Shown in pieces: positions 1 through 59,402 of a DNA stretch of 59,402 nt. Source of the stretch: a virus. A program made the position numbers and the translations under genes. Within the stretch, counting starts at the first letter, position 1. Each line of letters opens with the position of its first letter. The stretch lies in IMG/VR virus record IMGVR_UViG_3300045988_086105; one strand, 5' to 3'. The notes beneath the pieces are model-generated. The model was given only the letters and a program-made list of their open reading frames with translations. It had not been told where the DNA came from and did not search any database.

Positions 1-430
1 CGCATGAGCCGGTTGCCGAAGATGCCCCGTAGTCGCCGGTTGCCGAAGATGCCCCTTTGTAGCCGGTTGCCGAAGATGCCCCGTAGTCTTCATTGCTTCC
101 CGCTTCTTTTTTAACTCTGCTCATGGTAAAATTAATGGCCGCCTTTACCAATCCAGCAACATCCAGTCTCACACCGACCTTTATCTTGGTGGATGCAACC
201 TTAGAATCATCCGTATCTCTGTCAAACTCACCGCTCTGCTCCACCTCATGGTACACAGATGTATTCGGTGAATAATAATTGAGACAATCCAAGGGATACT
301 CGCAAGCATGAAATCCGCTGTGACAAGCATCCGCTTTCTCTTCTTCATACTCCTTGCCCTCTTCGTATTGGAAGCCGCGGCAAGTCATGTCTTTGTTGAA
401 TCCTTTGTAACTTTTAATTACTTCTGCCAT
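1..430 (-). CDS. Repeat-containing hypothetical protein, 5' part of an ORF that crosses the circular junction (continues at 59055..59402)
   Basis: ATG at 430-428 follows an AGGGGA RBS. The frame stays open to base 1 and continues in frame at the window end. Product starts MAEVIKSYKGFNKDMTCRGFQYEEGKEYEE and then enters 9-aa GASSATG(DY/YK/SC) repeats. It is absent from the ORF track because it runs off the window. Confidence 0.6.
   Translation of the reverse strand, partial: MAEVIKSYKGFNKDMTCRGFQYEEGKEYEEEKADACHSGFHACEYPLDCLNYYSPNTSVYHEVEQSGEFDRDTDDSKVASTKIKVGVRLDVAGLVKAAINFTMSRVKKEAGSNEDYGASSATGYKGASSATGDYGASSATGSC
2..82. repeat. 27-bp tandem repeat, three units (variable 9 bp plus GGTTGCCGAAGATGCCCC), in frame within the junction ORF
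   Basis: Units at 2-28, 29-55 and 56-82 share an 18-bp invariant core. The same array is seen at 59306-59402. Confidence 0.95.
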
Positions 431-623
431 TTTCTACATCCCCTTTCGTTGTCTTCTCTTCAAATAATTTTGCGGCAACTTTTGCTACAAACATTAACAT
501 AAGTGGGTCTTCTTCAATTAAAGAATTAAACGGCTCTTCTGCCATTACTTTTGCTATTACATTGCACATTTCATCAGCAGAAATCTCAACTTTTTTATCC
601 ATATCATAATCATTATTAGGCAT
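414..623 (-). CDS. Hypothetical protein (69 aa)
   Basis: ORF-track ORF with a GGAGGAAG RBS upstream of ATG 623. It is tightly packed after the ATPase gene. Confidence 0.5.
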   Translation of the reverse strand: MPNNDYDMDKKVEISADEMCNVIAKVMAEEPFNSLIEEDPLMLMFVAKVAAKLFEEKTTKGDVENGRSN

Positions 624-2568
624 TCTTCGCTTCCTCCACTTTCAAACTCGCATCATCACTTCTGCGGAACATAATCAACTGGCTGTCAACATCAGGAATC
701 TTCCAAGGGTCAAGGCTCTCGGTATCGTCAACCATGATAGGTAATTTCACACCGCACCGCTTCTGAAACGCATTGCAAATGTCAATCTCCGTCAGAATCC
801 TTGCTCCGTGGTTCATGTTCCGACTGTAAGGCTCTCCACTGTATGTAAAGTCGCAACACTCTTCCGTGTCTCCATTCACCAACAGTCTGAACATCCGCAC
901 AGTGCAGAAGCAAAGATATTTATTCACATCAAATTCCAACAGTTCGTTCTTCTTCCTACTAAACCGTTTCAAAAGGTCAAGCTGTGCCTGCACATCCGTA
1001 ATCTTCTGTGCAATGTTCCTGCGCTCCTGTTCCAACTCCGCGATACGCTTATCCACTTTTTCGTTGATTCTAACGCTTGCTATTTTTCTATCCAACTCTG
1101 CTATATCATTACGAAATTCTTCTGACTTTTCTTTTAATTCCTCTCTCAAAAATTTCATGTCGGAATATTTATTCAAATCAAGCTCTTTTTGAGCAATCTG
1201 TTTTTGAATAGCTTTGTATTCTTCCGTTCCAGAAACATCAACATAATCATCCATGCTTTCTAATTCTCGGCTTGCAGAATCAAAATCATTTTGGAGTTTT
1301 GCCAGAAGTTCTTCTTCTTTTTGCAATTCTTCCCTTTTTTCTTCCAAATCTCTCGTATCTGATTCAATCTGGCTCCTTATTTTTTTTCCTTTTGTTTCCA
1401 GTTTCTTCAGTTCTTCAGCTTTATGCTTTTCAAAATCTTCTTCTACAGATTTTGCTTTATCCTTTCCATAATGCTGTCCGCAGTAAGGACAATAAAGAGA
1501 ATTTTCATCAAATTTCCTTGTGCTGGCTGTTTCCCATTCTTTTTTTAATGTTTCTCTTTCTTTTTTTGCTGTCTCGATTCCGATTTGGATGGATTCAATT
1601 TCTCCATTTAACTTTTTAACCTTATATTCAGAAATTTTCTTCTTACTGCCTTCGTCCGAAATTTTCTTTTTTTTCTCCTCACGTTTTTTTCTTAAATCCT
1701 CATTTGCTTTATTCTGAAGATTACTAAGCTGGAATTTTAATTCCAGCACTCCATCGGAAAGTCGGTTGTAGTCAGCCATGTTTTCTTCAGTGTCGACAAT
1801 TTTTCTTTCATTTTCAGAAAGTTTTTCCTGCAACGCTTTTTTCTGCAATTCCAGTTCCGCCAGGTCAATGTCAACTTTTTGCCTGCTTACCTCATCAATA
1901 CGGTTTGGAATCTCATCCAGTAAATCTTGCAATCCTTTAATTCCGTTTCTTCCTCTTGTGCCGTACAACTGCGTATTGCAACGCTTTTTCAGTTCATCAA
2001 CTGTTCCATCCTGTAAAATCCCTTTCAGAGACTTAAATTCTGGAAACTGGTCACAAATATCATCATTGCTGCGCTGTCCAAATACATTCGAAAGGATAGC
2101 CCGCTGTTCCGTTCCGCCTTTCAAAAGCAATGTCATGGCGTTAATGCAAAAAGAAAACTTTTCTTTTTCACATATATTTTCTTCAAGGAAACTCTCAAAG
2201 TCAGATGCTTTTTTCGGAATGTTGTTTACATAATAGTCCGTAACATTTCCGTTGAATTCACCTTTTTTATTAAAATTCTTCCGGCATACCTTTTTTAAAA
2301 TCTTGTCTTTTCCTTCAATTTCTACCGTAACTTCTGCGGTAATATCTCCTTCAAAGTCATTACCATCTTTGTCATGCGGTCTAACTCCAGTGATTTCTCT
2401 GCCGTTCTCGTCACGGCATCCAAATACCCACTGGATAGCCTTTTTAATGGTGGACTTTCCAATTTCATTTACACCAGAAATTTCCGTTCTCTTATAAAAA
2501 TCCACCTCCAGAACATTCGCCCCATGGAATTTGCAGAAATTCTGTAAAAAAACATGTTTAATTCTCAT
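616..2568 (-). CDS. SMC/Rad50/SbcC-like ATPase with zinc hook
   Basis: N-terminal Walker A (GVNEIGKST), a long K/E-rich coiled coil with a central CPYCGQ hook-like CxxC, and a C-terminal Walker B/D-loop (LPIMVDDTESLD). Confidence 0.8.
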   Translation of the reverse strand: MRIKHVFLQNFCKFHGANVLEVDFYKRTEISGVNEIGKSTIKKAIQWVFGCRDENGREITGVRPHDKDGNDFEGDITAEVTVEIEGKDKILKKVCRKNFNKKGEFNGNVTDYYVNNIPKKASDFESFLEENICEKEKFSFCINAMTLLLKGGTEQRAILSNVFGQRSNDDICDQFPEFKSLKGILQDGTVDELKKRCNTQLYGTRGRNGIKGLQDLLDEIPNRIDEVSRQKVDIDLAELELQKKALQEKLSENERKIVDTEENMADYNRLSDGVLELKFQLSNLQNKANEDLRKKREEKKKKISDEGSKKKISEYKVKKLNGEIESIQIGIETAKKERETLKKEWETASTRKFDENSLYCPYCGQHYGKDKAKSVEEDFEKHKAEELKKLETKGKKIRSQIESDTRDLEEKREELQKEEELLAKLQNDFDSASRELESMDDYVDVSGTEEYKAIQKQIAQKELDLNKYSDMKFLREELKEKSEEFRNDIAELDRKIASVRINEKVDKRIAELEQERRNIAQKITDVQAQLDLLKRFSRKKNELLEFDVNKYLCFCTVRMFRLLVNGDTEECCDFTYSGEPYSRNMNHGARILTEIDICNAFQKRCGVKLPIMVDDTESLDPWKIPDVDSQLIMFRRSDDASLKVEEAKNA

Positions 2569-2719
2569 TTTTTCCTCTCCTTATTATTTTTGTATGCCGC
2601 TTTTCGTAGTTGTAAACCTTATAGTAAGTTGGCTCGCTGTTTTCAATACGCCATGAACAGCTTTCAGTTATTCCTTTTTCACTCATTTTTTCCTTTACCT
2701 CACGCGTCAGTTTCTTCAT
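2558..2719 (-). CDS. Hypothetical protein (53 aa; start moved to the internal ATG)
   Basis: ATG 2719 overlaps the upstream stop as ATGA and follows a GGAGGA RBS. The longer track ORF (to 2779) lies inside the preceding gene. Confidence 0.45.
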   Translation of the reverse strand: MKKLTREVKEKMSEKGITESCSWRIENSEPTYYKVYNYEKRHTKIIRRGKNEN

Positions 2720-3111
2720 ACAGAATCCTCCGCAAGCCTCGTGTATTTCCATGCAGTTATTGCATTGGCATTCTGACAACTTATTGAGGTTTTCCCGTTG
2801 TTAAATACATAGGGAATCCCATTTCCAGAAAAAGCAAAATATCTTTCCAGCCATTCTCCATGCGGTTTGTTTCTCACAAAAACTTTCGCATCTACAGGAA
2901 TCTTCGTCCAATCCGTTTCTTCACAATCTTTCTCTGCCCAGTCTTTCGCATTTTCAAAACAGTCTACATTCTTTCCTGTTTGAAAAACGCAGGCAAAACA
3001 AGACATTTCTTTGCAAGCTCGTACTTGTTTTGTGTTTTTATCAATTCCCATTGAGTCCTCGGAAAGGAAAATATCAACAAGCTGTTCCGCATACTTCTCT
3101 CGGTTCTTCAT
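2716..3111 (-). CDS. Hypothetical Cys-rich protein (131 aa)
   Basis: Track ORF with ATGA overlap to the upstream SLT gene. No recognisable motif. Confidence 0.55.
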   Translation of the reverse strand: MKNREKYAEQLVDIFLSEDSMGIDKNTKQVRACKEMSCFACVFQTGKNVDCFENAKDWAEKDCEETDWTKIPVDAKVFVRNKPHGEWLERYFAFSGNGIPYVFNNGKTSISCQNANAITAWKYTRLAEDSV

Positions 3112-3590
3112 TTTCCATGTCTCCTTTCTAATTCTTCGCTCCTGGTTAATATCCCATCAGCGTATTTGCTTACTTGTCCACTTTTAGATTTTTTAACGGC
3201 GTTTTCTTCGCCGTGATAAACCATCAATACCGTGGACACCTCTCCATATTCTTGAAACAGCTCTGCCAGATAGTCAGTTCCTACATGGATATTTCCGTCA
3301 ATATCGTAGATGTCGGTAACTTCCAGCCGTTCCATTCTTTCCGTATGCCACCTGTCTGAAATCTGCATCAATCCCTTGCAACTTCCATTTTTCGCATCTG
3401 GATTTCCGGCAGACTCCCGTTCAATTATCGCCATAATAAGTTCCGGACAAATATTGTATTCTTCTCCATACTTATTGCATGTTTCCTGTATTTCCTCCGG
3501 CAGTTCTGAAATATCTTCTTCCGCATACGCTGTCATGGAAAAGAAAAGCGACATTATAATAGGAAGAAACAGCTTTATTGTCGTTCTCAT
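3108..3590 (-). CDS. Secreted lytic transglycosylase (SLT domain)
   Basis: Signal-peptide-like N-terminus (MRTTIKLFLPIIMSLFFSMTAYA) and an SLT catalytic motif (ERESAGNPDAKNGSCKGLMQI). Confidence 0.8.
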   Translation of the reverse strand: MRTTIKLFLPIIMSLFFSMTAYAEEDISELPEEIQETCNKYGEEYNICPELIMAIIERESAGNPDAKNGSCKGLMQISDRWHTERMERLEVTDIYDIDGNIHVGTDYLAELFQEYGEVSTVLMVYHGEENAVKKSKSGQVSKYADGILTRSEELERRHGK

Positions 3591-4354
3591 GCACTTTCCT
3601 CCTCGATAGGTTCAATGCCAATCTCTTTCAGCTTGTTATACAAGAACATTCTGCCTTTTTGTGTCCAGACGGTAAGTGGCTTTGTTCCGGTACTTCCGTC
3701 ATGCTTAACATAATCATTTGTCTTTGTTCTCACATAACCCTTACCCTGGAAGTCTGCGTACAATATCCACTGGTCACCGACTTTTCTCTGAATGCCGGCC
3801 GTTCTTAAAACTGAATTGAACCTCACCGCACTCATTCCGTAGTCCTGTGCAATCTGTGTGACTGTCATACAGTCGTTAGATGAAAGAATCTTGTCCACAT
3901 AGTCAACTTTAGGTGTCATATCGGTAATCACGGCATCCATCTGTTGCACCGTGGTCTGCAACTGCTTAACCTCTTCCTCTTTCTGCGCAAGCATCCTCTG
4001 TGCTTCGACAACTGCAAGCGCAATCAATTCCTGTCCGGTAGGGATATGTGCCTTGATGGCATCTTCCATTTCGTGGAAACGGTCAATGTACTTTGCCGTA
4101 AATTCTGTTCCCCTAACTCCGGTCATCTTATGTGCTATGAACTCGCAACCTTTCTTCGTTACCAGGTAGCAAGGCTGTGTCTTGTTTTGGCTGTTCTGAT
4201 AGGTACTTTCTGTAAAGAAATCGGACTGGGAAATATTCCCCTGTCCTAATTGCTCATAATATCTTCTGATATCCTTAAGCAAATCGTTATGCTGTTTCCC
4301 TACCATTTCCGCTACTTCCACGGAAGATATTGTTTTCTGTTCTAATTCGTTCAT
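3587..4354 (-). CDS. Rha-family regulatory protein fused to a KilAC/ANT antirepressor C-terminal domain
   Basis: N-terminus SSVEVAEMVGKQHNDLLKDIRRY is Rha-like. C-terminus DKILSSNDCMTVTQIAQDYGMSAVRFNSVL is KilAC-like. Confidence 0.8.
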   Translation of the reverse strand: MNELEQKTISSVEVAEMVGKQHNDLLKDIRRYYEQLGQGNISQSDFFTESTYQNSQNKTQPCYLVTKKGCEFIAHKMTGVRGTEFTAKYIDRFHEMEDAIKAHIPTGQELIALAVVEAQRMLAQKEEEVKQLQTTVQQMDAVITDMTPKVDYVDKILSSNDCMTVTQIAQDYGMSAVRFNSVLRTAGIQRKVGDQWILYADFQGKGYVRTKTNDYVKHDGSTGTKPLTVWTQKGRMFLYNKLKEIGIEPIEEESA

Positions 4355-4400
4355 TGTTCTCCTTTCTGTGGTATACTCTCCTATAAAGGAGGTGATTCTA

Positions 4401-4601
4401 TTGAAAACATTACAACTAAATGGTTTTTGCAGATTTGCAAATAAAAAATGTTCTATTCTTGTAAATATTCCTCATGATTCTGACCTAGAAAAATCTCGCC
4501 AAAGAATTAAAATTGGCAGAATCAACTGCGATTATGCAAAAATAGTCCGGTGCAATCCCCAAAAATGTCCAATACTAGAATCTAATCACTTGGAGTTTTG
4601 A
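4401..4601 (+). CDS. Small Cys-rich hypothetical protein, TTG start (66 aa)
   Basis: Perfect RBS AAGGAGGTGA (4386-4395) lies 5 nt before TTG 4401. It fills an otherwise empty 230-nt gap between minus-strand genes. The upstream element is shared with 5049..5228. Confidence 0.4.
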   Translation: MKTLQLNGFCRFANKKCSILVNIPHDSDLEKSRQRIKIGRINCDYAKIVRCNPQKCPILESNHLEF

Positions 4602-4813
4602 CATTTTCTTTCATAAAAAGGTTTGTAAAACTCTGGCAATTGTGGAACCACATAGGAATCAATTTCAATGTTATCGTCCGCAAATATAACCTTCAATTCT
4701 GGTTTATCTGTCATTGCATCATGTGAAAATGACAAACTCTTGATTCCATGGATTTCTTTCCCATCCTGATACAAATGTGTGGTTCCATTTTTTTCTGAAA
4801 CAACTTTTAACAT
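4586..4813 (-). CDS. Hypothetical protein (75 aa)
   Basis: Track ORF in the compact early operon. Confidence 0.5.
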   Translation of the reverse strand: MLKVVSEKNGTTHLYQDGKEIHGIKSLSFSHDAMTDKPELKVIFADDNIEIDSYVVPQLPEFYKPFYERKCQNSK

Positions 4814-4831
4814 AATTTTCCTTTCCCAAAT

Positions 4832-4987
4832 TTAATTTTTGATGACTTCACAGTCTTTATCCTGCTTCTTAACAGATTCCTCTGCCATCTTCTCTGTCTT
4901 GCCGAGAATATATCCCTTGTCGAAATCGGACATATTCGGAATGGCTCTCTTTAACTTCTCAACAATTTTTTTCTCTTTTTCACTCAT
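4832..4987 (-). CDS. Hypothetical protein (51 aa, MSEKEKKIVEKLKRAIPNMSDFDKGY...)
   Basis: Hand-translated ORF below the track cutoff. AAAGGAAGTGA RBS before ATG 4987. Confidence 0.5.
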   Translation of the reverse strand: MSEKEKKIVEKLKRAIPNMSDFDKGYILGKTEKMAEESVKKQDKDCEVIKN

Positions 4988-5048
4988 TCAATTCACTTCC
5001 TTTTTGCGATATACTCTCCTTATCTTTTTAATAAGGAGGTGAAATAAT

Positions 5049-5228
5049 TTGGATTCTAAAGAATACACATCTGCTTATGCTATTGCTAAAATCTGTGGAT
5101 ATACCGGAAGTTTTGATGATTTTAAGAACCTGTACACCCAATACTATTCAGAAATCGTCAATTCTTTACCGGAAGAAAAACAGGTCAGGCAAAATGTGAA
5201 GCAACTATCAATCCAATGCGCAATATAA
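5049..5228 (+). CDS. Small hypothetical protein, TTG start (59 aa)
   Basis: RBS AAGGAGGTGA (5033-5042) lies 6 nt before TTG 5049. It fills a 244-nt gap between minus-strand genes and is preceded by the same TATACTCTCCT...AAGGAGGTGA element as 4401..4601. Confidence 0.4.
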   Translation: MDSKEYTSAYAIAKICGYTGSFDDFKNLYTQYYSEIVNSLPEEKQVRQNVKQLSIQCAI

Positions 5229-5231
5229 GAA

Positions 5232-5414
5232 CTATTTTTTAATTGCCAGTAGTGCCATTGAGAGAGAATCGAGGATTTTACACCGTTGCTGTATTTCTTC
5301 GATTCTCTTCTCATCTTTACAATATTCTTCTGCAATAATAAGTGCCATGCACTCTACGCTGTCGGACAAAGTCATGCTAGTACCATCAATTTTATATCCA
5401 TATGGCTTTTTCAT
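5232..5414 (-). CDS. Small protein at the Cro position (60 aa)
   Basis: Internal ATG 5414 with a GAGGTGAG RBS. First gene downstream of a consensus leftward promoter, divergent from the XRE repressor gene. Confidence 0.5.
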   Translation of the reverse strand: MKKPYGYKIDGTSMTLSDSVECMALIIAEEYCKDEKRIEEIQQRCKILDSLSMALLAIKK

Positions 5415-5448
5415 ATTCTCACCTCTCTTCTGTTGACCTTGTAAACAC

Positions 5449-5477
5449 ATTATAGTCCCTGAGAAACTTTATGTCAA
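5449..5477 (-). promoter_or_regulatory. Consensus sigma70-type promoter (TTGACA-17-TATAAT) reading leftward
   Basis: -35 is the reverse complement of 5472-5477 and -10 the reverse complement of 5449-5454, with exactly 17 nt between them. It overlaps a TGTTGAC/GTCAACA operator repeat. Confidence 0.7.
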
Positions 5478-5487
5478 CATATTTTTG

Positions 5488-5516
5488 TTGACTTGGGGAC
5501 TTTTTTGATGTATATT
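5488..5516 (+). promoter_or_regulatory. Sigma70-type promoter (TTGACT-17-TATATT) for the XRE gene
   Basis: -35 at 5488-5493 and -10 at 5511-5516. The inverted repeat GTCAACA (5473-79) / TGTTGAC (5486-92) overlaps the -35, and a third TGTTGAC lies at 5431-37. Confidence 0.7.
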
Positions 5517-5538
5517 ATTAGTGAAAGGAGGGATGTAA

Positions 5539-5907
5539 ATGAATGAGAGAATCAAATCTTTGCGAAAGTATTTGAATATGACACAAGATGATTTTTCAAA
5601 GCAAATCGGCTTGTCAAGAAACTATATTGCGCAAGTTGAAATAGGCACGAAGACACCATCTGAAAGAACCATATCTGATATTTGCAGAGAGTTTGATGTA
5701 AACGAAGAATGGCTCCGAAATGGAAGTGGTGAAATGTTTGTTCAGAAATCAAAGGATGAACAAATCTCGGAAATGCTCGGAGAAATTCAAAAGTCCGGTG
5801 AAGATACATTTAAGCACCGTCTTGTATCCGCACTGGCAAACTTGGACGAAGATGGATGGAACGCTTTGGAAAAGTTGATTGATTCAATCGCAAAAAAGAA
5901 CGAATAA
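5539..5907 (+). CDS. XRE-family HTH transcriptional regulator (122 aa)
   Basis: LRKYLNMTQDDFSKQIGLSRNYIAQVEIGTKTPSERTISDICREF is a canonical HTH_3 motif. GGAGGG RBS. Confidence 0.85.
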   Translation: MNERIKSLRKYLNMTQDDFSKQIGLSRNYIAQVEIGTKTPSERTISDICREFDVNEEWLRNGSGEMFVQKSKDEQISEMLGEIQKSGEDTFKHRLVSALANLDEDGWNALEKLIDSIAKKNE

Positions 5908-5947
5908 GAAAAAGCCAAGGGCAATGCGCAAGTCCTTGGCTCTTTTC
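5908..5947. terminator. Bidirectional rho-independent terminator
   Basis: Stem GCCAAGG (5914-20) / CCTTGGC (5934-40), flanked by an A-run upstream and a T-run downstream. Confidence 0.7.
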
Positions 5948-5949
5948 CT

Positions 5950-6057
5950 TTATCTAAGTAATTTTTTAACATAGGCATAAATGCACTCTAACCAATGTAA
6001 ATTATCGCAAGCATTGATTAGCTTTGTGATTTCCTCTTTGTAATCTTCTTTCCCCAT
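5950..6057 (-). CDS. 35-aa micro-protein under a LexA-box promoter (MGKEDYKEEITKLINACDNLHWLECIYAYVKKLLR)
   Basis: ATG 6057 follows an AGGGGGTG RBS and the stop is at 5950. The gene sits between the SOS promoter and the bidirectional terminator. Confidence 0.45.
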   Translation of the reverse strand: MGKEDYKEEITKLINACDNLHWLECIYAYVKKLLR

Positions 6058-6100
6058 AGTACACCCCCTAATCTTTCCGCACTTGGTAGCGATACATCAC

Positions 6101-6129
6101 ATTATAGAACATATGTTCTAAACAATCAA
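6101..6129 (-). promoter_or_regulatory. Sigma70-type promoter (TTGATT-17-TATAAT) with a Cheo-type LexA box in the spacer
   Basis: -35 is the reverse complement of 6124-6129 and -10 the reverse complement of 6101-6106. The palindrome TAGAACATATGTTCTA (6105-6120) contains GAAC-N4-GTTC. Confidence 0.65.
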
Positions 6130-6134
6130 TATAT

Positions 6135-6163
6135 TTGACGCACGTTTTTTATTGTTGTAAAAT
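6135..6163 (+). promoter_or_regulatory. Sigma70-type promoter (TTGACG-17-TAAAAT) for the CI-like gene
   Basis: -35 at 6135-6140 and -10 at 6158-6163, with a 17-nt spacer. It lies back to back with the LexA-box promoter. Confidence 0.55.
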
Positions 6164-6275
6164 ATCAACAAAAAGAGGACGGTGAAAACGCCAATAAACA
6201 CCGCCCTCGCCAGAACTTGAATCCCTTGCCAACAGGGATGCTATCATTGTAATCGAGATAAAGGGGACGAGAAAC

Positions 6276-7067
6276 ATGATTGAAAAAGAATTGGTTAAAA
6301 GAATTTCGACAAAACTCATCGTTGATAAAGAAAATTTTATGCGAAGTTTTCGTTGGAATTTGGGAAAATTTATCGAAACACCGGAAATTACAATCAAACA
6401 GCTTTCTGAAGAATCTGGAATTCCATACGCAACTCTTAATTCTGTCTTGTACGGAAATTCTAGCGATGTCAAATTATCCACAGCAATCTCTTTGTCAAAA
6501 GCATTGGGAATCAGCATTGACGAACTTGTCGGTGCCGGAACCATGGAAGATAAAATGATGGAATCGGTAAAAATATGCCGGGCACTTCCAGAACATTCCT
6601 TATATCTTGTTCGTTATTTGATTCGCCATCAGGGGAAAATATATTCTGAATTAGGTTATAAGCAGAAATACATTTCTGTTATCAAGCCACAGCTTATCAA
6701 CGGTATAATTGCTACTACCAATGCTGTAGAGCCTATGTGCGTGGATAATCTGCCAGAAGATGTCAAATCGAAGGCTTACATTGGGATTCAAATCCCATGC
6801 GATTACTACATGCCTTTTTATTTGCCTGGAGAAATTCTTTTGCTTGCCGCTGACCGGGAGGAGCAAGGCGGGGAGCGTTGTGTGGTTACCAGTAATGGAG
6901 GAATCTATATTGTTGTAAAAATCCATGTGTTTGAAAATGGAAAAATTGTCTGGAAGTACGTTCCTCTAATGTCTCCAGAAAGTATTCTTCCAGACGGAAT
7001 TATTGATGAAAAAATTGGATATGTGGTAGGTTTTTTAGATGTTAATGGTGTCTGGGGAATACGATAA
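6276..7067 (+). CDS. CI/LexA-like repressor: XRE HTH plus an S24-like C-terminal domain with a substituted catalytic Ser
   Basis: HTH: IKQLSEESGIPYATLNSVLYGNSSDVKLSTAISLSKALGISIDELVG. The C-terminus follows the S24 pattern (GEILLLAADRE..GGERCVVTSNGGIYIVVKI), but CDYYMP stands where GDSMxP is expected. Confidence 0.75.
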   Translation: MIEKELVKRISTKLIVDKENFMRSFRWNLGKFIETPEITIKQLSEESGIPYATLNSVLYGNSSDVKLSTAISLSKALGISIDELVGAGTMEDKMMESVKICRALPEHSLYLVRYLIRHQGKIYSELGYKQKYISVIKPQLINGIIATTNAVEPMCVDNLPEDVKSKAYIGIQIPCDYYMPFYLPGEILLLAADREEQGGERCVVTSNGGIYIVVKIHVFENGKIVWKYVPLMSPESILPDGIIDEKIGYVVGFLDVNGVWGIR

Positions 7068-7547
7068 TTTCCCAGGTTTTTCTAAAAAATAATACTTTCT
7101 AAAATCTATATCAGAAAGATTTATACTGCATAATTCACTTACACGAACACCTGTATCTAATGAAAATTGAAATATTGCTAAATCTCTTGCATTGGCACAA
7201 TTTATTTTCAGCAATTCAATTTCCTCATCAGATAAAGGTTTTTTAATACATTTTTTATACTTAACAGGTTCAATAAGATCCATAGGATTTTCTGTAAGTT
7301 TTTTATGCTTTGTCAGATACGAAAATACAGAAGATAAATATTTTCTTTTTGATTCCATAGTAGAATCGCTTACATTATAAATTTTCTTATACTTTGCCAT
7401 AAATGAAAGAATGTCATCAGTAGTAATGGCACTCAATTCTTTATGGCAAAAATCACATAATTGATAAACTACACGTTTATATTGCCCTACGGTACTTTCA
7501 GATTTACCACTACTAATTTTACCAGTTTTAAAATAGGCAAATTATTC
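7035..7547 (-). pseudogene. 3'-truncated tyrosine recombinase (integrase) remnant
   Basis: The frame is open from about 7547 with no ATG. A SAM-like N-terminal domain (GKSESTVGQYKRVVYQLCDFC) is followed by the catalytic domain up to the first Arg box (DTGVRVSEL). It then stops at 7035, overlapping the 3' end of the CI-like gene. The HxxR and Tyr motifs are missing. Confidence 0.7.
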
Positions 7548-7553
7548 AATAAC

Positions 7554-8162
7554 TTAAATCATAAAGAGCGATATAAAATACCTTACATTGTACATGTTAT
7601 TATAGGTCACCCCATATACTGTTAGAGACTGACCTTTTGACACTTTGATATTTTCAAGGCGAGCCGTGTTAATCCGAACATTACCACCCCATACGCCGTT
7701 TGATTTTGAACCAACAGATATTATGATGGGATTTATGAGGCAGTGGGAATCGCCCTGATCTCCCTCTGCCATACCGACAGCATAAATCGTAGCGGTACAG
7801 TCTTTTTGAAATGTATATACAGTTTTTGTTTGACCAGAACTAGATATATCATTAATAAAAGTAGTTACAGCATCAATGCTCTTAAAAGGGTATACTGTAT
7901 CTGCACCTCCGATCTTGTATCCCCAGTTGCCATCAGCATCCTGGGCAAAGGATAACCCGTTTAAACTTTTGTTTAAATCATTATTTGCCTTTGTAATATC
8001 GTTAATATCTTTTGCACCAAATTCAGTTCCAACAGTAAGATATTCCGTAACATCAACAAGCGAAACAGTCCCATCGCTATTTTGAATCTGTTTGTATTTG
8101 CGAATAGTATTTTTTGATGTGTCCAGCACATCATCAACATAATCTGTTCTTAATTCTGCCAT
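7554..8162 (-). CDS. Putative tail fibre / receptor-binding protein (202 aa)
   Basis: Last gene of the tail module. The call is positional. Confidence 0.45.
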   Translation of the reverse strand: MAELRTDYVDDVLDTSKNTIRKYKQIQNSDGTVSLVDVTEYLTVGTEFGAKDINDITKANNDLNKSLNGLSFAQDADGNWGYKIGGADTVYPFKSIDAVTTFINDISSSGQTKTVYTFQKDCTATIYAVGMAEGDQGDSHCLINPIIISVGSKSNGVWGGNVRINTARLENIKVSKGQSLTVYGVTYNNMYNVRYFISLFMI

Positions 8163-8164
8163 AT

Positions 8165-8770
8165 TTACACCTTAAATCCTTTCTGACTTCCTAGCCTAAA
8201 TGCAAGAGCCCTCTGTGCTTTTCTTTGCGCTACAAGCGTTTCGTATAGTTTCAATTCCATGCTTTCTATGCGGTTGTAGTCCTCTGCGCTTGGCACCGGT
8301 TTGTTTTCTCTCCATGTCTTTTTTTCAAAAGAAAAACCATACGTTTCAGCATTGACCGTTTCAAGTGCATCCTCAAACATGTTAATTTCATCCGCATATA
8401 TTGGCTCTGCCTCTACTTTTTCTTCTCCAAAATCATAATTGGTCACATCATACATCTGTGACGCATATCCAATTAAAAAAAGAAGATTATTTTTAATTCT
8501 GTTATAATCAATATAACCAAAATAATCTCCCACATAAGTGCTGCCATCCCATTCTCCAGACCAATCAATTTTAGGGGAAGTCCACTCTCCGATTACTTTT
8601 AATATCTGGCTTTTATCCTCTGTCTGGTTGCCAGCGGCATCAAAAGCAACCACTTTTACCACACTGGAATTGAGTGGAACAGGAACATTTTTATAATATT
8701 CTACCGTTCCTTCCGCACTCAAGTCATAGCTATTTCCGCCAAGTTCGGCGGTAACTTTAACTGCACTCAT
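8165..8770 (-). CDS. Tail-associated protein (201 aa)
   Basis: Track ORF with a GGGAGGTGG RBS, inside the distal tail module. Confidence 0.5.
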   Translation of the reverse strand: MSAVKVTAELGGNSYDLSAEGTVEYYKNVPVPLNSSVVKVVAFDAAGNQTEDKSQILKVIGEWTSPKIDWSGEWDGSTYVGDYFGYIDYNRIKNNLLFLIGYASQMYDVTNYDFGEEKVEAEPIYADEINMFEDALETVNAETYGFSFEKKTWRENKPVPSAEDYNRIESMELKLYETLVAQRKAQRALAFRLGSQKGFKV

Positions 8771-8786
8771 AAGATACCACCTCCCT

Positions 8787-8939
8787 TTATGTTTTAATTT
8801 TTCTCGTTCCTAAATAAAATGGAAGTCTTTTATTGGTATCATCCGTTGCGTTGTATGCAAAAATTTGAATCTTAAATGACTCGTTGACTTTCAAATTTTG
8901 TTTAGATACCTTTATCTGGGTAATAATTATTTTATTCAT
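8787..8939 (-). CDS. Small beta-rich hypothetical protein (50 aa)
   Basis: Hand-translated. ATG 8939 overlaps the stop of the upstream Ig-like gene. It fills a 160-nt gap. Confidence 0.3.
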   Translation of the reverse strand: MNKIIITQIKVSKQNLKVNESFKIQIFAYNATDDTNKRLPFYLGTRKIKT

Positions 8940-9819
8940 CCGTTACCCTCACACTGATTTTAACACTACTTCCTACACCAACAGGATTGGGAACACATTC
9001 TACAGAAGTAATGACTGGTGCTTTTGTGTCCAATGTTACGGTTCTGGTTACCGTTGTGGATTGTCCTGCAGAATCAGTCGATATAACAGTGACAACATTT
9101 TCTCCTTCTTTCAGATTTATTGTTGTGGAGAAAAAACCATTACTGTCTACTTCAACAGATACTCCGTTTACTGTAAGACTTACCGGACTGTCAGAAGAAT
9201 CGTTAGTGTAACCGTAAACATTTAAAACGGAATTATTAGTTGCCAAATCCTTTGCCGGACTGGAAACATTAAGAGTCGGTGGTACTGTGTCAATTTTAAA
9301 CGACACAGATGCCGTCTGCTTATTTCCATCATTATCTGTTGCATAAAATGTAAGAATGTGATTTCCATCCTCAATCGTTTTTGAACAGAAACATGTATAA
9401 ATTGTTTCTGACTTTGTTTTTGTGATTTCGGAGGATTCCACCGCTACCCCATCAATTTCTAAAGAAATAGTATCTGGATTTACTCCGCTGTCTGCATCCG
9501 TTACTAACCAGGAAATCATAGGCTTGCTATTGGTCAGAACTGCACCGGCTGTTGGATGCGTAACATTGATAACTGGTTTTGTGTTTTCTGTTACTTTTAA
9601 CCTTAAAAGTTCTCCAAAAGTCGAATCTCCAGAATCCACAGTAATATTATTTCCTGCGGTGTCCTGTGCAACTACCGTCACATCGTAATAATGACCATCT
9701 TGATTGAATGAGGACTTTCCAGGCGCATTAGGGCTTGTCTCCCATGCTCCCGTGCTTGAATTGTAGGTACAGTTATAAGTGTTTCCGTTAATTTTTACCT
9801 TAACTGAATTAACAGCCAT
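8932..9819 (-). CDS. Ig-like (Big/cadherin-like) repeat tail protein
   Basis: Repeated beta-sandwich-like segments (TVVAQDTAGN, FYATDNDGN, VISTDSAGQ), typical of bacterial Ig-like domains. Confidence 0.6.
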   Translation of the reverse strand: MAVNSVKVKINGNTYNCTYNSSTGAWETSPNAPGKSSFNQDGHYYDVTVVAQDTAGNNITVDSGDSTFGELLRLKVTENTKPVINVTHPTAGAVLTNSKPMISWLVTDADSGVNPDTISLEIDGVAVESSEITKTKSETIYTCFCSKTIEDGNHILTFYATDNDGNKQTASVSFKIDTVPPTLNVSSPAKDLATNNSVLNVYGYTNDSSDSPVSLTVNGVSVEVDSNGFFSTTINLKEGENVVTVISTDSAGQSTTVTRTVTLDTKAPVITSVECVPNPVGVGSSVKISVRVTDE

Positions 9820-10046
9820 TATGCGTCCTCCACTTCTCCGAATAACTGAATGTATTTTTCAATAGATTTTTCTCCCAGAAATTCTTTTACTTCATCCTCG
9901 GTTTTTGCAACAATTTCTCCATTAGGGTAAAGTAAAAAATAGTTTCCCTTTTTCGTCTTGTACCACTTCCGGTTGGAATCTTCAATAACAAAAATCAATT
10001 CTGCCGTTGAAGTATCGTACATTTTTCCATCAATGATTTTTTTCAT
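9819..10046 (-). CDS. Hypothetical protein (75 aa)
   Basis: Track ORF, start/stop coupled with its neighbours in the tail module. Confidence 0.5.
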   Translation of the reverse strand: MKKIIDGKMYDTSTAELIFVIEDSNRKWYKTKKGNYFLLYPNGEIVAKTEDEVKEFLGEKSIEKYIQLFGEVEDA

Positions 10047-10055
10047 CTTTACCTC

Positions 10056-12074
10056 CTATACTCTCATTGCACGGCGTAAAGAAAGAGAACCACTAAAAGC
10101 TCCATTAAAAGTTAGCTTTTGCTTTTCGATTTCTACCTGCAAATTGCTGACTTTTTCACTTTCCATATAAATAATGTCTGCTGATTCAATGATAGGGTCT
10201 CCGCGGTAATCTACATCATAGGAAATATTATTGGCATAATAGTTTCCAAGCCATTCTGCAATTAGTTTTGCGTGTTCTTCCGTAGAAATTAAAGGATTTT
10301 CACAGTATTTTACCTCTCCTGCATTGCTTACATTCTGCTTTACATATGCGCTGTCCTCAACTTCTTTCGGCTCTCCATCGTTGTCGTTTTCATAAGTGTA
10401 AATTTTTACAAACAAGTCTTTAATCTTTTTTTCCGCATATCCGTATGGATTTTTCATCATCATATTTTTGGTCAAATTAAAATCTGATAAATCTCCAAAA
10501 CTGATTTTGTCAATTAAAACTCTGTTTTTTGGATATGCCTTTGTGATTTCAAATCGTATACTGTCAAAATTTACAAATTCATCGTTTAGCAGTTCTTTTT
10601 TTCTTAAATCGTTGTATAAAAACGTATCTAGTAAAGTGTCTCCCCTGTATGTTGACACTTTCATTTCCTTTGGAGGATTCCCCTGGAATGAAATATAAAG
10701 TCCATAATAAGTATAAGCCGCCGGAAGTTTAATGGTTAATACTGGATTTTCTGTAAACAATCCATTCAAATCTGAAATAAGGCTTGTCACATATCCGGTC
10801 TGTTCTACTTTTTCTCCAACTGTTCTCGGAAGAAATAGCTGGGTCCCATCAACTGCCATAAAGTTTCTGGTCAGTTCTGCATATACATTATTTTCTCCGT
10901 ACAATACATTTGTGGCATTTCCCCACCATGCCGTGCTGTCGGATGTTGCCTCCATATCTTCCGGGTCTATAATGTTGGCAAAATTTGCTTTAATCACTAC
11001 TTTTCCGCTGGCATCTTGCGTAAATATGCACCTGGTAGCGTTGCAAAGAAGTTGCAGACATTCCCGGTGTGGAGCCGATGGCATTGGATTGTGCAAAGTA
11101 ATATCTCTTAAACAATCGTCAATCACGTATTCATCCGGTTCCAGTCCAAAATCTGTCAAAATACTAACAGCCTCTGCGTAAGCTGTCCGGTCATATATTT
11201 TATATCCAGAACTGTATTCATCCTCCATGGAATCAAAAATATCAACAGCCGTAAATGACATTTGGTTTTGCTTAGATTGCCAACTTGATAGTTGCAGTGT
11301 GGCTTTTTGCAGCCATTCAATTCCGTTTTCTATTGTCATTCCATAAGATAGAGAAATTTTCTGCCCTGTTTGCAGGAAATTGATAAAAGAATTATCATCG
11401 TCCACATTGTAAACATTTTTATCATCCAGAATTGTTACATTAAACTTCTGGTAAGGTGTTTCTGCAGATATTCCATTGACAAAAGATTCAAATGTAGAAT
11501 TGGATATTTCACTATTTCCGTAATTTAATCCAACTCCCATTACTATCTTTTCAATTCTTAATCTTTTTTTACCTCCCGCCATTGCAATAGGGACAATCTC
11601 TATCTGTGTTGTATCTCCGATAACATCAGTTGTGATAAATTCTGCTTTATCATTTGAATAAGTCAATTCTTTTGCATCGGAAATTACTTTAAAACTGGTA
11701 GGAAAATATCTTCCAAAATTGATAGTCAGACCTTTTATGGAATACTCTTGTGGAAATACCACCTTGACTTTTTTCATTACTTCTTCTGTTGTAATCGGAG
11801 CGTTTTTTAGTTGATATAGTTTATCCGTATTCCGTGGCAGAAAAATCATTTGACCGTCTGCCCGCATATAATTTTGTTCCAGTGTCGCGTATTCTGCGTA
11901 ATCAGCATCGTTTTTAAGTGGAAGGCTAAGATTGCTCCACCAAGCATATTTTCCGTCAAAATAAGCCGTATTCTGCGCATCAGAATTGACAACTCCAATA
12001 GTAACAGAAATATATGCCCTGTCGCGAATCATAGCACGCATGGCATCCTTATATTTGCTTGATGCTCTTATCAT
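10056..12074 (-). CDS. Tail tip / baseplate protein (Tal position, 672 aa)
   Basis: Large ORF two genes downstream of the tape measure. The call rests on size and position. Confidence 0.6.
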   Translation of the reverse strand: MIRASSKYKDAMRAMIRDRAYISVTIGVVNSDAQNTAYFDGKYAWWSNLSLPLKNDADYAEYATLEQNYMRADGQMIFLPRNTDKLYQLKNAPITTEEVMKKVKVVFPQEYSIKGLTINFGRYFPTSFKVISDAKELTYSNDKAEFITTDVIGDTTQIEIVPIAMAGGKKRLRIEKIVMGVGLNYGNSEISNSTFESFVNGISAETPYQKFNVTILDDKNVYNVDDDNSFINFLQTGQKISLSYGMTIENGIEWLQKATLQLSSWQSKQNQMSFTAVDIFDSMEDEYSSGYKIYDRTAYAEAVSILTDFGLEPDEYVIDDCLRDITLHNPMPSAPHRECLQLLCNATRCIFTQDASGKVVIKANFANIIDPEDMEATSDSTAWWGNATNVLYGENNVYAELTRNFMAVDGTQLFLPRTVGEKVEQTGYVTSLISDLNGLFTENPVLTIKLPAAYTYYGLYISFQGNPPKEMKVSTYRGDTLLDTFLYNDLRKKELLNDEFVNFDSIRFEITKAYPKNRVLIDKISFGDLSDFNLTKNMMMKNPYGYAEKKIKDLFVKIYTYENDNDGEPKEVEDSAYVKQNVSNAGEVKYCENPLISTEEHAKLIAEWLGNYYANNISYDVDYRGDPIIESADIIYMESEKVSNLQVEIEKQKLTFNGAFSGSLSLRRAMRV

Positions 12075-12457
12075 TCATCCCACCCGCAATCAATCAAATT
12101 AAATTTGCATGTCTCAAAATTTTTGTAAAAAATATCATCCAAAAACAGCGGTTTTGCATTGGTATCTCCTGGGTACATGTGAAGTGTTCTTCTGACATTA
12201 TCATCCCCAGTAAATGTAACCGGAACAAAAAATGGAGTAAGTGATTCCCGCAGTTCTGCCCATGTTTTTGCATCAATACATTTCCACTGCAAATTATTTA
12301 TTTTCCAGATTCTTCTGCCAACCAGTTGCCCTACAATCGCCGCGTTTGTATTTCTTCCAGAGTTTACATTCTGGGAACTTACAATTTCCATTCCGACAGC
12401 AGGGCATGGTGTTTTATATCCGTTAATTATCAAAAAATTACTAGGCTGTCTGTACAT
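12071..12457 (-). CDS. Small tail protein at the distal-tail (Dit) position (128 aa)
   Basis: Immediately downstream of the tape measure, with ATGA-type overlap to the next gene. Confidence 0.5.
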   Translation of the reverse strand: MYRQPSNFLIINGYKTPCPAVGMEIVSSQNVNSGRNTNAAIVGQLVGRRIWKINNLQWKCIDAKTWAELRESLTPFFVPVTFTGDDNVRRTLHMYPGDTNAKPLFLDDIFYKNFETCKFNLIDCGWDE

Positions 12458-12485
12458 TTTTTCTTTCCTTACTAAAACAATCGAA

Positions 12486-12512
12486 AGTCACCTGCTGTTG
12501 TAGCAGGTGACT
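12486..12512 (-). terminator. Strong 11-bp stem-loop after the tape measure gene (possible attenuator/terminator)
   Basis: AGTCACCTGCT / AGCAGGTGACT with a 5-nt loop. On the minus strand it is followed by TTCGATTGTTTT. Confidence 0.4.
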
Positions 12513-12517
12513 TCTAT

Positions 12518-15500
12518 TTAAGAAATGATTTGATAACCCATTGACTTTCTTCCTCTTTCCGCGGCTCTAGCGATTTCTCTATCACCAATATACGTTCCTG
12601 TATCTTTTGCCAAAAGCTGTTTTAGAAGTTCGATTTCTTGTTGCATCATTTGAATTTGAACTTCCGCGGTACTGTTAATAGCCTCTCTTATTCCTGTAAT
12701 TTCTTCACCACCAGCAACTGCAGTTCTACCGCCAACAGTTCCCATTAACTCTGGAATTCCATTTTCCCCGGCTATAAACATACTAAAAGTGTTTGGAACA
12801 TATCCACCATCTTCAAAAGTCGGTATTTTTCCAAGGTTAATACTTCCAGCCGGTACGATTTCCCTTCCAGCGATATTTACTGCATCCCATGAAAATGTCA
12901 GTTTTTCATTCAGCCAGTTTGCGAATTTGTTCCAAATTTGCTTAATGGACTCTATCGCATTGTTCCAAGCCTGTACAAGGCCTTCCTTGATTCCTGCCCA
13001 TGTCCATTTTTCTGTAGTAAAATAAGAAGAAACATCTTTCCACCATTTTGCAAATCCTGTGTTATTCCACCAAGTTTTAAAGTCATTCCACTTTTTTATT
13101 ATTCCTTCTTTCATTCCGTTAGCCAATTCAGACCATTTTTCAGTAGCAAACCACGGTTTCAAGTGTTCTTCATACCATGTTTGAATTGATGTGTCCAATT
13201 CTTCATATTTAGAAATAAATCCATCTATAACCCCTTGTCCAATACCCTCTCCAATAGGTTTTACTGCTTCTGATGTTCCATCCTGTATTCCAAACTTGTT
13301 GCTGAATTCATCCCATATAAACTGAAACAAATCTGCTATAGGTTCAACAGGGAAAGATATAATTCCCCATAAACCATAGCCTATCCCGTTTAAAATATCA
13401 CTTCCTATGGATGCCCAATCCTTTTTTTCAAAATCATCTTTGATTTTTTGAAAAAAATCTCCCGCCATTTTAAAAGAATATGTAGTTGCATCCAAATTGA
13501 ATATCTTTTGCAAAATACTAACATTGTCGATGGTTATTGAATCAAGTGCGCCAGATATGGCACCAACTACTGCACCAGCTATTGTTCCCGCTCCTGGAAA
13601 CCATGAACCGGCAACAGCACCAAGCGATATGCCTGCGCCAATTTTACTTACAATGTCAAACCCCTTTTCTGGCATTAGCTTTTCTAATGCGAGGCTGATT
13701 TTATCCCATATATCAGCTGCCACCACATCAAACGCCGGTGTTCCTATCAACGTTGATAGTTTTAAAATTTTCAATGAAATATCATTAAGAGTTATATCTC
13801 CTGAAAGTAACTTGGCTAATTCTAATTTTGCCGCTTTCAGAATATCCTTTCTGTTTTTCCATGCAAATCTAAGAAATGAAAGTTTAATTACTGCATTAAA
13901 ATCAAGTTCTAAAGTAAAATCTGCAAGTCCCTTTGCTACTTTTTGCCAGTCTGTTTCTGCTATGGTTGTTTCTAATAAATTAAGAATTCCTTGTGCCCAT
14001 ACATTTACAGTTTCTGCGAAATCTTTAAAATTAAAGGTTTCAAAAAAATTGTTAATTCCAGATGCTATTGATTTTCCAAAATTCACAAAATCAAATGTTT
14101 TGCCAAATGATAATGCTGCTTGAACCGCTGTATTTAATGCCCCTGCAATAGTTGTTCCAACATTTCCAAATAGTCTAGGACTGATAAGACCATTTAGAAA
14201 CTGTGCCAGACCAGTTCCAAAGTTTCTTGCTTTCTCATAGGTTTTTTCCCAGTCAATAGACTCCATAGCCTTTGACAAAGCATCCCCAATATACGCTCCA
14301 AGCTGTTCCAGGTTTTTAATTTCACTTTTATAATTTTCAAAAATTGTATCGGTTTTTACCAGTTTTCCACCGTCAACATCTTCCGTTCCGGTTATTCCAC
14401 CAGTACCGCCACTACCTCCAGTTCCGTTGTCCTGGGAAATAATGTTTAACTCATCAATTCCCATTAAGGCATTTTTCAGTTTTTTTGCATTGGATGCCGC
14501 ATTGCTTTCACTGTCTGAAAAATCATCCATGCTATCCGTCCATGAATCCGCAACACCTTTTCCACCAGATTCATATTTCCATCCAAAAATAGAGCCAAGT
14601 GCGGCAGTAACTTTTTCTGCAAAAGAGTTTACCGCAAGCAATACATTATTTAAAGTCTGCAAAAAAGGCTTAAATGCGTTGATTAAAGAACCACCGATAG
14701 TTCCTCCAAGCTGTTCAAAATTCTGCTTTAAAATTCTAACCTGGTTCGCCCATGTATCTGCTGTTTTTGCAAAATCTCCCTGTGCCGCAGTCGTATTTGC
14801 CAATACATACTGGTAACGCAACATGGTTTTTTCTGCCTGTGTCATGGACTCTACATTTGCATCCAGTCCGTTTTTCAATGCAAATTCTTTTAGGCTTGCC
14901 TGTGTTAAATCAAGACCATACTTACGCATCGGGACAACCATGCCGGTAAAGATGGATGCCAAATCTTCAGCCACGACATTTTGACTTTTATTGTAGAAAG
15001 ATGCAATATCCGCAGTCAGTTTTGTTAAATTTAAAGACACATCGGAAAGGGAACTGGAAAGTCCCACATATCCATCCGTCTGCTTATTTAAAAACTGGTT
15101 GGCATCTCCAATCGCTCTATTGCTGATTCCCATCGCCACACCCATAGCCTGGAAGGTGCTGGAATACTGTTTTACTGCCAGTTCGGACATTCCAAATTGT
15201 TGTATGGATGATTTTGCAAAATCATCCACTTTATAGGACATATCTCCGAAAGTTGTATCTACAACGTTCTGTACCTCTGTCAATGCGCTAGACAGTTCAA
15301 TAGATTCCTTTACTTTTCCAAATCCGCGAAACAGTAAAAAGTAGCCCGCATACAATTTTCCAATGGCAGACGCAAGACTGAAACTACGCTTTTGTGCTTT
15401 GCTGGCAGAGTTACTAAACAGATTTAAACTGTTGCTAAGAGAAGTCACAGCCCTACCGGAAGATGCTCCGGTTTTTGCCAATTTTGCCAGTGCCTCTGTC

Positions 15501-16273
15501 ATTTGAATGATATTGGTGCTTACATGTGGTGCTGTTGATAGAGTTGTAAATAACTCTTTTAATACCCTTCCCAGTTCCGGGATATTGCTTACAGCCCTGC
15601 CGGACGCCGTACTTCCTAATCTGGATATCGCAGAAACCATACTGGTCAAACCAGACATATCAAAATTGAGTTCTCCAATACCATTCATTTGACGGACAAA
15701 ATTTTGCATCTGTGCAGACAAAGACGGAAGATTTTTAACTGCCTGTGTTACATAGGTGCCGCCTAATTTGCTAATTGCATCCGCAGCGTTTGTAACACCG
15801 GTTGGGTCAAAGGTCATGGCTTGAATATTGTTTAACCCATTTACGAATTCTGCCAGGTCATTTTTTGCTGTGATTAGGTTTTTTGTTCCGGCTGTTGCAC
15901 TTTTACTTCCTAATTTCTGTACTGCGGACACAGCGTTAAGAATTCCACTGGTATCAATTTCTTTTGCACCGGACAGTCCGGCAGAAAATTCCTGTAATGC
16001 AGAACCTACGCCACGAACAGAATTTGTATCAATGGAATCAAACTTTGATAAAGAATTAGCCAAGGCTGCAATTTCTTTTGCTTTTCCACCCTTAAATCCA
16101 GTAGCCGCATCCGAGATACTGCGAATCCCACTGGAAATGCTGGTCAATTTCCCTGTGTCAAAAGAAAGGCTTTGGGCAAATTTCAACATGCGATTGGCAA
16201 GTTCATCCATTGATTTGCTCGCTTTATTTGCATCTGCACTGATTTTAATTTGTAAGGAATCAATGTCTGCCAT
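12518..16273 (-). CDS. Tape measure protein (1251 aa)
   Basis: Very long, Ala/Gly/Ser-rich helical protein at the canonical position downstream of the tail chaperones. Confidence 0.9.
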   Translation of the reverse strand: MADIDSLQIKISADANKASKSMDELANRMLKFAQSLSFDTGKLTSISSGIRSISDAATGFKGGKAKEIAALANSLSKFDSIDTNSVRGVGSALQEFSAGLSGAKEIDTSGILNAVSAVQKLGSKSATAGTKNLITAKNDLAEFVNGLNNIQAMTFDPTGVTNAADAISKLGGTYVTQAVKNLPSLSAQMQNFVRQMNGIGELNFDMSGLTSMVSAISRLGSTASGRAVSNIPELGRVLKELFTTLSTAPHVSTNIIQMTEALAKLAKTGASSGRAVTSLSNSLNLFSNSASKAQKRSFSLASAIGKLYAGYFLLFRGFGKVKESIELSSALTEVQNVVDTTFGDMSYKVDDFAKSSIQQFGMSELAVKQYSSTFQAMGVAMGISNRAIGDANQFLNKQTDGYVGLSSSLSDVSLNLTKLTADIASFYNKSQNVVAEDLASIFTGMVVPMRKYGLDLTQASLKEFALKNGLDANVESMTQAEKTMLRYQYVLANTTAAQGDFAKTADTWANQVRILKQNFEQLGGTIGGSLINAFKPFLQTLNNVLLAVNSFAEKVTAALGSIFGWKYESGGKGVADSWTDSMDDFSDSESNAASNAKKLKNALMGIDELNIISQDNGTGGSGGTGGITGTEDVDGGKLVKTDTIFENYKSEIKNLEQLGAYIGDALSKAMESIDWEKTYEKARNFGTGLAQFLNGLISPRLFGNVGTTIAGALNTAVQAALSFGKTFDFVNFGKSIASGINNFFETFNFKDFAETVNVWAQGILNLLETTIAETDWQKVAKGLADFTLELDFNAVIKLSFLRFAWKNRKDILKAAKLELAKLLSGDITLNDISLKILKLSTLIGTPAFDVVAADIWDKISLALEKLMPEKGFDIVSKIGAGISLGAVAGSWFPGAGTIAGAVVGAISGALDSITIDNVSILQKIFNLDATTYSFKMAGDFFQKIKDDFEKKDWASIGSDILNGIGYGLWGIISFPVEPIADLFQFIWDEFSNKFGIQDGTSEAVKPIGEGIGQGVIDGFISKYEELDTSIQTWYEEHLKPWFATEKWSELANGMKEGIIKKWNDFKTWWNNTGFAKWWKDVSSYFTTEKWTWAGIKEGLVQAWNNAIESIKQIWNKFANWLNEKLTFSWDAVNIAGREIVPAGSINLGKIPTFEDGGYVPNTFSMFIAGENGIPELMGTVGGRTAVAGGEEITGIREAINSTAEVQIQMMQQEIELLKQLLAKDTGTYIGDREIARAAERGRKSMGYQIIS

Positions 16274-16295
16274 ACCACACCGCCTTTACTGCAAT

Positions 16296-16320
16296 AAAAA
16301 AGGAAGTGTCTGGCACTTCC
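16296..16320 (-). terminator. Rho-independent terminator (second of a tandem pair)
   Basis: Stem GGAAGTG/CACTTCC followed by U6 on the minus strand. Confidence 0.65.
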
Positions 16321-16323
16321 AAT

Positions 16324-16356
16324 AAAAAGAACGGCAAGCTTTGACACCTGCCGTTC
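16324..16356 (-). terminator. Rho-independent terminator (first of a tandem pair) directly after the endolysin
   Basis: Stem GAACGGCA/TGCCGTTC followed by U5 on the minus strand. Confidence 0.65.
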
Positions 16357-16362
16357 CTAAAA

Positions 16363-17241
16363 TTACTTTTTAAGATATGCTCTTGTAACTGCACCAACTT
16401 TTCCATCTACAGAAATTCCGACACTTTTCTGAAATGCCTTTACTGCTGCCGAAGTGTCTTTTCCAAAAGAACCGTCGATGTTGGTTTTTCCCTTTAAATT
16501 GGTTGCCGTCAAAAATCCTTTCAAAATCAACTCATGCTGTAACCACTTAACATCGTCTCCTTTCATGATTGACAATGCTTTGTAGTACAACAGCCTTGTA
16601 GGTTCTAGATATGGGTTTTCATGGCTTTTAGTAGCCTCGTAAACAGAATCTAACTCTTTATACCATACATTCATGTCTACGTTGCCATTTACGCCGCTTA
16701 CGCGCCCTTTGGAGGTATATTGCCAGCCAATCATGTTTTGCACTTGTGGCTGATATTTCGTGTTGCAATTACCATTATTTTTTCCATACCTGGCAATCCA
16801 CATAGGATAGTCCACACCGCCATACCGCTTGATGTAGGTATTGTAAAAACTTTCACCGGTATATACCCCAAACTGCAATCCGGCATCCGTGATAATCTTT
16901 CCGTAAGCATTGATAATGGCAATCAGATTTTTCCCCAGGTTCTTTTGACAATCATCCTCAACATCAAGCCAAACCATAGGTTTACGATTTCCAAGAATGG
17001 TAAGGACTCTTTTTGCGTCAGTTTGTGCTTTGGCTACGGTTTTTGCATAACTGTAATTATACACTCCCTGCACATTGACACCGTATTCTTTACAGTTTTT
17101 CCAGTTTTCTTCAAACTTTTTATCCGGTTTCAAATCTTTACGAATTACTTTCAGAATTGCAAAGCTAATGCCACTTTGCTTTACTGCCCACCAGTTAATT
17201 GAACCCTGGTATGCAGACACATCAATTCCTGTCAGACTCAT
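16363..17241 (-). CDS. Endolysin: GH25 muramidase plus a C-terminal PG_binding_1 domain
   Basis: GIDVSAYQGSINWWAVKQSGISFAILK and WLDVEDD are GH25 hallmarks. C-terminus: DGSFGKDTSAAVKAFQKSVGISVDGKVGAVT. Confidence 0.9.
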   Translation of the reverse strand: MSLTGIDVSAYQGSINWWAVKQSGISFAILKVIRKDLKPDKKFEENWKNCKEYGVNVQGVYNYSYAKTVAKAQTDAKRVLTILGNRKPMVWLDVEDDCQKNLGKNLIAIINAYGKIITDAGLQFGVYTGESFYNTYIKRYGGVDYPMWIARYGKNNGNCNTKYQPQVQNMIGWQYTSKGRVSGVNGNVDMNVWYKELDSVYEATKSHENPYLEPTRLLYYKALSIMKGDDVKWLQHELILKGFLTATNLKGKTNIDGSFGKDTSAAVKAFQKSVGISVDGKVGAVTRAYLKK

Positions 17242-17252
17242 TATTTTTCTCC

Positions 17253-17639
17253 TTAATTCGGGCTTTCCGGAAGTCCTTCTTCCCGTAACATTTTGATTCT
17301 TTGTTTCATTTCGTAGATTGCGATTTGCTCATTTGACTCCTGGTAAGACGAAGATTTTATTTCTCCATCGCTCATCACTGCTCTATCAATATATTTTGAC
17401 TTTGCTTTTCGTCCACGTAGTCCATGGTCAAGTGCAACTACAAGTGCTGATATTCCATAATTTCCCCACTGCGCCCATGCAATTTCATCCTCCATTTTTT
17501 TCTTTAACTTATATCCTTTAAGGCAATACTCTAGCTTCTTAGGATTTAAGTGTTTGAATTCTTCCATGGAAATTCCGATTGCATAAGCCAGTGGAAAATA
17601 TTCTTCCCATATTATTTTGTGCCAGTTTATTTCTTTTTG
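17253..17639 (-). CDS. Tail assembly chaperone T-frame extension (GT product via -1 frameshift)
   Basis: The frame of the 17253..17567 ORF stays open upstream into the end of the G gene in the -1 frame. C AAA AAG lies at 17633-17639, just before the G stop. Confidence 0.55.
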   Translation of the reverse strand, partial: QKEINWHKIIWEEYFPLAYAIGISMEEFKHLNPKKLEYCLKGYKLKKKMEDEIAWAQWGNYGISALVVALDHGLRGRKAKSKYIDRAVMSDGEIKSSSYQESNEQIAIYEMKQRIKMLREEGLPESPN

Positions 17640-18064
17640 GCTTTTGGTCTTTCCTGTTTCATCATGTCCTCCAGTCCCGACAGCTTTAAAAAACCATCAT
17701 CCTCAATGCACTGTTTAATTTCTTCGTACAGATTATGAAATGAAAGATTGTTTTCTTTCATGTATGCTTTCATCAGCGTTTTTGCCAGGTCCTGTGTGAC
17801 TCCCTCATGATTCTCAAGCAATCCTGCATAAAAAGCAGTTTTGCAGAAATGAGGCATTTCTGCCACCATTCTGCCAGAACCGTCAATGACTTCTTCGGAT
17901 GTGGGTTTCTCCACATTCTTTGCTCTCTTAATCACATAAGCACCGGTCATGGTTTCAAAAAGCATCTGAATTAAATCCCGGCACTCTGCCGCCTCAAATC
18001 CATACTCTAATTTATAAATTTCCCCACTAATTGTAATTTCCTTCATTTTTTGTCCTTTCCCCAA
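17627..18064 (-). CDS. Tail assembly chaperone (G-like)
   Basis: 145-aa acidic protein between the major tail protein and the T-frame ORF. This is the canonical G/GT arrangement. Confidence 0.65.
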   Translation of the reverse strand: MGKGQKMKEITISGEIYKLEYGFEAAECRDLIQMLFETMTGAYVIKRAKNVEKPTSEEVIDGSGRMVAEMPHFCKTAFYAGLLENHEGVTQDLAKTLMKAYMKENNLSFHNLYEEIKQCIEDDGFLKLSGLEDMMKQERPKAKKK

Positions 18065-18178
18065 CCTTATGTTGGAAAGGAGCCGTCCGGAGACGGCTCT
18101 CTTTTTCTTAAATCAATAATTCTTCTACCGAGTTGTCATAGTCAGTCACGGTAGATTTACGAGATGCTTTTGACTGAC

Positions 18179-18679
18179 TTACGATTTTTTTGTCAATCTA
18201 ATTTCCGTAGGATATCCATTTTCATCTTCGGTAACTGCTACATCGTAATCATCCTCAATCCATTTAGGTACGGTGCTTACAGATACCGTAGAAGTACCTG
18301 TTAAATGGTCTTCCGTTGCCTCATCCGGTGCAAAACTTTCCTGTCCGATAAAAGCACAAATTCCCTCGGAGCCTTTACCATCTGTTCCATACAAGATACA
18401 GAAATCCAGTTTTTTTCCTTCATTTGCAACCATTTCATCCTTTTTATCTTTCTCAAAAGCACCAGGAACTTCCATGGATGCTGCAGACCTTCTTCCAGGT
18501 TCCTGCGTTTCAACCAAATCTTCCAGAGTGGAAGTGTCTGTCATATTAACAGAGCCAAAAGGGGAGGGAATTGATTTTGCCCGGATGAGTAATTTGTATG
18601 TTCCTTCCCAGTAAGCACCTTCTTTTGGTGCGTCACTTTGTTCTTTGTAAATAATTCTCGATTTTAAACCAGTAGCCAT
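18179..18679 (-). CDS. Major tail protein (start moved to ATG 18679)
   Basis: GGAGGT RBS 5 nt before the internal ATG (MATGLKSRIIYKEQ...). Position is upstream of the chaperones. Confidence 0.65.
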   Translation of the reverse strand: MATGLKSRIIYKEQSDAPKEGAYWEGTYKLLIRAKSIPSPFGSVNMTDTSTLEDLVETQEPGRRSAASMEVPGAFEKDKKDEMVANEGKKLDFCILYGTDGKGSEGICAFIGQESFAPDEATEDHLTGTSTVSVSTVPKWIEDDYDVAVTEDENGYPTEIRLTKKS

Positions 18680-18702
18680 TTTTAACCTCCATATTTTTTT
18701 GT

Positions 18703-18726
18703 AAAAAAATAGAGCCAATCGGCTCT
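18703..18726 (-). terminator. Rho-independent terminator upstream of the major tail gene
   Basis: AGAGCC-GATT-GGCTCT followed by a U-run (AUUUUUUU) on the minus strand. Confidence 0.55.
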
Positions 18727-18730
18727 AAAA

Positions 18731-19159
18731 TTATAAAGTGTCGTTTGCTCCTATTATTCGTCGGAATCTTGCAATTCCACGATACACTCCGTTTTTGTCA
18801 CTATATAATGGACTTTGCAAAACTTCAAATTGAAGTTTTTTAAACGAATCCATAATTGTTGCCATGATTATTCTGGCATCATTTTTGCTAGTGTTACAAA
18901 TAACATCTACTTGAAAGGATTCTTCGACAGCATTGATTTTTTTTCCTTCCAGTCCCCTTCCTTTTTCTTTTCCTTCTAATTCTTTTACATACACCGTAGG
19001 AAATATTGGTTCAGACAAGGAACTATCCAAATCTGTCACGTTTGCCGCTGGATGTTTCTTTTCAATTTGCCGTTTAATATAAGAGTAGATTATAAGAGGC
19101 AAATCATAAACCCATTGATTTTCACTAACCATTTCGGAATACCTCTCTGGCCGTTTCAA
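18731..19159 (-). CDS. Head-tail joining / tail-terminator-position protein (142 aa)
   Basis: Positional call, between the gp10-like protein and the major tail protein. Confidence 0.5.
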   Translation of the reverse strand: MKRPERYSEMVSENQWVYDLPLIIYSYIKRQIEKKHPAANVTDLDSSLSEPIFPTVYVKELEGKEKGRGLEGKKINAVEESFQVDVICNTSKNDARIIMATIMDSFKKLQFEVLQSPLYSDKNGVYRGIARFRRIIGANDTL

Positions 19160-19658
19160 TTACAATGTCTCGCAGTTGATTGGCAGTATAAAACATAAAG
19201 GGGCGGGACTCCATTCCTTCCGTAAACCACCAGTCTCCATTGTCATCCTTGTAAAACCAACCATATCTTCCGTCTGAAAGCTGCCTAATGGTTTTCCCAC
19301 TAGCATATTGCCATTCAATTCCGTCTGGAAATTTTCCAGGATATGGACTTTGCTTTCCTACAATTCCGGTTCCAAATTCAACAAACAGCGCATGGTCGGT
19401 TCCCGCAACTACCGCCCAAATACCGCCGCCTTTAACATCTTTTATATGTTCTGCATGAATACTTGAATTTAGTTCGTAAGTAAATACTGCATCCATCTGC
19501 ATAATATACGCTTGTGCAATCTCTACGCCCTTTTCAGCCATTGTTTCAGCCAGTAGCCTACATTTATACTCTAAACTATTTTCGTAGTATTTAAGAGCAT
19601 TTACGGCTGCTTGTATGGACTTTGTATCAAACAGATTGATGCTAATTGTATTTCCCAT
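19125..19658 (-). CDS. HK97 gp10-family head-tail/tail-completion protein
   Basis: HALFVEFGTGIVG and SRPFMFYTA match the gp10-family signature. Confidence 0.7.
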   Translation of the reverse strand: MGNTISINLFDTKSIQAAVNALKYYENSLEYKCRLLAETMAEKGVEIAQAYIMQMDAVFTYELNSSIHAEHIKDVKGGGIWAVVAGTDHALFVEFGTGIVGKQSPYPGKFPDGIEWQYASGKTIRQLSDGRYGWFYKDDNGDWWFTEGMESRPFMFYTANQLRDIVIETAREVFRNG

Positions 19659-19659
19659 A

Positions 19660-20082
19660 TCATTTTACCGTCTTTTGCAACAAGAACAAATCTGCCGTGA
19701 GTCCTTCATCGGCAACACCTTTTACAACGTAATCCGCAGTTTTGCTGTCTACAAGCCCGTCAGCATCACGACCTATTTTAGACTTTTTCCAGATAACATC
19801 ACCGGCTTTAATCGGCAAATAGCCCTTGTCGGTCACAATCTGACAATAGGAGCTGGAATCATCAATGCCGAATTCCTTTACCAGTACTTCCGACAGCTTA
19901 TTGCTGATGTTGGCAGAAAAAGATACCGGTTCAGAAAAACCGGTAGTCTCGCGCAAAACTACCGGTATCTTTTCTCCCGCAACCTCTATGTACTTTATGT
20001 CTCTGTTTTCGTCCCGTTCATAAATCGTGACTTTTTCTCCCTGCAGGGAATACTTCATATTCTGCTTGTTAATGTCAAGCAT
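19660..20082 (-). CDS. Head-closure-position protein (140 aa)
   Basis: Positional call only. Confidence 0.45.
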   Translation of the reverse strand: MLDINKQNMKYSLQGEKVTIYERDENRDIKYIEVAGEKIPVVLRETTGFSEPVSFSANISNKLSEVLVKEFGIDDSSSYCQIVTDKGYLPIKAGDVIWKKSKIGRDADGLVDSKTADYVVKGVADEGLTADLFLLQKTVK

Positions 20083-20347
20083 CTTTCTTCACCTGCTTGT
20101 AAATCTGATTTACACCAGTACTTGCCAAACCGGAAACAATGCCTACCGCAATAGCATTCAGTACATCATTTGCCGGGAAATCCGGAATAACATACATTCC
20201 TACTACTCCGAGAATGCCACCGACAATACCGACAACAACCGGGATGTAGTTATCCTTAATGACCGGAATCAGCTTCGCTCCAATACCGGCAAGATAGCAG
20301 ATAACCACGATTGCAACACAAGTTCCTACCTGTGAAAAATCCATCAT
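20075..20347 (-). CDS. Holin-like membrane protein (90 aa)
   Basis: Multiple glycine-rich transmembrane (TM) segments and a charged C-terminal tail (GLASTGVNQIYKQVKKDA). Confidence 0.6.
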   Translation of the reverse strand: MMDFSQVGTCVAIVVICYLAGIGAKLIPVIKDNYIPVVVGIVGGILGVVGMYVIPDFPANDVLNAIAVGIVSGLASTGVNQIYKQVKKDA

Positions 20348-20649
20348 TCCTTACCTCCGTTCTTCAATCTTATTTCTTTTATTTCTTCATACATTTTAGT
20401 TGCCATTCCATTTCCACCAAGCGCATGATAAGCATTGTACATCTCGACAAAGTTTTCATACGCATAACTTGGAATTTCTCCCAACTTCATGTACTTATCG
20501 TGATACTCAATAAGTTGCACACGCAAAAGAAGCATTGTTCCCTTGCTGTTCGCATCCCTATCTTTCTTTTGCTGCTTTAGGAGCCAGACGATGTAGCCTA
20601 ATAAAATAGGCAGAACAATCGTATACGTCTGTAATAAAAATTCTTTCAC
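20344..20649 (-). CDS. Single-TM protein co-transcribed with the holin (101 aa)
   Basis: N-terminal TM (TIVLPILLGYIVWLL) followed by KQQKKDRD. ATGA overlap with the holin gene. Confidence 0.5.
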   Translation of the reverse strand: MKEFLLQTYTIVLPILLGYIVWLLKQQKKDRDANSKGTMLLLRVQLIEYHDKYMKLGEIPSYAYENFVEMYNAYHALGGNGMATKMYEEIKEIRLKNGGKE

Positions 20650-20779
20650 TTCATATCTCCTAACTATTTATTTGTTGGCACACCGCCCACCACCCTTAAA
20701 GTGTGCCGCCTGCAACTTTATTACTGGAATCAGTAACATGGTCACGCACAATCTTCTAAACCCCTCGATTTCGATGGGG

Positions 20780-21169
20780 TTATAAAACTTTTGCAAATGG
20801 AAAAACACCCACAAACAGTTCTTCACGGTCTCTCCATGTTCTCGACACTCCATTCTCTGAATAGCTTGCCATGAAGTTTTCACCGGCTTGCGATCTGTCA
20901 TACACAACAAGATTAACCACCACGGACTGGAATTTCTCCATGTCCGCAGCAATCTTTTCTTCTGTATAGCTTTCAGGGTACATTCTTTTTGCCTTGATGT
21001 CCGTTTCTGCCTGTTTGATAAGTTGTTCCAATAAAGGATTTTCCTCTGGCATATCAAACACAACTTCTGAACTTTTATCATCAATATGAAATTGTTTCAA
21101 TCTGATTTTTACCTGCTCCAAAGTCGTGTATTCTGACATTTCCAATTCCTTAAAGTTCAAACTTTTCAA
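20780..21169 (-). CDS. gp6-like head-tail connector protein
   Basis: TLEQVKIRLKQFHIDDKSSE...LLEQLIKQAETDI resembles the gp6-like connector family. Position is after the capsid gene. Confidence 0.6.
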   Translation of the reverse strand: MKSLNFKELEMSEYTTLEQVKIRLKQFHIDDKSSEVVFDMPEENPLLEQLIKQAETDIKAKRMYPESYTEEKIAADMEKFQSVVVNLVVYDRSQAGENFMASYSENGVSRTWRDREELFVGVFPFAKVL

Positions 21170-21383
21170 TCAAGATTTTTTTCAGTTCTCCACCGGTAAT
21201 ATCTTCAGCACCAGGAATTCCATGTTCTTTAGCAAGTGATTGCAGGTCTGCTGTACTCATACGCATGATTTCTGATTTGCTATACTGCTTAAAATTGTAA
21301 TGCCCCGGATTTGTATCTTCCGGGACATTACTTCCTGCTTTATACCATTTTCCATTCAATTTGATTGTATGTCCTGCGACCAT
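21150..21383 (-). CDS. Small protein with a Rho_N/SAP-like C-terminal motif (77 aa)
   Basis: MSTADLQSLAKEHGIPGAEDITGGELKKILIEKF. Confidence 0.5.
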   Translation of the reverse strand: MVAGHTIKLNGKWYKAGSNVPEDTNPGHYNFKQYSKSEIMRMSTADLQSLAKEHGIPGAEDITGGELKKILIEKFEL

Positions 21384-21394
21384 ATCAATCCCTC

Positions 21395-22486
21395 CTACGC
21401 CACCTTCATAACAACAACGCTGTCCATTCCCTCAAAGGTAGGAAGTCCAATCATAGATACTACGCAATGAGTATTGATAGGATGGTTAGTAGAGTAGGTG
21501 TAAACTGAAATTCCAGTCTCAACAATAGAAAGATTTCCATCGGTAAGACTTCCACTTCTTTCCTCCGGTGTTTTTCCAAAAACATAATCTCCCAGGTAAA
21601 CCCCGGCTGATTGTGCAGATACCACTCCAGTAGGAATAAAGTATTTTGTTTGTCCGTCCGCGGGGTCAATATACAATTTGTCGTATACTTCAATCTGAAT
21701 TCCATATCCGCGCAAATACTCTGTAACTTGTCCCTGCTGTAACCGGATTCCTCCATTGTAAGCAGTAATTCCAAGCACTTGCTTTTTGGTATCTTCTGCC
21801 TTTAAAACCATTTCCCATGTTTCGGTGTTCATAGAATATCGAGTAAGGGAATATCCAGTCTTTTTTGCAAAATTTCTGGTTGTCTCAATCAAATCATCCA
21901 GTGGAGTTGATGTTTCCGGTTTATTCCACGCATCAGTTCCTGTAATCTCCACAAAATGGTCTTTTTTATGCTCCGCTCCATCATCGGAAGTGTAGTCTAC
22001 ATAGTAGCTTTTTCCGCCGATAGTTACTTGCACGCGAGGAATCCCATCTGCCGGAGCAAGCAACTGCCAAATCTGTCTCTCTGGAACAACTCTTGCTCCA
22101 TCAATTAACATCATGGGCTTTTTACTGATTTCCCGAAGAACATTATTTGCTAAAGATACATTTTCTGCGCTCTGATAATTTGCATACTCCTGTTCTTCCT
22201 GCTCTGTTACCATGTAAGACTCACGGTAAAATGGCATTTTATTCTGGATATCAGAAAATCCACCGACATCTCTTAATTCTGCCTGTGCATCAAAATTAGA
22301 TGCTTTCAGAGAAACAGGAAGACCGCTCTTTCCCTTAATAAATCTAAGGTCGAGACTATCCTGCTTTCTTGTGCCAAACTTTTGTCTTCCCAAATAAGGT
22401 GCGGAACCCAAAGTTTTTTCATAATTATTCCACATTACACCAAGACTTCTTGCTGTAAATGCCTGGCTTAAAGGTAATGCTGCCAT
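21395..22486 (-). CDS. Major capsid protein (capsid-E-like)
   Basis: 363 aa, downstream of the scaffold and decoration genes. The N-terminal pattern resembles the phage capsid E family. Confidence 0.8.
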   Translation of the reverse strand: MAALPLSQAFTARSLGVMWNNYEKTLGSAPYLGRQKFGTRKQDSLDLRFIKGKSGLPVSLKASNFDAQAELRDVGGFSDIQNKMPFYRESYMVTEQEEQEYANYQSAENVSLANNVLREISKKPMMLIDGARVVPERQIWQLLAPADGIPRVQVTIGGKSYYVDYTSDDGAEHKKDHFVEITGTDAWNKPETSTPLDDLIETTRNFAKKTGYSLTRYSMNTETWEMVLKAEDTKKQVLGITAYNGGIRLQQGQVTEYLRGYGIQIEVYDKLYIDPADGQTKYFIPTGVVSAQSAGVYLGDYVFGKTPEERSGSLTDGNLSIVETGISVYTYSTNHPINTHCVVSMIGLPTFEGMDSVVVMKVA

Positions 22487-22505
22487 ATTTTAAATACCTC
22501 CTGTT

Positions 22506-22844
22506 TTACTCTGCAATCTGGGGCGCACCATAAAATGTTACCCTCGGAGTTGCTTTTCTCGCTGCATCTGCAATGGATAAAGATGTTACTTTTTCCCAAT
22601 CAATCGTTCCCTGGTATACATAAGTGCCAGGTGCATCTCCCATAGTGACATCTACATCTTCCAGTAAATATCCTAAACACTTTGCATCATTAGACGGATA
22701 CGGTGTGCCAGCCGGCACTACTTTCCTTCCATCATCACCTGCATTTACTCCACTCTGTCCAACAATACAAGCGGCTCCCTCATAGGGAAAAAACTTTAAA
22801 ATTCCTTTTCTTTGTGTAAAATCTCTTTCAATGGGTTTTCCCAT
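22506..22844 (-). CDS. Head decoration-like protein (112 aa)
   Basis: Small Gly-rich beta protein between the scaffold and capsid genes. Confidence 0.5.
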   Translation of the reverse strand: MGKPIERDFTQRKGILKFFPYEGAACIVGQSGVNAGDDGRKVVPAGTPYPSNDAKCLGYLLEDVDVTMGDAPGTYVYQGTIDWEKVTSLSIADAARKATPRVTFYGAPQIAE

Positions 22845-22855
22845 ATTTTTACCTC

Positions 22856-23407
22856 CTATAAAACATAGTAATTTTTGCTTTCATTGCTTGCGGCATTGTT
22901 TCCAAAACTAATTTTTTCAGCATTTTCAACATCCGCGCTTTTTTCTTTTTCACTTCCTCCGGCACTTCCTCCACCTGGATTTGTAGAGTTATTTGCAATT
23001 TCCTGTTCTTTTGCCTGTGCCGCAGCGGTTTCTTTTTCAGAGATAATTTTTCCGAGGACTTCGTAGTCAACACTGCCATCATCCTTAATAACCTGTGCTG
23101 CCTGTTCAGTAGAAATGTTAAATTTTGATGCAGCATTGCTTCTATGCGTTGCAATGGTTTGTGCTTTTTCAAGTTCTGCAATTTTAGCATTGGCAGAATC
23201 AAGGTCTTTCTGTAACTTTTCTGATTCGGACAAATCCTTATCTTTCATCGCTGCGTATTCCTTTTCCATTTCCCGCAGTCTTGACAGTTCTTCGTTGTTT
23301 TTTGTTGCCTTTGCATTTGCTGTCTGAATATCCTTGCTATTTTCCGCAATGATTTTTTCAATCTGTTCGGCAGTCAAACCCATAGCAGCCAGTTCTTCTC
23401 TTTTCAT
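22856..23407 (-). CDS. Scaffolding protein (GP20/DUF4355-like)
   Basis: Helical, K/E/A-rich protein with a MKREELAAMGLTAEQIEKIIAENSK N-terminus. Position is between portal and capsid. Confidence 0.7.
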   Translation of the reverse strand: MKREELAAMGLTAEQIEKIIAENSKDIQTANAKATKNNEELSRLREMEKEYAAMKDKDLSESEKLQKDLDSANAKIAELEKAQTIATHRSNAASKFNISTEQAAQVIKDDGSVDYEVLGKIISEKETAAAQAKEQEIANNSTNPGGGSAGGSEKEKSADVENAEKISFGNNAASNESKNYYVL

Positions 23408-23524
23408 AATTACCTCCGTTATGCCCTACGTTTTTTATTACGGTGCAACGACACCGGTTGACACTGCCGCTTTTATACGCTTGCGGCTCCGCGATTTTTC
23501 ATAAATAAAAACAGTTGCCTATTT

Positions 23525-24952
23525 CTAAGAAACTGTCTCATTTTTCATTTGGTTTACAATTTCTTCTGCTTTACTCTTTTGTTCTTCTGCATTATCAATC
23601 GTTTTCCACAAAGCATCCAGATAAGGCTTTGATAGGTTAAATGTTTTTTCACAATCTCCCCAAAGCCCAACTGTCGTAATGGCAATAAGCGGATGAATTC
23701 CACATTGAAGAAGTTGTAATAATGTCTGTGATTTGGTATACATGTTATCTTGAGGACTGTGATTGATTTGTACTTCAAAGTCCCGGAGTGTAATTCCCAA
23801 ATCTTTTACTTTGATTCGTATTACATTTAATGCAACTTTTGCCAGCCTTTTTTCTGCAGTTTTTACAACAGGGTCTTTTAGTTTTGCCCTGGATTTTGAA
23901 AAATCCCATCCATTGCGGAGTTCCACTGCTCCCTGAGTATCTCCACCGGTATTCCCCTGCTTGCTCGGAATTCCCAAAATAGACAAAGCACTATCAGCCA
24001 AATCCTCTTTTGCGACTTGTGTCTGTGTCTGATTAAGCTCCTGTGACATCACATCCACATCGGATTTGTTATCTTTGCTGATAGATTTCACAACCAGTGC
24101 ATGGTTCATTTTCATTTTTTTGAATTCTTCTTCGTCAATTTCACAGTTGACAAATTTGTACCAGGCTTGAATAAACTGGTCTATCCCATCCATTCTGTCA
24201 GATTGTATGTTGTTAATCGCGTCAAGAATGTCAATGACTAATTCAATATCCGAAATTCTTTCATGGTTATTTGGATATTCCACAATGGGAATTCCTCCAA
24301 AACCATGTAATTTCCAACTTCCATCTATAATTTTGCTGTTCTTAATTTTGCACTCGTAAGATTCTGTATAGCAGAGCTTATATATTTCTCCTTTTTCATT
24401 CTTCAGCTCCTGTACTGCCAGAATAGGTTCTTCTGTGCTACGATTATAGATAATAAAAGTATTCAAAGGTGTCGGTGCTACTACTCGAATAGGAACATCT
24501 CCATTTACCATCTGGATAGCCTTGAAAGCAGTTCCTGTGGCGGACTGCCATTCTCCGGCTTTTATATCCTTTTCATGTTTATTGGCATCAGCTAAGTAAT
24601 CATTCAGCATATCAACTGCTTTGTTAATGGCATTATCATCTTTTCGACTTACAAACTGAATCGGTTCGCCGTAAGTCTGACCAACTTTAAACTGCACCCA
24701 CTCATAAGCATGGTTTTCAACAATTTTATTGGTAATATCCTCGTTGGAAACTTTTGTTCTGTACAATACCGGCTGGTCACCTTTGTAGTAATTCCACAAA
24801 TACTCAATAATTGTTTTGTTATAGTAAAATATTCCGATGCAATTTCCTATAACATCAACAATGTTTTCAGCCGTAATCTGTTCTACATCCGTATATGCGA
24901 TTTTTCTTCCGTGGCACCCTTTTACCAGGTCTTGAAAGCTGATTTTGTTCAT
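23525..24952 (-). CDS. Portal protein (SPP1 gp6-like)
   Basis: 475 aa, downstream of the terminase. Size and position are canonical. Confidence 0.85.
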   Translation of the reverse strand: MNKISFQDLVKGCHGRKIAYTDVEQITAENIVDVIGNCIGIFYYNKTIIEYLWNYYKGDQPVLYRTKVSNEDITNKIVENHAYEWVQFKVGQTYGEPIQFVSRKDDNAINKAVDMLNDYLADANKHEKDIKAGEWQSATGTAFKAIQMVNGDVPIRVVAPTPLNTFIIYNRSTEEPILAVQELKNEKGEIYKLCYTESYECKIKNSKIIDGSWKLHGFGGIPIVEYPNNHERISDIELVIDILDAINNIQSDRMDGIDQFIQAWYKFVNCEIDEEEFKKMKMNHALVVKSISKDNKSDVDVMSQELNQTQTQVAKEDLADSALSILGIPSKQGNTGGDTQGAVELRNGWDFSKSRAKLKDPVVKTAEKRLAKVALNVIRIKVKDLGITLRDFEVQINHSPQDNMYTKSQTLLQLLQCGIHPLIAITTVGLWGDCEKTFNLSKPYLDALWKTIDNAEEQKSKAEEIVNQMKNETVS

Positions 24953-24959
24953 TTTAACC

Positions 24960-25148
24960 CTACAAAAATGTCATTCCGCTACTGCATGTTCTTTTTGGAA
25001 TATTTTTGATTTCTCGCTCTTGCGTCTTTACTCTGTAAACAACTATCTTTTGACATTTTTTACATTTGTAAATTTTATCAATTTGCGATTTTTCATCAAC
25101 CATTCCAACCATTCTGTAGCAATTAGGACAATATACTTTTCTTTTCAA
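24960..25148 (-). CDS. Mu Com-like zinc-ribbon protein (62 aa)
   Basis: YCPNCYRMVG...IYKCKKCQKIV (two CxxC knuckles). Confidence 0.55.
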   Translation of the reverse strand: MKRKVYCPNCYRMVGMVDEKSQIDKIYKCKKCQKIVVYRVKTQEREIKNIPKRTCSSGMTFL

Positions 25149-25282
25149 TGTTTTTACCTTTACTTTTTTGCACGAAAATACCGCCCTGCGTTATACAAGG
25201 CGGTATTTGCACGAGGAAGAAAATTTGAATTACCATTTGGCGTTCTGCACATTATAACAATATCACTAATTTAATGTGACAT

Positions 25283-25723
25283 TCAAGGACATTTTAGGAC
25301 ATCTTTATATTCGTTTCCATATTTTTTCTCAAATTGATTTAATGCTGTCCCATGCAATCGTATAGCTTGTCGGTAGGAATATCCCATCTCAACAGCAATT
25401 TCTTCAAATTTTTTGTTCTGAATATATCTGGCAAATAAAATATCATAAACTCTTTCGTCCTCCATGCTGTCTATCTGATTCACAATTTTATTTTTTTTAT
25501 CAAAAAGAGCATCTATCATGGAGTCGATTTTTCGTTCCAGTTCGTCTATCTGGGCATATTTTGTTCCAATTTTATCTGTAACCGGAGTTGTCTGTACTCT
25601 TTCTCCACTGCAAAATCCCCCCAGACTGGCAGCCAATTCTCTAAGCTGTGATACTTCCGACAACTTATTATTTATCATTTTGTTCAATCTGTTGATTTGT
25701 TCCAAATATTCTTTCGTTGTCAT
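25283..25723 (-). CDS. ArpU/sigma-70 region-4-like transcriptional regulator
   Basis: The C-terminus RVYDILFARYIQNKKFEEIAVEMGYSYRQAIRLHGTALNQF is a sigma r4-type HTH. It is followed by a hairpin with a U-run at about 25171-25205. Confidence 0.65.
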   Translation of the reverse strand: MTTKEYLEQINRLNKMINNKLSEVSQLRELAASLGGFCSGERVQTTPVTDKIGTKYAQIDELERKIDSMIDALFDKKNKIVNQIDSMEDERVYDILFARYIQNKKFEEIAVEMGYSYRQAIRLHGTALNQFEKKYGNEYKDVLKCP

Positions 25724-27505
25724 TTAATACCTCCTGCTAAGAGAAAACGGGTTGGTAATTGCCTCTGCCTTTGCCATCGTTCCTGCTCTCATTTCATTTT
25801 CAAACAATGCTATGCTATCTGGCGCATCATCGTGCTTTACTTTTCCACTCCGTGTCATTGTGGTCAATTCTTTCATAAATTTGTAATACTGGCTTTGCCT
25901 GTCCATTTTTTTGAAATCACGAAAATAATAATCACGGATTATGTTATCCCTTGCATTTTCCATTCTCGTAATTTTGTTAGAACAGTTAAATTTGAACCTT
26001 GCACTGCATCTGCCTCCCTGGGACTTTACAATCTCCATAACATCTCTTCCAAAATATTCTCCAGCACTGTTGCTTTCAAACGTAACCGTTTTAACATTGT
26101 GTTTTACAATCATATTTGCACATTCCGGTTTTGTAAACTGCGTACCCGCATTGTCAAATACCACATCAACTATGTATATTTCATTCCCATATACATATCC
26201 AACCGGCATAGAACAACTATCTTCGCCTTTATCTGCGCTGTCACAAGCCGCCATAATAGCATCCGGTTCTCTATCTACCGGAAGTTCTTCAAAATAATTC
26301 AACTCGGTTTCGGAAAACATTCTTCCTTTTGCCTCGTATGGCTCCTGCTGAAACTCCGCAGCCCATGTCTCGTCAGAAACAAGTTTTCTTTCTTTCCGGT
26401 AATAATCTGTAGTAAAAATTTTTCTAAGACCTTTTTTATCTTTACGAAATATTTCCCAGTTGCTTTCATCCGTAATTGGGTCAAGTGCCGGAATCGCAAC
26501 TTCCCTCCATCTCCAGCCTAATTCATCAGCTTTATTCTGTAACGCAGTTATAGGGTCATACAGACTGTATTTTGTTCCTTGTATGATAATAGGCGTACCT
26601 TCTAATCTACGCCCCAAAACATCGTCTGTAACTTTTTCACAAAGAAATTCTAACCTATCTCTGTTTCTTGCCTCCTCATGGTTTTTTACACAGTCATCAA
26701 TGTATACAAGAACATTTGCCTCGGTACATCCTACGATTGCACCATCAATAGGACGGCATGTAAATGTAGGAAAAATATTTTTACTTTTAAGGTCTATAGA
26801 AAGATTTTCTGCGCTTTTGTACCCATCTTTGCTGATTTTAACAGCATCTGGAAATACACTCAAAAACCTCTGATAAATACTTTCCGTCTCGAATCCTTGC
26901 AGGAGCCCTCCGTAAAATCTTTTTACCAGTCCTTCACCTTTTCCGACACCTAAGATGCTTCCATCTGGGTCTCTGCCTCCCATCATCTGTGCCAGTTTTA
27001 GTCCTCCAGTGGTCTTACCAGTACGTTTTGGCTGCGAAACAGAAAGAAAATCAAGTTTTCCATCGTAGATTTCCTGGTATGCTCCGACTACCGGCTTTAG
27101 AACCCCTCTTCTTGGAAAATAAAATCTCTTCCACGGATCCTTTTCATCAATTTCGATGTAATAAAAAAAACTATCAACCAGATATGCCGCTTCATACATC
27201 AAAACATTGTAGAATTGCTCTAAAACCTTATATGATGTGTCATTATCTCCTGCGTATACTTCCAGGTCTGCAACTCTGCCACCAGTTTTATTTTTTACAT
27301 ATTGTGCAATAAAGGATTTTACTTTTGCCGATTGCTTTAATCCATAATCAATATCATTTTCCGACCGGAATGCAACCGCTAAAGCCTGTATGTACGCATC
27401 AATGACCTGTTCATCAATTCCCTTGCGCTGTATGTAATTGTCATAGCTGTTTACTGCCGATATAAGGCTTTGACTTGCCAAAAGAAAAGAGCCCCCTTTC
27501 CTCAA
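25724..27505 (-). CDS. terL: Terminase large subunit
   Basis: Walker A (SQPKRTGKTTG) and a C-terminal nuclease-like region. 593 aa as listed in the track. The start is TTG and uncertain; an AGGGGG RBS favours a TTG about 8 codons downstream. Confidence 0.85.
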   Translation of the reverse strand: MRKGGSFLLASQSLISAVNSYDNYIQRKGIDEQVIDAYIQALAVAFRSENDIDYGLKQSAKVKSFIAQYVKNKTGGRVADLEVYAGDNDTSYKVLEQFYNVLMYEAAYLVDSFFYYIEIDEKDPWKRFYFPRRGVLKPVVGAYQEIYDGKLDFLSVSQPKRTGKTTGGLKLAQMMGGRDPDGSILGVGKGEGLVKRFYGGLLQGFETESIYQRFLSVFPDAVKISKDGYKSAENLSIDLKSKNIFPTFTCRPIDGAIVGCTEANVLVYIDDCVKNHEEARNRDRLEFLCEKVTDDVLGRRLEGTPIIIQGTKYSLYDPITALQNKADELGWRWREVAIPALDPITDESNWEIFRKDKKGLRKIFTTDYYRKERKLVSDETWAAEFQQEPYEAKGRMFSETELNYFEELPVDREPDAIMAACDSADKGEDSCSMPVGYVYGNEIYIVDVVFDNAGTQFTKPECANMIVKHNVKTVTFESNSAGEYFGRDVMEIVKSQGGRCSARFKFNCSNKITRMENARDNIIRDYYFRDFKKMDRQSQYYKFMKELTTMTRSGKVKHDDAPDSIALFENEMRAGTMAKAEAITNPFSLSRRY

Positions 27506-27565
27506 ATTTTGGAAATTTGGCTCTCTGCGTAGGCACTCTACGACTGGTGCTCTGAAAAGCTATAT

Positions 27566-27799
27566 TTATCTGCCATATACGGCATTATTGTTCCACTCGA
27601 CTTCCTGTTCGTCAAGATATTTATGGCGAACCATATACCTCTGTATCTTTGATTCCGGGTAATTTACAATCTGTCCTGTCATTCTCACATACACATCATG
27701 GCTTGCTTCTGCTCCTAAGAGTGATTTACACCAGCTTTTAACCACAACACCTATCTGATTTTCCTCGACAACAACAATATCTCCGAAACAAAATTTCAT
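27566..27799 (-). CDS. Hypothetical protein (77 aa)
   Basis: Track ORF, translationally coupled to the upstream gene. Confidence 0.5.
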   Translation of the reverse strand: MKFCFGDIVVVEENQIGVVVKSWCKSLLGAEASHDVYVRMTGQIVNYPESKIQRYMVRHKYLDEQEVEWNNNAVYGR

Positions 27800-27978
27800 C
27801 GTTCTACTCCAATTCTATTGATTTTTCCACATTTTGGGCATTTGATTTCAGCCTGTCCGTTGAATTTGCCTAAAAGGCGGTTGCAATGCTGGCAACGCTT
27901 TTCAAACAGTCCCTCCGGCTTCATTGCCTGCCGCAGCGCATCACGTTCTATGCTCTCAATTACTGCTGTCATGCTCAT
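27796..27978 (-). CDS. Mu Com-like zinc-finger protein (60 aa)
   Basis: RCQHCNRLLGKFNGQAEIKCPKCGKINRI matches the Com pattern. Confidence 0.6.
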   Translation of the reverse strand: MSMTAVIESIERDALRQAMKPEGLFEKRCQHCNRLLGKFNGQAEIKCPKCGKINRIGVER

Positions 27979-27993
27979 TACTCCACCAACTTT

Positions 27994-28263
27994 CTAAGCA
28001 CCATTCATAAACATATTTCCAAAATGCAAATCATTTAGTGCTTTTTCTAATTCGTCTTTGTACCTAAATGGACTTAAAGGGCTTTTTATTTCTTCCCTCA
28101 ATATAGGCGACATATTGTCTATTAAAATGCTTTGTGTAGCACTTGCAAGATTTTGTGGTGGCAAATCCGCTAAAGCGCATAACTCCATTCTTTTATGGTC
28201 GCATTTTTCAGATTTAGGGCAATTTTTACATTTTTCTGCTAATTTACTTAAAGGTTCTGCCAT
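27994..28263 (-). CDS. Hypothetical Cys-containing protein (start moved to ATG 28263)
   Basis: TAATG overlap with the upstream stop. The product contains CKNCPKSEKC. Confidence 0.45.
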   Translation of the reverse strand: MAEPLSKLAEKCKNCPKSEKCDHKRMELCALADLPPQNLASATQSILIDNMSPILREEIKSPLSPFRYKDELEKALNDLHFGNMFMNGA

Positions 28264-28265
28264 TA

Positions 28266-28481
28266 CTACACCAACTTTCTGCCGCACATCGGACAAAACT
28301 CAATATTGAAATATCCCATAGCCGCTGTATTTGCAAAAATAACAATGGCGGGTTTATTGTCTCCGAAATTCTTCAAAATCTGTGCTTCTGTCAATTCTGT
28401 TTCATTCGCACATTTATGAATTTTAATGTCTTCTCCGCAGATTGTATTTTCGTCATGCCACTTTTCACAAAATTTACACAT
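28266..28481 (-). CDS. Zinc-ribbon protein (71 aa)
   Basis: MCKFCEKW...EFCPMCGRKL. Confidence 0.5.
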   Translation of the reverse strand: MCKFCEKWHDENTICGEDIKIHKCANETELTEAQILKNFGDNKPAIVIFANTAAMGYFNIEFCPMCGRKLV

Positions 28482-28659
28482 GCTTATTTTTCAACCTTTC
28501 CATTAACCGTTCACATTTATCAAGATTTTCGCAAGTAATGTTGTTTAAGTATTTTTCGTTTTTGTCAGATACTTTTGTTATATTCATTTGTATCAGTTTC
28601 GGTTCAAAATCTTTACAATACTGACAACAATCTTGAAGAATAAGGTGAAATCCATTCAT
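28474..28659 (-). CDS. Hypothetical protein (61 aa; start moved to ATG 28659)
   Basis: GGAGG RBS 8 nt before the internal ATG. The longer track ORF (to 28806) would run through a tRNA-like element. Confidence 0.5.
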   Translation of the reverse strand: MNGFHLILQDCCQYCKDFEPKLIQMNITKVSDKNEKYLNNITCENLDKCERLMERLKNKHV

Positions 28660-28676
28660 GAAAAATTCCTCCGTAA

Positions 28677-28749
28677 CCCATGCAGACGGAATCGAACCGC
28701 CGACACACATCCTATGCGGATGCCGTTCTGCCACTGGAGATATACATGG
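28677..28749 (-). tRNA. tRNA-like element, anticodon probably CAT, with a non-canonical anticodon loop
   Basis: Hand fold gives acceptor CCATGTA/TGCATGG, T-arm GGCGG-TTCGATT-CCGTC and anticodon stem GCATC/GATGT. The loop is CGCATAG (G at position 33), or a 5-nt loop if C32:G38 pair. Confidence 0.45.
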
Positions 28750-28908
28750 GAATCGCACAGTAAAACCTTTTATTGCTTGCGCTTGCAATAACCAAATGTG
28801 CACCACCTACTTGTCACTGACTATCCACAATCTCACAGTCTTGTCTGTTCTCTACTTCATAGGCTTGGTTTTCGCTAAACATATGTGGCTTACGTTTTAG
28901 CTAGGGAA

Positions 28909-28969
28909 TAGTTGCACGGAGAGTCGAACTCCGTCAGGCCAAACCATGCCAATGCATTTCAAATCTGCA
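28909..28969 (-). ncRNA. Orphan tRNA 3'-half-like element (anticodon-like arm, long variable arm, T-arm, 3' acceptor strand)
   Basis: T-arm is CGGAG-TTCGACT-CTCCG followed by TGCAACT-A. No complementary 5' acceptor strand or D-arm lies within tRNA distance. Confidence 0.35.
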
Positions 28970-29081
28970 AATTCTACTTTGCAAAGAGTTTTCTGTTCCC
29001 GATAATACAACTACTATCCATACATCTCCCATCGACCTGAACTATTGCAGTAGTGCCAGACTAAGTGGAGATAAGGATAAA

Positions 29082-29149
29082 CACGCCCGGAAAGTATCGA
29101 ACTTTCGTTAGAGGTTTTGGAGACCTCTTTCTGACCAACAGACAAACGT
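29082..29149 (-). tRNA. tRNA-Trp (CCA), short with a reduced D-arm
   Basis: Acceptor ACGTTTG/CGGGCGT (three G-U pairs), anticodon arm GAGGT-CTCCAAA-ACCTC, T-arm GAAAG-TTCGATA-CTTTC. Confidence 0.55.
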
Positions 29150-29301
29150 ATATAAAGTTTTCACGATTTTTTGAAACTTGAAACGGTCAAACTTTTTCAT
29201 TACTTTCCAAAACAAGAGGATTTGTCGCCACCTCAACAAAGCTACTTTCTAGAATTTTCACTTCTCAATAGCAACCACTGGTCGAATCCTTCATCGACGC
29301 A

Positions 29302-29383
29302 CGCCGTACACAGGATTCGAACCTGCAAGCCTTTTACAGCCAACGATTTTCAAGACCGCTCCCTCGCCACCCGGACATACGGC
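29302..29383 (-). tRNA. tRNA-Ser (TGA), type II
   Basis: Acceptor GCCGTAT/GTACGGC, anticodon loop CTTGAAA, long variable region, T-arm GCAGG-TTCGAAT-CCTGT. Confidence 0.7.
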
Positions 29384-29500
29384 AAATATGACAGTGTAGT
29401 GGAACTGCCATATCTGAAATTGCTTTTGCCACTACTTTGTACAATTTCATGCGGACTTTCTACCGCTTACGGCAAGGGTTCGTACCATGTCGTAAGTTAG

Positions 29501-29586
29501 CGCAGTGTGTAGGGCTCGAACCTACAAGGCGAACAAACGCCCGACCGGATAGCAACCGGCTCCAATTCCAATTATGGGAACACTGC
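29501..29586 (-). tRNA. tRNA-Ser (GCT), type II
   Basis: Acceptor GCAGTGT/ACACTGC, 3-bp D-stem CCA/TGG, anticodon arm GCCGG-TTGCTAT-CCGGT, 17-nt variable arm, T-arm GTAGG-TTCGAGC-CCTAC. Confidence 0.8.
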
Positions 29587-29745
29587 ATAAACGGTGGTTT
29601 TTTACTTGGTTATCACCACCCAAGGATTTTTTAGTCAGCCGCAAGCGGCTCCATCCAGTTCCCTGTGCTAAGTTTAACCGGTATATTGATTAGCACCTGC
29701 ATTTCTCTAATAAATGCCCTCGGAGTGTACTGGCAATATCACCAA

Positions 29746-29825
29746 TGGAAAGTGCCGGAATCGAACCGACCTCACGGATTATTGGTGCACCTCACCGTAA
29801 TTGCAGCCTTGCGATATAGCTTTCC
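29746..29825 (-). ncRNA. tRNA-like element with a 17-nt anticodon loop
   Basis: Acceptor GGAAAG(C)/(A)CTTTCC, D-arm with GG loop, T-arm GTCGG-TTCGATT-CCGGC. The stem TACGG/CCGTG sits at the anticodon-stem position but encloses TGAGGTGCACCAATAAT. Confidence 0.4.
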
Positions 29826-29827
29826 TC

Positions 29828-29859
29828 AAAAAGAGCCGAACCTCTAACGATACGGCTCT
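29828..29859 (-). terminator. Rho-independent terminator after the small membrane ORF
   Basis: AGAGCCG / CGGCTCT stem followed by U5 on the minus strand. Confidence 0.6.
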
Positions 29860-29930
29860 TATACTTTCTTAGCCGAGTTTATATTCTTCAGACCAAGCCA
29901 GTGACTTTTTCAAAGTTTTGTGGGTTCTTT

Positions 29931-30119
29931 TCATCTGCGATTCACTGGCAAGGTCTTTCCGGGGACTTCATGCCTCGTAGGTATAGCCTGATATGCGAAC
30001 CCATGCAAATTCCTGCCATACATTCTATCCAGCAGTCTTCTGGAGTTTATGAAAATTTCAACACCAATCCAGACAACGAGATGAAAAACAATTACACCAT
30101 ATACATTTACAATCATCAA
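29931..30119 (-). CDS. Small membrane protein embedded in the tRNA island (62 aa)
   Basis: GAGGGAG RBS 5 nt before the ATG. N-terminal TM (IVNVYGVIVFHLVVWIGVEIFI), a basic tail and its own terminator. Confidence 0.4.
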   Translation of the reverse strand: MMIVNVYGVIVFHLVVWIGVEIFINSRRLLDRMYGRNLHGFAYQAIPTRHEVPGKTLPVNRR

Positions 30120-30150
30120 AACTCCCTCGCTTTCTGAATTTTCGTTTTCA

Positions 30151-30222
30151 TGGCTTGTGGTGGTATCGATCCACCCTATACAGATTTTCAGTCTGTCGCT
30201 AATCCGTCTCAGCTAACAAGCC
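30151..30222 (-). tRNA. tRNA-Phe (GAA)
   Basis: Acceptor GGCTTGT/ACAAGCC, anticodon arm ACAGA-CTGAAAA-TCTGT, T-arm GGTGG-ATCGATA-CCACC (atypical T-loop). Confidence 0.7.
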
Positions 30223-30534
30223 TTAAAGCTATCCGGCGTATCGCAACCGTATAGAGGTCTCATTTGCGAATTTTCCTCTGCGCTTTCACGGTATTCCCGA
30301 AGAAATTGCACCAGATAGCAAAATAGGATTCCCGCAATACTCGACACCTCAATCATGACACCATGACAGTGTTTGATTTTACGGGGTTGGACATACGAAC
30401 GGCCTTTCCCGGAATTGTCATCGTGTAATGCCCATGTGCGTTTTCACGCTCAACCAGCGAAGTCAAGCGTGACATTTTTTTATATTCGCAGGGCATCCGC
30501 CAGTTTCCTGCTAGTCGGTAGCTATCCAACCTCG
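30223..30534 (-). ncRNA. Structured non-coding spacer (tetraloop-capped hairpins)
   Basis: The minus-strand RNA contains a cUUCGg hairpin (ATTTC-TTCG-GGAAT), a GAAA-capped hairpin (CGT-GAAA-GCG) and a 7-bp stem TCACGCT/AGCGTGA. There is no RBS-led ORF. Confidence 0.35.
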
Positions 30535-30618
30535 TGGGGAAAGAAAGACTCGAACTTTCGATGTTTCCAATGTCACGGTTTTACAGACCGCTGCAATCGC
30601 CGCTATGCACATTTCCCC
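30535..30618 (-). tRNA. tRNA-Tyr (GTA), type II
   Basis: Acceptor GGGGAAA/TTTCCCC, D-stem TGCA/TGCA, anticodon arm GCGGT-CTGTAAA-ACCGT, long variable arm, T-arm GAAAG-TTCGAGT-CTTTC. Confidence 0.85.
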
Positions 30619-30692
30619 AAATTTACCAGTTCTTTTTTACAACGTTTCACTGGCATACCCGTTGATTGTTTTTTAAGTGGTCGCTCCACTAA

Positions 30693-30805
30693 ATGGATAG
30701 GTACGGATTTGAACCGTACATGATTGGTATACCTCCCGCCATCTAAGTTGCTGGCTACAGCGGATTATCTCACAGCAATAGTGTCTGCCATTCCACCACT
30801 ATCCA
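30693..30805 (-). ncRNA. 113-nt tRNA-like element with an expanded central region
   Basis: Perfect 7-bp acceptor TGGATAG/CTATCCA, Ser/Leu-like D-arm GTG-GAATGGCAGA-CAC, T-arm GTACG-GTTCAAATC-CGTAC. Sixty nt lie between the D- and T-arms, including stem TTGCTG/CAGCAA around a 19-nt loop. Confidence 0.4.
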
Positions 30806-31113
30806 CGCCCATCTTATGACTGCAAGGGCTGTGCAGGGTTAATCAATCTCTGTCATTCGACTGCCTGTAGTACCACCTATTAGCTTTGAAGATTAACAGC
30901 TCCTGGTGCCACTCTCTAAAAGCCAGGAGTTAGCATACGCATTTCTGCATTAAGGAAGTATGCTGGTCCCTGCCGCAGTTCTTTGCTCTCCGTCATAGAG
31001 CGGGAATCAACTACAGCAAAACCCAAATCCCCACAAGCCTTATGACGGCTCTTAACAGCATTCCGCTATGGGGAGAAAGGAATCTTTACATGAGTCGTTA
31101 GCAAACCCATGCG
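30806..31113 (-). ncRNA. Structured non-coding spacer with a T-armless tRNA-like three-way junction and a GNRA hairpin
   Basis: CCCCAT...GTGGGG encloses AGC-GGAAT-GCT and GAGCC-GTCATAA-GGCTT (a CAT loop). Other helices are GCATAC/GTATGC with an inner GCA-GAAA-TGC, CTCCTGG/CCAGGAG and GTTAATC/GATTAAC. Confidence 0.35.
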
Positions 31114-31184
31114 CTGGGCTAACCAGATTCGAACTGGTGATACAGGAGTCAAAGTCCTGTGCCTTACCGCTTGGCGATAGCCCA
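31114..31184 (-). tRNA. tRNA-Gln (TTG)
   Basis: Canonical cloverleaf: TGGGCTA/TAGCCCA, D-arm GCC-AAGCGGTAA-GGC, anticodon arm CAGGA-CTTTGAC-TCCTG, T-arm ACCAG-TTCGAAT-CTGGT. Confidence 0.9.
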
Positions 31185-31456
31185 TTATTCCCGGCAGTAA
31201 AGACCATCTGACTGCCGGGTCCCGTGATACATTTCGATTCGTCTGTACAAATTACTCACAGCATCTGGGGGTTGGACAAAAAATACCGCTTTCATCCGCA
31301 CAGACCTATCCGTGACATCATGCCTTGTCTTGTCAGCTACATATCGTCTAGTAACTGACGATGGTCTAATTTTTATGAATTTAAACCGGTCTGCAAAATT
31401 GATTATGTTTTCAATTAAGCAAATCGGAATAATTCCGCAGAGTATATTCAAAATCT

Positions 31457-31594
31457 TCATACCCACATAAAAAACACAGCCATAATAATTGCAAACCCAA
31501 AAATCAATTCTGTGAATTTTCCTTCTCTTTCTTTTGTTTTGGAGCAGTCAATAAGCACTACAAATCCCGCCAGTGTAACTAGGAAACTTACCAT
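31457..31594 (-). CDS. Small two-TM protein (45 aa)
   Basis: Hand-translated: MVSFLVTLAGFVVLIDCSKTKEREGKFTELIFGFAIIMAVFFMWV. No clear RBS. Confidence 0.3.
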   Translation of the reverse strand: MVSFLVTLAGFVVLIDCSKTKEREGKFTELIFGFAIIMAVFFMWV

Positions 31595-31598
31595 CAGT

Positions 31599-32015
31599 TT
31601 AATTGCAAATATCACTTCTATTCTTCCTCCCATTCATCCTGCTTTCAACCTCTGCCAGAACCGCTTGAACCAGAAATCTTGAAAATTGAGAATCGTCCAT
31701 TTTTAAAAATAATTTACACTGCCGATTCAGTTGTTCCCAGTCGGCATCCGTCCTTGGTTCAAAATTCTCTTTATGAATTCTCCAGATTGCGGTATAGGTT
31801 TCTTTTACTTCACTTGTCATTGGCTCCTTTACCTCTTTCTTTTCCTCAGAAGAATTCTCTTCCCTTTTCTCTGCATGGTTCATTTGGCAAGAAAAAAGCT
31901 GCAATATGTTTGACCTTGGCTGCTTAATTCCATGTCCCTGCCGGAACAGTTCACATTCCAAAATGTCCCCACAGTATTTACATTCATCATTTATCTCTTT
32001 GCCAAAGATTTGCAT
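31599..32015 (-). CDS. Hypothetical protein (138 aa)
   Basis: Track ORF, packed behind the DUF3310 gene. Confidence 0.5.
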   Translation of the reverse strand: MQIFGKEINDECKYCGDILECELFRQGHGIKQPRSNILQLFSCQMNHAEKREENSSEEKKEVKEPMTSEVKETYTAIWRIHKENFEPRTDADWEQLNRQCKLFLKMDDSQFSRFLVQAVLAEVESRMNGRKNRSDICN

Positions 32016-32019
32016 GGCT

Positions 32020-32499
32020 CTAATCCTTCTTGCAGGCTTTTTCCAACTCCAGATACTTTGTCAAATACCAATGCGCCTTTGAAATATCCTCGGAACCATT
32101 TTTATTATTATGCCGGTAAAGATACTTAAAGGCATTGCAGATGCAAAAATCTTTTACCGCATCAACCCCCTGCGTTTCAAGCATCACATCTATGCACTCA
32201 TATTTTCCAGTCTCATAATGGCTGGGATGATTAACATTATCCTCCACATGGATTTCAATCTTTCCAGGTTGCATATCCTTAGGCATAATTCTTTCATTCA
32301 CCTGCTCTACACTTCCTGTCTTAAAATTTACTTTCGAGAAAAGAGGTACCCACATTCCCAGAGGTAAATCCTTCTTAGCAACAAAATATAAATAATCTCC
32401 TTCCAGTTTTGAATAGCTGATTTGATAACCAAGGTTATTAAGTGCTTTCTCTGTATTCTCCACTGCTTTATTTATTTCCCTTGCTGTTCCTATATCCAT
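32020..32499 (-). CDS. DUF3310-domain protein
   Basis: PSHYETGKYECIDVM...CNAFKYLYRHNNKNGSEDISKAHWYL matches the DUF3310 signature. Confidence 0.6.
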   Translation of the reverse strand: MDIGTAREINKAVENTEKALNNLGYQISYSKLEGDYLYFVAKKDLPLGMWVPLFSKVNFKTGSVEQVNERIMPKDMQPGKIEIHVEDNVNHPSHYETGKYECIDVMLETQGVDAVKDFCICNAFKYLYRHNNKNGSEDISKAHWYLTKYLELEKACKKD

Positions 32500-32729
32500 T
32501 TGGTTTCCTCCAAAAAGTGGCTTTTTATTTTTGTAGTAATTTAAGGCACTCAGTAGGGGTTATTGAATGGTTTTTATTAACCCCCTCCCCATATGCTCTG
32601 GTAGTTGTTCTTTCGTATGCCGTTATTGTTTTAATTGTTTCACGCAATGTGTACAATTCTTTGAAAGTATCGGTTAAATTGTTATTTAACACGATACAAC
32701 ACGTTTCAAACCCGCATAAATACAGGCTT

Positions 32730-33404
32730 TTAAATTGTGTCTATTGTGTCTGCCGTGTTTCCATTGCTTTTCGTGTCTGACAAGGCGTTATTGTCTGAAT
32801 ATTCACAAGGTTTTAGCTGTGGCAATTCAGCCGCCGTCAATGTCTGCTTATTGCTCTGCTCTCTGGACACGCCCGGCAGATTCCAGTTGTAGTGCCGGTT
32901 TAAAATTGCTAGGATCCCAACCGGGTTTCGCTTTGCTGTTGCCAATTTTGCGCTCAAAGACTCCTCTCGAAATTGCGATATTTTTTGGCTTATCTCGGAA
33001 CACGTTGTGCTAAGCTTATTTTCCCCATCCTTCCAGGCTATTAGTGTATCTTGATTGATTCCGGTTAATAAGCTAAATCCAACCGCTGACACTTCTTTGT
33101 CATACATCATGCATAAATATATATAACAATCGCATATTTTATTGATTAACTCATAATTATACGCATTATAGTTGCTTACTCCTCCGGTAAAAGCACCGGT
33201 AGTATTTACAAGCGTTTTTGACTTGAGACAACCGGGAGCATTGAAGGCGTGCATCCTGATGTACATCAAGGCAGCATTCCAAACGTTCTGGCTTTCGTCT
33301 TTCATGTCAGAAATTTTCTGCTCTTCGCAAAATTGAGACAAATACAACTCTATGTCGGTTGTAAAAACATCCACGTTGTTTCCTCTGTCCTCTACATGCT
33401 CCAT
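32730..33404 (-). CDS. terS: Putative terminase small subunit (start moved to ATG 33404)
   Basis: AGGAGGTGAG RBS. HTH-like GFSLLTGINQDTLIAWK and a C-terminal NPVGILAILNRHYNWN resembling the TerS (Terminase_2) motif. First gene of the rightmost minus-strand operon. Confidence 0.5.
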   Translation of the reverse strand: MEHVEDRGNNVDVFTTDIELYLSQFCEEQKISDMKDESQNVWNAALMYIRMHAFNAPGCLKSKTLVNTTGAFTGGVSNYNAYNYELINKICDCYIYLCMMYDKEVSAVGFSLLTGINQDTLIAWKDGENKLSTTCSEISQKISQFREESLSAKLATAKRNPVGILAILNRHYNWNLPGVSREQSNKQTLTAAELPQLKPCEYSDNNALSDTKSNGNTADTIDTI

Positions 33405-33430
33405 GTTCTCACCTCCTGTTTTTGGGCAAC

Positions 33431-33546
33431 AAAAAAATCGCCATCCGTCACTTAATAAGCTACATTTCTGCAAACTGCTATACCCGTTGTATAACAACAA
33501 GTACAAACAGCGTGCAGAACGTAGGTTAAAAGTGATAGGTTAGCGA
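33431..33546 (-). terminator. Long imperfect hairpin followed by U7 in the TerS leader (candidate attenuator)
   Basis: RNA TCGCTAACC-TA-TCACTT (33530-33546) pairs with AAGTGA-C-GGATGGCGA (33438-33453), followed by U7 (33431-33437). The interior also pairs (TCTGCA/TGCAGA, GTTGT/ACAAC). Confidence 0.45.
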
Positions 33547-33646
33547 CTTCCTACCTTTTTCGGCCCGGTTTCCCACGGAGTCCTAAGACGCGGTAAAAGG
33601 GGAATCAAACAAGGCGTCCTCGTCCGGGTTGGTGCAACCCTCCAAA
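33541..33646 (-). promoter_or_regulatory. Conserved structured leader, copy 1 (upstream of TerS)
   Basis: Shares TTGCACCAACCCGGACGAGG and TCTTAGGACTCCGyGGGAAA...CCGAAAAA..GGAAGT.CGCTA with 37373-37455 in the opposite orientation. It starts about 10 nt after a promoter. Confidence 0.6.
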
Positions 33647-33654
33647 CTAGTTAC

Positions 33655-33683
33655 AAATTAACACGGCTTGAGAAAATCGTCAA
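33655..33683 (-). promoter_or_regulatory. Sigma70-type promoter (TTGACG-17-TAATTT) for the TerS leader
   Basis: -35 is the reverse complement of 33678-33683 and -10 the reverse complement of 33655-33660, with a 17-nt spacer. Confidence 0.5.
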
Positions 33684-33755
33684 GCGGATTTTGAAAATTT
33701 TAGTAATTTTTTCCAAAATCCACTCTTTTGCACCAGCTTTTCGATTTTTCTTTTG

Positions 33756-33781
33756 GGGCACCCTTTACGGGTGCCCTTTTC
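33756..33781 (+). terminator. GC-rich hairpin with a T-run
   Basis: GGGCACCC-TTTAC-GGGTGCCC followed by TTTTCTT. Confidence 0.5.
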
Positions 33782-33840
33782 TTAAAAATTCTTAAAAATC
33801 TAAAAGTAAATTAAATAATATACATATATCCGCGCGAGTT

Positions 33841-33940
33841 TGCTTGCGAAAGTGCTTGCGATTTTGAAAAATGCAAAGTCTGGAAACCATTGATTTTACT
33901 GGGTTTGAGCCTTGTCGTTTGCTTGCGATTTTGCTTGCTA
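33841..33940. repeat. Four iteron-like repeats TGCTTGC(G/T)A in two pairs
   Basis: Copies at 33841-49, 33853-61, 33920-28 and 33932-40. Spacing is 12 bp within each pair, with pairs 79 bp apart, in a 470-bp AT-rich non-coding region. Confidence 0.7.
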
Positions 33941-34170
33941 ACCTCAAAAACCTATGGTAAAATTGCACAAAAACAGGTTAATTGTTTTAGCAATTTAGAT
34001 ACCTCAAACGCGGTAGTTTTGGCTGTAAAATTTCGTTAAAATTTAACAAAAATTTTCTCCGTTTTTCACAAAAATAGTGGCTATATTTCAAGCCACTAAA
34101 TTTTATATGTTTGGGTTGTTCCCCTCCTGTTTTATAACATGATATATAAAAAGCCAATAGTTAATTGCAA

Positions 34171-34482
34171 TTATTTTTTTTTTGCGTTTTGCTCCTGGAT
34201 TTGGTGCAACCATTCATTCGCAGCTTGCAAATCCTCCGGCATATCTCTATATGCAGATGCCTTTTTCTCCGGCTCTTGAACGGTCTTTTGCTGGACTTGC
34301 ATCAATTCCTTTTCCCTGTCCTCCAAATAAGCCAGCACCGCCGCTACTGCTATATCGTTTATGTTGGCGTTTACCGCCTTTGCCCTTTCTCGCGTCCCTT
34401 TTGGTAGCCTTATTTGTGCCGTGTCAAATTTTGCGCGGTAATTTTCTACCGCCCTGCGTGTGTATTCTGCTGTTTTTGCCAT
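34171..34482 (-). CDS. Ribbon-helix-helix (CopG/Arc-like) DNA-binding protein
   Basis: The N-terminus FDTAQIRLPKGTRERAKAVNANINDIAVAAVLAYLE fits a beta-strand/helix/helix RHH pattern. Confidence 0.6.
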   Translation of the reverse strand: MAKTAEYTRRAVENYRAKFDTAQIRLPKGTRERAKAVNANINDIAVAAVLAYLEDREKELMQVQQKTVQEPEKKASAYRDMPEDLQAANEWLHQIQEQNAKKK

Positions 34483-34610
34483 TTGGAAAACCTCCTATTT
34501 ATTTTTATCATATTATATAACATATTATATAATGATGCAATATAGAAATTTACACAAAAATTTATATATTATTTTATATGATTTTTATATAACTTTTTAT
34601 ATAAAATGTA

Positions 34611-34639
34611 TTGACTCATGCTATATAACATGCTATAGT
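34611..34639 (+). promoter_or_regulatory. Sigma70-type promoter (TTGACT-17-TATAGT) with CATGCTATA direct repeats
   Basis: -35 at 34611-16 and -10 at 34634-39. The spacer contains two CATGCTATA copies 13 bp apart (start to start). Divergent from the RHH gene. Confidence 0.6.
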
Positions 34640-34682
34640 TAATACAACAAGAAAACAATAAAACCCAAAAGGAGGAAGAAAC

Positions 34683-34853
34683 ATGAAAAGATATAAATAT
34701 CACCACACTGCCCTGACACGCGGCTACGTGTCAGTAAAATCCGAAGGAGTCCGGGAAGATTACACCGGAAGATTTGGAACTGGCTATACGATAAAGAGAA
34801 ACAATCCGGACAGCACCCGGTACTGCTACATTGATTACTATGTAGCAATGTGA
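34683..34853 (+). CDS. Hypothetical protein (56 aa, MKRYKYHHTALTRGYVSVKSEG...)
   Basis: Hand-translated, below the track cutoff. AAAGGAGGAAG RBS. Confidence 0.55.
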   Translation: MKRYKYHHTALTRGYVSVKSEGVREDYTGRFGTGYTIKRNNPDSTRYCYIDYYVAM

Positions 34854-34879
34854 AAAATGAGAAAGTGAGGAAAAACAAT

Positions 34880-35134
34880 ATGATTATAGGAACTTTAATG
34901 AATGGGAAAAAATGCGTATATGATTTACCAAGCGAGATTAAGACAGCGGAGCATATGCAAAGCCTTATATATGGCTACAACAACGGCAGACTTGCAGAAA
35001 GCCAACGCCCGGAGCTTTACAACCAGCCTAAATTATTAAGCCTTAACGGTCCAATGTGGAACGGATACGGAACTCTCAAGAGTACAGGCGAGACGGTCGC
35101 AATTATACGCTATGAAAAACCGTGTAAATTTTAG
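34880..35134 (+). CDS. Hypothetical protein (84 aa)
   Basis: ATG 34880 with a GTGAGGA RBS. Followed by a GC-rich hairpin. Confidence 0.55.
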   Translation: MIIGTLMNGKKCVYDLPSEIKTAEHMQSLIYGYNNGRLAESQRPELYNQPKLLSLNGPMWNGYGTLKSTGETVAIIRYEKPCKF

Positions 35135-35213
35135 CCGAAACGCTCCGCCCTGGGGCGTCAGCCGCGGAATAGCCGCCCGGCTCCGATGATGGCAGGCTGG
35201 AAAGGGAAAAGAT

Positions 35214-35423
35214 ATGACAGTTGCAGAAAGAAAGATAAATACAGAGGATTTGATAAGCTTTGAAGAAATCGCAAAGAAGCATGTAGCCGGGGAATATTTA
35301 GCGATCGGAAATGACGGGAAAAGCTATAATGCTTCATACGTTCCGAATTATGAGCCGTCCGGCGTGATGTTCTTCTGCATTCCGGCAGATGTTGAAATCT
35401 TAGGATATTTAGAAGTTGTTTAA
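35214..35423 (+). CDS. Hypothetical protein (69 aa)
   Basis: Track ORF with a GGAAAGGGA RBS. Followed by a GC-rich hairpin. Confidence 0.55.
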   Translation: MTVAERKINTEDLISFEEIAKKHVAGEYLAIGNDGKSYNASYVPNYEPSGVMFFCIPADVEILGYLEVV

Positions 35424-35464
35424 GTCGAAACCGCCGCCCGGCGGTCTGGTGTAGGGTTGCAACC

Positions 35465-35683
35465 TTGCCACTGATGAGACAAGCACACGAAAGGATGGTT
35501 GATATTATGGAATCTATGGAAAAATTGCAGAAACAGAAAGACGATGCGAAAGCCGCTTATATTAAAGCCCGGGACGAATGGGCGGACACCAGAACCGCCG
35601 AAAATATCAAGGGTGACTTTGAAAAATGGAAAATTGTTTGTGATAGAAAGCGTGATTGTATGCGCTTTGGTGTACTTATTTAA
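35465..35683 (+). CDS. Hypothetical helical protein (start uncertain)
   Basis: Track ORF with several candidate starts (35474, 35495, 35507). Confidence 0.45.
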   Translation: MPLMRQAHERMVDIMESMEKLQKQKDDAKAAYIKARDEWADTRTAENIKGDFEKWKIVCDRKRDCMRFGVLI

Positions 35684-35727
35684 GCAAGCGGCGGCGTTTT
35701 CCGGGGTTCGATTCCCCGGCTTGCTTT
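35684..35727 (+). other. tRNA acceptor/T-arm-like minihelix that also acts as an intergenic terminator-like hairpin
   Basis: GCAAGC...CCGGGG-TTCGATT-CCCCGG-CTTGC followed by TTTT. Confidence 0.4.
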
Positions 35728-35767
35728 TACCCGGAAACGGAAAAAATAAAAAATGGAGGAAATGAGC

Positions 35768-35980
35768 ATGGGATGGATAGAAAGAGAATACCCGTTACAT
35801 TTGTATATTGTAGAGGTCAAGTATAGTGGAGATATAGCAATAGCAGATGTAAGAGCAAAAAAAGATCCAAAAGAAAAAGATAATAAAAACGGATTTACAG
35901 AGAATTATAGCAGCTATGAAGATGCAAAAAAAGCCGCGAAAAACATAGCAAGTCAACTTAATATCAAATGTGGTTTTTAG
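35768..35980 (+). CDS. Hypothetical protein (70 aa)
   Basis: GGAGGAAA RBS 6 nt before ATG 35768. Confidence 0.5.
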   Translation: MGWIEREYPLHLYIVEVKYSGDIAIADVRAKKDPKEKDNKNGFTENYSSYEDAKKAAKNIASQLNIKCGF

Positions 35981-36056
35981 CCGCCGCAGAGGATGCCCGC
36001 CGGATTACTACCGGCGGCGGTTTTTGCATTCAAAAAAAAGAAAGGAAAATAGATGC

Positions 36057-36230
36057 ATGAGTAATTTTTCAGAAAGTCAAAAGATGCTTCGGGACGCGTC
36101 AGCAGAATATGGGAAAATTGCCGATGCTCTCCGCCGCCTTATGCGCGGGGAAGTGTCCGCGGAGGAAGTGAACGCCGTGACAGATACGGCGTTGAAAAAT
36201 GTTGACAACTTAATAGAGGAGTACAGCTAG
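36057..36230 (+). CDS. Hypothetical protein (57 aa)
   Basis: AAAGGAAAA RBS before ATG 36057 (MSNFSESQKMLRDASAEYGK...). Confidence 0.5.
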   Translation: MSNFSESQKMLRDASAEYGKIADALRRLMRGEVSAEEVNAVTDTALKNVDNLIEEYS

Positions 36231-36671
36231 GGGCGTTAATTTGTCCTTGCTTTTGGCGCATATCTTGACATCCGGAGCGCGGGCGTGCTATGCTTAATTT
36301 GTATGCATTTGCACCGTTCCACGCCATTCTGGCGGCAGAAAATCAAGGCGTATCTGTATTTATCATACAATTTTACGCCTTGAATCGAAAACTTCTTAAA
36401 AATTTTTCCACGAAATTTGGTCAAAATCTGAAAAAGTTGAAAACGGTTTTTTCGGACTGGAAATTAAGGTAGGGGGGTATCAAATTCTCCTGGATTATTT
36501 TTTGAAAAAATTTTTGAATTTTATTGATTGAATTTTGAAAGCAGTATTCTATCCTCCGGCAAATCGCCAATTTCCCGTGACATATCTCCTATTTTATGAT
36601 AAAATAATGAAAAATTTCAAAAAAAGTCTCGAAAAATGAGATTTTTAATAAACATAGAGGGAGAAATGCTT

Positions 36672-37295
36672 ATGAAACGAATCATTCCATTACTACTATC
36701 TTTATCACTTCTTATTTGCGGTTGTGGGTCACAGACGAACACTGTAGACCTTACACAGAAATCACAAGAAACACCAAATGTATCACCAGTAGAAGAATCA
36801 GAAACACCACAGCTTTTTGACAAGGATGTTGATATTATCTTGTCTGCTTACGATTTCAACAACGTAGGAATCGAACAATATGTGGCAGATTATAAAAAAG
36901 ATAATCCTGATGCCGTGGTAGAGGTATATGACGATGACCACTACAAATTGACAATCAAGGAATCAAAGAGACAAGCTACACTAGATGAGATATTGAGTAA
37001 AGATAATCTTAACTCTACGTTTCAACAAATTTTTTCTGATGAACAGTATGCTTCTCTAAAATCAGTAGACTACAACGATGATTTTTCAGAGTTTACTTTT
37101 TATGCAGACAAGGAAGAATACGAAGCTGACAATCCTTTTATTCCTTTTGGTGTAGCAATTATATGTGGAGTATTAAGTGATTCTATTCAGGCGTACAATT
37201 TAGTTCCACCGGAAGACAGAGACTTCAATGTTCTGATTGTAGACCAAGATACAAACGAAGTTATTTACGACTTATCAGAGCATCAAGATAATTGA
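36672..37295 (+). CDS. Lipoprotein (candidate prophage surface/exclusion protein)
   Basis: MKRIIPLLLSLSLLICGCGS is a signal peptide with a lipobox-like ICGC. GAGGGAG RBS 8 nt upstream. The gene has its own terminator. Confidence 0.7.
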   Translation: MKRIIPLLLSLSLLICGCGSQTNTVDLTQKSQETPNVSPVEESETPQLFDKDVDIILSAYDFNNVGIEQYVADYKKDNPDAVVEVYDDDHYKLTIKESKRQATLDEILSKDNLNSTFQQIFSDEQYASLKSVDYNDDFSEFTFYADKEEYEADNPFIPFGVAIICGVLSDSIQAYNLVPPEDRDFNVLIVDQDTNEVIYDLSEHQDN

Positions 37296-37300
37296 TTTTA

Positions 37301-37325
37301 AGAGCATCTTCGGATGCTCTTTTTA
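37301..37325 (+). terminator. Rho-independent terminator (UUCG tetraloop)
   Basis: AGAGCATC-TTCG-GATGCTCT followed by TTTT. Confidence 0.8.
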
Positions 37326-37354
37326 TTGCAAATCTATTCTATTTATTGTATAAT
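37326..37354 (+). promoter_or_regulatory. Sigma70-type promoter (TTGCAA-17-TATAAT) for the Bro leader
   Basis: -35 at 37326-31 and -10 at 37349-54, with a 17-nt spacer. Confidence 0.65.
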
Positions 37355-37372
37355 ATAAATCAGTTAGGAAGA

Positions 37373-37455
37373 TTGCACCAACCCGGACGAGGGTGTCTAT
37401 ACGAATCTTAGGACTCCGCGGGAAATCAGACCGAAAAAAGATTGGAAGTTCGCTA
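37373..37455 (+). promoter_or_regulatory. Conserved structured leader, copy 2 (upstream of the Bro gene)
   Basis: Same conserved blocks as 33541-33646. Helix CCCGGA/UCCG(y)GG and inner helix AGGGU/AUCUU (AGGAC/GUCUU in copy 1). Confidence 0.6.
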
Positions 37456-37488
37456 CTCCAACAGTAACAGGGGTAGTGGGCTTTTTTT
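37451..37488 (+). terminator. Intrinsic terminator overlapping the 3' end of leader copy 2
   Basis: CGCTACTCC (37451-59) / GGGGTAGTG (37470-78), then GGC and T7 (37482-88). Located 45 nt before the Bro start. Confidence 0.6.
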
Positions 37489-37532
37489 ATGCTCTTCTAC
37501 TCTTTCACAAATCATTCCGGGAGGTATTAGAG

Positions 37533-38165
37533 ATGAACGAATTAGAAGTATTTAGCAACAATGAATTTGGTGAAGTAAGAACTGTTGTGATTGATGGAAA
37601 ACCTTATTTTGTGGCAAGTGATATTGCAAAAGCGTTGTGTTACAAGAACACAAGCAAGGCAATTAAAGACCATTGTAGGTATGTAGCAAAACGTTATATA
37701 CCGCATCCTCAAAGCGAGAATAAGACGATAGAGGTAAATGTGATTCCAGAGGGAGATATGTATAGGCTTATCTCACATAGTGAATTGCCATCTGCTGAAA
37801 AATTTGAAAGTTGGATATTTGATGAGGTTCTACCATCCATTCGCAAAACCGGAACATATTCTGTGGAGCAGTCTACACCGAATGTACCTATGACCTATCG
37901 TGATGCCGTGGCACAACTTTTGAAAAGCCTTGACCGGGAAGAAGAATTGAAAGCACAACTTGATACTTCCAAGGACTGGTACTCTATCAAACGTGTAGCG
38001 GCTCTAAATGGTGTATCATGGAAACGTTTTGACTGGCGAAAGCTGAAAAATGTCGGAAAAGAAATGGGATATGAAGTTAAAAAGATATTCGATGCAAACT
38101 ACGGAGAAGTGAACACTTATCACAAGTCCGTATGGGAAAAAGTGTATCCGCAGTATGAATTGTAA
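37533..38165 (+). CDS. Bro-N domain antirepressor-type protein (start moved to ATG 37533)
   Basis: GGGAGG RBS. VFSNNEFGEVRTVVIDGKPYFVASDIAKALCYKNTSKAIKDHC is Bro-N-like. Confidence 0.75.
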   Translation: MNELEVFSNNEFGEVRTVVIDGKPYFVASDIAKALCYKNTSKAIKDHCRYVAKRYIPHPQSENKTIEVNVIPEGDMYRLISHSELPSAEKFESWIFDEVLPSIRKTGTYSVEQSTPNVPMTYRDAVAQLLKSLDREEELKAQLDTSKDWYSIKRVAALNGVSWKRFDWRKLKNVGKEMGYEVKKIFDANYGEVNTYHKSVWEKVYPQYEL

Positions 38166-38224
38166 GCCAGCACGATTTTGTGCAGTCAAATTATGTTTAA
38201 TGGAAAAAATCGGAGGAAAAATAG

Positions 38225-38899
38225 ATGAACGAATTAGTAAAGGTAAATTTTGAAACACAGACAGTATCCGCAAGAGAATTGCATGAGCAGTTAGGCATTG
38301 AAAAGAGATTCAGCGCATGGTTTGAAACTAACAGCCAAGGTTTTGTTGAGGGAGAAGATTTTACTGCTGCGTACCTCAAGGTACAGAGCAATCAGTACGG
38401 TGGAGAAAAGGAACTCCAAGATTACAACATGACTGTTGATATGGCAAAGCACTTGTGCCTTATGAGTAAGACAGAAAAAGGAAAACAGTGCCGCCAGTAC
38501 CTTATCGACCTTGAAAAGGCATGGAACACACCGGAGCAGATTATGGCACGGGCACTGGATATTGCACATAAGACCATTAACAGCCTTAAGGAAGAAAATC
38601 TTGTCATGAAGCCGAAAGCAGAATATTTCGATGAACTGGTGGAAAGAAATCTTTTGACCAGTTTCCGCACCACGGCAAAGGAATTTGGAATAAAAGAAAG
38701 TGCGCTTATCGGATGGCTCATTGAGAACAAATACATTTACCGTGACCAAAAAAACAAGCTATGCGCTTATGCCGCACCAAAGACTGACGGACTGTTTGAT
38801 GAAAAAGAATATACCAGTAAGCACTCCACCCACGCAGGAACGCAGACTTTGATTACTCCAAAGGGCAGAGAAACTTTTAGAATACTGATGAAAATTTAA
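38225..38899 (+). CDS. AntA/AntB plus KilAC antirepressor
   Basis: N-terminus [19 protein letters not shown] (AntA-like). C-terminus [32 protein letters not shown] (KilAC-like). Confidence 0.75.
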
Positions 38900-38917
38900 T
38901 AGAGAACATTTAGAAAT

Positions 38918-38945
38918 AGGGCTGAAACGGCTCTATTTTTATTTT
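38918..38945 (+). terminator. Rho-independent terminator
   Basis: ATAGGGC...GGCTCTAT stem followed by TTTTTATTTT. Confidence 0.55.
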
Positions 38946-38958
38946 CTTGAAAAAACTC

Positions 38959-38999
38959 TTGACTTGTAACTTGTAACGCTATATAATGTAACTCGTAAC
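38959..38999 (+). promoter_or_regulatory. Consensus promoter (TTGACT-17-TATAAT) embedded in four GTAAC repeats
   Basis: -35 at 38959-64 and -10 at 38982-87. The sequence reads TTGTAAC TTGTAAC gctatataa TGTAAC tc GTAAC. Confidence 0.65.
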
Positions 39000-39005
39000 A
39001 AGGAG

Positions 39006-39191
39006 GTGATAATCATAGCACCTAAGAGCAGAGCCGATTACATGAAAAAGCGGAGGGAGAATACCAAAAACTTTAGTGTCGAAATTGAAAAAGAGAAGTT
39101 TGACAAGTTAGAAGAAAAACTCTCTGAAAAAGGAATCACTAAAAAGGAATGGTTTAATACCAAAGTTGATGAAGAAATCGGTAACAATTAA
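39006..39191 (+). CDS. Small basic protein, possibly RHH-like (start uncertain)
   Basis: Track ORF. AAGGAGGTGA lies at 38999-39008, so the listed GTG start sits inside the RBS. The next ATG is at 39042. Confidence 0.45.
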   Translation: MIIIAPKSRADYMKKRRENTKNFSVEIEKEKFDKLEEKLSEKGITKKEWFNTKVDEEIGNN

Positions 39192-39311
39192 AAAGTGATT
39201 GCCAGTCCGTCAAAACTTTAGCAATCACTCTTCTGCACCACTCTCAAAGAGATGGTAAAATTATTTTATCATCTTCTCTTGAGAAAATCAATTAAAAAGG
39301 AGAAGAAAATC

Positions 39312-39557
39312 ATGGACAAATTTTTAGAAATCGTATTCGAAAGTCAGATTATCAACACAGCGGAAAAAGGAGATAAAGCATCGGAATATTTTAAGCCGTT
39401 CTTCGATAAATTGCAGGAAATCGTAAGTGAAAAGGTATTTGAAGAACTCATGGATTCTTTTTCAGAATGTGAAGTGAATACTATTAACTACTATGCCGTT
39501 GAGGGAATGAAGCTGGCAATCGGTATTATGAATGGTTCTTACGTTCCACAGATTTAG
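39312..39557 (+). CDS. Hypothetical protein (81 aa; start moved to ATG 39312)
   Basis: AAAAAGGAGAAG RBS before MDKFLEIVFESQ. Confidence 0.55.
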   Translation: MDKFLEIVFESQIINTAEKGDKASEYFKPFFDKLQEIVSEKVFEELMDSFSECEVNTINYYAVEGMKLAIGIMNGSYVPQI

Positions 39558-39567
39558 GAGGTAGCAT

Positions 39568-40245
39568 ATGACGGAACTGGTAAACGTTGAGGGAACGGAT
39601 TTATATATAAAAAATTATAATAACAAAATGGTTGTAAGTTTCGATGATATATGCAGTGTGCATAAATGCGATAAGAAAAGGCTTTCTAGGCATTTTGAAA
39701 GAAAAAGAAGATATTTCATAAAAGATATAGATTTTTTTGAGGTTACAAGAAAAGAGTTAGGCGACCTGGTGTCGCCTAACGAAAAAATAGTAGGAAATCC
39801 CTACCTCAAAACATATTTATTCACTGAGACAGGTTATCTTATGATTGTAAAATGCCTTGATGATGATATAGCATGGAACATACAAAGACAGCTTGTTAAT
39901 GGATATTTTGCAGGAAAGTTCCAAAGCAAGGAACAAAATGATATTCCGCCGGAACTAAGAATCCCGTTACAAATGGACTGGGCAAAACGCCAGAAATACA
40001 AAATCAATGTTATCTGTGAAAACTTTGATTGCACTTATGCCAAGTACATTTCCCGAATCATCGGCTTAATCGGAGAAACCTATGATTTTGATTTTGCAAT
40101 GAAAAAATATGAGGAACTGACCGGTAAGAAACCCAAATATGCCATGGATGCCATTGGATATTTCCCAGAACTACAGAAAATGGCTACCGATATTATCATG
40201 TTTGATTACCAGGATATGCTAAAAAGGTCGGGACTGAATCCTTAA
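39568..40245 (+). CDS. ORF6N/KilA-N-related antirepressor-type protein
   Basis: VVSFDDICSVHKCDKKRLSRHFERKRRYFIKDIDFFEV...YLFTETGYLMIVKCLDDDIAW fits the ORF6N pattern. Confidence 0.65.
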   Translation: MTELVNVEGTDLYIKNYNNKMVVSFDDICSVHKCDKKRLSRHFERKRRYFIKDIDFFEVTRKELGDLVSPNEKIVGNPYLKTYLFTETGYLMIVKCLDDDIAWNIQRQLVNGYFAGKFQSKEQNDIPPELRIPLQMDWAKRQKYKINVICENFDCTYAKYISRIIGLIGETYDFDFAMKKYEELTGKKPKYAMDAIGYFPELQKMATDIIMFDYQDMLKRSGLNP

Positions 40246-40248
40246 CTT

Positions 40249-40575
40249 TCAGCCAACTGCACCAGCGTACAGACATTGACTGATTATCTGGTCTGCCAGA
40301 GCGAACACTTCTCTCCCATAGGTGGCAAGGAAATCTGCTACTATCTCCTCTGTTTCTACCGGCATGTAGATGTCGTAGGACAGGCAGAAAGCGTGGCATA
40401 ATTCATGGCAGAGAACACGTTCCTGGAACTTACCAGATATTCTGTCAGAAATATAAATACATCTTGTAGTCCTATCCGTCATACCGAAAGTAAACGTATT
40501 GTCGGAGCGCATCAGCATAGAGCTGTGCGGGGCTACAAGGTGCAAATCCCATTCAATTCCATTTATCTTGAACAT
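40249..40575 (-). CDS. ImmA/IrrE-like zinc metallopeptidase (small)
   Basis: HEXXH motif in VLCHELCHAF. The start is uncertain (TTG 40593 or ATG 40575). Confidence 0.6.
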   Translation of the reverse strand: MFKINGIEWDLHLVAPHSSMLMRSDNTFTFGMTDRTTRCIYISDRISGKFQERVLCHELCHAFCLSYDIYMPVETEEIVADFLATYGREVFALADQIISQCLYAGAVG

Positions 40576-40602
40576 TTCTACACCGCCTTTCAAATTGTTT
40601 CT

Positions 40603-40636
40603 AAAAAGGGAGCCTAGCGGCTCCCTTCTATTTTTT
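40603..40636. terminator. Bidirectional rho-independent terminator ending the cargo operon
   Basis: AAGGGAGCC-TAGC-GGCTCCCTT, flanked by A5 and T6. Confidence 0.75.
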
Positions 40637-41264
40637 AGGGAATTTTTGCTACCAGAGTGCTAAGTTTGGTTTTTAACAGTTGGTTTTCCTCCGGTGTAGA
40701 ATCCTTAATCATGCCCAGAATATCCTCGGACAACTCTCCCATGTAAATCCCAAGGTCACGCATTTTTGCCTCTTTATCCTGCTGGGTATTGCCCCGGTGG
40801 AGTTCTTTGTTCTCCATGTAGGTTCTACGGCTCATGCCACTTTTTCCCTCTCTGGGGTCGCGCATGTCGTGGTGCATCTCTACCGGTTCAGTGTAGTACA
40901 TTTTTCCGATAGTTCTGTCCATGTCCCGGTACATCTCCGGTGTCATGTGGTAGTAGGGCGGCTCCTCGTAGCCCCGGCGGTATGTTCCGTGCCCTTTCGG
41001 TGCAAATCTTCCATCCGCATAGCGGTAATGGTCATAATACCGGCGGTCACCGTACTGGTCAAACTTTTCCATGATTTCCTCATTGTCAGACTCCTGCATT
41101 GCCTTTACCAGTGTGCGGTAGTACATACTCTCGGACAAATCCTTAATCATGTCGACAACTTTGCCCATCTCGCAAGTGTCTACATGACTTCCTTTTTGAT
41201 TAAATTCCTCCGTAGCGCACTGTGTCAGTTTTTCCAGCATTTCGTGCATTCTTTTGATGTCCAT
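40635..41264 (-). CDS. Cargo protein G: Tyr/His/Met/Arg/Asp-rich hypothetical (209 aa)
   Basis: Track ORF. Low-complexity core: DRRYYDHYRYADGRFAPKGHGTYRRGYEEPPYYHMTPEMYRDMDR. Confidence 0.6.
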   Translation of the reverse strand: MDIKRMHEMLEKLTQCATEEFNQKGSHVDTCEMGKVVDMIKDLSESMYYRTLVKAMQESDNEEIMEKFDQYGDRRYYDHYRYADGRFAPKGHGTYRRGYEEPPYYHMTPEMYRDMDRTIGKMYYTEPVEMHHDMRDPREGKSGMSRRTYMENKELHRGNTQQDKEAKMRDLGIYMGELSEDILGMIKDSTPEENQLLKTKLSTLVAKIP

Positions 41265-41265
41265 A

Positions 41266-41682
41266 TTATTTTCCTCCCTTCATCACTGCTGCCTGTGTTA
41301 CCGGAATACCATCGCCGTTGATTGCGGCAAGGCGTTCATCCGGTGTGCAACAGGGATTGCCCAACATGCGGAACAGACCGGAATCACTGGTTGTCTCTAC
41401 ACAGGTTGCATAGCGGGTTCGGGTTCTAAGACCGGATGCCACTACCTGTCTGCAATTTTTCTTTACCATGGGATAAAGCACCGGACCGCCGCCGATGGTA
41501 ATATAGACTGGCGCATTGATTGTTGTGGTATCGGGAATAGCCTGCGCCACCACGATGCACACTTTCCGGTTATTTGCATAACTTCCGGCGGGGAGGTCAA
41601 TAACCAGATTGCCACCGGTAAAAGTTACAGACCGGGAAATAATGAAATTGTCGCATAAGCGGCATACATTTTTACATGCCAT
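41266..41682 (-). CDS. Cargo protein F: Cys-containing beta-rich hypothetical (138 aa)
   Basis: MACKNVCRLCDN N-terminus and CC near the C-terminus. Only a 1-nt gap to the next gene. Confidence 0.6.
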   Translation of the reverse strand: MACKNVCRLCDNFIISRSVTFTGGNLVIDLPAGSYANNRKVCIVVAQAIPDTTTINAPVYITIGGGPVLYPMVKKNCRQVVASGLRTRTRYATCVETTSDSGLFRMLGNPCCTPDERLAAINGDGIPVTQAAVMKGGK

Positions 41683-41739
41683 AAATTTTGCCTCTCTTTC
41701 AAAAAAATTAAGGGATAGACTTTCGCCTATCCCTTATTA

Positions 41740-41976
41740 TCAGCCACGATTGGCGAAAGCTGATTTGATTTCAGCCAGTTCATTCATAATTTCTTTTTGG
41801 TTCTTCAGTATCTTTTCCAGATACTCGCCGTTTTGACGGTGCAATTCCTTTAACAGCACATCGTTAGATGCCTGCTTTTGGTCTTGCTGATAACCCAAAG
41901 TCTGCAAAATTACAGAAAAGATTGTCAGCGCATCCAGAAACGATATTCCTTCTCCATTTTGATTCTGATTGCCCAT
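41740..41976 (-). CDS. Cargo protein E: coiled-coil protein (78 aa; start at the TAATG overlap)
   Basis: ATG 41976 overlaps the upstream stop. Starts MGNQNQNGEGISFLDAL. Confidence 0.55.
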   Translation of the reverse strand: MGNQNQNGEGISFLDALTIFSVILQTLGYQQDQKQASNDVLLKELHRQNGEYLEKILKNQKEIMNELAEIKSAFANRG

Positions 41977-42752
41977 TAAGCACCACATCCACAGCATCCG
42001 TTATTGTAAGCGTATGCGTTAGGATTGGGAACAACGTATGCTGGAATCGCAGTAGGATTTACCGCGTTGATGATTTGCTGTGTCTGTGCACTCATGGCAG
42101 TGGTCAGAAGAGCATTCTGACGATCCTGAGAAGCGGCTATGCGCAGATCGTTGTTCTCTGCCTGCAGAGTAGCGATCTTATCCTGACATAAGTAGTCAAG
42201 GATTGCTCTTGTACCGGCATTCTGACTGTCGATAATGTCACGAGTGTTGTTATTCATGGTGCTCTGCAATGCGCAAGTATTCGTTGCCATATTGTAGTTT
42301 ACACCCTGAATAGCTTCACGGGTATCGCAGCAACATTGTGCTAACTGTGCCTGTAAAGCGTTAGCATTCTGCATTCCTGCTACGGTGTCTGCATTGATAG
42401 CCTGTTGTATGCCATAGCCGGTCTGTAAAATGTTGGTATTTACGCCATTAAATCCGGTAAGCATACCGTTGTTTACAGCGTAGAATCCGTCACACAGACC
42501 GTTGTTGATTCCGTCCAGTTTACCGATGATAGACTGGGTGTCGAACCCTCTTTGCAATGCAGAATCGGTGTAGTAACTGGAATTAGAGCCATTACCGCCC
42601 CAACCATTACCGCCCCAACCTCCAAAAATCGCAAAAATTACGACTATGAACCAGAGCCATCCACCGTCACCAAATGCACCATTATTTCCGTAGCCATTTC
42701 CGGCAGCCGGAATAACAGGCATGGTAAAAGGACTGTTGTTTGTTTCAAACAT
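41976..42752 (-). CDS. Cargo protein D: Gly/Asn-rich single-TM protein with Cys clusters (258 aa)
   Basis: TM WLWFIVVIFAIFGGW flanked by GNGYGNNGAFGDGG and GGNGWGGNGSN. The Q/N/A-rich body contains CCC and ends NNGCCGCGA. Confidence 0.6.
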   Translation of the reverse strand: MFETNNSPFTMPVIPAAGNGYGNNGAFGDGGWLWFIVVIFAIFGGWGGNGWGGNGSNSSYYTDSALQRGFDTQSIIGKLDGINNGLCDGFYAVNNGMLTGFNGVNTNILQTGYGIQQAINADTVAGMQNANALQAQLAQCCCDTREAIQGVNYNMATNTCALQSTMNNNTRDIIDSQNAGTRAILDYLCQDKIATLQAENNDLRIAASQDRQNALLTTAMSAQTQQIINAVNPTAIPAYVVPNPNAYAYNNGCCGCGA

Positions 42753-42823
42753 ATTAGATTACCTCCATAATTTTATTCATAAAGAGGTCTCCCGGGTTTT
42801 GTGCACAAACCTCTAATATGCTG

Positions 42824-43057
42824 TTAAAAAGGAAACTGACTTTTTATCTGTCTTATTACATCATCAGGATTTATACCTTTCGTTTTGCAGATGTTTCTCG
42901 CAAGATTTTCTACTCCTTGGAAATCACCTTTTTGAGCCATCCCATAAGCGTTTTTTACCATGTCGTTAGACATGATCTGGCTGTTTCCCATCATTTTTTG
43001 AACAAACTGCTGTGGATTCTTCATTCCTTGAAGAAATTGCATCGGATTTATATTCAT
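42824..43057 (-). CDS. Cargo protein C: Met/Gln/Asn-rich hypothetical (77 aa)
   Basis: Track ORF with ATGA-type overlap to the upstream gene. Confidence 0.55.
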   Translation of the reverse strand: MNINPMQFLQGMKNPQQFVQKMMGNSQIMSNDMVKNAYGMAQKGDFQGVENLARNICKTKGINPDDVIRQIKSQFPF

Positions 43058-43542
43058 TCTGCGTCTCCTTCTTCTTTAGGCTGCCGTGTCTTAGCGGCTG
43101 TCTTTTTCCCTATTGATTCAGACAGTGATTGCAGTCTTTTTTCTATCTCGTCAAAACGCTGCATAAATGCCGCTGTGGTTTCGTCTGATAGGTCAAATTT
43201 CGATTTTTCTGTTCCGATGGATAAATTTTTAGGGTCTGCATCTAAAACAGGTTTATAAAGCCTTGTATAGATTTTCCCGTCTGCTCCCCAGGACTTTGCA
43301 TAAATTTCAGATAAGTCCTGTTTTGGAAAAAAAGCGGCATTGCCATCCATAGGAACCTCGTTAGGCGCTATGCTTTCAACGGACGGAACAATTCTTCCAT
43401 ACATTGGAATGGTCTGGTTCTGCGCCGCACCAGAAAATTGCGGTTGCTGGTATTCCTGCTGAAACCCTTGTGGAAGAAACTGATTGTACATAGGGTTACG
43501 GTACTGTGGGCTATAATAATTGGGATTCATTATCTGCGGCAT
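43054..43542 (-). CDS. Cargo protein B: Q/N/Y/P-rich N-terminus plus a folded C-terminal region (162 aa)
   Basis: Starts MPQIMNPNYYSPQYRNPMYNQFLPQGFQQEYQQPQF. GGAGGAG RBS. Confidence 0.6.
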   Translation of the reverse strand: MPQIMNPNYYSPQYRNPMYNQFLPQGFQQEYQQPQFSGAAQNQTIPMYGRIVPSVESIAPNEVPMDGNAAFFPKQDLSEIYAKSWGADGKIYTRLYKPVLDADPKNLSIGTEKSKFDLSDETTAAFMQRFDEIEKRLQSLSESIGKKTAAKTRQPKEEGDAE

Positions 43543-43613
43543 AACGCTCCTCCTTATCCATCATTTTAATTTGATTTGATATTTCCGCCTCGTCCAACGA
43601 CTCATAAGCCGGT

Positions 43614-43772
43614 TTATTCAAAGTCCCCATCGGGCTGAAATTTATCAGCATTTTCTTTTTCCTCATCCAGGATTTCTTCGATTGCATGAATAATTTTTGA
43701 CTGAGTAATCAAATCCAGCTTTTGAAGTTCCTTTATTGCAAATATCTTTTCCAACTGATTTTCAGAAAACAT
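43614..43772 (-). CDS. Cargo protein A: acidic helical protein (52 aa)
   Basis: Hand-translated. TAGGAGGAAAC RBS 4 nt before ATG 43772. Confidence 0.5.
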   Translation of the reverse strand: MFSENQLEKIFAIKELQKLDLITQSKIIHAIEEILDEEKENADKFQPDGDFE

Positions 43773-43800
43773 AATGTTTCCTCCTATAGGAAAATTTTGG

Positions 43801-43836
43801 CATAAAAAAAGAGAGAAAATATATCATTTTTCTCTC
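43801..43836 (-). terminator. Hairpin with U7 between attP and the cargo operon
   Basis: GAGAGAAAA...TTTTCTCTC followed by U7 on the minus strand. Confidence 0.55.
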
Positions 43837-43866
43837 AAATAAATCTCATTTGCATAAGGCTTTTTC

Positions 43867-43888
43867 ATGTACCAATTATGTACCAATT
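43867..43888. repeat. Candidate integrase arm-type site (2 x ATGTACCAATT)
   Basis: 22-bp sequence identical to 44093-44114. Confidence 0.7.
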
Positions 43889-44092
43889 ATCGTTTAATTA
43901 TAAATGAATACATAGAATTACATAAGTTACAAAATATCAAAAAAATCTTGAAATAACAGTTTTGCAATGGTTTGAATGGTTACAAGCATTTATAAAATAT
44001 TTGCAATAAACAACGATGCCTAATTTCATATTTTATATTTACCTCTCAAAAACCTCGATTTTACTTTATTTCTCATTTTATTTTTTATTAAA

Positions 44093-44114
44093 ATGTACCA
44101 ATTATGTACCAATT
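44093..44114. repeat. Candidate integrase arm-type site (2 x ATGTACCAATT), abutting the int stop
   Basis: Identical to 43867-43888. The two sites flank a 204-bp AT-rich segment. Confidence 0.7.
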
Positions 44115-44118
44115 TTAA

Positions 44119-45249
44119 TTAAATTACCTTTAACGATTCTGCAACCATGTCCATTTCTTTCTGTTTTTGTTCATCTTTCGTATCGACATAAAGGTTCATG
44201 GTAATACCTATATTTGAATGACCTAAAATTGTTTGCAGTGTTTTTGGCATCATACCCGCCTCTATACATCTTGTTGCAAAGGTGTGCCGCAAAACGTGCA
44301 TAGCAAATTGATGTATTCCTGCCTTTTTGCACACTTTAAAAAGCATAGTGTCGTAAGTGCTATTTTTTACTGGCGTACCTTTTTTGCAAAGAAAAACTGT
44401 GTCGTTCCATTCCATAGAAATACATGGAAACGATTGATTCTTCTTCTTTTGCAATTTTAGAATTTTTATTGCCTCATCAGTTAATGGAATTGTTCTATAC
44501 CCAGATTTACTTTTTGGTTCTCCAGTTCTCCATTCTTTAGTGGAATGTCTATATTCTGTTGTCCTAGAAATTGCCATGACCTTTTTGTTAAAATCAATAT
44601 CTTTCCATTGTAGTCCTACCATTTCCCCTGTTCGCAAACCGGTCTGTAATATAAAAAGATATTGATATTCATAGGGACATCCTATTATTTCATTACAAAA
44701 TTTTTTTTGTTCTTCAATGCTAAGTGCCACTTTTTTTTCCGATGGTAAACCTATATCAGATTTAACCAACTTATTACACGGATTTTTTAGTATTATGTCA
44801 TTTTGGTACGCATAATCAAGCATATTATAAAGTGCAATCCTTGCTTGATAAATTGTAGTTGTTTTGTACCCCTCATCAGCCATATTATTCATAATCTGCT
44901 GGCAGTGTATTGTGTTAACATCTTTTAATAATTTGTTTCCAATAACGGGAGCAATGTTTCTGTTATACCTTTCACTATAGTTTCTTAAAGTATTTGGTCT
45001 TACTACTCTTGATTTTATCGAAATCCAATAATTATACCATGCCTGCACAAGCATATCTTTTGGAAAATCAATATTGCTATGAGAATCATAATATTGACTA
45101 TCCGCAAGCCATTTTTGGCATTCTTTTAACTTTTTAAATAATTTCTGAATACGTTTGCCATTTTTTGAAGTGTATCTTCCAACATAATAGCCATCTTTTC
45201 TTTGGCTTATTCCTTGTCCAAGTTCCTTTCCTTTTAAGTCTTTTCCCAA
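44119..45249 (-). CDS. int: Tyrosine integrase (intact)
   Basis: Arg box LRTGEMVGLQWKDIDF, HVLRHTFATR, GHSNIGITMNLYVD (H-x-x-R...H...Y). Confidence 0.9.
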   Translation of the reverse strand: MGKDLKGKELGQGISQRKDGYYVGRYTSKNGKRIQKLFKKLKECQKWLADSQYYDSHSNIDFPKDMLVQAWYNYWISIKSRVVRPNTLRNYSERYNRNIAPVIGNKLLKDVNTIHCQQIMNNMADEGYKTTTIYQARIALYNMLDYAYQNDIILKNPCNKLVKSDIGLPSEKKVALSIEEQKKFCNEIIGCPYEYQYLFILQTGLRTGEMVGLQWKDIDFNKKVMAISRTTEYRHSTKEWRTGEPKSKSGYRTIPLTDEAIKILKLQKKKNQSFPCISMEWNDTVFLCKKGTPVKNSTYDTMLFKVCKKAGIHQFAMHVLRHTFATRCIEAGMMPKTLQTILGHSNIGITMNLYVDTKDEQKQKEMDMVAESLKVI

Positions 45250-45324
45250 TTTTATTTGCTCCTTTCTATTGTATGAGAAAAGCCTTATGCAGTTTTTTAT
45301 TTTATCACATAAGGCTTTAAAAGT

Positions 45325-45732
45325 CTACAATTCAATATTTTCAGAAATAAACTTTTCAAATTCTTTTCTTTTAATCAAACGTTTTTTTCCTACAAATATT
45401 ACAAAATTGCATTTTGGGTTATTTGACAATTCTCTTATTTTGTTTATTCCAATATTGCTATATTCAGCAGTTTCATCTAGTGTAAGTGTAATTTTTTCCC
45501 ATATAGGAACTGTTTTTTTCATATTTTTTCCCTCAATTTTGTCTTTAATATTTCTTACCCTTCTGTTTACGGTTGCTATTGGAAGAAAAGTTTTTGCAGA
45601 TATTTCCTCTAAACTTTTTCCTTTTGAAAGCATTAAAAATATTATTTCCTCTTCTTTTGTAAAATTGGCATTTTCAAGAATTTTTTCAAGCTCCGGCTTA
45701 GTCAGCTTTGATAACTTCATAAGCCACCTCAT
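45325..45732 (-). CDS. Two-HTH DNA-binding protein: sigma-r4/LuxR-like N-terminus plus excisionase-type (HTH_17) C-terminus; candidate RDF
   Basis: SLEEISAKTFLPIATVNRRVRNIKDKI, then TLTLDETAEYSNIGINKIRELSNNPKCNFVIFVGKKRLIKRKEFEKFI. Immediately upstream of int. Confidence 0.55.
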   Translation of the reverse strand: MRWLMKLSKLTKPELEKILENANFTKEEEIIFLMLSKGKSLEEISAKTFLPIATVNRRVRNIKDKIEGKNMKKTVPIWEKITLTLDETAEYSNIGINKIRELSNNPKCNFVIFVGKKRLIKRKEFEKFISENIEL

Positions 45733-45752
45733 TTAATTATATTCTGGTGTTT

Positions 45753-46064
45753 CTAAATTATCCCTATTTCTTTAAGACAATCATTCCATCCCTTTTTATA
45801 ACCACTAGATGTTTTTACTCCTAACGGGGATATTTGTAAATCAATAGGTTCCTTTTTGTGTTTTTCAGTTTCTACTAAAGGACAATCTGGAGATTTATTT
45901 TGAATGTCCGATATGGAATAATCTAATCCTTTTATTCTTTTTATTTGACACTCAAATGTTTTATGAAAATTCCAATTTCCTAATGGAATTTCTTCTCCTT
46001 TTATGTGGAAAGGACATTCAATACATGATTCCGGCATATCCATAACCAATATTGCTTTAGCCAT
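45753..46064 (-). CDS. Hypothetical Cys-containing protein (103 aa)
   Basis: Track ORF. Confidence 0.5.
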   Translation of the reverse strand: MAKAILVMDMPESCIECPFHIKGEEIPLGNWNFHKTFECQIKRIKGLDYSISDIQNKSPDCPLVETEKHKKEPIDLQISPLGVKTSSGYKKGWNDCLKEIGII

Positions 46065-46365
46065 GATGAACCTCCTTTAGCTGGTTTGCCTTTCTCTGGA
46101 TGGCTCTAAGCTGCCACCCGTCTAGTAGAGTCCGGTCACACACTATTTTCTGCATCAGGTCGTCGAGAGCTTTTTTGTAGGCTTGATTTTCCTTAAAAGT
46201 TCCAAAATCATTTTTATATTGCTCTCTCATTTTTAAATTTTTCAGTTCCTTCAGCCATTTCGCAAGCTGTGCGTGTTCTTCCGCGCATTTAATGCAATGC
46301 ACCCGGTCGTCAAATTTTCTACTTGCCACTTCTTCTGCGTGCGCTATTGCCTCGTCAATATTCAT
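46057..46365 (-). CDS. Hypothetical protein (start moved to ATG 46365)
   Basis: GGAAGGAGTG RBS before MNIDEAIAHAEE. Confidence 0.5.
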   Translation of the reverse strand: MNIDEAIAHAEEVASRKFDDRVHCIKCAEEHAQLAKWLKELKNLKMREQYKNDFGTFKENQAYKKALDDLMQKIVCDRTLLDGWQLRAIQRKANQLKEVHHG

Positions 46366-46367
46366 CG

Positions 46368-47072
46368 CTACACTCCTTCCGGCTTCTCGCACCGCTCAAA
46401 TTTGATAACCCACACCCACGGTGATGCATTCCAACCGTAGCGGTCAAGGTCGGATTTCTTGATGGTGCTGTTCCAAAGAGTCGAAAACGCATATCTTTTT
46501 TCTTCTCCATTCAACACATGAGGATATTCCACCTCTACACCCTCTCTGCCAATCTGCTCAGATGTAATCTCCTGCAACCGCTCCACTCTCACATCCGTAA
46601 CCTTAAGCCAGATACGTGCCGCTTCTTTCGGCATGTGGATTGATGGGTGCCAACGGCAAGGCGATTTTCCTTTCTCCCAAACAAAATCCGCACCGTTGTA
46701 TTCGCATTTTGCTTGTCTGGCATCATTTCTGGATTGATTTACTAACCTATCAAACAGCTCCCGGTCATGTATGTAAGTTAATTCTCCGCAAGTGCCGTCT
46801 TTATAGTCAAAGGCTATCATTTGATTGAATATATCCCATGCTCCAACACGCCATGTCTCTCGGACATAAAGGATATCGCCAGGCTGATACGGTGCTCTTT
46901 TGATACACGGCTCATTCCTGCCGTTGTAGAGCATCAGCCCATTTCTAATATATCCAGTCCACTGTGGATTTTTTCCCGGCAGAAACCTTACCAGCCGCCT
47001 TGTGCAACTCTTTCTCATGTCCAAAATTGCCCTCACCATTTCTGCATTGAATAAAATCGGTTTAATTGCCAT
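46368..47072 (-). CDS. ASCH/PUA-like domain protein (start moved to ATG 47072)
   Basis: MAIKPILFNAEMVRAILDMRKSCTRR...PGDILYVRETW is the typical ASCH-like phage N-terminus. Confidence 0.55.
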   Translation of the reverse strand: MAIKPILFNAEMVRAILDMRKSCTRRLVRFLPGKNPQWTGYIRNGLMLYNGRNEPCIKRAPYQPGDILYVRETWRVGAWDIFNQMIAFDYKDGTCGELTYIHDRELFDRLVNQSRNDARQAKCEYNGADFVWEKGKSPCRWHPSIHMPKEAARIWLKVTDVRVERLQEITSEQIGREGVEVEYPHVLNGEEKRYAFSTLWNSTIKKSDLDRYGWNASPWVWVIKFERCEKPEGV

Positions 47073-47349
47073 CTGGCACACCTGCCTTTCTTCTCGTTTC
47101 CGCCCTATGCTTTGCATCATATCTATTATGGCATTTCTGACACAATGCTCTAAGATTACTGTAATCGCAATTTTCCGGTGTATGGTCTAAATGTGCTATT
47201 GTCAGAACAACTTTTGATCCATTTTCACGGATAGCATAATTCTCAATTCCACAAAATTCACATTTATTGTCCGCTCGCTTGAGAATGTCTTTTCGGATAT
47301 CCTTCCAGTTTGCCGGATACTTTTTCCGATTTTCTGGTTTAATTGGCAT
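47062..47349 (-). CDS. HNH endonuclease
   Basis: CEFCG...IAHLDHTPENCDYSNLRALCQKCHNRYD. Confidence 0.8.
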   Translation of the reverse strand: MPIKPENRKKYPANWKDIRKDILKRADNKCEFCGIENYAIRENGSKVVLTIAHLDHTPENCDYSNLRALCQKCHNRYDAKHRAETRRKAGVPDGN

Positions 47350-47731
47350 CTGCACCACCGCCTTTCACAATCTCGATCAGATCATCCACCAGGTCTGCAA
47401 CCTCGTACATCATCATGGTGCCGTAGGATTTTTCCTGCTGTTCTGCTGTCTTGTTTCCATACTTCGTGCAATCCTTGAGGAATGCTGTCCGTTCTTCCAG
47501 TCGCTCCACAATCATGTCCGACTTAGATTTCTTCTTTCCCTCGTTCGGGCAGTCCTCTCGGATCGGACACCCTCCTGCTTCTATGCACTCTGCGCATGGG
47601 TAGTCCGGGATCTTCTCAATAAGGCTCTCCAGTTCCTTTCTATCCTGATGCTCGATAGCATACTGAAACTCCATATCATTCTCCGCTATGTAATCAGCCA
47701 GAATTTCCACATCAATCAGCTTTCTTCCCAT
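47339..47731 (-). CDS. Hypothetical protein (start moved to ATG 47731)
   Basis: CAGGAGGGAG RBS before MGRKLIDVEILADY. Confidence 0.5.
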   Translation of the reverse strand: MGRKLIDVEILADYIAENDMEFQYAIEHQDRKELESLIEKIPDYPCAECIEAGGCPIREDCPNEGKKKSKSDMIVERLEERTAFLKDCTKYGNKTAEQQEKSYGTMMMYEVADLVDDLIEIVKGGGADAN

Positions 47732-47849
47732 CGTTCTCCCTCCTGTAAATGATAGTCTGCATTGAATCATATAAACCTAATCTTTCCAAAAAGTAATCTG
47801 ACAAAAACACCAAAAGAATGATACATATAACATCTTCAATCAGTCTCAT
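47712..47849 (-). CDS. Small TM protein (45 aa)
   Basis: Hand-translated: MRLIEDVICIILLVFLSDYFLERLG.... GGAGGG RBS 6 nt upstream. Confidence 0.4.
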   Translation of the reverse strand: MRLIEDVICIILLVFLSDYFLERLGLYDSMQTIIYRRENDGKKAD

Positions 47850-47998
47850 TGTTCGCCCTCCTGTTCCACAGTTCTATCACTTTGCCAACTGACCCCCCGG
47901 TTGGTCTTCCCTTCGAAAGTCCGTCTATAAGGGTTCGTGTCTTTGATTCACATACTGTACAGATCCGCCACAGAACGGGCATGGTTTAAGTTCTTCAC

Positions 47999-48376
47999 TC
48001 ATTCTTCATTCCTCCAATCTAATTTTTGACCACAGTTCTTGCAGTATTTGGGCTTTATGTCCAGCGACGTCTCGCAGCATAAATTTACCCTACAACTCGG
48101 ACACAACTCATACGGTTTGCCGTTTATTCCGTTCCACTCATGCCATCCGCCATTTTTGTCGTAACAGCCCTGATGCAATGCTCTTTTGGCCGTCTGTTTC
48201 TCCATCGCCGTCTTGCATTCTTCCACGGTACCGATTGTCCGGTACTGCTGTACCTCTTCCAGTGCCTTAATTGCCACCTCTATTCCCTCAAAAAACTGCG
48301 CTACTCTAATCGGTCTGCCAGTTATTTCTAGCCCACCTTCCAACTTCAACGCTTCAAGTGCTTCATTCTCCGTCAT
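47999..48376 (-). CDS. Hypothetical protein with a C-terminal zinc ribbon (125 aa)
   Basis: CPSCRVNLCCE...YCKNCGQKL. Confidence 0.5.
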   Translation of the reverse strand: MTENEALEALKLEGGLEITGRPIRVAQFFEGIEVAIKALEEVQQYRTIGTVEECKTAMEKQTAKRALHQGCYDKNGGWHEWNGINGKPYELCPSCRVNLCCETSLDIKPKYCKNCGQKLDWRNEE

Positions 48377-48825
48377 GGCTTACTCCTTTCAACTATCTCC
48401 ATTTCACACATCTTTACATATCCCTCTGTAAGTGGCATAGGCAAACAGAATGGTTCGCATTTACTTAGAGCATCTGTTTGAACAACCTCGTAATGCCATC
48501 CAATAACACGATCAACAACTTCCAGCGTTTCTGCATTGATTATATTAAATTCTCCAAAAACTGCTTTTACAAGGTCTTCCGTGTTTCCGTGGCACATCAG
48601 AATATCATTCTCCCAAATCAGCTTGCCGTTCTTGTCCTTAAGTCCTGTACACTGGCAGATAGTGGATGCATCTACAACACAACGGCAGAAAAAATTCAAA
48701 CTATCCTTTGCGTAGAAATAATAACTTTCGTTGCCCTTTTTCGTGCAAAATGGGTATGACAGATATCCTTCCACCCATTCGCCGTTATCAATCCGCTTTG
48801 CGCGGTATAAATATCTATTATTCAT
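48373..48825 (-). CDS. YopX-family protein
   Basis: YRAKRIDNGEWVEGYL...QCTGLKDKNGKLIWENDIL. Confidence 0.7.
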   Translation of the reverse strand: MNNRYLYRAKRIDNGEWVEGYLSYPFCTKKGNESYYFYAKDSLNFFCRCVVDASTICQCTGLKDKNGKLIWENDILMCHGNTEDLVKAVFGEFNIINAETLEVVDRVIGWHYEVVQTDALSKCEPFCLPMPLTEGYVKMCEMEIVERSKP

Positions 48826-49374
48826 CGTTTTCCTCCATTTCTGCTTCTGATTGAAGCCAATTCAACCATTCTCCGCGATCCTCACAATCTGGATAGTCTG
48901 GATTCGCCCACTGATAATCTTCTTTTACTTCTTTAAGAAAACTTGCTAATTCCTCATCCGTCATGCTCCGGATCCGGTCTGCATTGGTCTGCGGCTTTTC
49001 TGTAGGTGTGTCTTTCGCTTCGGCTTCATAGCGTTCCGGCAATGGCATCCATGCGTTGACAAATAAGTCATATGTGGCATAACTCTTTTCATCGTCTCCC
49101 GGATAAAATGCACCGTTTCCGTCCTTGTCAACTTCATATCTGGCAGTGTAAAATTATCAAAGGATAACATGATGTATTTATCATCTTCCGGCTGTCTCTC
49201 ACTTATGGGAATCCATTTTCCAAACATGCCACGTTCTTCGGCATCTTCATAGGCTGCCAATTTTTCAAGCGCTCTACCTTCAAAAAAACTGCCATATTTA
49301 GCATTGCGGACAAATGCAACGCCATCTGTAGCCACTATTCTTCCATCTCCCAATTGTTTAGTCAGTCTTTCCAT
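48818..49374 (-). pseudogene. DUF551-like gene split by a -1 frameshift (or slippage) at a T4/U4 run
   Basis: Frame A gives ...KWIPISERQPEDDKYIMLSFDNF. The -1 frame, from about 49150, continues YTARYEVDKDGNGAFYPGDDEKSYATYDLFVNAWMPLPERY, which completes a DUF551-type domain. Confidence 0.55.
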
Positions 49375-49562
49375 GATTTTATCCCCCTGCAGCGCTCGCA
49401 TTTTCCGTCTGCCAACTCATCCTTGTGATAAGACACCCCACACACGCTACACCTTGCATATTTATTGTCCCTGCAGGTATCGCATAAATGGTAAAACTCA
49501 CCGGTCTCCATATTCCATGCAACTTTTGTTGTTTGCGTCCCACATAAAACGCATTTTCCCAT
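49362..49562 (-). CDS. Zinc-ribbon protein (66 aa)
   Basis: CVLCG...HLCDTCRD...CSVCG...GKCERC. Confidence 0.55.
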   Translation of the reverse strand: MGKCVLCGTQTTKVAWNMETGEFYHLCDTCRDNKYARCSVCGVSYHKDELADGKCERCRGIKSWKD

Positions 49563-49580
49563 GTATTTTTCCTCCTAAAT

Positions 49581-49916
49581 TTAAAATTGTTTTCCGTGCT
49601 TAAAAGGTCTTGTTTTATTAAAATTCATCTTTTCAATAATTGTCGCTTCTAAATCAATGCCGTAATAGTCTGCCATATCAAAGCATCTTATAACCACATC
49701 TGCCAGTTCAGCAGGTACCCCTTCGGGTTTCCCATCTTCACGGTAATATGTTTCCGTTGCTTCTCTGCCGTCTCTGAACTCTTCAAGAATTTCAGAGACT
49801 TCACTGTGAATCAATGCAATAAAATCCGTTGGCTTTATTTCTGCATCTCGAAATCCGTGCGCTTTATTATTTTCACCTACTTCTTTCACAAAGTCATTCA
49901 ATTTTAATTCGCTCAT
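49581..49916 (-). CDS. mazG: MazG-like nucleotide pyrophosphohydrolase
   Basis: IALIHSEVSEILEEFRDG...PAELADVVIRCFDMADYYGIDLE. Confidence 0.75.
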   Translation of the reverse strand: MSELKLNDFVKEVGENNKAHGFRDAEIKPTDFIALIHSEVSEILEEFRDGREATETYYREDGKPEGVPAELADVVIRCFDMADYYGIDLEATIIEKMNFNKTRPFKHGKQF

Positions 49917-49937
49917 TTCTTCTACCTCCGCTAAATC

Positions 49938-50171
49938 CTAATTTTCAGCTATTTTTTCAAAATCTTTTTGCGAAATAACTTCAAACATCACATAATCATT
50001 AGACATAATCATTGCCTGCAATATAACAACATCTCTTTTATTTACAATGTCATCAAATTTTTTACTTCCTCTTTGACAACACTGAAAATAGCTATCTTTA
50101 CAGGTTTTTGACAATGTTCCGCTAACCGCATTTACATTTACTTTTTGTGTTGGGCTATAAGTATCAAACAT
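49938..50171 (-). CDS. Hypothetical protein (77 aa)
   Basis: Track ORF. Confidence 0.5.
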   Translation of the reverse strand: MFDTYSPTQKVNVNAVSGTLSKTCKDSYFQCCQRGSKKFDDIVNKRDVVILQAMIMSNDYVMFEVISQKDFEKIAEN

Positions 50172-50222
50172 CTTTTTACCTACTTTCTAATACACTAAAT
50201 CCTAATTTAACTTATTTAAAAC

Positions 50223-50285
50223 AACTCAAATAGTAACTCAAATTTTTAATTAAATTTTTCACTTCTTAACTCAAAATTTGAGTTA
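50223..50285. repeat. AACTCAAA iterons and a 9-bp-arm palindrome TAACTCAAA-A-TTTGAGTTA
   Basis: Direct copies at 50223-30 and 50235-42, palindrome at 50267-85. Three TTTCACTT repeats follow at 50256-50317. Confidence 0.7.
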
Positions 50286-50310
50286 CTATTTCACTTTTTA
50301 GTTCCTGATT

Positions 50311-50484
50311 TCACTTCCCGCTTAATAAGACGCTCATCATATATGAACTAATTATCAGTTGGTCAATTTTCCTCATTTTCTCAACACATCTGGCATGTAG
50401 TTCGCCGCTCATCAGCACTTTCTCCATACTCAGCATCTCTGGCCAGTCTTTCCGCCAGTGGAATAATTTATAAAATTCCATCAT
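50311..50484 (-). CDS. Hypothetical protein (57 aa)
   Basis: Hand-translated: MMEFYKLFHWRKDWPEMLSMEKVL.... GGGGTG RBS. Confidence 0.45.
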   Translation of the reverse strand: MMEFYKLFHWRKDWPEMLSMEKVLMSGELHARCVEKMRKIDQLIISSYMMSVLLSGK

Positions 50485-50494
50485 TATCACCCCG

Positions 50495-50551
50495 TCATAA
50501 TGCTTCCTGCGGTTTGTTGATCTCTGCCGGTGTTAAATGTCTCTTTCCCAT
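50495..50551 (-). other. 18-codon ORF duplicating the RBS and first 7 codons of gene 54330..54932
   Basis: GTAGGAGGATAT-ATG. MGKRHLTPAEINKPQEAL versus MGKRHLTRNEILARC...; the first 23 nt differ at 2 positions. Confidence 0.5.
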
Positions 50552-50559
50552 ATATCCTC

Positions 50560-51946
50560 CTACGCAAACCGGAGTTGACCGGTCTGCTCCTGTGCTATTT
50601 TCATGTTTCCGGTGCGCTCTGCCACACACAATTCCGGGAGATTGGCTCTTACCAATGCAGCCGGAATCGGAGGGCACACTGCATTGCCGCATCTCCGCAC
50701 CTGTTCACTCCGTGGATAGGTTTTACCGGTATAATCATGCTCGATTATGTAATCATCCGGGAATCCCTGGCATCCGTACAACTCCCTTGGCTCCAGCATC
50801 CGAAGACCAATATCCACGATCTGATAATCTGTTCCGTTGATGGTTACCAGTCCGAATCTGTCCTGCGCCGTCACGGTGTCCAACGGTGCCTTTATATCCT
50901 GTCCAGTTCCCTGTCCATAATATTTGATTAAAAAAGCTCTCACCTCTCCGAAATGACCGTCTCCTGCTGTAATTGTCGGAATTGGCTCTTTTACATCCCT
51001 TCCATCACAATGATTATTCATCTGAATAAGGTTTACTGCACACATAGCGTTTCTTTCAAGCGTCGTAATGGTGTGCAATGGTTCTTTAATGTAAGATCCG
51101 TTTCCTTGATAATTCCCGCCATAGTATTTCTGAATGATAAAAGGCTCTGGATTATCCAAAACGAATTTTTTCAATCCTCTGGCTATTCTGTCCATTGTCT
51201 TTTGTGCCAGTGGGCGGCGTGCCCGTATGCCGTATTTTTCTTTGACTTCTTCCGAAGTATCAAAGATACTTGGACAGGGCAAGGAAAAATCCAACTGCGT
51301 ATATGCTCCAATATAAGGTTTTTTCAATCCCGCCTTTACCTCTTCACTGTCTGCCGGTGCGTGTGTCGGCTCTGGCCAGACAATCGGTTTGCCGTCGCAT
51401 CTTGCAATCAGGAAAAATCTTTTTCTCATGGTTGGAGCGCCGTAATCAGCAGCAACCAACTCTTTTGTCTGGACTGTATATCCCAATTTCCATAATTGTC
51501 CTATAAACTTCCGATATGTCTGCCCTTTTTTCTTCTTAATTGGATGGTGTCGCCGATTCAGCGGACCCCATTGCTGAAATTCTTCCACGTTTTCCAACAT
51601 AATCACCCTCGGTCTTACAAGTCCCGCCCATCGGCATGCTACCCATGCAAGGCCGCGTATGAACTTGTCTTTTGGCTTACCGCCTTTGGCTTTGCTGAAA
51701 TGTTTGCAGTCCGGTGAGAACCAGGCAAGTCCTACTGGATGCCCATTGCAAGCTTTCACCGGATCTACCTGCCATACATCCTCACAGTAATGTTTCGTAT
51801 TGGGGTGGTTTGCCTTATGCATCTTAATTGCTTCCGGGTCATGGTTGATGGCTATATCTACACTATATCCTGTTGCCATCTCGATTCCGGTTGACGCACC
51901 ACCCCCGCCTGGCAAAGTTGTCTACGATTAATTCACCGTTAATCAT
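50560..51946 (-). pseudogene. dcm: DNA (cytosine-5) methyltransferase with a 1-nt frameshift after codon 12
   Basis: ATG 51946 (GAGGTGG RBS) encodes MINGELIVDNFA. Skipping one base (about 51911) restores DNFAGGGGAS (motif I) in frame with the 451-aa ORF carrying SPDCKHFS and IMLENV. Confidence 0.75.
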
Positions 51947-52481
51947 TTACTGCCACCTCACTTTCGTCTATATAATTCCAAATATATCCACCGCATGTAT
52001 TTCTTTTTCCTTTTAATGCGTTACACAAGTTACTCCTGCTGATATGGCAAATTTCAGAAGCTTTCGCAAGTGAAGAAAATTTCACAACACTCCCGTCTGA
52101 CGATACTCCCATAACAGCTCTTTTCTTTCTTCCTGCGTAGTCAACATGATTGGTAAGTCCATTTCTAATAGCATGTTGCATATTTTCATAATTCGTTATC
52201 CATTCAAGATTCCAGACAGTATTATTTTCTTTATTTGTATCTTTGTGATTTACCTGTGGAAGATTGTCTGGATTTTCAATAAATGCAATGGCAACTGCCC
52301 TGTGTACTTTTATAGTTGCTTGGATATTGTTTTTGCTTAAAGAAACCCTTAAATATCCTTTTCCGTCCTTATGCGGTTTCATAACCTTTTTAGTATCTTT
52401 GTTTCTGATAATCCCGGTATTACTTACCTCATATCTGTCTCCGTATACATATGTGTCCCTCCATTCAACCTCTGCATTCAT
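51939..52481 (-). CDS. HNH homing endonuclease (NUMOD4/HNH_3-like)
   Basis: EWRDTYVYGDRYEVSNTGIIRN...HRAVAIAFIENPDNLPQVNHKDTNKENN. Confidence 0.8.
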   Translation of the reverse strand: MNAEVEWRDTYVYGDRYEVSNTGIIRNKDTKKVMKPHKDGKGYLRVSLSKNNIQATIKVHRAVAIAFIENPDNLPQVNHKDTNKENNTVWNLEWITNYENMQHAIRNGLTNHVDYAGRKKRAVMGVSSDGSVVKFSSLAKASEICHISRSNLCNALKGKRNTCGGYIWNYIDESEVAVND

Positions 52482-53362
52482 GGCATCACCTCCGGAAAGT
52501 CCTCAAAATCCATCTGATTGATATTTTCAAACACCAGCATTTCTTCCTTTGCTCTTTGGTAAAAATTTCGGTCAATCTCAAATCCAAACGCATTTCTTCC
52601 CAGTTCTATGGCCGCTCTTAATGTGCTGCCACTTCCACAGCACGGATCAATTACCACATCCCCGGGATCTGTAAAAATCTCAATCATCCTTTTCAACACT
52701 ACCACAGGTTTCTGTGCCGGATGAATCTTTGGAATGTCCTTTCCGTCCTTTTCCCAGGTAAACCAGTTAAAAATCATTTTCCCAGTCCCTCGTATTGTCT
52801 TTCCATCTTCATCAATCCTTGCCCCGTTTCGGAACTTCGGAAGTCTGTCGCGGTAGAAAACAAGCGCATATTCCGTTGCTCCTACAATTCGCATATTAGC
52901 TTTCAACACCTGTGGGCTGTAGTTTTTAACAAATACCAGAGGTATATAGTGAATAAACCCATGCTTTTTCCCTGCCTCAATAAGCGTGGACATCTGTTCA
53001 AATGAACAAAACACAATCATGCAGGGGCTGTTACTACTCCTTCCTCTAGCAACGCTTTTCTTGTCATCTTTTTTAAGCATCTTGGAACAAAAGTGGAAGT
53101 ATTCGTACAGATTAAAATTGAAATCTGAATTGAATGCCGCTTTCCCTGCAAGCTTGCTCTCGCCGTTCTTATTATCCCCGCCGTTGTACCACATGGGGTT
53201 GCTTCCATAAAAGTTCTTTCCTACGTTATACGGCACATCTGCAATTACAAGCTGTGCCTTGGGGATTCCATACTTTTTGTAGTTCTGCATGGAATCCCGA
53301 TATATTTCACACTTTACTTTCATTTTTCTAAAAGGAACCCGATATATCGTTACCATGCGCAT
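52478..53362 (-). CDS. N6-adenine/N4-cytosine DNA methyltransferase
   Basis: DVPY (DPPY-type motif IV) in VIADVPYNVG, and motif I VIDPCCGSGSTLRAAIELGRNAFGFEID. Confidence 0.85.
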   Translation of the reverse strand: MRMVTIYRVPFRKMKVKCEIYRDSMQNYKKYGIPKAQLVIADVPYNVGKNFYGSNPMWYNGGDNKNGESKLAGKAAFNSDFNFNLYEYFHFCSKMLKKDDKKSVARGRSSNSPCMIVFCSFEQMSTLIEAGKKHGFIHYIPLVFVKNYSPQVLKANMRIVGATEYALVFYRDRLPKFRNGARIDEDGKTIRGTGKMIFNWFTWEKDGKDIPKIHPAQKPVVVLKRMIEIFTDPGDVVIDPCCGSGSTLRAAIELGRNAFGFEIDRNFYQRAKEEMLVFENINQMDFEDFPEVMP

Positions 53363-53380
53363 AGGTTCGGCTCCTTTCTC

Positions 53381-54115
53381 TTATTTCTGTGCTAAATAGC
53401 ACATGATTCCACAATCCGGGAATATTTCTGTGTTCATATCTCCACGGTTGGGATCCAGTTCATCGAGATATAACGGCGTCCCGTCATTCTCTTTCAAAAT
53501 CGAATATCCAACCAGTCGTTCCAACTGTGCCCGGCTCTCAAACACTTCCGGGAAGTCCTTGCGGATTCTGTTCCAGTACCCCATGCCGCCCTTGACACAT
53601 CCAATACAGTTATTGTTTGGATATCCCATGTCGTACATTTTGGGACGAGGAAAATCAAAAGTCCTTTCAAACAAACCATGCACTTCTGCTTTGCTCAGGT
53701 ATTTTTCGATGAGTGGAAATTCGTGGTGAAATTCTTGGAAATTCGCCACTATCTGTCGGGTTCTGTTCTTTTCGTTGAAGTCCATTCCCCAAACATAAGT
53801 AAGATCATATTCCTTGTGTTCGCACTCCCACTTTTTCCTCACTGCTTTTTTCAGCATTCCGGTGCAGGGAGCCCCGTGTGGCATCTTAATGCATTTGTAC
53901 TTTTTGATTACCTCCTCTACGCTATCGAATCTATCTGATTTCAGCACTGTGATTTTCTTTCCGATTGCTTTCTCACAATCCTGCAGAAATCTCATGCTGT
54001 CTGGATGCTGGTCAGCTATATCTATGTAAATCCATTCGTCTACATCTCCGGCAAGATACCCTGCCATGAAACTGCTGATTCCTGCGCTTATCCAACACAC
54101 CTTTAATTTTTTCAT
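53381..54115 (-). CDS. PP-loop (adenine nucleotide alpha-hydrolase) superfamily protein, PAPS-reductase-like
   Basis: The N-terminus CWISAGISSFMAG resembles a degenerate SGGxDS PP-loop. CIGC lies near the C-terminus. Adjacent to the MTases. Confidence 0.5.
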   Translation of the reverse strand: MKKLKVCWISAGISSFMAGYLAGDVDEWIYIDIADQHPDSMRFLQDCEKAIGKKITVLKSDRFDSVEEVIKKYKCIKMPHGAPCTGMLKKAVRKKWECEHKEYDLTYVWGMDFNEKNRTRQIVANFQEFHHEFPLIEKYLSKAEVHGLFERTFDFPRPKMYDMGYPNNNCIGCVKGGMGYWNRIRKDFPEVFESRAQLERLVGYSILKENDGTPLYLDELDPNRGDMNTEIFPDCGIMCYLAQK

Positions 54116-54329
54116 AACACCACGCTACAAATCGCTTTGTAATCGTGGATAAATTTTTAGATTGCTCTACATATACGGTTTGTTTCCGCTCCGTACCTTA
54201 TAGCCACTATGATTATTTTTCTGTACAACCATACCTATTCTCCGTTGCACAACCTCGGTTTACCGAGGATTCGTTATTCCTTTCCTGTCAAATTGATAAT
54301 CATTTTTGCCTTTCCACCATGTTTCATGG

Positions 54330-54932
54330 TTAATCTCCTGTCATCAAGCTTCCGCTTTTCTGTGTCAGCGGGTCTACCGGATTTTCAAAATAGATACCAG
54401 CATCATCCAGAAGTTCTTTCTTCCACTGCCTGACAGTTACCTTGTCCTGCTGATACAGCTGCAGCATCTCATTGATTTTCTCCTGTATCCGTGTCAGCCG
54501 TTCTTTTCCGAACCCATAAATCTCGATCAGTGCCGTGAAGAAAAACAGCATGTACCTGGTCGCCTGCTCGTTGATGGCGTTCTGCGGATCGATTTGTTTT
54601 TCGTCCAGCCAGTAATCAAAACTGCCTTTCTTTGCCGTTATATCTGCTTTGGTGTATTTCTCGTGCGTGATCGTCCATTCCGCCCGTTCATACAGTTTCT
54701 TGCTGATTTCTTCCAGATCAACCCGTCCGGCATCATATTCCGACTGCAACTCATTGACCCTGGTTACAATCTTCTGCAACCGCTGTCCCTTGAATCCCTC
54801 CGATTTCATGGCAGCATAACTGCAGATAATGCTCATTGCTGTCCACGGAGACCGATCACACAATCTTCTCTCCCTTGCCACGGCATTGCACCTGGCAAGT
54901 ATCTCATTTCGTGTTAAGTGTCTTTTTCCCAT
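54330..54932 (-). CDS. Hypothetical protein (200 aa)
   Basis: Track ORF. Its 5' end is duplicated at 50495-50551. Confidence 0.55.
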   Translation of the reverse strand: MGKRHLTRNEILARCNAVARERRLCDRSPWTAMSIICSYAAMKSEGFKGQRLQKIVTRVNELQSEYDAGRVDLEEISKKLYERAEWTITHEKYTKADITAKKGSFDYWLDEKQIDPQNAINEQATRYMLFFFTALIEIYGFGKERLTRIQEKINEMLQLYQQDKVTVRQWKKELLDDAGIYFENPVDPLTQKSGSLMTGD

Positions 54933-55182
54933 TTGCTCTGCCTTTCATAACCACACGCGCAATCGCTTTATACTGTTTCTCCAGATCTTTGATTGCTTCA
55001 TCTAATCTGTCTAATTCCGCGAACATCTGCTTCTCTGTCATGCGTTTTCGGGGCTGTACACCAAGGATTTCCATTATCTTTTTCCTGGAACAGCAGTTAA
55101 GGTCTGCCAGTATCCCGATCTGCATGCTCTTATTCTTCGCACCGGCGTAGTCCCTGCGGATTTCGCCCTCGGTCATGTACAT
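54904..55182 (-). CDS. Hypothetical, possibly DNA-binding protein (92 aa)
   Basis: GGGAGGTG RBS 5 nt before ATG 55182. Confidence 0.5.
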   Translation of the reverse strand: MYMTEGEIRRDYAGAKNKSMQIGILADLNCCSRKKIMEILGVQPRKRMTEKQMFAELDRLDEAIKDLEKQYKAIARVVMKGRANGKKTLNTK

Positions 55183-55388
55183 CACAGCACCTCCCGTATC
55201 TGGTCGATGTGTACCAGGTTCAGCCTGCTGCCGTCCCGGAACTCTATGTAGGCACCATCTGCGTTGTTGGTGTAACCGTATACCTCATGGCTGTCGCTGG
55301 GATAGTCATTCTCCAGACGCAACCGGGTACCAATGGGGTACAGGGATATTACCGCCATGTATTCCATTTGCTTTGACATTTTATACAC
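55182..55388 (-). CDS. Hypothetical protein (68 aa)
   Basis: Track ORF. Confidence 0.45.
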   Translation of the reverse strand: MYKMSKQMEYMAVISLYPIGTRLRLENDYPSDSHEVYGYTNNADGAYIEFRDGSRLNLVHIDQIREVL

Positions 55389-55478
55389 TCTTGCTTTCTA
55401 TAATAAGTTTTCTACGATACTCTTGCACTCTTTATGACTGCTTTCCTACTGGTTTAATCATTCAATATCCCTCCTCGC

Positions 55479-55976
55479 TCAATTACTCAAAATTTCTTTT
55501 TCCAACTCATTGAAATCATAGCTATTTTGCTGAAATTGATTGAATTTGTTTTTTACTTCATTTGAGTTCTTTTTGAGTTTCTTCTTTTTTTCTTTATTTA
55601 ATTTTCTTTTTTCAATTACTTTTGGAATTTGTTCTGGAATATCCTGTTGGCTGATTTTACTTTTAGGCACTCCCTGGTAAACATCATAGTTGTTTACAGT
55701 GAAAATTGTGTATCGGTTATAACTACTCTTTGAAATTTCTCCAGTAAAAATTAAATGTTTTAATGCTGTCCGTACTTCACTGCTTGTCATTTTAGTTTCC
55801 TCTGATAGCTCTGCGATTGAAGAAATCATGGAGCCTCTCTGAATAGTTACCTCCTCAAATCTTTCATTTTGCCAATTTGCCTTAATAAGCATGTGAATGA
55901 ATAGCCGACAAGTATTAGTGTCTCCATACCATTCCCAATTGTAAATTTTTCTGTTTAACTTGATGTAACCATCCAT
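55479..55976 (-). CDS. Replisome-organizer/replication-initiator-like winged-helix protein
   Basis: MDGYIKLNRKIYNWEWYGDTNTCRLFIHMLIKANW...SISSIAELSEETKMTSSEVRTALKHL. Confidence 0.6.
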   Translation of the reverse strand: MDGYIKLNRKIYNWEWYGDTNTCRLFIHMLIKANWQNERFEEVTIQRGSMISSIAELSEETKMTSSEVRTALKHLIFTGEISKSSYNRYTIFTVNNYDVYQGVPKSKISQQDIPEQIPKVIEKRKLNKEKKKKLKKNSNEVKNKFNQFQQNSYDFNELEKEILSN

Positions 55977-55998
55977 TTATGCCCTTTCCGGCAGAAAA

Positions 55999-56616
55999 CT
56001 ATTTTTTATGCGCCAATAAAAAATTTTCAAATTTTTCCATGGCTTTTTCCTGGTTAACAGTAGGCGGTTCTTTTTTTGTGGAAACATTAAGATGTAGGTC
56101 AAACAAATGGCATATTTCCCTGCTGGCATTAATATATCCCTGTCTCAGCCCATCTCTGTATGTTTTTCCAGGTCTAAAATCATCAATTTGTCTTTTACCG
56201 CCTCCTTGCGAACCAGATGTTTTATTTCTTAGCTGATATCCTTCCTCTGCATAGTGCTTAATCCAGTATTGTTCTCGAATATCTAATTCTGAAACAGAAT
56301 AATAAATAAAATCTATTTTCCAGCCATAAGGATTATCTTCTGAATAAAGTCCATGTTTTTTTAGTGACAAATCAATATGCTGATAACCATTTAGGTGACC
56401 GGCTATCCTTGACAAAAGATGCACTGCCTGTCCGACATAAACATATCGAAACCCATCTTCATCAATCCTTGTCAAAAAGTAAATTCCACTTCCGTTATCT
56501 ACTTTTGGATTAACTGCCAATATCTTTTCCCGATTCTTTTTCTCAATATCCTTGGCTTTCTGAATATTTTCCCAGTTATTCAAAACGGGCACTCCTTTCC
56601 ATTCCGTAAAATCCAT
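55999..56616 (-). CDS. GIY-YIG endonuclease (start uncertain)
   Basis: GIYFLTRIDEDGFRYVYVGQAVHLLSRIAGH. The 5' end of the track ORF overlaps the upstream gene. Confidence 0.65.
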   Translation of the reverse strand: MDFTEWKGVPVLNNWENIQKAKDIEKKNREKILAVNPKVDNGSGIYFLTRIDEDGFRYVYVGQAVHLLSRIAGHLNGYQHIDLSLKKHGLYSEDNPYGWKIDFIYYSVSELDIREQYWIKHYAEEGYQLRNKTSGSQGGGKRQIDDFRPGKTYRDGLRQGYINASREICHLFDLHLNVSTKKEPPTVNQEKAMEKFENFLLAHKK

Positions 56617-57326
56617 TCCTTGCCTGCTGCCGCATAGTCCACATTTGCCAATGGAGCAATCTTTTTTACCTCTACGGCACATTCTTTGGCATCAGAATTA
56701 TCACGGCTTAAATGGCACAATATGACGTTCTGCAGGGCATCTGATTTGTTCGCAATGACAAATTCTTTTACCGTTTCCAGTTCCATATGACCACGGTACA
56801 CATGGGATTTCTTAGCATCGTTGGAATCCTCTGTAATGTACTTCTTCTGATAGTTACATGAAATAAGGATGTGGTTTACTTCATGGAACCGCCACTTAAC
56901 AAATTCCGTGTCAGTTACATAAAGCAATTTTCCCATTTCCGGGTGAGTAATCAGGAATCCATAACAAGGGCATTCTGAACCGTCAGCGTTGGTATGTGTC
57001 CACTTACCATCCAGTGTCGTAAGATCAAATGCCATTATTTTTCCACCAGTAAACCCTATTTCCATAGGTTCTAAACTCTCATATGGCTTAAATACTGGTA
57101 TTCCCATGTGTTCAAGGTCTGATACGGATAATGAGTGGTCTTTGTGCGCATGGGTGCATATAGCACCCACAACGCACTTTATATCCCAGTTAAGACCACG
57201 TTTTATGTCCATGATAGGAAGTCCTGCATCCAGTAAAAGTGTTTCACCGTTATCTGCCGTTAGAAGATAGCAGTTGCCGGAAGAACCGGAGCCTAAACAT
57301 TTTAGTTTCATCAGCTGATACCTCAC
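56580..57326 (-). CDS. Metallo-beta-lactamase-fold protein (candidate nuclease of the recombination module)
   Basis: CTHAHKDHS (HxHxDH motif). Located downstream of recT. Confidence 0.7.
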   Translation of the reverse strand: MRYQLMKLKCLGSGSSGNCYLLTADNGETLLLDAGLPIMDIKRGLNWDIKCVVGAICTHAHKDHSLSVSDLEHMGIPVFKPYESLEPMEIGFTGGKIMAFDLTTLDGKWTHTNADGSECPCYGFLITHPEMGKLLYVTDTEFVKWRFHEVNHILISCNYQKKYITEDSNDAKKSHVYRGHMELETVKEFVIANKSDALQNVILCHLSRDNSDAKECAVEVKKIAPLANVDYAAAGKEWILRNGKECPF

Positions 57327-57718
57327 TTTCCGAAAAACTCTTCTCTCATATCTACAACTTTGTATCTGCTATGAGAAAATGATCTGTTCTGCTTAACTCT
57401 CTGCTCATTGTCACAAATAAACTGTTTGCATATTTCCGGTCTAACTGGATATATTCTGCATTTCTTACAACTCTTGTCCGTGTCAAGAAATGGGCAAGTC
57501 ATGTCAAAAGCAGGAGCGGCTAAAGGAAGAAGATGTCTGCATTCACTTATATTGTTTTCTTCCACATACTTGTGAACCTTTTCCACTTCCTTTTTGCTCA
57601 TTGGTAAAAGGTTGGAACAGCAATTACCACACTGACTGCATTTTCCGTATTTGCAGAAGTTGTATATATTATCTTCCATTTCTTTATGAACTTTTTCTAA
57701 CAACGACAAGGTTTCCAT
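57323..57718 (-). CDS. CxxCxxCC zinc/iron-chelating domain protein (YkgJ-like)
   Basis: CSQCGNCCSNLLP...CPFLD...CKKCRIYPVRPEICKQF. Confidence 0.65.
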   Translation of the reverse strand: METLSLLEKVHKEMEDNIYNFCKYGKCSQCGNCCSNLLPMSKKEVEKVHKYVEENNISECRHLLPLAAPAFDMTCPFLDTDKSCKKCRIYPVRPEICKQFICDNEQRVKQNRSFSHSRYKVVDMREEFFGK

Positions 57719-57727
57719 AGTGTTCTC

Positions 57728-58783
57728 CTACTTAAAGCAATCCGGTGTCTCTGCGCTGGCAATGTCCGTCTCTGCGGTCTGCGGTACTTCCTTGAAAGAA
57801 CCTTCCACAAATTCTATTGAATTAGCATTCTCCTTAATCTCTTCCTGCGCTTCCTGGTATGTTTCATCCATCTGCAAAATTGACTGCGAAGCAATGGAAT
57901 TGAAATCTTTAGGATACTTCTTGATGGCATTGTTACGCATTTTACGAACGATCATGCTCTCCGGTGTATCAAGCCATGCTGCGGAGATATATGGTCTTGC
58001 CACCTCACAATTCAACATATCTTCAAGAGTTTCACACTTCCGAAGTTCAGAAAAAATCTCTTCTTTCTTAGCTTCAATAGCTTTTTTCTCTGCATCCGTT
58101 GCATCGTACCTGGTCTTCTTTCCACCTTTTACCAGTCCGAATGTCTCGTTCATCATATTATTACGGATATGAGCAAAGAGATTTGTTTTTACTCCCTCTC
58201 TCTCCGCAATCAGATACTCTACTTTGCCATTCTCCATTTCTACAGGGTATACAACACGAATTACTTTCTGTGATTCTCCTTTTTCTTCCCATTCCGGTTG
58301 AGTCATTTCCATGCCCTTATGTTTCGGATAAACGAAAATATCTCCCGCTTTTACAAGCCACACAGGATGTACTTTCTTCACTCCTACACCAAAGTTGCGA
58401 AGAATTGCATCGTTTCCGTCTCCCTCGATTCCCATTTCAACTTCCTTGTACCAATTTCCGCTGGCATCCTGCTTATTTCTCAACTGGAAGTAGCACTCTC
58501 TCGGCACTGCATTGGCATTGAGTTTGAGACTTGCCACCTGCCCGATAACCTGTCGTAAATTGGAACCATTTAAGTTGCTCATGTCAGCTTTATTAGATTT
58601 GACAAGGTTGTAGATGGCGCTCATAGATGCCATGGCGCACTGTTTGGAATAATCATCAAGCGCAAGTCCGTGCTCTGCAAAATCACGCTCCATAAGCCCT
58701 GTATACTGGTTCGCATAATAGGAAAGCTGTGTATTCATTTCTTTCTTTTCCTCTTCTTTTGCTACTGCTGTGTTCTCTGCCAT
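57728..58783 (-). CDS. recT: RecT-family single-strand annealing recombinase
   Basis: Size and motifs (NLRQVIGQVASLKLNANAVPRECYFQLRNK, VYPVEM) resemble RecT. Confidence 0.7.
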   Translation of the reverse strand: MAENTAVAKEEEKKEMNTQLSYYANQYTGLMERDFAEHGLALDDYSKQCAMASMSAIYNLVKSNKADMSNLNGSNLRQVIGQVASLKLNANAVPRECYFQLRNKQDASGNWYKEVEMGIEGDGNDAILRNFGVGVKKVHPVWLVKAGDIFVYPKHKGMEMTQPEWEEKGESQKVIRVVYPVEMENGKVEYLIAEREGVKTNLFAHIRNNMMNETFGLVKGGKKTRYDATDAEKKAIEAKKEEIFSELRKCETLEDMLNCEVARPYISAAWLDTPESMIVRKMRNNAIKKYPKDFNSIASQSILQMDETYQEAQEEIKENANSIEFVEGSFKEVPQTAETDIASAETPDCFK

Positions 58784-58786
58784 CTT

Positions 58787-59065
58787 TTATTCCTCGCTTT
58801 CCGGTTTATTGATAAGCCCATCAATGCCAAAGTGGACTTTCACATCTGCTTTGTAAATCTCTTTAATACTTTTAGGCATCACATGAAATGTCACATCCGT
58901 ATCGGAAATCTTTCCTTTAAATCTCAATGCGCCGCGTTCTGAAAATCCCAAATACACACCAACACAGCACTTGTCCTCAAAATTGAATACCACGGTGTCA
59001 CCAGCATTGATTACTTCTCCGCTCGTTGTCAAAACGGAAATTACTGTCTCTTTCTTAATCTGCAT
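58787..59065 (-). CDS. Hypothetical protein (92 aa)
   Basis: Track ORF. Confidence 0.5.
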   Translation of the reverse strand: MQIKKETVISVLTTSGEVINAGDTVVFNFEDKCCVGVYLGFSERGALRFKGKISDTDVTFHVMPKSIKEIYKADVKVHFGIDGLINKPESEE

Positions 59066-59402
59066 TTTCTACCTCCACAAGTTCTCCATTTTCCAGTCTA
59101 TACCATGTATCAGGCTTAACTTTTTCACCGTCTACTCGGAACATCTTTGCACCGACAAACTCCCATGCTTCCTGCTCTGATCTGTCGTATCTGTCATCCT
59201 CTTCACTGCCAATGTACTCCCATTCAGCAAGTACGATATGGGAGCCAAGAACACCCATTGCTTTTCCCTTGTAACCCCAAGAAACAGCAATACTTTCAGG
59301 ACTATTTGCCGAAGATGCCCCTTTGTAGCCGGTTGCCGAAGATGCCCCGCATGAGCCGGTTGCCGAAGATGCCCCGTAGTCGCCGGTTGCCGAAGATGCC
59401 CC
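59055..59402 (-). CDS. 3' part of the junction-spanning repeat protein (see 1..430)
   Basis: The frame is open from the window end through the GASSATG repeats into MGVLGSHIVLAEWEY..., with the stop at 59055. Confidence 0.6.
   Translation of the reverse strand, partial: GASSATGDYGASSATGSCGASSATGYKGASSANSPESIAVSWGYKGKAMGVLGSHIVLAEWEYIGSEEDDRYDRSEQEAWEFVGAKMFRVDGEKVKPDTWYRLENGELVEVENAD
59306..59402. repeat. 27-bp tandem repeat array (partial unit plus 3 units); the last 55 bp duplicate bases 1-55
   Basis: 59348-59402 is identical to 1-55. Units lie at 59322-48, 59349-75 and 59376-402. Confidence 0.95.

Follow-up and report, generated by a model that had tools for sequence, protein, structure and literature searches.

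How does a temperate phage whose repressors lack a working autocleavage site leave lysogeny when the DNA of its host is damaged? The question is raised by IMG/VR record IMGVR_UViG_3300045988_086105 (59,402 nucleotides, the whole of which is referred to here as the window), in which a promoter carrying a LexA box drives a 35-codon gene lying between two genes for repressor-like proteins, one of 122 aa and one of 263 aa. A preliminary description of the locus had proposed that induction proceeds through a LexA-controlled micro-antirepressor directed at the divergently encoded 263-aa protein, rather than through RecA-stimulated self-cleavage of that protein. Here, we consider in turn the SOS box and the peptide gene, the 263-aa protein, the 122-aa repressor and the induction route that together they may form.

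The SOS box and the peptide gene

The elements of the micro-ORF transcription unit are as follows.

6101–6129, minus strand: micro-ORF promoter, with the -35 TTGATT at 6129–6124, the -10 TATAAT at 6106–6101 and a 17-nt spacer (promoter scan)
6105–6120: LexA (Cheo-type SOS) box, TAGAACATATGTTCTA, a perfect 16-nt palindrome in the promoter spacer that reaches into the -10, covering its first two bases
6062–6069, minus strand: ribosome-binding site of the micro-ORF, AGGGGGTG (read from the sequence)
5950–6057, minus strand: micro-ORF of 35 aa with an ATG start, MGKEDYKEEITKLINACDNLHWLECIYAYVKKLLR (ORF list), the proposed SOS-induced antirepressor
5909–5945: intrinsic terminator, bidirectional, separating the micro-ORF from the repressor gene convergent with it, an inverted repeat GCCAAGG/CCTTGGC with flanking A- and T-runs

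The box, initially described as a near-perfect Cheo-type site, proved to be a perfect 16-nt palindrome at 6105–6120, and the promoter scan bore out its placement in a leftward promoter, where it fills the 17-nt spacer between TTGATT and TATAAT. Inside the palindrome, GAACATATGTTC (6107–6118) fits GAAC-N4-GTT[CT], the consensus of Bacillus and Clostridia (PMC4234289). GAAC-N4-GTTC occurs a single time in the window, at the box itself, yet 0.64 occurrences per window are expected by chance and 46 of 100 shuffles contained at least one, so that its presence alone is not significant; the significance of the box rests instead on position and conservation. Of 87 related phage loci, 86 had retained the promoter/box core despite the presence among them of at least 12 peptide alleles less than 40% identical, the GAAC/GTTC half-sites being invariant among relatives and the centre (T/C) and flank (A/T) variable. 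An unbiased scan of IMG/VR with the pattern TTG-N8-GAAC-N4-GTTC-TATAAT gave at least 120 matches. In at least 88 of the 120 listed, a member of the peptide family was the first ORF (at least 63 distinct sequences), whilst behind other listed matches of identical design the gene encodes RecA (Pfam, 1e-109) or a LexA_DNA_bind protein. Because the same design thus stands upstream of recA and of LexA-DNA-binding-domain genes in the same collection, the comparison supports the box-in-spacer promoter as a genuine SOS design. The LexA box was absent from the micro-ORF promoter in three lineages (L049-51, L132-137 and L142), and SOS control is therefore not universal.

Downstream of this promoter, the reported arrangement of an ORF led by a ribosome-binding site and ended by a bidirectional terminator was recovered in full. 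The leftward RNA of the terminator folds at -18.5 kcal/mol (z = -2.8) and is followed by a U-run; a simple scanner had overlooked it because its loop is 13 nt long, a similar hairpin occupies the equivalent position in Blautia prophages, and an Rfam search of 5300–7200 returned only spurious miRNA matches, on this hairpin. Judged by eye, the peptide resembles a two-helix hairpin and has no membrane-spanning segment. Its family forms 74 clusters in the protein database, unannotated and 29–75 aa long (the search placed a 41-aa allele first), and in the family alignment Y6 and L23 are invariant. Gene callers predict the micro-ORF in relatives, and a very common Blautia prophage without a 263-family gene encodes a 32-aa homologue behind ACGAACTAATGTTCGG. 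No Pfam match was obtained for the peptide, and PHROG matches were sub-threshold and to unnamed families; a profile search of the PDB matched no chain, the AimX complex 9sf2 included, and gave nothing to AimX or SinI. Taken together, the comparisons support the micro-ORF as a real, conserved peptide gene.

The layout also admits a reading in which the SOS-induced transcript acts as RNA, lowering the repressor by convergent transcription or antisense readthrough, with the peptide incidental. The micro-ORF promoter indeed points towards the repressor gene from its 3' side, some alleles (such as L055) have directly adjoining stop codons and no intervening terminator, and the same idea was an earlier hypothesis for aimX. 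Nevertheless, a good terminator separates both genes in the window, an ORF of 29–50 codons with its ribosome-binding site and conserved residue pattern persists across more than 60 alleles that diverge at the DNA level, and start-to-stop and recoded alleles of the Bacillus analogue identify the protein, not the RNA, as the active species. We regard an RNA-based mechanism as very unlikely.

The divergent 263-aa regulator

Back to back with the micro-ORF promoter lies the control region of the larger regulator.

6135–6163, plus strand: promoter of the 263-aa gene, TTGACG-17-TAAAAT (promoter scan)
6152–6157 and 6166–6171: inverted repeat TTGTTG/CAACAA, bracketing the -10 of that promoter
6170–6275, plus strand: structured 5' leader of the 263-aa gene, comprising hairpin 1 (6177–6206, GC-rich), the single-stranded GAACTTGAA and hairpin 2 (6222–6239)
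6276–7067, plus strand: 263-aa regulator, with an XRE-type HTH at about residues 21–85, two linker helices and a LexA/S24-fold beta domain at about 132–254

The back-to-back promoter of the 263-aa gene was found as described, its TTGACG lying at 6135 and its TAAAAT extending to 6163. The product had been read as an HTH plus S24-like repressor, of which the HTH was confirmed by Pfam and the S24-like part was recovered only through structure prediction and a homologue. Pfam detected the HTH but not S24 in the window protein, PDB profile matches covered the HTH region only, and in the hhalign comparison with LexA, CI and UmuD the register was sensible but the probability was 1.6%. The AlphaFold model (pLDDT 90) had lambda CI, LexA and UmuD as its best PDB matches by Foldseek (E 1e-5 to 1e-2), and a homologue with 53% identity (P0038) scored 24.4 bits on PF00717, for which the cut-off is 23.3. 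A LexA/S24 fold is supported for the modelled protein from this fold match and homologue.

The 263-aa protein resembles lambda CI and LexA in its architecture, in which a linker joins the N-terminal HTH to an S24-fold beta domain at the C-terminus, but differs from both in that its family has no Ser nucleophile, conserved Lys or Ala-Gly site. Where GDSMxP is expected the window protein reads CDYYMP, so that the Ser position corresponds to D176 or Y177; neither was ever Ser in 42 family members, the candidate columns holding D/E/N and Y/F/H/N/K across all 42 sequences. The reported loss of the catalytic Ser is thus family-wide, no member having a Ser nucleophile. The Lys of the VVKI strand, described as retained, is present in the window as K215, which may correspond to LexA K156 (one position off in the low-confidence hhalign alignment), and its column is K, R or T across the family. 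Nor is there a conserved Ala-Gly (or Cys-Gly) linker site: the window has VGAGT at residues 85–89, at the end of the HTH, and the family residue following Ala in that column is G, E, D, C, Q or S. Lacking the Ser, a conserved Lys and a conserved Ala-Gly site, the protein is therefore a pseudo-peptidase from which self-cleavage is not expected.

Two features of its control region were followed further. TTGTTG-N8-CAACAA is a doubtful operator for the 263-aa protein, because it is missing in L049-51, where the protein is 99% identical. The two-hairpin layout of the leader, with folds computed for each sequence separately, recurs with different stem sequences upstream of family members with 32–45% protein identity; RNAalifold predicted no pairs on a MAFFT alignment of the leaders, because that alignment is not structure-aware, and Rfam gave no match to the leader. 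This leader of about 105 nt, with its lineage-specific compensating stems, may represent an undescribed cis-regulatory RNA.

The preliminary description took the 263-aa protein for a lysogeny repressor that had lost autocleavage and is inactivated by the LexA-controlled 35-aa peptide. In keeping with this, the two genes are divergent and have a common 220-bp control region, the protein has a lambda-CI-like architecture without the catalytic Ser, and several lineages have the combination of a small HTH gene with a micro-ORF and a 263-family gene. The distribution of the family argues otherwise, since loci L138, L139-141, L143 and L145-152 are entirely without a 263-family gene, one 263 allele (a cluster at 85% identity or above) is paired with at least nine unrelated peptide alleles, and the protein is approximately 70–100% identical in phages with completely different peptide alleles. 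Moreover, it is the 122-aa gene, not the 263-aa gene, that adjoins the early lytic promoter. We consider this pairing highly improbable. Because a 263-family gene occurs in only 8 of 66 SOS-promoter/micro-ORF loci (4 of 47 alleles), the 263-aa protein is, from these comparisons, probably a lineage-specific, non-cleavable CI-like regulator and not the general partner of the peptide. Of the original proposal, induction by a LexA-controlled micro-antirepressor in place of self-cleavage remains the best reading, given the conserved design and the lack of an autocleavage site, whereas the 263-aa target is not supported. The 263 family comprises at least 128 proteins, and its distant chromosomal members (L003 and L005-L017) have neither a micro-ORF nor a LexA box, so that the family is broader than the phage module.

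The protein may nonetheless add a second control on the micro-ORF promoter. All three lineages without a LexA box carry a 263-family gene, whilst the four lineages without such a gene (L138/L145-152, L139-141 and L143/144) have a perfect or degenerate box, and this complementary distribution is a hint of a two-input promoter. A promoter that integrates the host LexA input with the 263-aa regulator as a second, SOS-independent lock or trigger is a tentative and rather unlikely extension, within which the catalytically dead LexA-fold domain may serve as a sensor or interaction surface.

The 122-aa repressor and its co-variation with the peptide

On the other side of the micro-ORF lie the convergent repressor gene and the early switch.

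5539–5907, plus strand: 122-aa XRE-family repressor, with the HTH at residues 1–61 and C-terminal helices at 72–85, 91–100 and 104–120
5449–5516: genetic switch, with the leftward early promoter TTGACA-17-TATAAT running from 5477 to 5449 (scan 12/12)
5488–5516: rightward repressor promoter of the switch, TTGACT-17-TATATT (promoter scan 10/12)
5473–5492: palindrome GTCAACA-N6-TGTTGAC, spanning both -35 boxes, a candidate operator

The 122-aa protein matched Pfam HTH_19 (5e-15) and is without a cleavage domain. Foldseek matches of its AlphaFold model (pLDDT 86.5) include AimC (9iaq), the phi106 repressor-AimX complex (9sf2) and SinR. It has at least 1159 relatives, labelled 'Repressor protein CI' by some sources, and the family is present in thousands of metagenome contigs. 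A third copy of TGTTGAC lies at 5431–5437, just beyond the switch, and the early operon behind the back-to-back promoters includes Rha/ANT, SLT and AAA genes. Pfam found no HTH and no recognizable Cro in the first early-operon gene of the window, a position occupied in relatives by DUF739 or HTH cro-like genes. In every lineage examined, the peptide gene and that of a short cI-like XRE repressor converge, and the repressor gene in turn diverges from cro/early genes. The 122-aa protein is likely to be the master (cI/AimC-like) repressor and the target of the peptide.

When 35 distinct peptide-repressor pairs from the 122-aa family were compared, the identity of the peptide followed that of the repressor C-terminal domain (r = 0.92); the partial correlation was 0.91 for the C-terminal domain (permutation p = 0.0005) and 0.00 for the HTH domain, and natural swaps of the HTH and C-terminal domains were found in both directions. 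This co-variation is confounded by linkage, because the C-terminal codons of the repressor lie about 50 bp or less from the micro-ORF, and recombination breakpoints alone could yield the same pattern. The peptide as a SinI-like decoy was considered and rejected: FKHRLVSALANLDEDGW in the peptide resembles DYKEEITKLINACDNLHW in the C-terminal helices of the repressor by eye, but the statistics lend the idea no support. A Smith-Waterman z score of 4.2 was seen with L049 alone, the window pair scoring 0.9; cognate pairs did no better than non-cognate ones, and the hhalign probability was 5.6%.

An SOS-induced peptide might instead be an effector with a different target, such as host cell division or physiology, LexA or RecA (like GIL01 gp7), or excision and replication. 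Other roles are on record for small peptides induced by SOS (SidA, SosA and gp7), which speaks for this alternative, as does the lack of any homology-based function for the peptide. The hypervariable alleles, matching as they do the C-terminal domain of the adjacent repressor, would be unexpected if the target were a conserved host protein, however, and the absence of a membrane-spanning segment by eye and the constant position of the peptide gene beside the repressor in all lineages examined point the same way; another target is, in our view, distinctly unlikely.

Proposed induction route and related systems

As the phage repressors have no working autocleavage site, LexA-controlled antirepressor induction is the best reading of the sequence. 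By sequence and analogy, the module in the window is reasonably probable as the induction module of a temperate gut Lachnospiraceae phage, acting through the 122-aa repressor and the peptide. In the lysogen, the 122-aa XRE-type repressor would silence the divergent early lytic promoter, as its position and family suggest, and host LexA on the Cheo box would block the micro-ORF promoter, a role indicated by the sequence, its conservation and the recA/lexA-like design. Upon DNA damage, RecA-stimulated cleavage of LexA would release this near-consensus promoter and the 35-aa helical peptide would be produced. Co-variation and the precedents of AimX-AimC and SinI-SinR suggest that the peptide would then bind the C-terminal helical (oligomerization) domain of its cognate repressor, which could then neither oligomerize nor bind DNA, leaving the lytic operon derepressed without proteolysis.

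LexA-controlled antirepressors such as Tum and AntC are approximately 100–150 aa long. [quoted passage not shown] The AimX-AimC(-AimL) system belongs to the 'extended' arbitrium Bacillus phages phi106, phiW23 and BMBtp14 (Kabel et al., bioRxiv 10.1101/2025.11.23.689978; PDB 9sf2, 9iaq). The module described here shares with it a very small, mostly helical ORF directly downstream of a LexA site, and a hypervariable antirepressor that co-varies with its repressor. Like AimC (80–140 aa), the 122-aa protein is a short, convergent HTH repressor without an autocleavage domain, apparently divergent from the early lytic operon, and it combines the HTH with a C-terminal helical domain, its model matching both 9iaq and 9sf2_A by Foldseek. 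The differences are that no AimR/AimP-like genes lie beside the module, the upstream position being taken by a divergent HTH/pseudo-S24 gene, an unrelated gene or nothing; that the host belongs to the Clostridia (Lachnospiraceae), not to Bacillus; that the peptide does not resemble AimX in sequence, the match of the repressor to 9sf2_A being limited to the HTH (E 2.6e-5); and that the LexA box sits in the promoter spacer, with the peptide-repressor pairing here a prediction from sequence.

Other systems offer partial parallels. In the TF-smORF modules of Vibrio/Aeromonas plasmid-like phages, the gene of a transcription factor diverges from a small ORF, and the smORF product inactivates the phage cI non-proteolytically (Silpe et al., Nature 2023, PMC10432266), and these small ORFs have no homologues and are specific to their own cI (PMC10432266). 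The divergence of the 263-aa transcription factor gene from the small ORF resembles that arrangement. However, TF-smORF promoters are SOS-independent and TF-activated, whereas the promoter here is near-consensus with a LexA box, and most members of the peptide family have no adjacent transcription factor. As with 186 Tum, Gifsy GfoA/GfhA (PMC3121763), N15 AntC and SPbeta/phi3T Sar (bioRxiv 10.1101/2025.11.27.690993), a LexA-repressed antirepressor is paired in our reading with an uncleaved repressor, and induction would follow the cleavage of LexA. Neither the sequences nor the folds of those antirepressors are related, Sar being, for instance, an intertwined beta-sheet dimer that mimics DNA (bioRxiv 10.1101/2025.11.27.690993), and here the candidate is a 35-aa peptide, helical by eye. 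SinI-SinR (PDB 1b0n) provides the likeness of a small helical antagonist proposed to heterodimerize with the helical oligomerization domain of an XRE-type repressor. SinI is, however, homologous to the C-terminal helices of SinR, whereas the similarity of peptide and repressor here is not significant, and SinI-SinR of Bacillus subtilis is neither a phage system nor LexA-controlled. Close relatives were not found in the GenBank phage collection, where only HTH-level matches to Blautia and C. difficile phages were returned.

If the proposed route is correct, unannotated peptides of 29–75 residues would be a main path of DNA-damage induction for prophages of Lachnospiraceae such as Blautia, which are among the commonest bacteria of the human gut, an environment where antibiotics, inflammation and genotoxins are sources of DNA damage. 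The peptide family is the commonest cargo of the SOS-box promoter among the IMG/VR matches listed, and the key induction gene would be one that escapes, or is wrongly labelled by, gene callers and annotation pipelines, whilst predictions of inducibility based on the S24 domain of a repressor would be incorrect here. Natural allele pairs and domain swaps, of which there are many, would constitute a ready panel for the study of specificity. Ultimately, if true, the AimX/SinI-type block of oligomerization by a micro-protein would extend beyond the Bacillus arbitrium phages to another bacterial class.

The SOS promoter and its 35-codon ORF

The window is the genome of a temperate tailed phage, transcribed almost wholly leftward and encoding an integrase (44119-45249), terminase, portal, RecT-like protein and methylases. 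It also carries four large 'antirepressor-like' genes, Rha+ANT (3587-4354, minus), Bro-N (37476-38165, plus), AntA+ANT (38225-38899, plus) and ORF6N (39568-40245, plus), three of which form a rightward island. The features surrounding the micro-ORF are as follows.

Features of the micro-ORF region (window coordinates)
5477 to 5449: perfect TTGACA-17-TATAAT promoter of the early operon
5539-5907, plus: 122-aa HTH gene
5909-5945: hairpin with A- and T-runs on either side, termination possible both ways
6057 to 5950, minus: micro-ORF, 35 codons, ATG start, RBS AGGGGGTG, beginning about 40 nt downstream of its promoter
6129-6124 and 6106-6101, minus: TTGATT and TATAAT of the micro-ORF promoter, 17-nt spacer
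6105-6120: SOS box TAGAACATATGTTCTA, a perfect 16-nt palindrome filling that spacer
6135-6163, plus: promoter TTGACG-17-TAAAAT, facing the 263-aa ORF
6276-7067, plus: 263-aa ORF

The architecture proposed in the preliminary description was thus recovered in full: an SOS box within a leftward promoter spacer, an RBS-led ORF ending at a bidirectional terminator, and a back-to-back promoter for the 263-aa gene. The only GAAC-N4-GTTC of the window lies within TAGAACATATGTTCTA, and such a box by itself is at chance level (0.64 expected per window; at least one in 46 of 100 shuffles); its meaning derives from position and conservation. Both half-sites were retained in 86 of 87 related loci, with variable box centre and flanks.

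An unbiased scan of IMG/VR for the promoter design TTG-N8-GAAC-N4-GTTC-TATAAT returned at least 120 matches, 120 of them listed. The first RBS-led ORF belonged to the peptide family in at least 88 of the 120 listed (63 distinct sequences), and other listed matches included RecA (Pfam 1e-109) and two LexA_DNA_bind proteins; these genes behind the same design mark it as a genuine SOS promoter for these hosts. On one viral contig (L177, IMG/VR 2841770359_000002), a 77-aa ORF downstream of TTGACACTGTGGAACATATGTTCTATAAT, its own SOS box, consists of the LexA DNA-binding domain alone (Pfam 6e-18), and could act as a non-cleavable LexA mimic or competitor.

The peptide family and its genomic neighbours

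Relatives of the 263-aa gene (80 fetched of 228 in IMG/VR, plus Logan, JGI and MAG loci) showed a recurrent order of small repressor (plus), micro-ORF (minus) and 263-family gene (plus). The box, the 263-aa gene and the sequence between them form a nearly invariant block, and the micro-ORF and repressor to its left occur as many unrelated alleles. At least 12 micro-ORF alleles (35-48 aa) share the pattern E-E-Y-+-x-x-I-x-x-[ML]-[LI]-x-x-I-x-[DE]-N-x-x-L-x-x-[IV]-Y-x-[FV]-[VI], with Y6 and L23 invariant in the alignment. Frame, RBS and residue pattern are kept while the DNA diverges beyond alignment, which on comparative grounds identifies the micro-ORF as a real gene. Searching 5.8 billion proteins with a profile of these alleles retrieved 74 protein clusters (29-75 aa), none with a Pfam domain or meaningful name; there was no match in Pfam, only unnamed families below threshold in PHROGs, and nothing credible in the PDB.

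Across contexts, the constant neighbour of the peptide is a convergent cI-like XRE repressor (99-266 aa), divergent from cro-like or early genes. In the window type and in related loci L049-51, L132-137, L142 and L001/2/4, the variable neighbour is a 263-family gene; in L138, L139-141, L143/144 and L145-152 it is something else or none. The last of these, a very common Blautia prophage, encodes a 120-aa repressor 62% identical to the 122-aa protein and a 32-aa peptide homologue, MDYKKEIIEMVEKCTNNHWIEVIYIFVKRLIG, which lies behind a promoter that the canonical ACGAACTAATGTTCGG follows.

Two local variations were also observed. The L132-L137 lineage has a tandem pair of paralogous micro-ORFs with an 87-aa ORF between them (for example L132:2599-2715 and 3001-3117), and its GAAC-N4-GTTC box, TTGAACAAAAGTTCAA (L132: 3532), lies in the repressor-cro intergenic region, not upstream of the peptides. 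In several alleles (L052:2233-2577 and similar loci), a 114-145-aa protein is inserted between repressor gene and micro-ORF; its C-terminal tail appears hydrophobic by eye, and it may be anchored in the membrane and may represent a superinfection-exclusion moron.

The 263-aa protein and its leader

Pfam detected only an XRE-type HTH in the 263-aa protein, and PDB sequence searches matched the HTH alone. In its AlphaFold model (42 homologues, pLDDT 90), two linker helices connect the HTH to a beta domain, with lambda CI, LexA, the 186/lambda hybrid repressor, UmuD and signal peptidases as best PDB matches. Together with one homologue (53% identity) that passes the Pfam S24 threshold, these matches assign a predicted LexA/S24 fold to the C-terminal domain; the S24 domain first described here is therefore upheld by fold and homologue, not by a Pfam match of the window protein. 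The apparent loss of the catalytic serine reported earlier is confirmed and extends to the whole family (at least 128 proteins), in whose alignment of 42 members that position is never Ser, and the Lys said to be retained is K in the window protein but K, R or T across the family. A-G at 87-88 is not conserved in the family, which, judged by its alignment, is a pseudo-peptidase throughout.

Among about ten lineages sampled, the three whose peptide promoter has no LexA box each carry a 263-family gene, and those lacking the gene have a perfect or degenerate box. This distribution hints that box and 263-family protein are alternative or combined controls of one promoter; no shared operator was found across these lineages. 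The 5' leaders of 263-family genes (window 6170-6275; L132:2373-2482, minus; L142:2321-2432, minus; L001:4898-5012; L002:5890-6003; L003:5855-5965; L004:5890-6003) share a layout of GC-rich hairpin, single-stranded GAACTTGAA or GATTGAAG, and second hairpin, with stem sequences that differ among lineages of only 32-45% protein identity. They have no Rfam match; possible roles are those of a cis-regulatory RNA, a stabiliser of the mRNA 5' end or an operator at the DNA level.

The 263-aa gene is overlapped at its 3' end by a truncated tyrosine-integrase fragment (133 aa, 7035-7436, minus) in which the catalytic domain is represented by its start alone; the full integrase lies far away (44119-45249, minus). 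In related phages, unrelated small genes occupy this place. At some chromosomal loci outside phages, the gene divergent from the 263-family gene (L005:5338-5925, minus; L015:5316-5858, minus) encodes what we take, by eye, to resemble the Spo0A C-terminal DNA-binding domain (motif GVPAHIKGYQYLREAI).

The 122-aa repressor as probable target

The preliminary description suggested that the peptide inactivates the 263-aa protein. SOS-controlled micro-antirepression is still the best model, one we favour with moderate confidence and whose mechanistic steps beyond the sequence features we infer, but a 263-family gene occurred in only 8 of the 66 listed peptide-positive loci with enough upstream sequence (4 of 47 alleles). 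A convergent XRE-type repressor was detected downstream in 52 of 78 listed loci, and inspection by eye showed an XRE-typical motif at the end of the downstream ORF in most of the other 26, at times with one gene between. By position, it is the 122-aa protein, not the 263-aa protein, that holds the cI slot: its gene separates the micro-ORF from the early genes and is divergent from the early promoter, and a palindrome, GTCAACA-N6-TGTTGAC, covers both -35 boxes of the early/repressor promoter pair. The likely target of the peptide is therefore the 122-aa repressor.

Co-variation within the 122-aa family was assessed over 35 distinct pairs of repressor and peptide.

Correlation of peptide identity with repressor domain identity
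C-terminal domain: r 0.92, partial r 0.91, permutation p 0.0005
HTH domain: r 0.44, partial r 0.00, permutation p 0.48

Where the HTH differs and the C-terminal domain is the same (33 natural pairs), peptides are 69-100% identical, at least 91% except for one value; where the HTH is similar and the C-terminal domain different (11 pairs), they are only 31-41% identical. This is the pattern predicted for a peptide docking on the repressor C-terminal domain, although linkage alone could produce it, because the C-terminal codons are the repressor DNA nearest the micro-ORF. Natural chimeric repressors (L083, L100, L112 and L176 versus L262) join different HTHs to one shared C-terminal domain, and the peptide allele beside them is then always the same; swaps in the opposite direction were likewise found. 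Such chimeras point to modular exchange of DNA-binding and antirepressor specificity.

The repressor model (pLDDT 86.5; HTH followed by three helices) has fold matches that include AimC (9iaq), the phi106 repressor-AimX complex (9sf2) and SinR-SinI. The AimX ORFs (29-80 aa) of Bacillus arbitrium phages are preceded by a LexA site and run convergent with AimC, a short non-cleavable HTH repressor; AimX, acting as protein and not antisense RNA, binds the AimC C-terminal oligomerisation domain and blocks dimerisation and DNA binding (Kabel et al., bioRxiv 10.1101/2025.11.23.689978). The window locus has the same logic and layout, but lacks aimR/aimP and sequence homology and occurs in Clostridia. 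Tum, the Gifsy proteins, AntC and Sar resemble it only in the principle of a LexA-controlled antirepressor, and the Silpe TF-smORF modules share the divergent TF/small-ORF layout but are SOS-independent and TF-activated (PMC10432266). By analogy with AimX-AimC, the locus is a new and widespread form, without sequence relation, of a mechanism recently demonstrated in Bacillus phages.

What the first reader, a model, noticed from the sequence alone, without database searches (positions are those of the whole stretch)
28660..31456. 2.8-kb non-coding island: tRNA array interleaved with heavily structured RNA, splitting TerS from TerL
Between the TerS-side genes and the genes leading into TerL there is almost no credible coding sequence on either strand.

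Hand folding on the minus strand gives six cloverleaf tRNAs: Gln-TTG, Tyr-GTA, Phe-GAA, Ser-GCT, Ser-TGA and Trp-CCA.

The roughly 1.7 kb between them is not random spacer. It contains:
- cUUCGg, GAAA and cUUGg tetraloop hairpins.
- 6-9-bp helices.
- An H-type pseudoknot candidate (CTTGG/CCAAG interleaved with GGTGG/CCACC, 29590-29630).
- tRNA-like three-way junctions.

Large ornate RNAs of the ROOL and GOLLD classes are known to sit in Firmicutes prophages next to tRNA genes. This island is the kind of place they occur, but I cannot match their consensus from memory. Alternatively this is a new phage RNA. The island also carries one RBS-led small membrane ORF with its own terminator (29931-30119).
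Basis: partly seen in the sequence, partly recalled or inferred. Interest (0 to 1): 0.8.

Follow-up and report, generated by a model that had tools for sequence, protein, structure and literature searches.

The report
Phage tRNA island with structured RNAs
A 2.8-kb stretch of a temperate gut phage, probably of Lachnospiraceae, carries six tRNA genes interleaved with conserved, folded non-coding RNA modules; some are tRNA-shaped and some have self-complementary loops suited to RNA-to-RNA pairing, and part of the stretch occupies the slot where a sister phage carries the giant ROOL RNA.

Summary
ARAGORN finds the same six minus-strand tRNAs. The spacers are neither short nor random, and the only supported protein gene is the 62-aa membrane ORF.

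Rfam finds no ROOL, GOLLD, tmRNA or group I intron in the window. A sister phage (L064, TerL 89% identical) carries a true ROOL (371.6 bits). It fills the tRNA-Phe to tRNA-Ser(GCU) slot, which here holds orf62, a tRNA-like RNA and a pseudoknotted module.

About 300 related contigs show that the array is built from shuffled cassettes. At least six spacer modules keep their helices through compensatory changes: M1, tRNA-like a, I, S4, S5 and d.

Three loop sequences change between phages yet stay perfect palindromes. A fourth, in tRNA-like b, is a palindrome with no variant. This signature was used to infer symmetric kissing loops in OLE and GOLLD.

My best reading is a tRNA/ncRNA cassette array. 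RNase P and RNase Z would cut it into tRNAs and stable RNAs, some of them self-associating and undescribed in Rfam 15. The structure is shown. Processing, dimerisation and function are inferred.

The parts
31185..31456 (-). Leader upstream of tRNA-Gln. It contains an orphan 91-aa ORF (31185-31460) and a 9-bp hairpin at about 31190-31222. Coding status is unresolved.
   Evidence: The ORF has no homologue other than itself. MFE z = -4.43, with 0 of 200 shuffles folding as well. Only 31185-31218 is shared with relatives.
31113..31184 (-). tRNA-Gln(UUG)
   Evidence: ARAGORN. Rfam tRNA, 64.3 bits. Present in most relatives.
31029..31081 (-). Module M1. A CUCCUUU tract is followed by a small three-way junction: P1 6 bp, hairpin AGC-GGAAU-GCU, hairpin GAGCC-GUCAUAA-GGCUU.
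   Evidence: Alignment A2: 14 pairs, 5 with compensatory changes, none broken in P1. One copy per contig in more than 120 IMG/VR contigs. Also present in Dulem virus 39, whose TerL is only 33% identical. G-U pairs favour the minus strand.
30813..31024 (-). Spacer without comparative support. It holds a partial paralogue (30930-30953) of the 5' part of module I.
   Evidence: No homologues among the loci held. MFE z = -0.51. Repeat D4.
30693..30806 (-). tRNA-like RNA 'a'. It has an 8-bp acceptor, a D arm and a T arm. A 6-bp stem with a 19-nt loop replaces the anticodon arm. There is an internal 4-bp pseudoknot. An 8-nt palindrome, GGUAUACC (30726-30733), lies in the variable region.
   Evidence: Alignment A4: 29 pairs, 99% paired, 14 compensatory, 0 of 500 shuffles reach the observed value, slid controls 29-53% paired. 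The palindrome has four perfect variants in 66 of 67 occurrences. No Rfam tRNA hit at E<=10.
30534..30617 (-). tRNA-Tyr(GUA)
   Evidence: ARAGORN. Rfam, 50 bits.
30477..30531 (-). Module E: two hairpins directly 3' of tRNA-Tyr. Relatives that lack tRNA-Tyr also carry it.
   Evidence: Compensatory changes in both stems (GUUGG/CCAAC to GUCGG/CCGAC; GCAGG/CCUGC to GUAGG/CCUAC) in my own MAFFT/RNAalifold run. Found in 78 loci. No Rfam hit.
30223..30476 (-). Spacer with predicted hairpins, including a cUUCGg hairpin around 30297-30302. It is shared only with near-identical contigs.
   Evidence: MFE z = -2.36, with 2 of 200 shuffles folding as well. Homologues only in L202-L206 at 94-96% identity, so covariation cannot be tested.
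30151..30222 (-). tRNA-Phe(GAA)
   Evidence: ARAGORN. Rfam, 54.3 bits.
29931..30119 (-). orf62, a small membrane protein gene: one N-terminal hydrophobic helix and a conserved GFAYQAIPTRHEV-like stretch. It has a GAGGGAG ribosome-binding site. A terminator-like hairpin with a T5 run follows at 29828-29858.
   Evidence: 20 homologues, 19 at 50-66% identity and one at 97%, most 57-70 aa long, with 13 invariant residues. Same context in L202-L206.
29746..29825 (-). tRNA-like RNA 'b'. It has an acceptor stem and a T arm. A 4-bp stem with a 17-nt loop, UGA-GGUGCACC-AAUAAU, sits where the anticodon loop should be. The palindrome is at 29784-29791.
   Evidence: Rfam tRNA-Sec, 20.4 bits only. ARAGORN finds it only at a lowered threshold. 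In relatives an ordinary tRNA occupies this position before module I. The GGTGCACC palindrome is identical in the window and five near-identical loci, so it has no variant.
29590..29745 (-). Module I: a three-way junction (helix 29728-29732 with 29654-29658 enclosing two hairpins), a cUUGg hairpin, and a 3' H-type pseudoknot (29593-29624) with an A-rich third loop. The module ends about 3 nt before tRNA-Ser. A loop palindrome, ACCGGU, lies at 29677-29682.
   Evidence: Alignment A3: 33 pairs, 98% paired, 12 compensatory, 0 of 500 shuffles reach the observed value, slid controls 34-45% paired. Two of the four pseudoknot pairs are compensatory. Palindrome variants ACCGGT, TCCGGA and TCTAGA.
29500..29586 (-). 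tRNA-Ser(GCU), class II
   Evidence: ARAGORN. No Rfam hit in the window, but homologues in relatives score 47-52 bits.
29385..29499 (-). Module S4: four hairpins plus a 7-bp loop-loop helix, GUAGUGG (29429-29435) with CCACUAC (29396-29402). One hairpin, GCGG-UAGAAAGU-CCGC, resembles the P4/L4 part of twister.
   Evidence: Alignment A6: 32 pairs, 96.9% paired, 12 compensatory, 0 of 500 shuffles reach the observed value. Five of the seven loop-loop pairs are compensatory. Twister-P3 scores only 18.2 bits against a gathering score of 39.9.
29301..29384 (-). tRNA-Ser(UGA), class II
   Evidence: ARAGORN. Rfam tRNA-Sec model, 37 bits.
29151..29300 (-). Module S5. The 5' half has three helices. A 17-nt loop carries the palindrome UUCUAGAA (29247-29254). 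The 3' part of the module (about 70 nt) is nearly invariant.
   Evidence: Alignment A7: 35 predicted pairs, 3 compensatory and many G-U switches. Palindrome variants TTCTAGAA, TACTAGTA and TCCTAGGA in 59 of 60 occurrences.
29081..29150 (-). tRNA-Trp(CCA), atypical
   Evidence: ARAGORN. Rfam, 29.1 bits, at the threshold.
28907..29077 (-). Module d: a 5' long hairpin (29017-29077) followed by a tRNA-like domain (28907-29015). The domain has an acceptor and a T arm, and an elaborate roughly 60-nt arm in place of the anticodon arm.
   Evidence: Alignment A5: 51 predicted pairs, 14 compensatory. Present in 92 of 206 loci. ARAGORN finds it only with the intron option and a lowered threshold.
28751..28906 (-). 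Module f: conserved hairpins between module d and the Met-like tRNA. It starts near the third TGGATAGT copy (28826).
   Evidence: 99 loci, 49 distinct sequences. A compensatory AUUGC/GCAAU to AUGGC/GCCAU change. I did not count pairs formally.
28676..28750 (-). Borderline tRNA-Met(CAU)-like gene with an odd anticodon loop, CGCAUAG (purine at position 33). It ends about 20 nt before the next ORF.
   Evidence: ARAGORN finds it in the window only at a lowered threshold, but at default settings in many relatives. Relatives vary at position 33 and in the 'anticodon' (CAU to AAU).

Best explanation
The island is this phage family's hypervariable tRNA/non-coding-RNA cassette array. It sits at the head of the late (packaging and structural) gene block of a temperate phage, probably of Lachnospiraceae.

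Shown:
- It encodes six tRNAs and one borderline Met-like tRNA. The six lack an encoded CCA.
- It encodes one small membrane protein.
- Between the tRNAs lies a series of independently shuffled RNA modules on the same strand (M1, a, E, b, I, S4, S5, d, f). For M1, a, I, S4, S5 and d, formal pair counts show helices kept by compensatory substitutions. E and f show compensatory changes in less formal alignments. b has no informative variation.
- Three modules (a, b, d) are tRNA-shaped, with an acceptor stem and a T arm, but the decoding arm is replaced by something else.
- Module I ends in a pseudoknot with an A-rich third loop that abuts the next tRNA.
- Three loops (in a, I and S5) are perfect palindromes that change between phages yet stay palindromic. 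The loop in b is a palindrome without a variant.
- S4 has two mutually complementary loops.

Inferred mechanism:
- The array is transcribed as a long precursor.
- Host RNase P and RNase Z cut at every tRNA and tRNA-like handle. This releases the tRNAs and also the intervening modules as discrete RNAs of about 60-190 nt.
- The ends of those RNAs are protected by tRNA-like folds or by the 3' pseudoknot.
- The RNAs with palindromic loops then pair with a second copy of themselves, forming symmetric kissing-loop homodimers or larger assemblies.

The modules occupy the same exchangeable slots that hold ROOL, RAGATH-27 or int-alpA RNAs in sister phages. I therefore read them as smaller, undescribed members of the same functional guild of RNAs linked to phage tRNA islands. 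Their molecular role during late infection is still unknown. It may concern tRNAs or the translation machinery.
For: - tRNAs.
- Same-strand modules with compensatory changes and controls: M1; I (98% paired, 12 compensatory pairs, 0 of 500 shuffles, slid controls 34-45%); a (99%, 14 compensatory, 0 of 500); S4 (96.9%, 12 compensatory, 0 of 500); d (14 compensatory of 51); S5.
- Frequent conserved G-U pairs fix the strand.
- Mosaic cassette organisation in relatives.
- M1 is conserved in Dulem virus 39 although its TerL is 33% identical, and it occurs in more than 120 IMG/VR contigs.
- Covarying palindromes: a has GGTATACC, GTCGCGAC, AGTGCACT and AGCATGCT (66 of 67 occurrences perfect). S5 has TTCTAGAA, TACTAGTA and TCCTAGGA (59 of 60). 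I has ACCGGT, TCCGGA and TCTAGA. b has GGTGCACC at the equivalent site.
- The same argument was used for the symmetric kissing loops OLE L9.3 and GOLLD L21a (PMC12286853).
- ROOL fills the Phe to Ser(GCU) slot in L064. RAGATH-27 and int-alpA occur in other arrays.
- G+C is raised in the island.
- Module ends coincide with tRNA ends.
- Late-operon position and temperate lifestyle.
- Lachnospiraceae MAG hits.
Against: - There are no expression or processing data. Transcript boundaries, RNase P/Z cleavage and RNA stability are all inferred.
- Dimerisation is inferred from sequence alone.
- The relatives are close (TerL at least 89% identical for the first 80 loci). Many 'independent' changes may therefore be few events, and the shuffle control does not correct for phylogeny.
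- About 30% of the island has no comparative support (31185-31456, 30813-31024, 30619-30692, 30223-30476). One of these stretches folds no better than shuffles.
- The palindrome in b has no variant.
- The 3' part of S5 is nearly invariant, so it could instead be a promoter or a protein-binding site.
- No function can be derived, and the function of ROOL itself is unknown.
Confidence: 0.55

Rival explanations
1. The modules are only cis-acting leaders and trailers of the pre-tRNA transcript. They would act as structured spacers that position RNase P, RNase Z or RNase E, block exonucleases or insulate neighbouring tRNAs from misfolding. After processing they would have no life of their own.
For: Every module is bounded by tRNA ends. 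The pseudoknot of module I abuts the RNase P site of tRNA-Ser. Module E sits directly 3' of tRNA-Tyr. No tRNA here encodes CCA, so endonucleolytic 3' processing is needed.
Against: Simple spacers do not need 115-190 nt of multi-helix structure. They also do not need internal pseudoknots, loop-loop helices or palindromic loops that covary. In sister arrays tRNAs sit about 75-80 nt apart start to start, with essentially no spacer (L043 and L044). The same slots hold ROOL in L064. M1 and E occur next to different tRNAs in different phages.
Confidence: 0.2
2. The spacers are decaying tRNA pseudogenes and recombination scars. They would look conserved only because the phages diverged recently, and would have no function.
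For: Several elements clearly derive from tRNAs (a, b, d, Met-like). TGGATAGT occurs three times and marks a deletion joint in L030 and L008. The array is highly mosaic. The relatives are close.
Against: Substitutions are concentrated in compensatory pairs, while unpaired junction sequence is conserved. M1 is nearly identical in a phage whose TerL is only 33% identical. Palindromes are maintained through changes at up to 6 of 8 positions between variants. Decay would break acceptor and T-arm pairing, yet these helices are 97-100% paired.
Confidence: 0.07
3. One or more spacers are self-cleaving ribozymes that cut the poly-tRNA precursor, as theta (HDV-like) ribozymes and hammerheads do in other gut phages. 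S4 would be a divergent twister.
For: S4 contains AGCGGUAGAAAGUCCGCAUGAAA, which aligns to the P4/L4 core of type-P3 twister (18.2 bits; E = 0.16 when only 126 nt are searched). S4 has tertiary loop-loop pairing. The phage has a bona fide Hammerhead_II elsewhere. tRNA-adjacent ribozymes are known in gut phages (PMC10879173).
Against: The twister score is far below the gathering score of 39.9. The 28-nt part of the model that would hold P1, P2 and the cleavage site is absent, and the model's P3-like pairing conflicts with the covariation-supported hairpin. No HDV, hammerhead, pistol, hatchet or twister-sister hit appears in the island at E<=10. By eye, the 7 nt after each tRNA 3' end have no HDV-type P1 partner downstream.
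Confidence: 0.1
4. The island, or its 564-nt Phe to Ser slot, is a highly divergent ROOL or GOLLD that the Rfam models miss.
For: It occupies the same slot as a true ROOL in L064, and the slot lengths are nearly equal, 564 and 558 nt. ROOL and GOLLD lie near tRNA islands in phages (PMC12286853).
Against: There is no ROOL or GOLLD hit even at E<=10 on 3.5 kb. BLASTN of the L064 ROOL finds nothing in the window. The slot here contains a protein gene with 20 homologues and a tRNA-derived element. Module I occurs in many relatives as a separate 155-nt unit.
Confidence: 0.03
5. The conserved palindromes and the invariant blocks are DNA-level signals rather than RNA features. They would be operators for dimeric proteins, promoters, or methylation or restriction sites.
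For: All variants are 6-8-bp DNA palindromes. The phage encodes two DNA methyltransferases and several regulators. The 3' part of S5 is nearly invariant and A/T-rich.
Against: The palindromes sit in loops of hairpins that are themselves supported by compensatory changes with G-U pairs on one strand. A protein site would be expected to keep its sequence, not swap both half-sites symmetrically among close relatives. The sigma-70 scan shows no enrichment (8 found against 7.7 expected).
Confidence: 0.05

Closest known systems
ROOL and GOLLD RNAs (Rfam RF03087, RF01183)
   Same: They are phage and prophage non-coding RNAs that lie in or next to tRNA islands, with many helices and pseudoknots. A true ROOL sits in the homologous Phe to Ser(GCU) slot of sister phage L064. 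They assemble through intermolecular kissing loops (PMC12286853).
   Different: The window has no sequence or structure match. The modules here are 55-190 nt, not 550-800 nt, and each recombines on its own. Several are tRNA-derived. Nothing here shows cage formation.
Symmetric kissing loops of OLE (L9.3) and GOLLD (L21a)
   Same: A loop palindrome switches between different palindromes across homologues, which is the same logic of evidence. Adjacent nucleotides of one chain cannot pair with each other, so the pairing must be between two chains (PMC12286853).
   Different: In those RNAs the contacts were seen by cryo-EM. Here they rest on sequence only. The palindromes here are longer (6-8 nt) and sit on small tRNA-like or three-way-junction scaffolds.
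Phage T4 RNAC and RNAD (stable 'species 1 and 2' RNAs)
   Same: They are phage small RNAs of unknown function (PMC9697503). From my own knowledge, they are encoded in the T4 tRNA gene cluster and matured together with the tRNAs.
   Different: I found no sequence relation and ran no formal comparison. The host and phage types differ. No dimerisation signal is known for the T4 RNAs.
tRNA-like processing handles (plant mitochondrial t-elements; MALAT1 mascRNA)
   Same: These are tRNA-shaped elements without a decoding function. RNase P and RNase Z recognise them, and they define the ends of neighbouring RNAs (t-elements: PMC1920247, abstract seen; mascRNA from my own knowledge).
   Different: Those are eukaryotic or organellar. 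Here the tRNA-like RNAs carry extra conserved domains and palindromic loops, which suggests a role beyond punctuation.
Theta (minimal HDV-like) ribozymes and hammerheads next to phage tRNAs
   Same: They are structured RNAs directly flanking tRNAs in gut Caudoviricetes, and they are linked to CCA-less tRNAs (PMC10879173). This phage has a Hammerhead_II elsewhere.
   Different: There is no HDV-like or hammerhead fold in the island. No suppressor tRNA is present in the window.
phi29 pRNA
   Same: S4 has two complementary 7-nt loops with 5 compensatory pairs. The island lies just upstream of the packaging genes.
   Different: There is no sequence or secondary-structure similarity, and this phage uses a classical large terminase. 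The S4 loops may simply kiss within one molecule.

Membership tests
ROOL RNA (RF03087) | A match to the Rfam covariance model at or above the gathering score (99.1 bits) | tested here: not met
   No hit in the window at the gathering score or at E<=10 on 28300-31800. As a positive control, L064 scores 371.6 bits. BLASTN of that ROOL against the window finds nothing.
GOLLD RNA (RF01183) | A match to the Rfam covariance model | tested here: not met
   No hit at the gathering score or at E<=10.
ROOL/GOLLD-type context | Location in a phage or prophage tRNA island | tested here: met
   Six tRNAs. Integrase, anti-repressors and structural genes in the window. ROOL in the homologous slot of L064.
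tmRNA | A tRNA-like domain plus a tag reading frame, detectable by ARAGORN or Rfam | tested here: not met
   ARAGORN reports no tmRNA. There is no Rfam tmRNA hit.
Group I intron | A match to the Rfam Intron_gpI model, or a tRNA interrupted by an intron of more than 200 nt | tested here: not met
   No Rfam hit. The inserts in the tRNA-like elements are only about 10-65 nt.
Twister ribozyme (type P3, RF03154) | A complete core (P1, P2, P4 and the cleavage site) scoring at least 39.9 bits | tested here: not met
   The score is 18.2 bits. Only the P4/L4-like segment aligns, and the 28-nt insert region of the model is empty. The covariation-supported hairpins disagree with the model's pairing.
Theta / HDV-like ribozyme | A nested double pseudoknot that starts within +/-5 nt of a tRNA 3' end and has a catalytic C in J4/2 | tested here: not met
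   No HDV-clan Rfam hit at E<=10. I inspected the sequence after each tRNA by eye and found no 7-nt P1 partner. I did not run the authors' own descriptor.
Canonical decoding tRNA (applied to elements a, b, d) | A cloverleaf with a 5-bp anticodon stem and a 7-nt loop carrying U33 | tested here: not met
   Acceptor, D and T arms are present and covary. The anticodon position, however, holds a 19-nt loop (a), a 17-nt loop (b) or a branched arm of about 60 nt (d). The Rfam tRNA model gives no hit for a or d and 20 bits (tRNA-Sec) for b.
RNAs with a symmetric kissing loop (as in OLE L9.3 and GOLLD L21a) | A loop palindrome that covaries yet stays a palindrome | tested here: met
   a has 4 variants, S5 has 3 and I has 3. 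b has a single variant.
RNAs with a symmetric kissing loop (as in OLE L9.3 and GOLLD L21a) | Physical homo-oligomer formation | not testable with these tools
   This needs native gels, SEC-MALS or cryo-EM of transcripts.
int-alpA RNA (RF02996), for module E | A match to the Rfam covariance model | tested here: not met
   A stretch of about 20 nt resembles the L059 int-alpA sequence by eye. There is no Rfam hit on 30440-30560 at E<=10.

The most novel reading that the evidence does not exclude
The spacers encode a previously undescribed set of small phage RNAs that assemble RNA-to-RNA. Some are tRNA-derived scaffolds whose anticodon or variable region has been replaced by a self-complementary kissing loop (a, b). 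They would be excised from the poly-tRNA precursor by the host tRNA-processing enzymes. They would form homodimers or larger assemblies that do the same, still unknown, job as ROOL, with which they are genetically interchangeable. That would make them compact, tractable models for the function of the ornate phage RNAs.
Probability: 0.35. Interest if true: 0.8.

Novelty: new variant of a known kind. Interest (0 to 1): 0.68.

Why it matters
ROOL and GOLLD are among the most striking RNAs of unknown function. They sit in phage tRNA islands and build RNA-only cages, and nobody knows why.

This phage family swaps a ROOL in one member for a small protein gene plus two small structured RNAs in another, at exactly the same slot. 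Around that slot lie further small RNAs that carry the sequence signature of RNA-RNA self-association.

If those RNAs are real, stable and dimeric, three things follow:
- They enlarge the class of naturally self-assembling RNAs to 80-190-nt molecules that are easy to study.
- They show tRNAs being re-used as scaffolds and processing handles in a bacterial virus.
- They give a natural genetic swap experiment for asking what ROOL-type RNAs do during late infection.

The result also warns annotators. In these arrays the line between 'tRNA' and 'tRNA-like' is blurred. Only three of the six ARAGORN tRNAs pass Rfam's gathering score in the whole-window scan, and gene callers place spurious ORFs on the modules.

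Tried and rejected
- ROOL, GOLLD, tmRNA, group I intron, RNase P, HDV-like, hammerhead, pistol and hatchet in the island: no Rfam hit at the gathering score or at E<=10.
- Twister for S4: only a partial 18-bit match, so I rejected membership.
- int-alpA for module E: there is a resemblance by eye, but no covariance-model hit.
- Theta ribozymes: I read the paper. No HDV-type P1 follows any tRNA end. The authors' descriptor was not available to run.
- M1 as a plus-strand riboswitch in front of an ORF. The reverse complement of CUCCUUU is a Shine-Dalgarno sequence. However, the ORFs that would follow are 1-3 codons or run into the antisense of tRNA-Gln, and G-U pairs fix the RNA to the minus strand.
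- M1 as a T-armless tRNA. Its 'anticodon' loop varies (CAU, CAC, CGC) and loses U33 in some copies.
- Resemblance of GAAAGUCCGC in S4 to RNase P CR-I: judged to be coincidence. The segment lies in a local hairpin and there is no RNase P hit.
- Coding potential of the other ORFs in the island:
  - orf91 has only itself as a homologue.
  - orf47, orf36 and orf58a have no tblastn match in the loci.
  - The 'conservation' of orf43 and orf58b is just nucleotide conservation of S5 and E.
- Sigma-70 promoters and terminators: not enriched.
- Inter-module loop complementarity, checked by eye (M1 loop GUCAU against AUGAC at about 30990; E loop 1 against E loop 2): it does not covary in relatives, so I dropped it.
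- A loose regular expression for the module I loop proved non-specific. For module I, I rely on the alignment-based scan.

Full report
**1. The observation**

ARAGORN on the whole window finds six tRNA genes.
- Gln-UUG 31113-31184
- Tyr-GUA 30534-30617
- Phe-GAA 30151-30222
- Ser-GCU 29500-29586
- Ser-UGA 29301-29384
- Trp-CCA 29081-29150

Rfam is stricter. In the whole-window scan only Gln, Phe and Tyr pass the tRNA gathering score. In the island scan, Trp sits on the threshold at 29.1 bits and Ser-UGA scores 37 bits against the tRNA-Sec model. Ser-GCU is not reported at E<=10, although its homologues in relatives score 47-52 bits. None of the six encodes CCA.

The tRNAs cover about 470 of 2797 nt, so the spacers are long. 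G+C is 0.42-0.49 inside the island and 0.32-0.41 in the flanks.

**2. Surroundings**

- TerL is 25724-27505 on the minus strand (tblastn matches to annotated phage large terminases; sub-threshold Pfam terminase hit).
- Five small ORFs separate the island from TerL.
- On the other side lie a 58-aa ORF, a 138-aa ORF and a DUF3310 'nucleotide kinase' (32020-32499).
- Beyond them is a 258-aa protein with only a weak TerS match (phrog_606, E = 0.006). 'TerS' is therefore plausible but not established.

The window is a temperate tailed phage. Portal, major head protein and endolysin lie downstream of TerL on the same strand. It also has an integrase, several Ant-type anti-repressors, RecT and two DNA methyltransferases. 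The island thus heads the late gene block.

Exact-pattern hits of module M1 in genome assemblies fall mostly in Lachnospiraceae MAGs.

**3. Known RNA families in the window**

Rfam 15 gives no ROOL, GOLLD, tmRNA, group I intron, RNase P or small-ribozyme match in the island. This holds at the gathering score and at E<=10 on 28300-31800. Two weak hits remain:
- a tRNA-Sec-like match at 29747-29825 (20 bits);
- a twister-P3 match at 29428-29473 (18.2 bits against a gathering score of 39.9).

**4. Coding content**

- The 62-aa ORF at 29931-30119 is real. It has 20 homologues, 19 of them at 50-66% identity and one at 97%. They share an N-terminal hydrophobic helix and 13 invariant residues, most of them in a GFAYQAIPTRHEV-like stretch.
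- The 91-aa ORF at 31185-31460 matches only itself among 5.8 billion clusters. Its sequence folds much better than shuffles (z = -4.4). I leave its status open.
- The other ORFs in the island have no protein-level support or overlap tRNAs in antisense.

**5. Relatives and cassette structure**

A TerL search of IMG/VR returned 391 relatives, and the best 80 (89-95% identity) were kept. Dulem virus 39 is a distant relative with TerL 33% identical.

Almost all of these relatives have a tRNA array 1-6 kb upstream of TerL, but its content differs from phage to phage. Arg-UCU, Ile-UAU, Glu-UUC, Met-CAU, Asn and Leu occur in various arrays, and some siblings carry suppressor-type tRNAs.

BLASTN shows that the window's island is a mosaic of blocks shared with different subsets of relatives. 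Short conserved blocks recur next to different tRNAs. An 8-nt string, TGGATAGT, occurs three times (30806, 29020, 28826) and marks a deletion joint in L030 and L008.

**6. ROOL in a sister phage**

An Rfam scan of seven relatives found three known families inside their arrays:
- L064 carries a full ROOL RNA (371.6 bits) at 6435-6992.
- Dulem virus 39 carries RAGATH-27.
- L059 carries int-alpA, which BLASTN also finds in about 19 further loci.

The flanks of the L064 ROOL are homologous to the window's tRNA-Phe (30161-30217) and tRNA-Ser(GCU) (29499-29587), and module d follows downstream. In the window the same slot (30150-29587, 564 nt) holds orf62, tRNA-like b and module I.

**7. The spacers are structured RNAs on the minus strand**

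I aligned the non-identical homologues of each module and counted base pairs.

| Module | Coordinates | Pairs counted | Paired cells | Compensatory pairs | Shuffles reaching observed | Slid controls |
|---|---|---|---|---|---|---|
| M1 | 31029-31081 | 14 | not computed | 5 | not computed | not computed |
| I | 29590-29745 | 33 | 98% | 12 | 0 of 500 | 34-45% |
| a | 30693-30806 | 29 | 99% | 14 | 0 of 500 | 29-53% |
| S4 | 29385-29499 | 32 | 96.9% | 12 | 0 of 500 | 29-46% |
| d | 28907-29077 | 51 (predicted) | not computed | 14 | not computed | not computed |
| S5 | 29151-29300 | 35 (predicted) | not computed | 3 | not computed | not computed |

Further points on individual modules:
- M1 has no broken pair in its outer stem.
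- M1 occurs once per contig in more than 120 IMG/VR contigs and is almost unchanged in Dulem virus 39.
Two of the four pairs of its second stem are compensatory.
- Element a is a cloverleaf with an internal 4-bp pseudoknot.
- S4 has a 7-bp loop-loop helix in which 5 pairs are compensatory.
- Module d is a 5' hairpin followed by a tRNA-like domain.
- S5 has many G-U switches, and its 3' part (about 70 nt) is nearly invariant.
- Modules E and f show compensatory changes in my own alignments. I did not count them formally.

Many conserved G-U pairs would be A-C mismatches on the other strand. This fixes the RNA to the tRNA strand.

Caveat: the relatives are close, and the shuffle control ignores phylogeny. 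The counts therefore overstate the number of independent events. The slid-partner controls are the fairer comparison, and they are clearly lower.

**8. tRNA-like elements**

Elements a, b and d keep an acceptor stem and a T arm (GGUUCRAWUCC-type). These helices covary like those of real tRNAs. The decoding arm is replaced:
- in a, by a 6-bp stem with a 19-nt loop, plus a variable region that carries a palindrome;
- in b, by a 17-nt loop, UGA-GGUGCACC-AAUAAU;
- in d, by a branched arm of about 60 nt.

Element b sits where relatives have an ordinary tRNA in front of module I. It shares the 3' anticodon-stem and variable-loop sequence of that tRNA.

The last element (28676-28750) is a Met(CAU)-like tRNA with loop CGCAUAG. 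ARAGORN accepts its homologues in relatives, but position 33 and the anticodon vary there.

**9. Covarying palindromes**

An alignment-based scan asked for windows that are perfect palindromes in at least 90% of sequences and have at least two variants. It found three sites. Two further IMG/VR pattern scans, with the palindrome positions left free, gave these counts.

| Site | Coordinates | Variants (occurrences) | Non-palindromic exceptions |
|---|---|---|---|
| a | 30726-30733 | GTCGCGAC (59), AGTGCACT (3), AGCATGCT (3), GGTATACC (1) | one one-mismatch singleton |
| S5 loop | 29247-29254 | TTCTAGAA (28), TACTAGTA (25), TCCTAGGA (6) | one singleton |
| Module I loop | 29677-29682 | ACCGGT, TCCGGA, TCTAGA | not counted |

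Element b carries GGTGCACC at the equivalent site, GA-[8-mer]-AAU. It has no variant.

A hairpin cannot explain full 8-nt self-complementarity, because the central bases cannot pair within one strand. Kretsch et al. used the same reasoning to support the symmetric kissing loops OLE L9.3 and GOLLD L21a (PMC12286853). The palindromes of the four sites differ from one another, so each RNA would pair with its own kind.

**10. Mechanism**

Shown: the anatomy, the strand, the conservation, the covariation, the palindromes and the slot equivalence with ROOL.

Inferred:
- (i) The array is transcribed as a precursor together with, or just ahead of, the late genes.
- (ii) RNase P and RNase Z cut at each tRNA and each tRNA-like handle. 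The modules are thereby released as discrete RNAs.
  - Module I would begin at the 3' end of b.
  - Module I would end in an A-rich pseudoknot about 3 nt before the RNase P site of tRNA-Ser. Such a fold would shield a 3' end from exonucleases.
- (iii) The RNAs with palindromic loops form homodimers or larger assemblies.
- (iv) They act in the same, still unknown, process as ROOL and GOLLD.

I give about 0.9 to 'conserved structured RNAs in a cassette array', about 0.6 each to (ii) and (iii), and about 0.3 to (iv).

**11. Rivals**

- Pure processing spacers remain possible for E, f and M1. They fit poorly with loop-loop helices and covarying palindromes, and with sister arrays in which tRNAs are packed with essentially no spacer.
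- Neutral decay of tRNA genes is contradicted by the compensatory patterns and by M1's conservation across distant phages.
- A ribozyme role is open only for S4, and weakly so.
- A divergent ROOL is excluded as far as sequence and structure models can tell.
- DNA-level explanations for the palindromes are unlikely, because they sit in loops of covarying RNA hairpins and swap both half-sites.

**12. What is not explained**

- About 30% of the island has no informative homologues (31185-31456, 30813-31024, 30619-30692, 30223-30476).
  - 30813-31024 folds no better than shuffles.
  - 30223-30476 folds moderately better (z = -2.4).
- The role of the CUCCUUU tract in front of M1 is unknown.
- The near-invariant 3' part of S5 is unexplained.
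- Whether the S4 loops pair within one molecule or between molecules is open.
- The function of orf62 is unknown.

**13. Novelty**

The kind is known: structured RNAs in phage tRNA islands, some of them self-assembling. The members are not. None matches any of the 4227 Rfam 15 families. Literature searches turned up no description of tRNA-shaped phage RNAs with covarying palindromic loops. I therefore class the finding as a new variant of a known kind.

Noticed in passing
window 35133-35201 (+): A type II hammerhead ribozyme (RF02276, 48.5 bits, above the gathering score) lies outside the island, on the strand opposite the late genes. The same family occurs at a comparable position in relatives: L064:1904-1972, L043:1515-1583, L009:2068-2135 and L081:602-666.
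   Followed up: partly
L064:6435-6992: A full-length ROOL RNA (371.6 bits) lies between tRNA-Phe and tRNA-Ser(GCU) of a sister phage. It is the only ROOL that BLASTN found among the 206 loci then held.
   Followed up: yes
L081:4772-4855 and L059:5766-5833: RAGATH-27 (77.2 bits, just above the gathering score) lies in the array of Dulem virus 39. An int-alpA RNA (46.5 bits) lies next to a tRNA in L059, and BLASTN finds homologues in about 19 other loci. Neither is present in the window.
   Followed up: partly
L009, L027, L036-L038, L055, L059 (arrays upstream of TerL): ARAGORN calls suppressor-type tRNAs in sibling arrays: anticodon UUA in six loci and CUA in L009. This hints at stop-codon recoding in some members of this phage family. 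The window has none.
   Followed up: no
window 30799-30806, 29013-29020, 28819-28826 (-): The string TGGATAGT starts tRNA-like a and tRNA-like d and also occurs inside module f. In L030 and L008 a deletion joins two of these copies, so the string behaves as a recombination joint between cassettes.
   Followed up: partly
window about 29151-29220 (-): The 3' part of module S5, just upstream of tRNA-Trp (about 70 nt), is nearly invariant in 23 distinct sequences and is A/T-rich. It could be a promoter or a protein-binding site rather than RNA structure.
   Followed up: no
window 29396-29402 and 29429-29435 (-): Two loops of adjacent hairpins in S4 are complementary over 7 nt, and 5 of the pairs are compensatory.
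   Followed up: partly
L081:7199-8404 (Dulem virus 39): An annotated RtcB tRNA-splicing ligase gene lies directly upstream of TerL, just after the tRNA array. PHROGs scans of 20 of the larger window ORFs (150-672 aa; the 1251-aa ORF was not scanned) found no RNA ligase, RtcB or CCA-adding enzyme.
   Followed up: partly
window 29931-30119 (-): orf62 belongs to an unannotated small-protein family (most members 57-70 aa). The family has one transmembrane helix and a conserved GFAYQAIPTRHEV-like stretch, and at least some members lie in phage tRNA arrays.
   Followed up: partly
window 44119-45249, 50560-51915, 52478-53362, 53381-54115 (-): Integrase, two DNA methyltransferases and a PAPS-reductase-like gene are present, and at least four Ant-type anti-repressor genes lie elsewhere in the window. 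The window is close to a complete temperate phage genome of about 59 kb.
   Followed up: no
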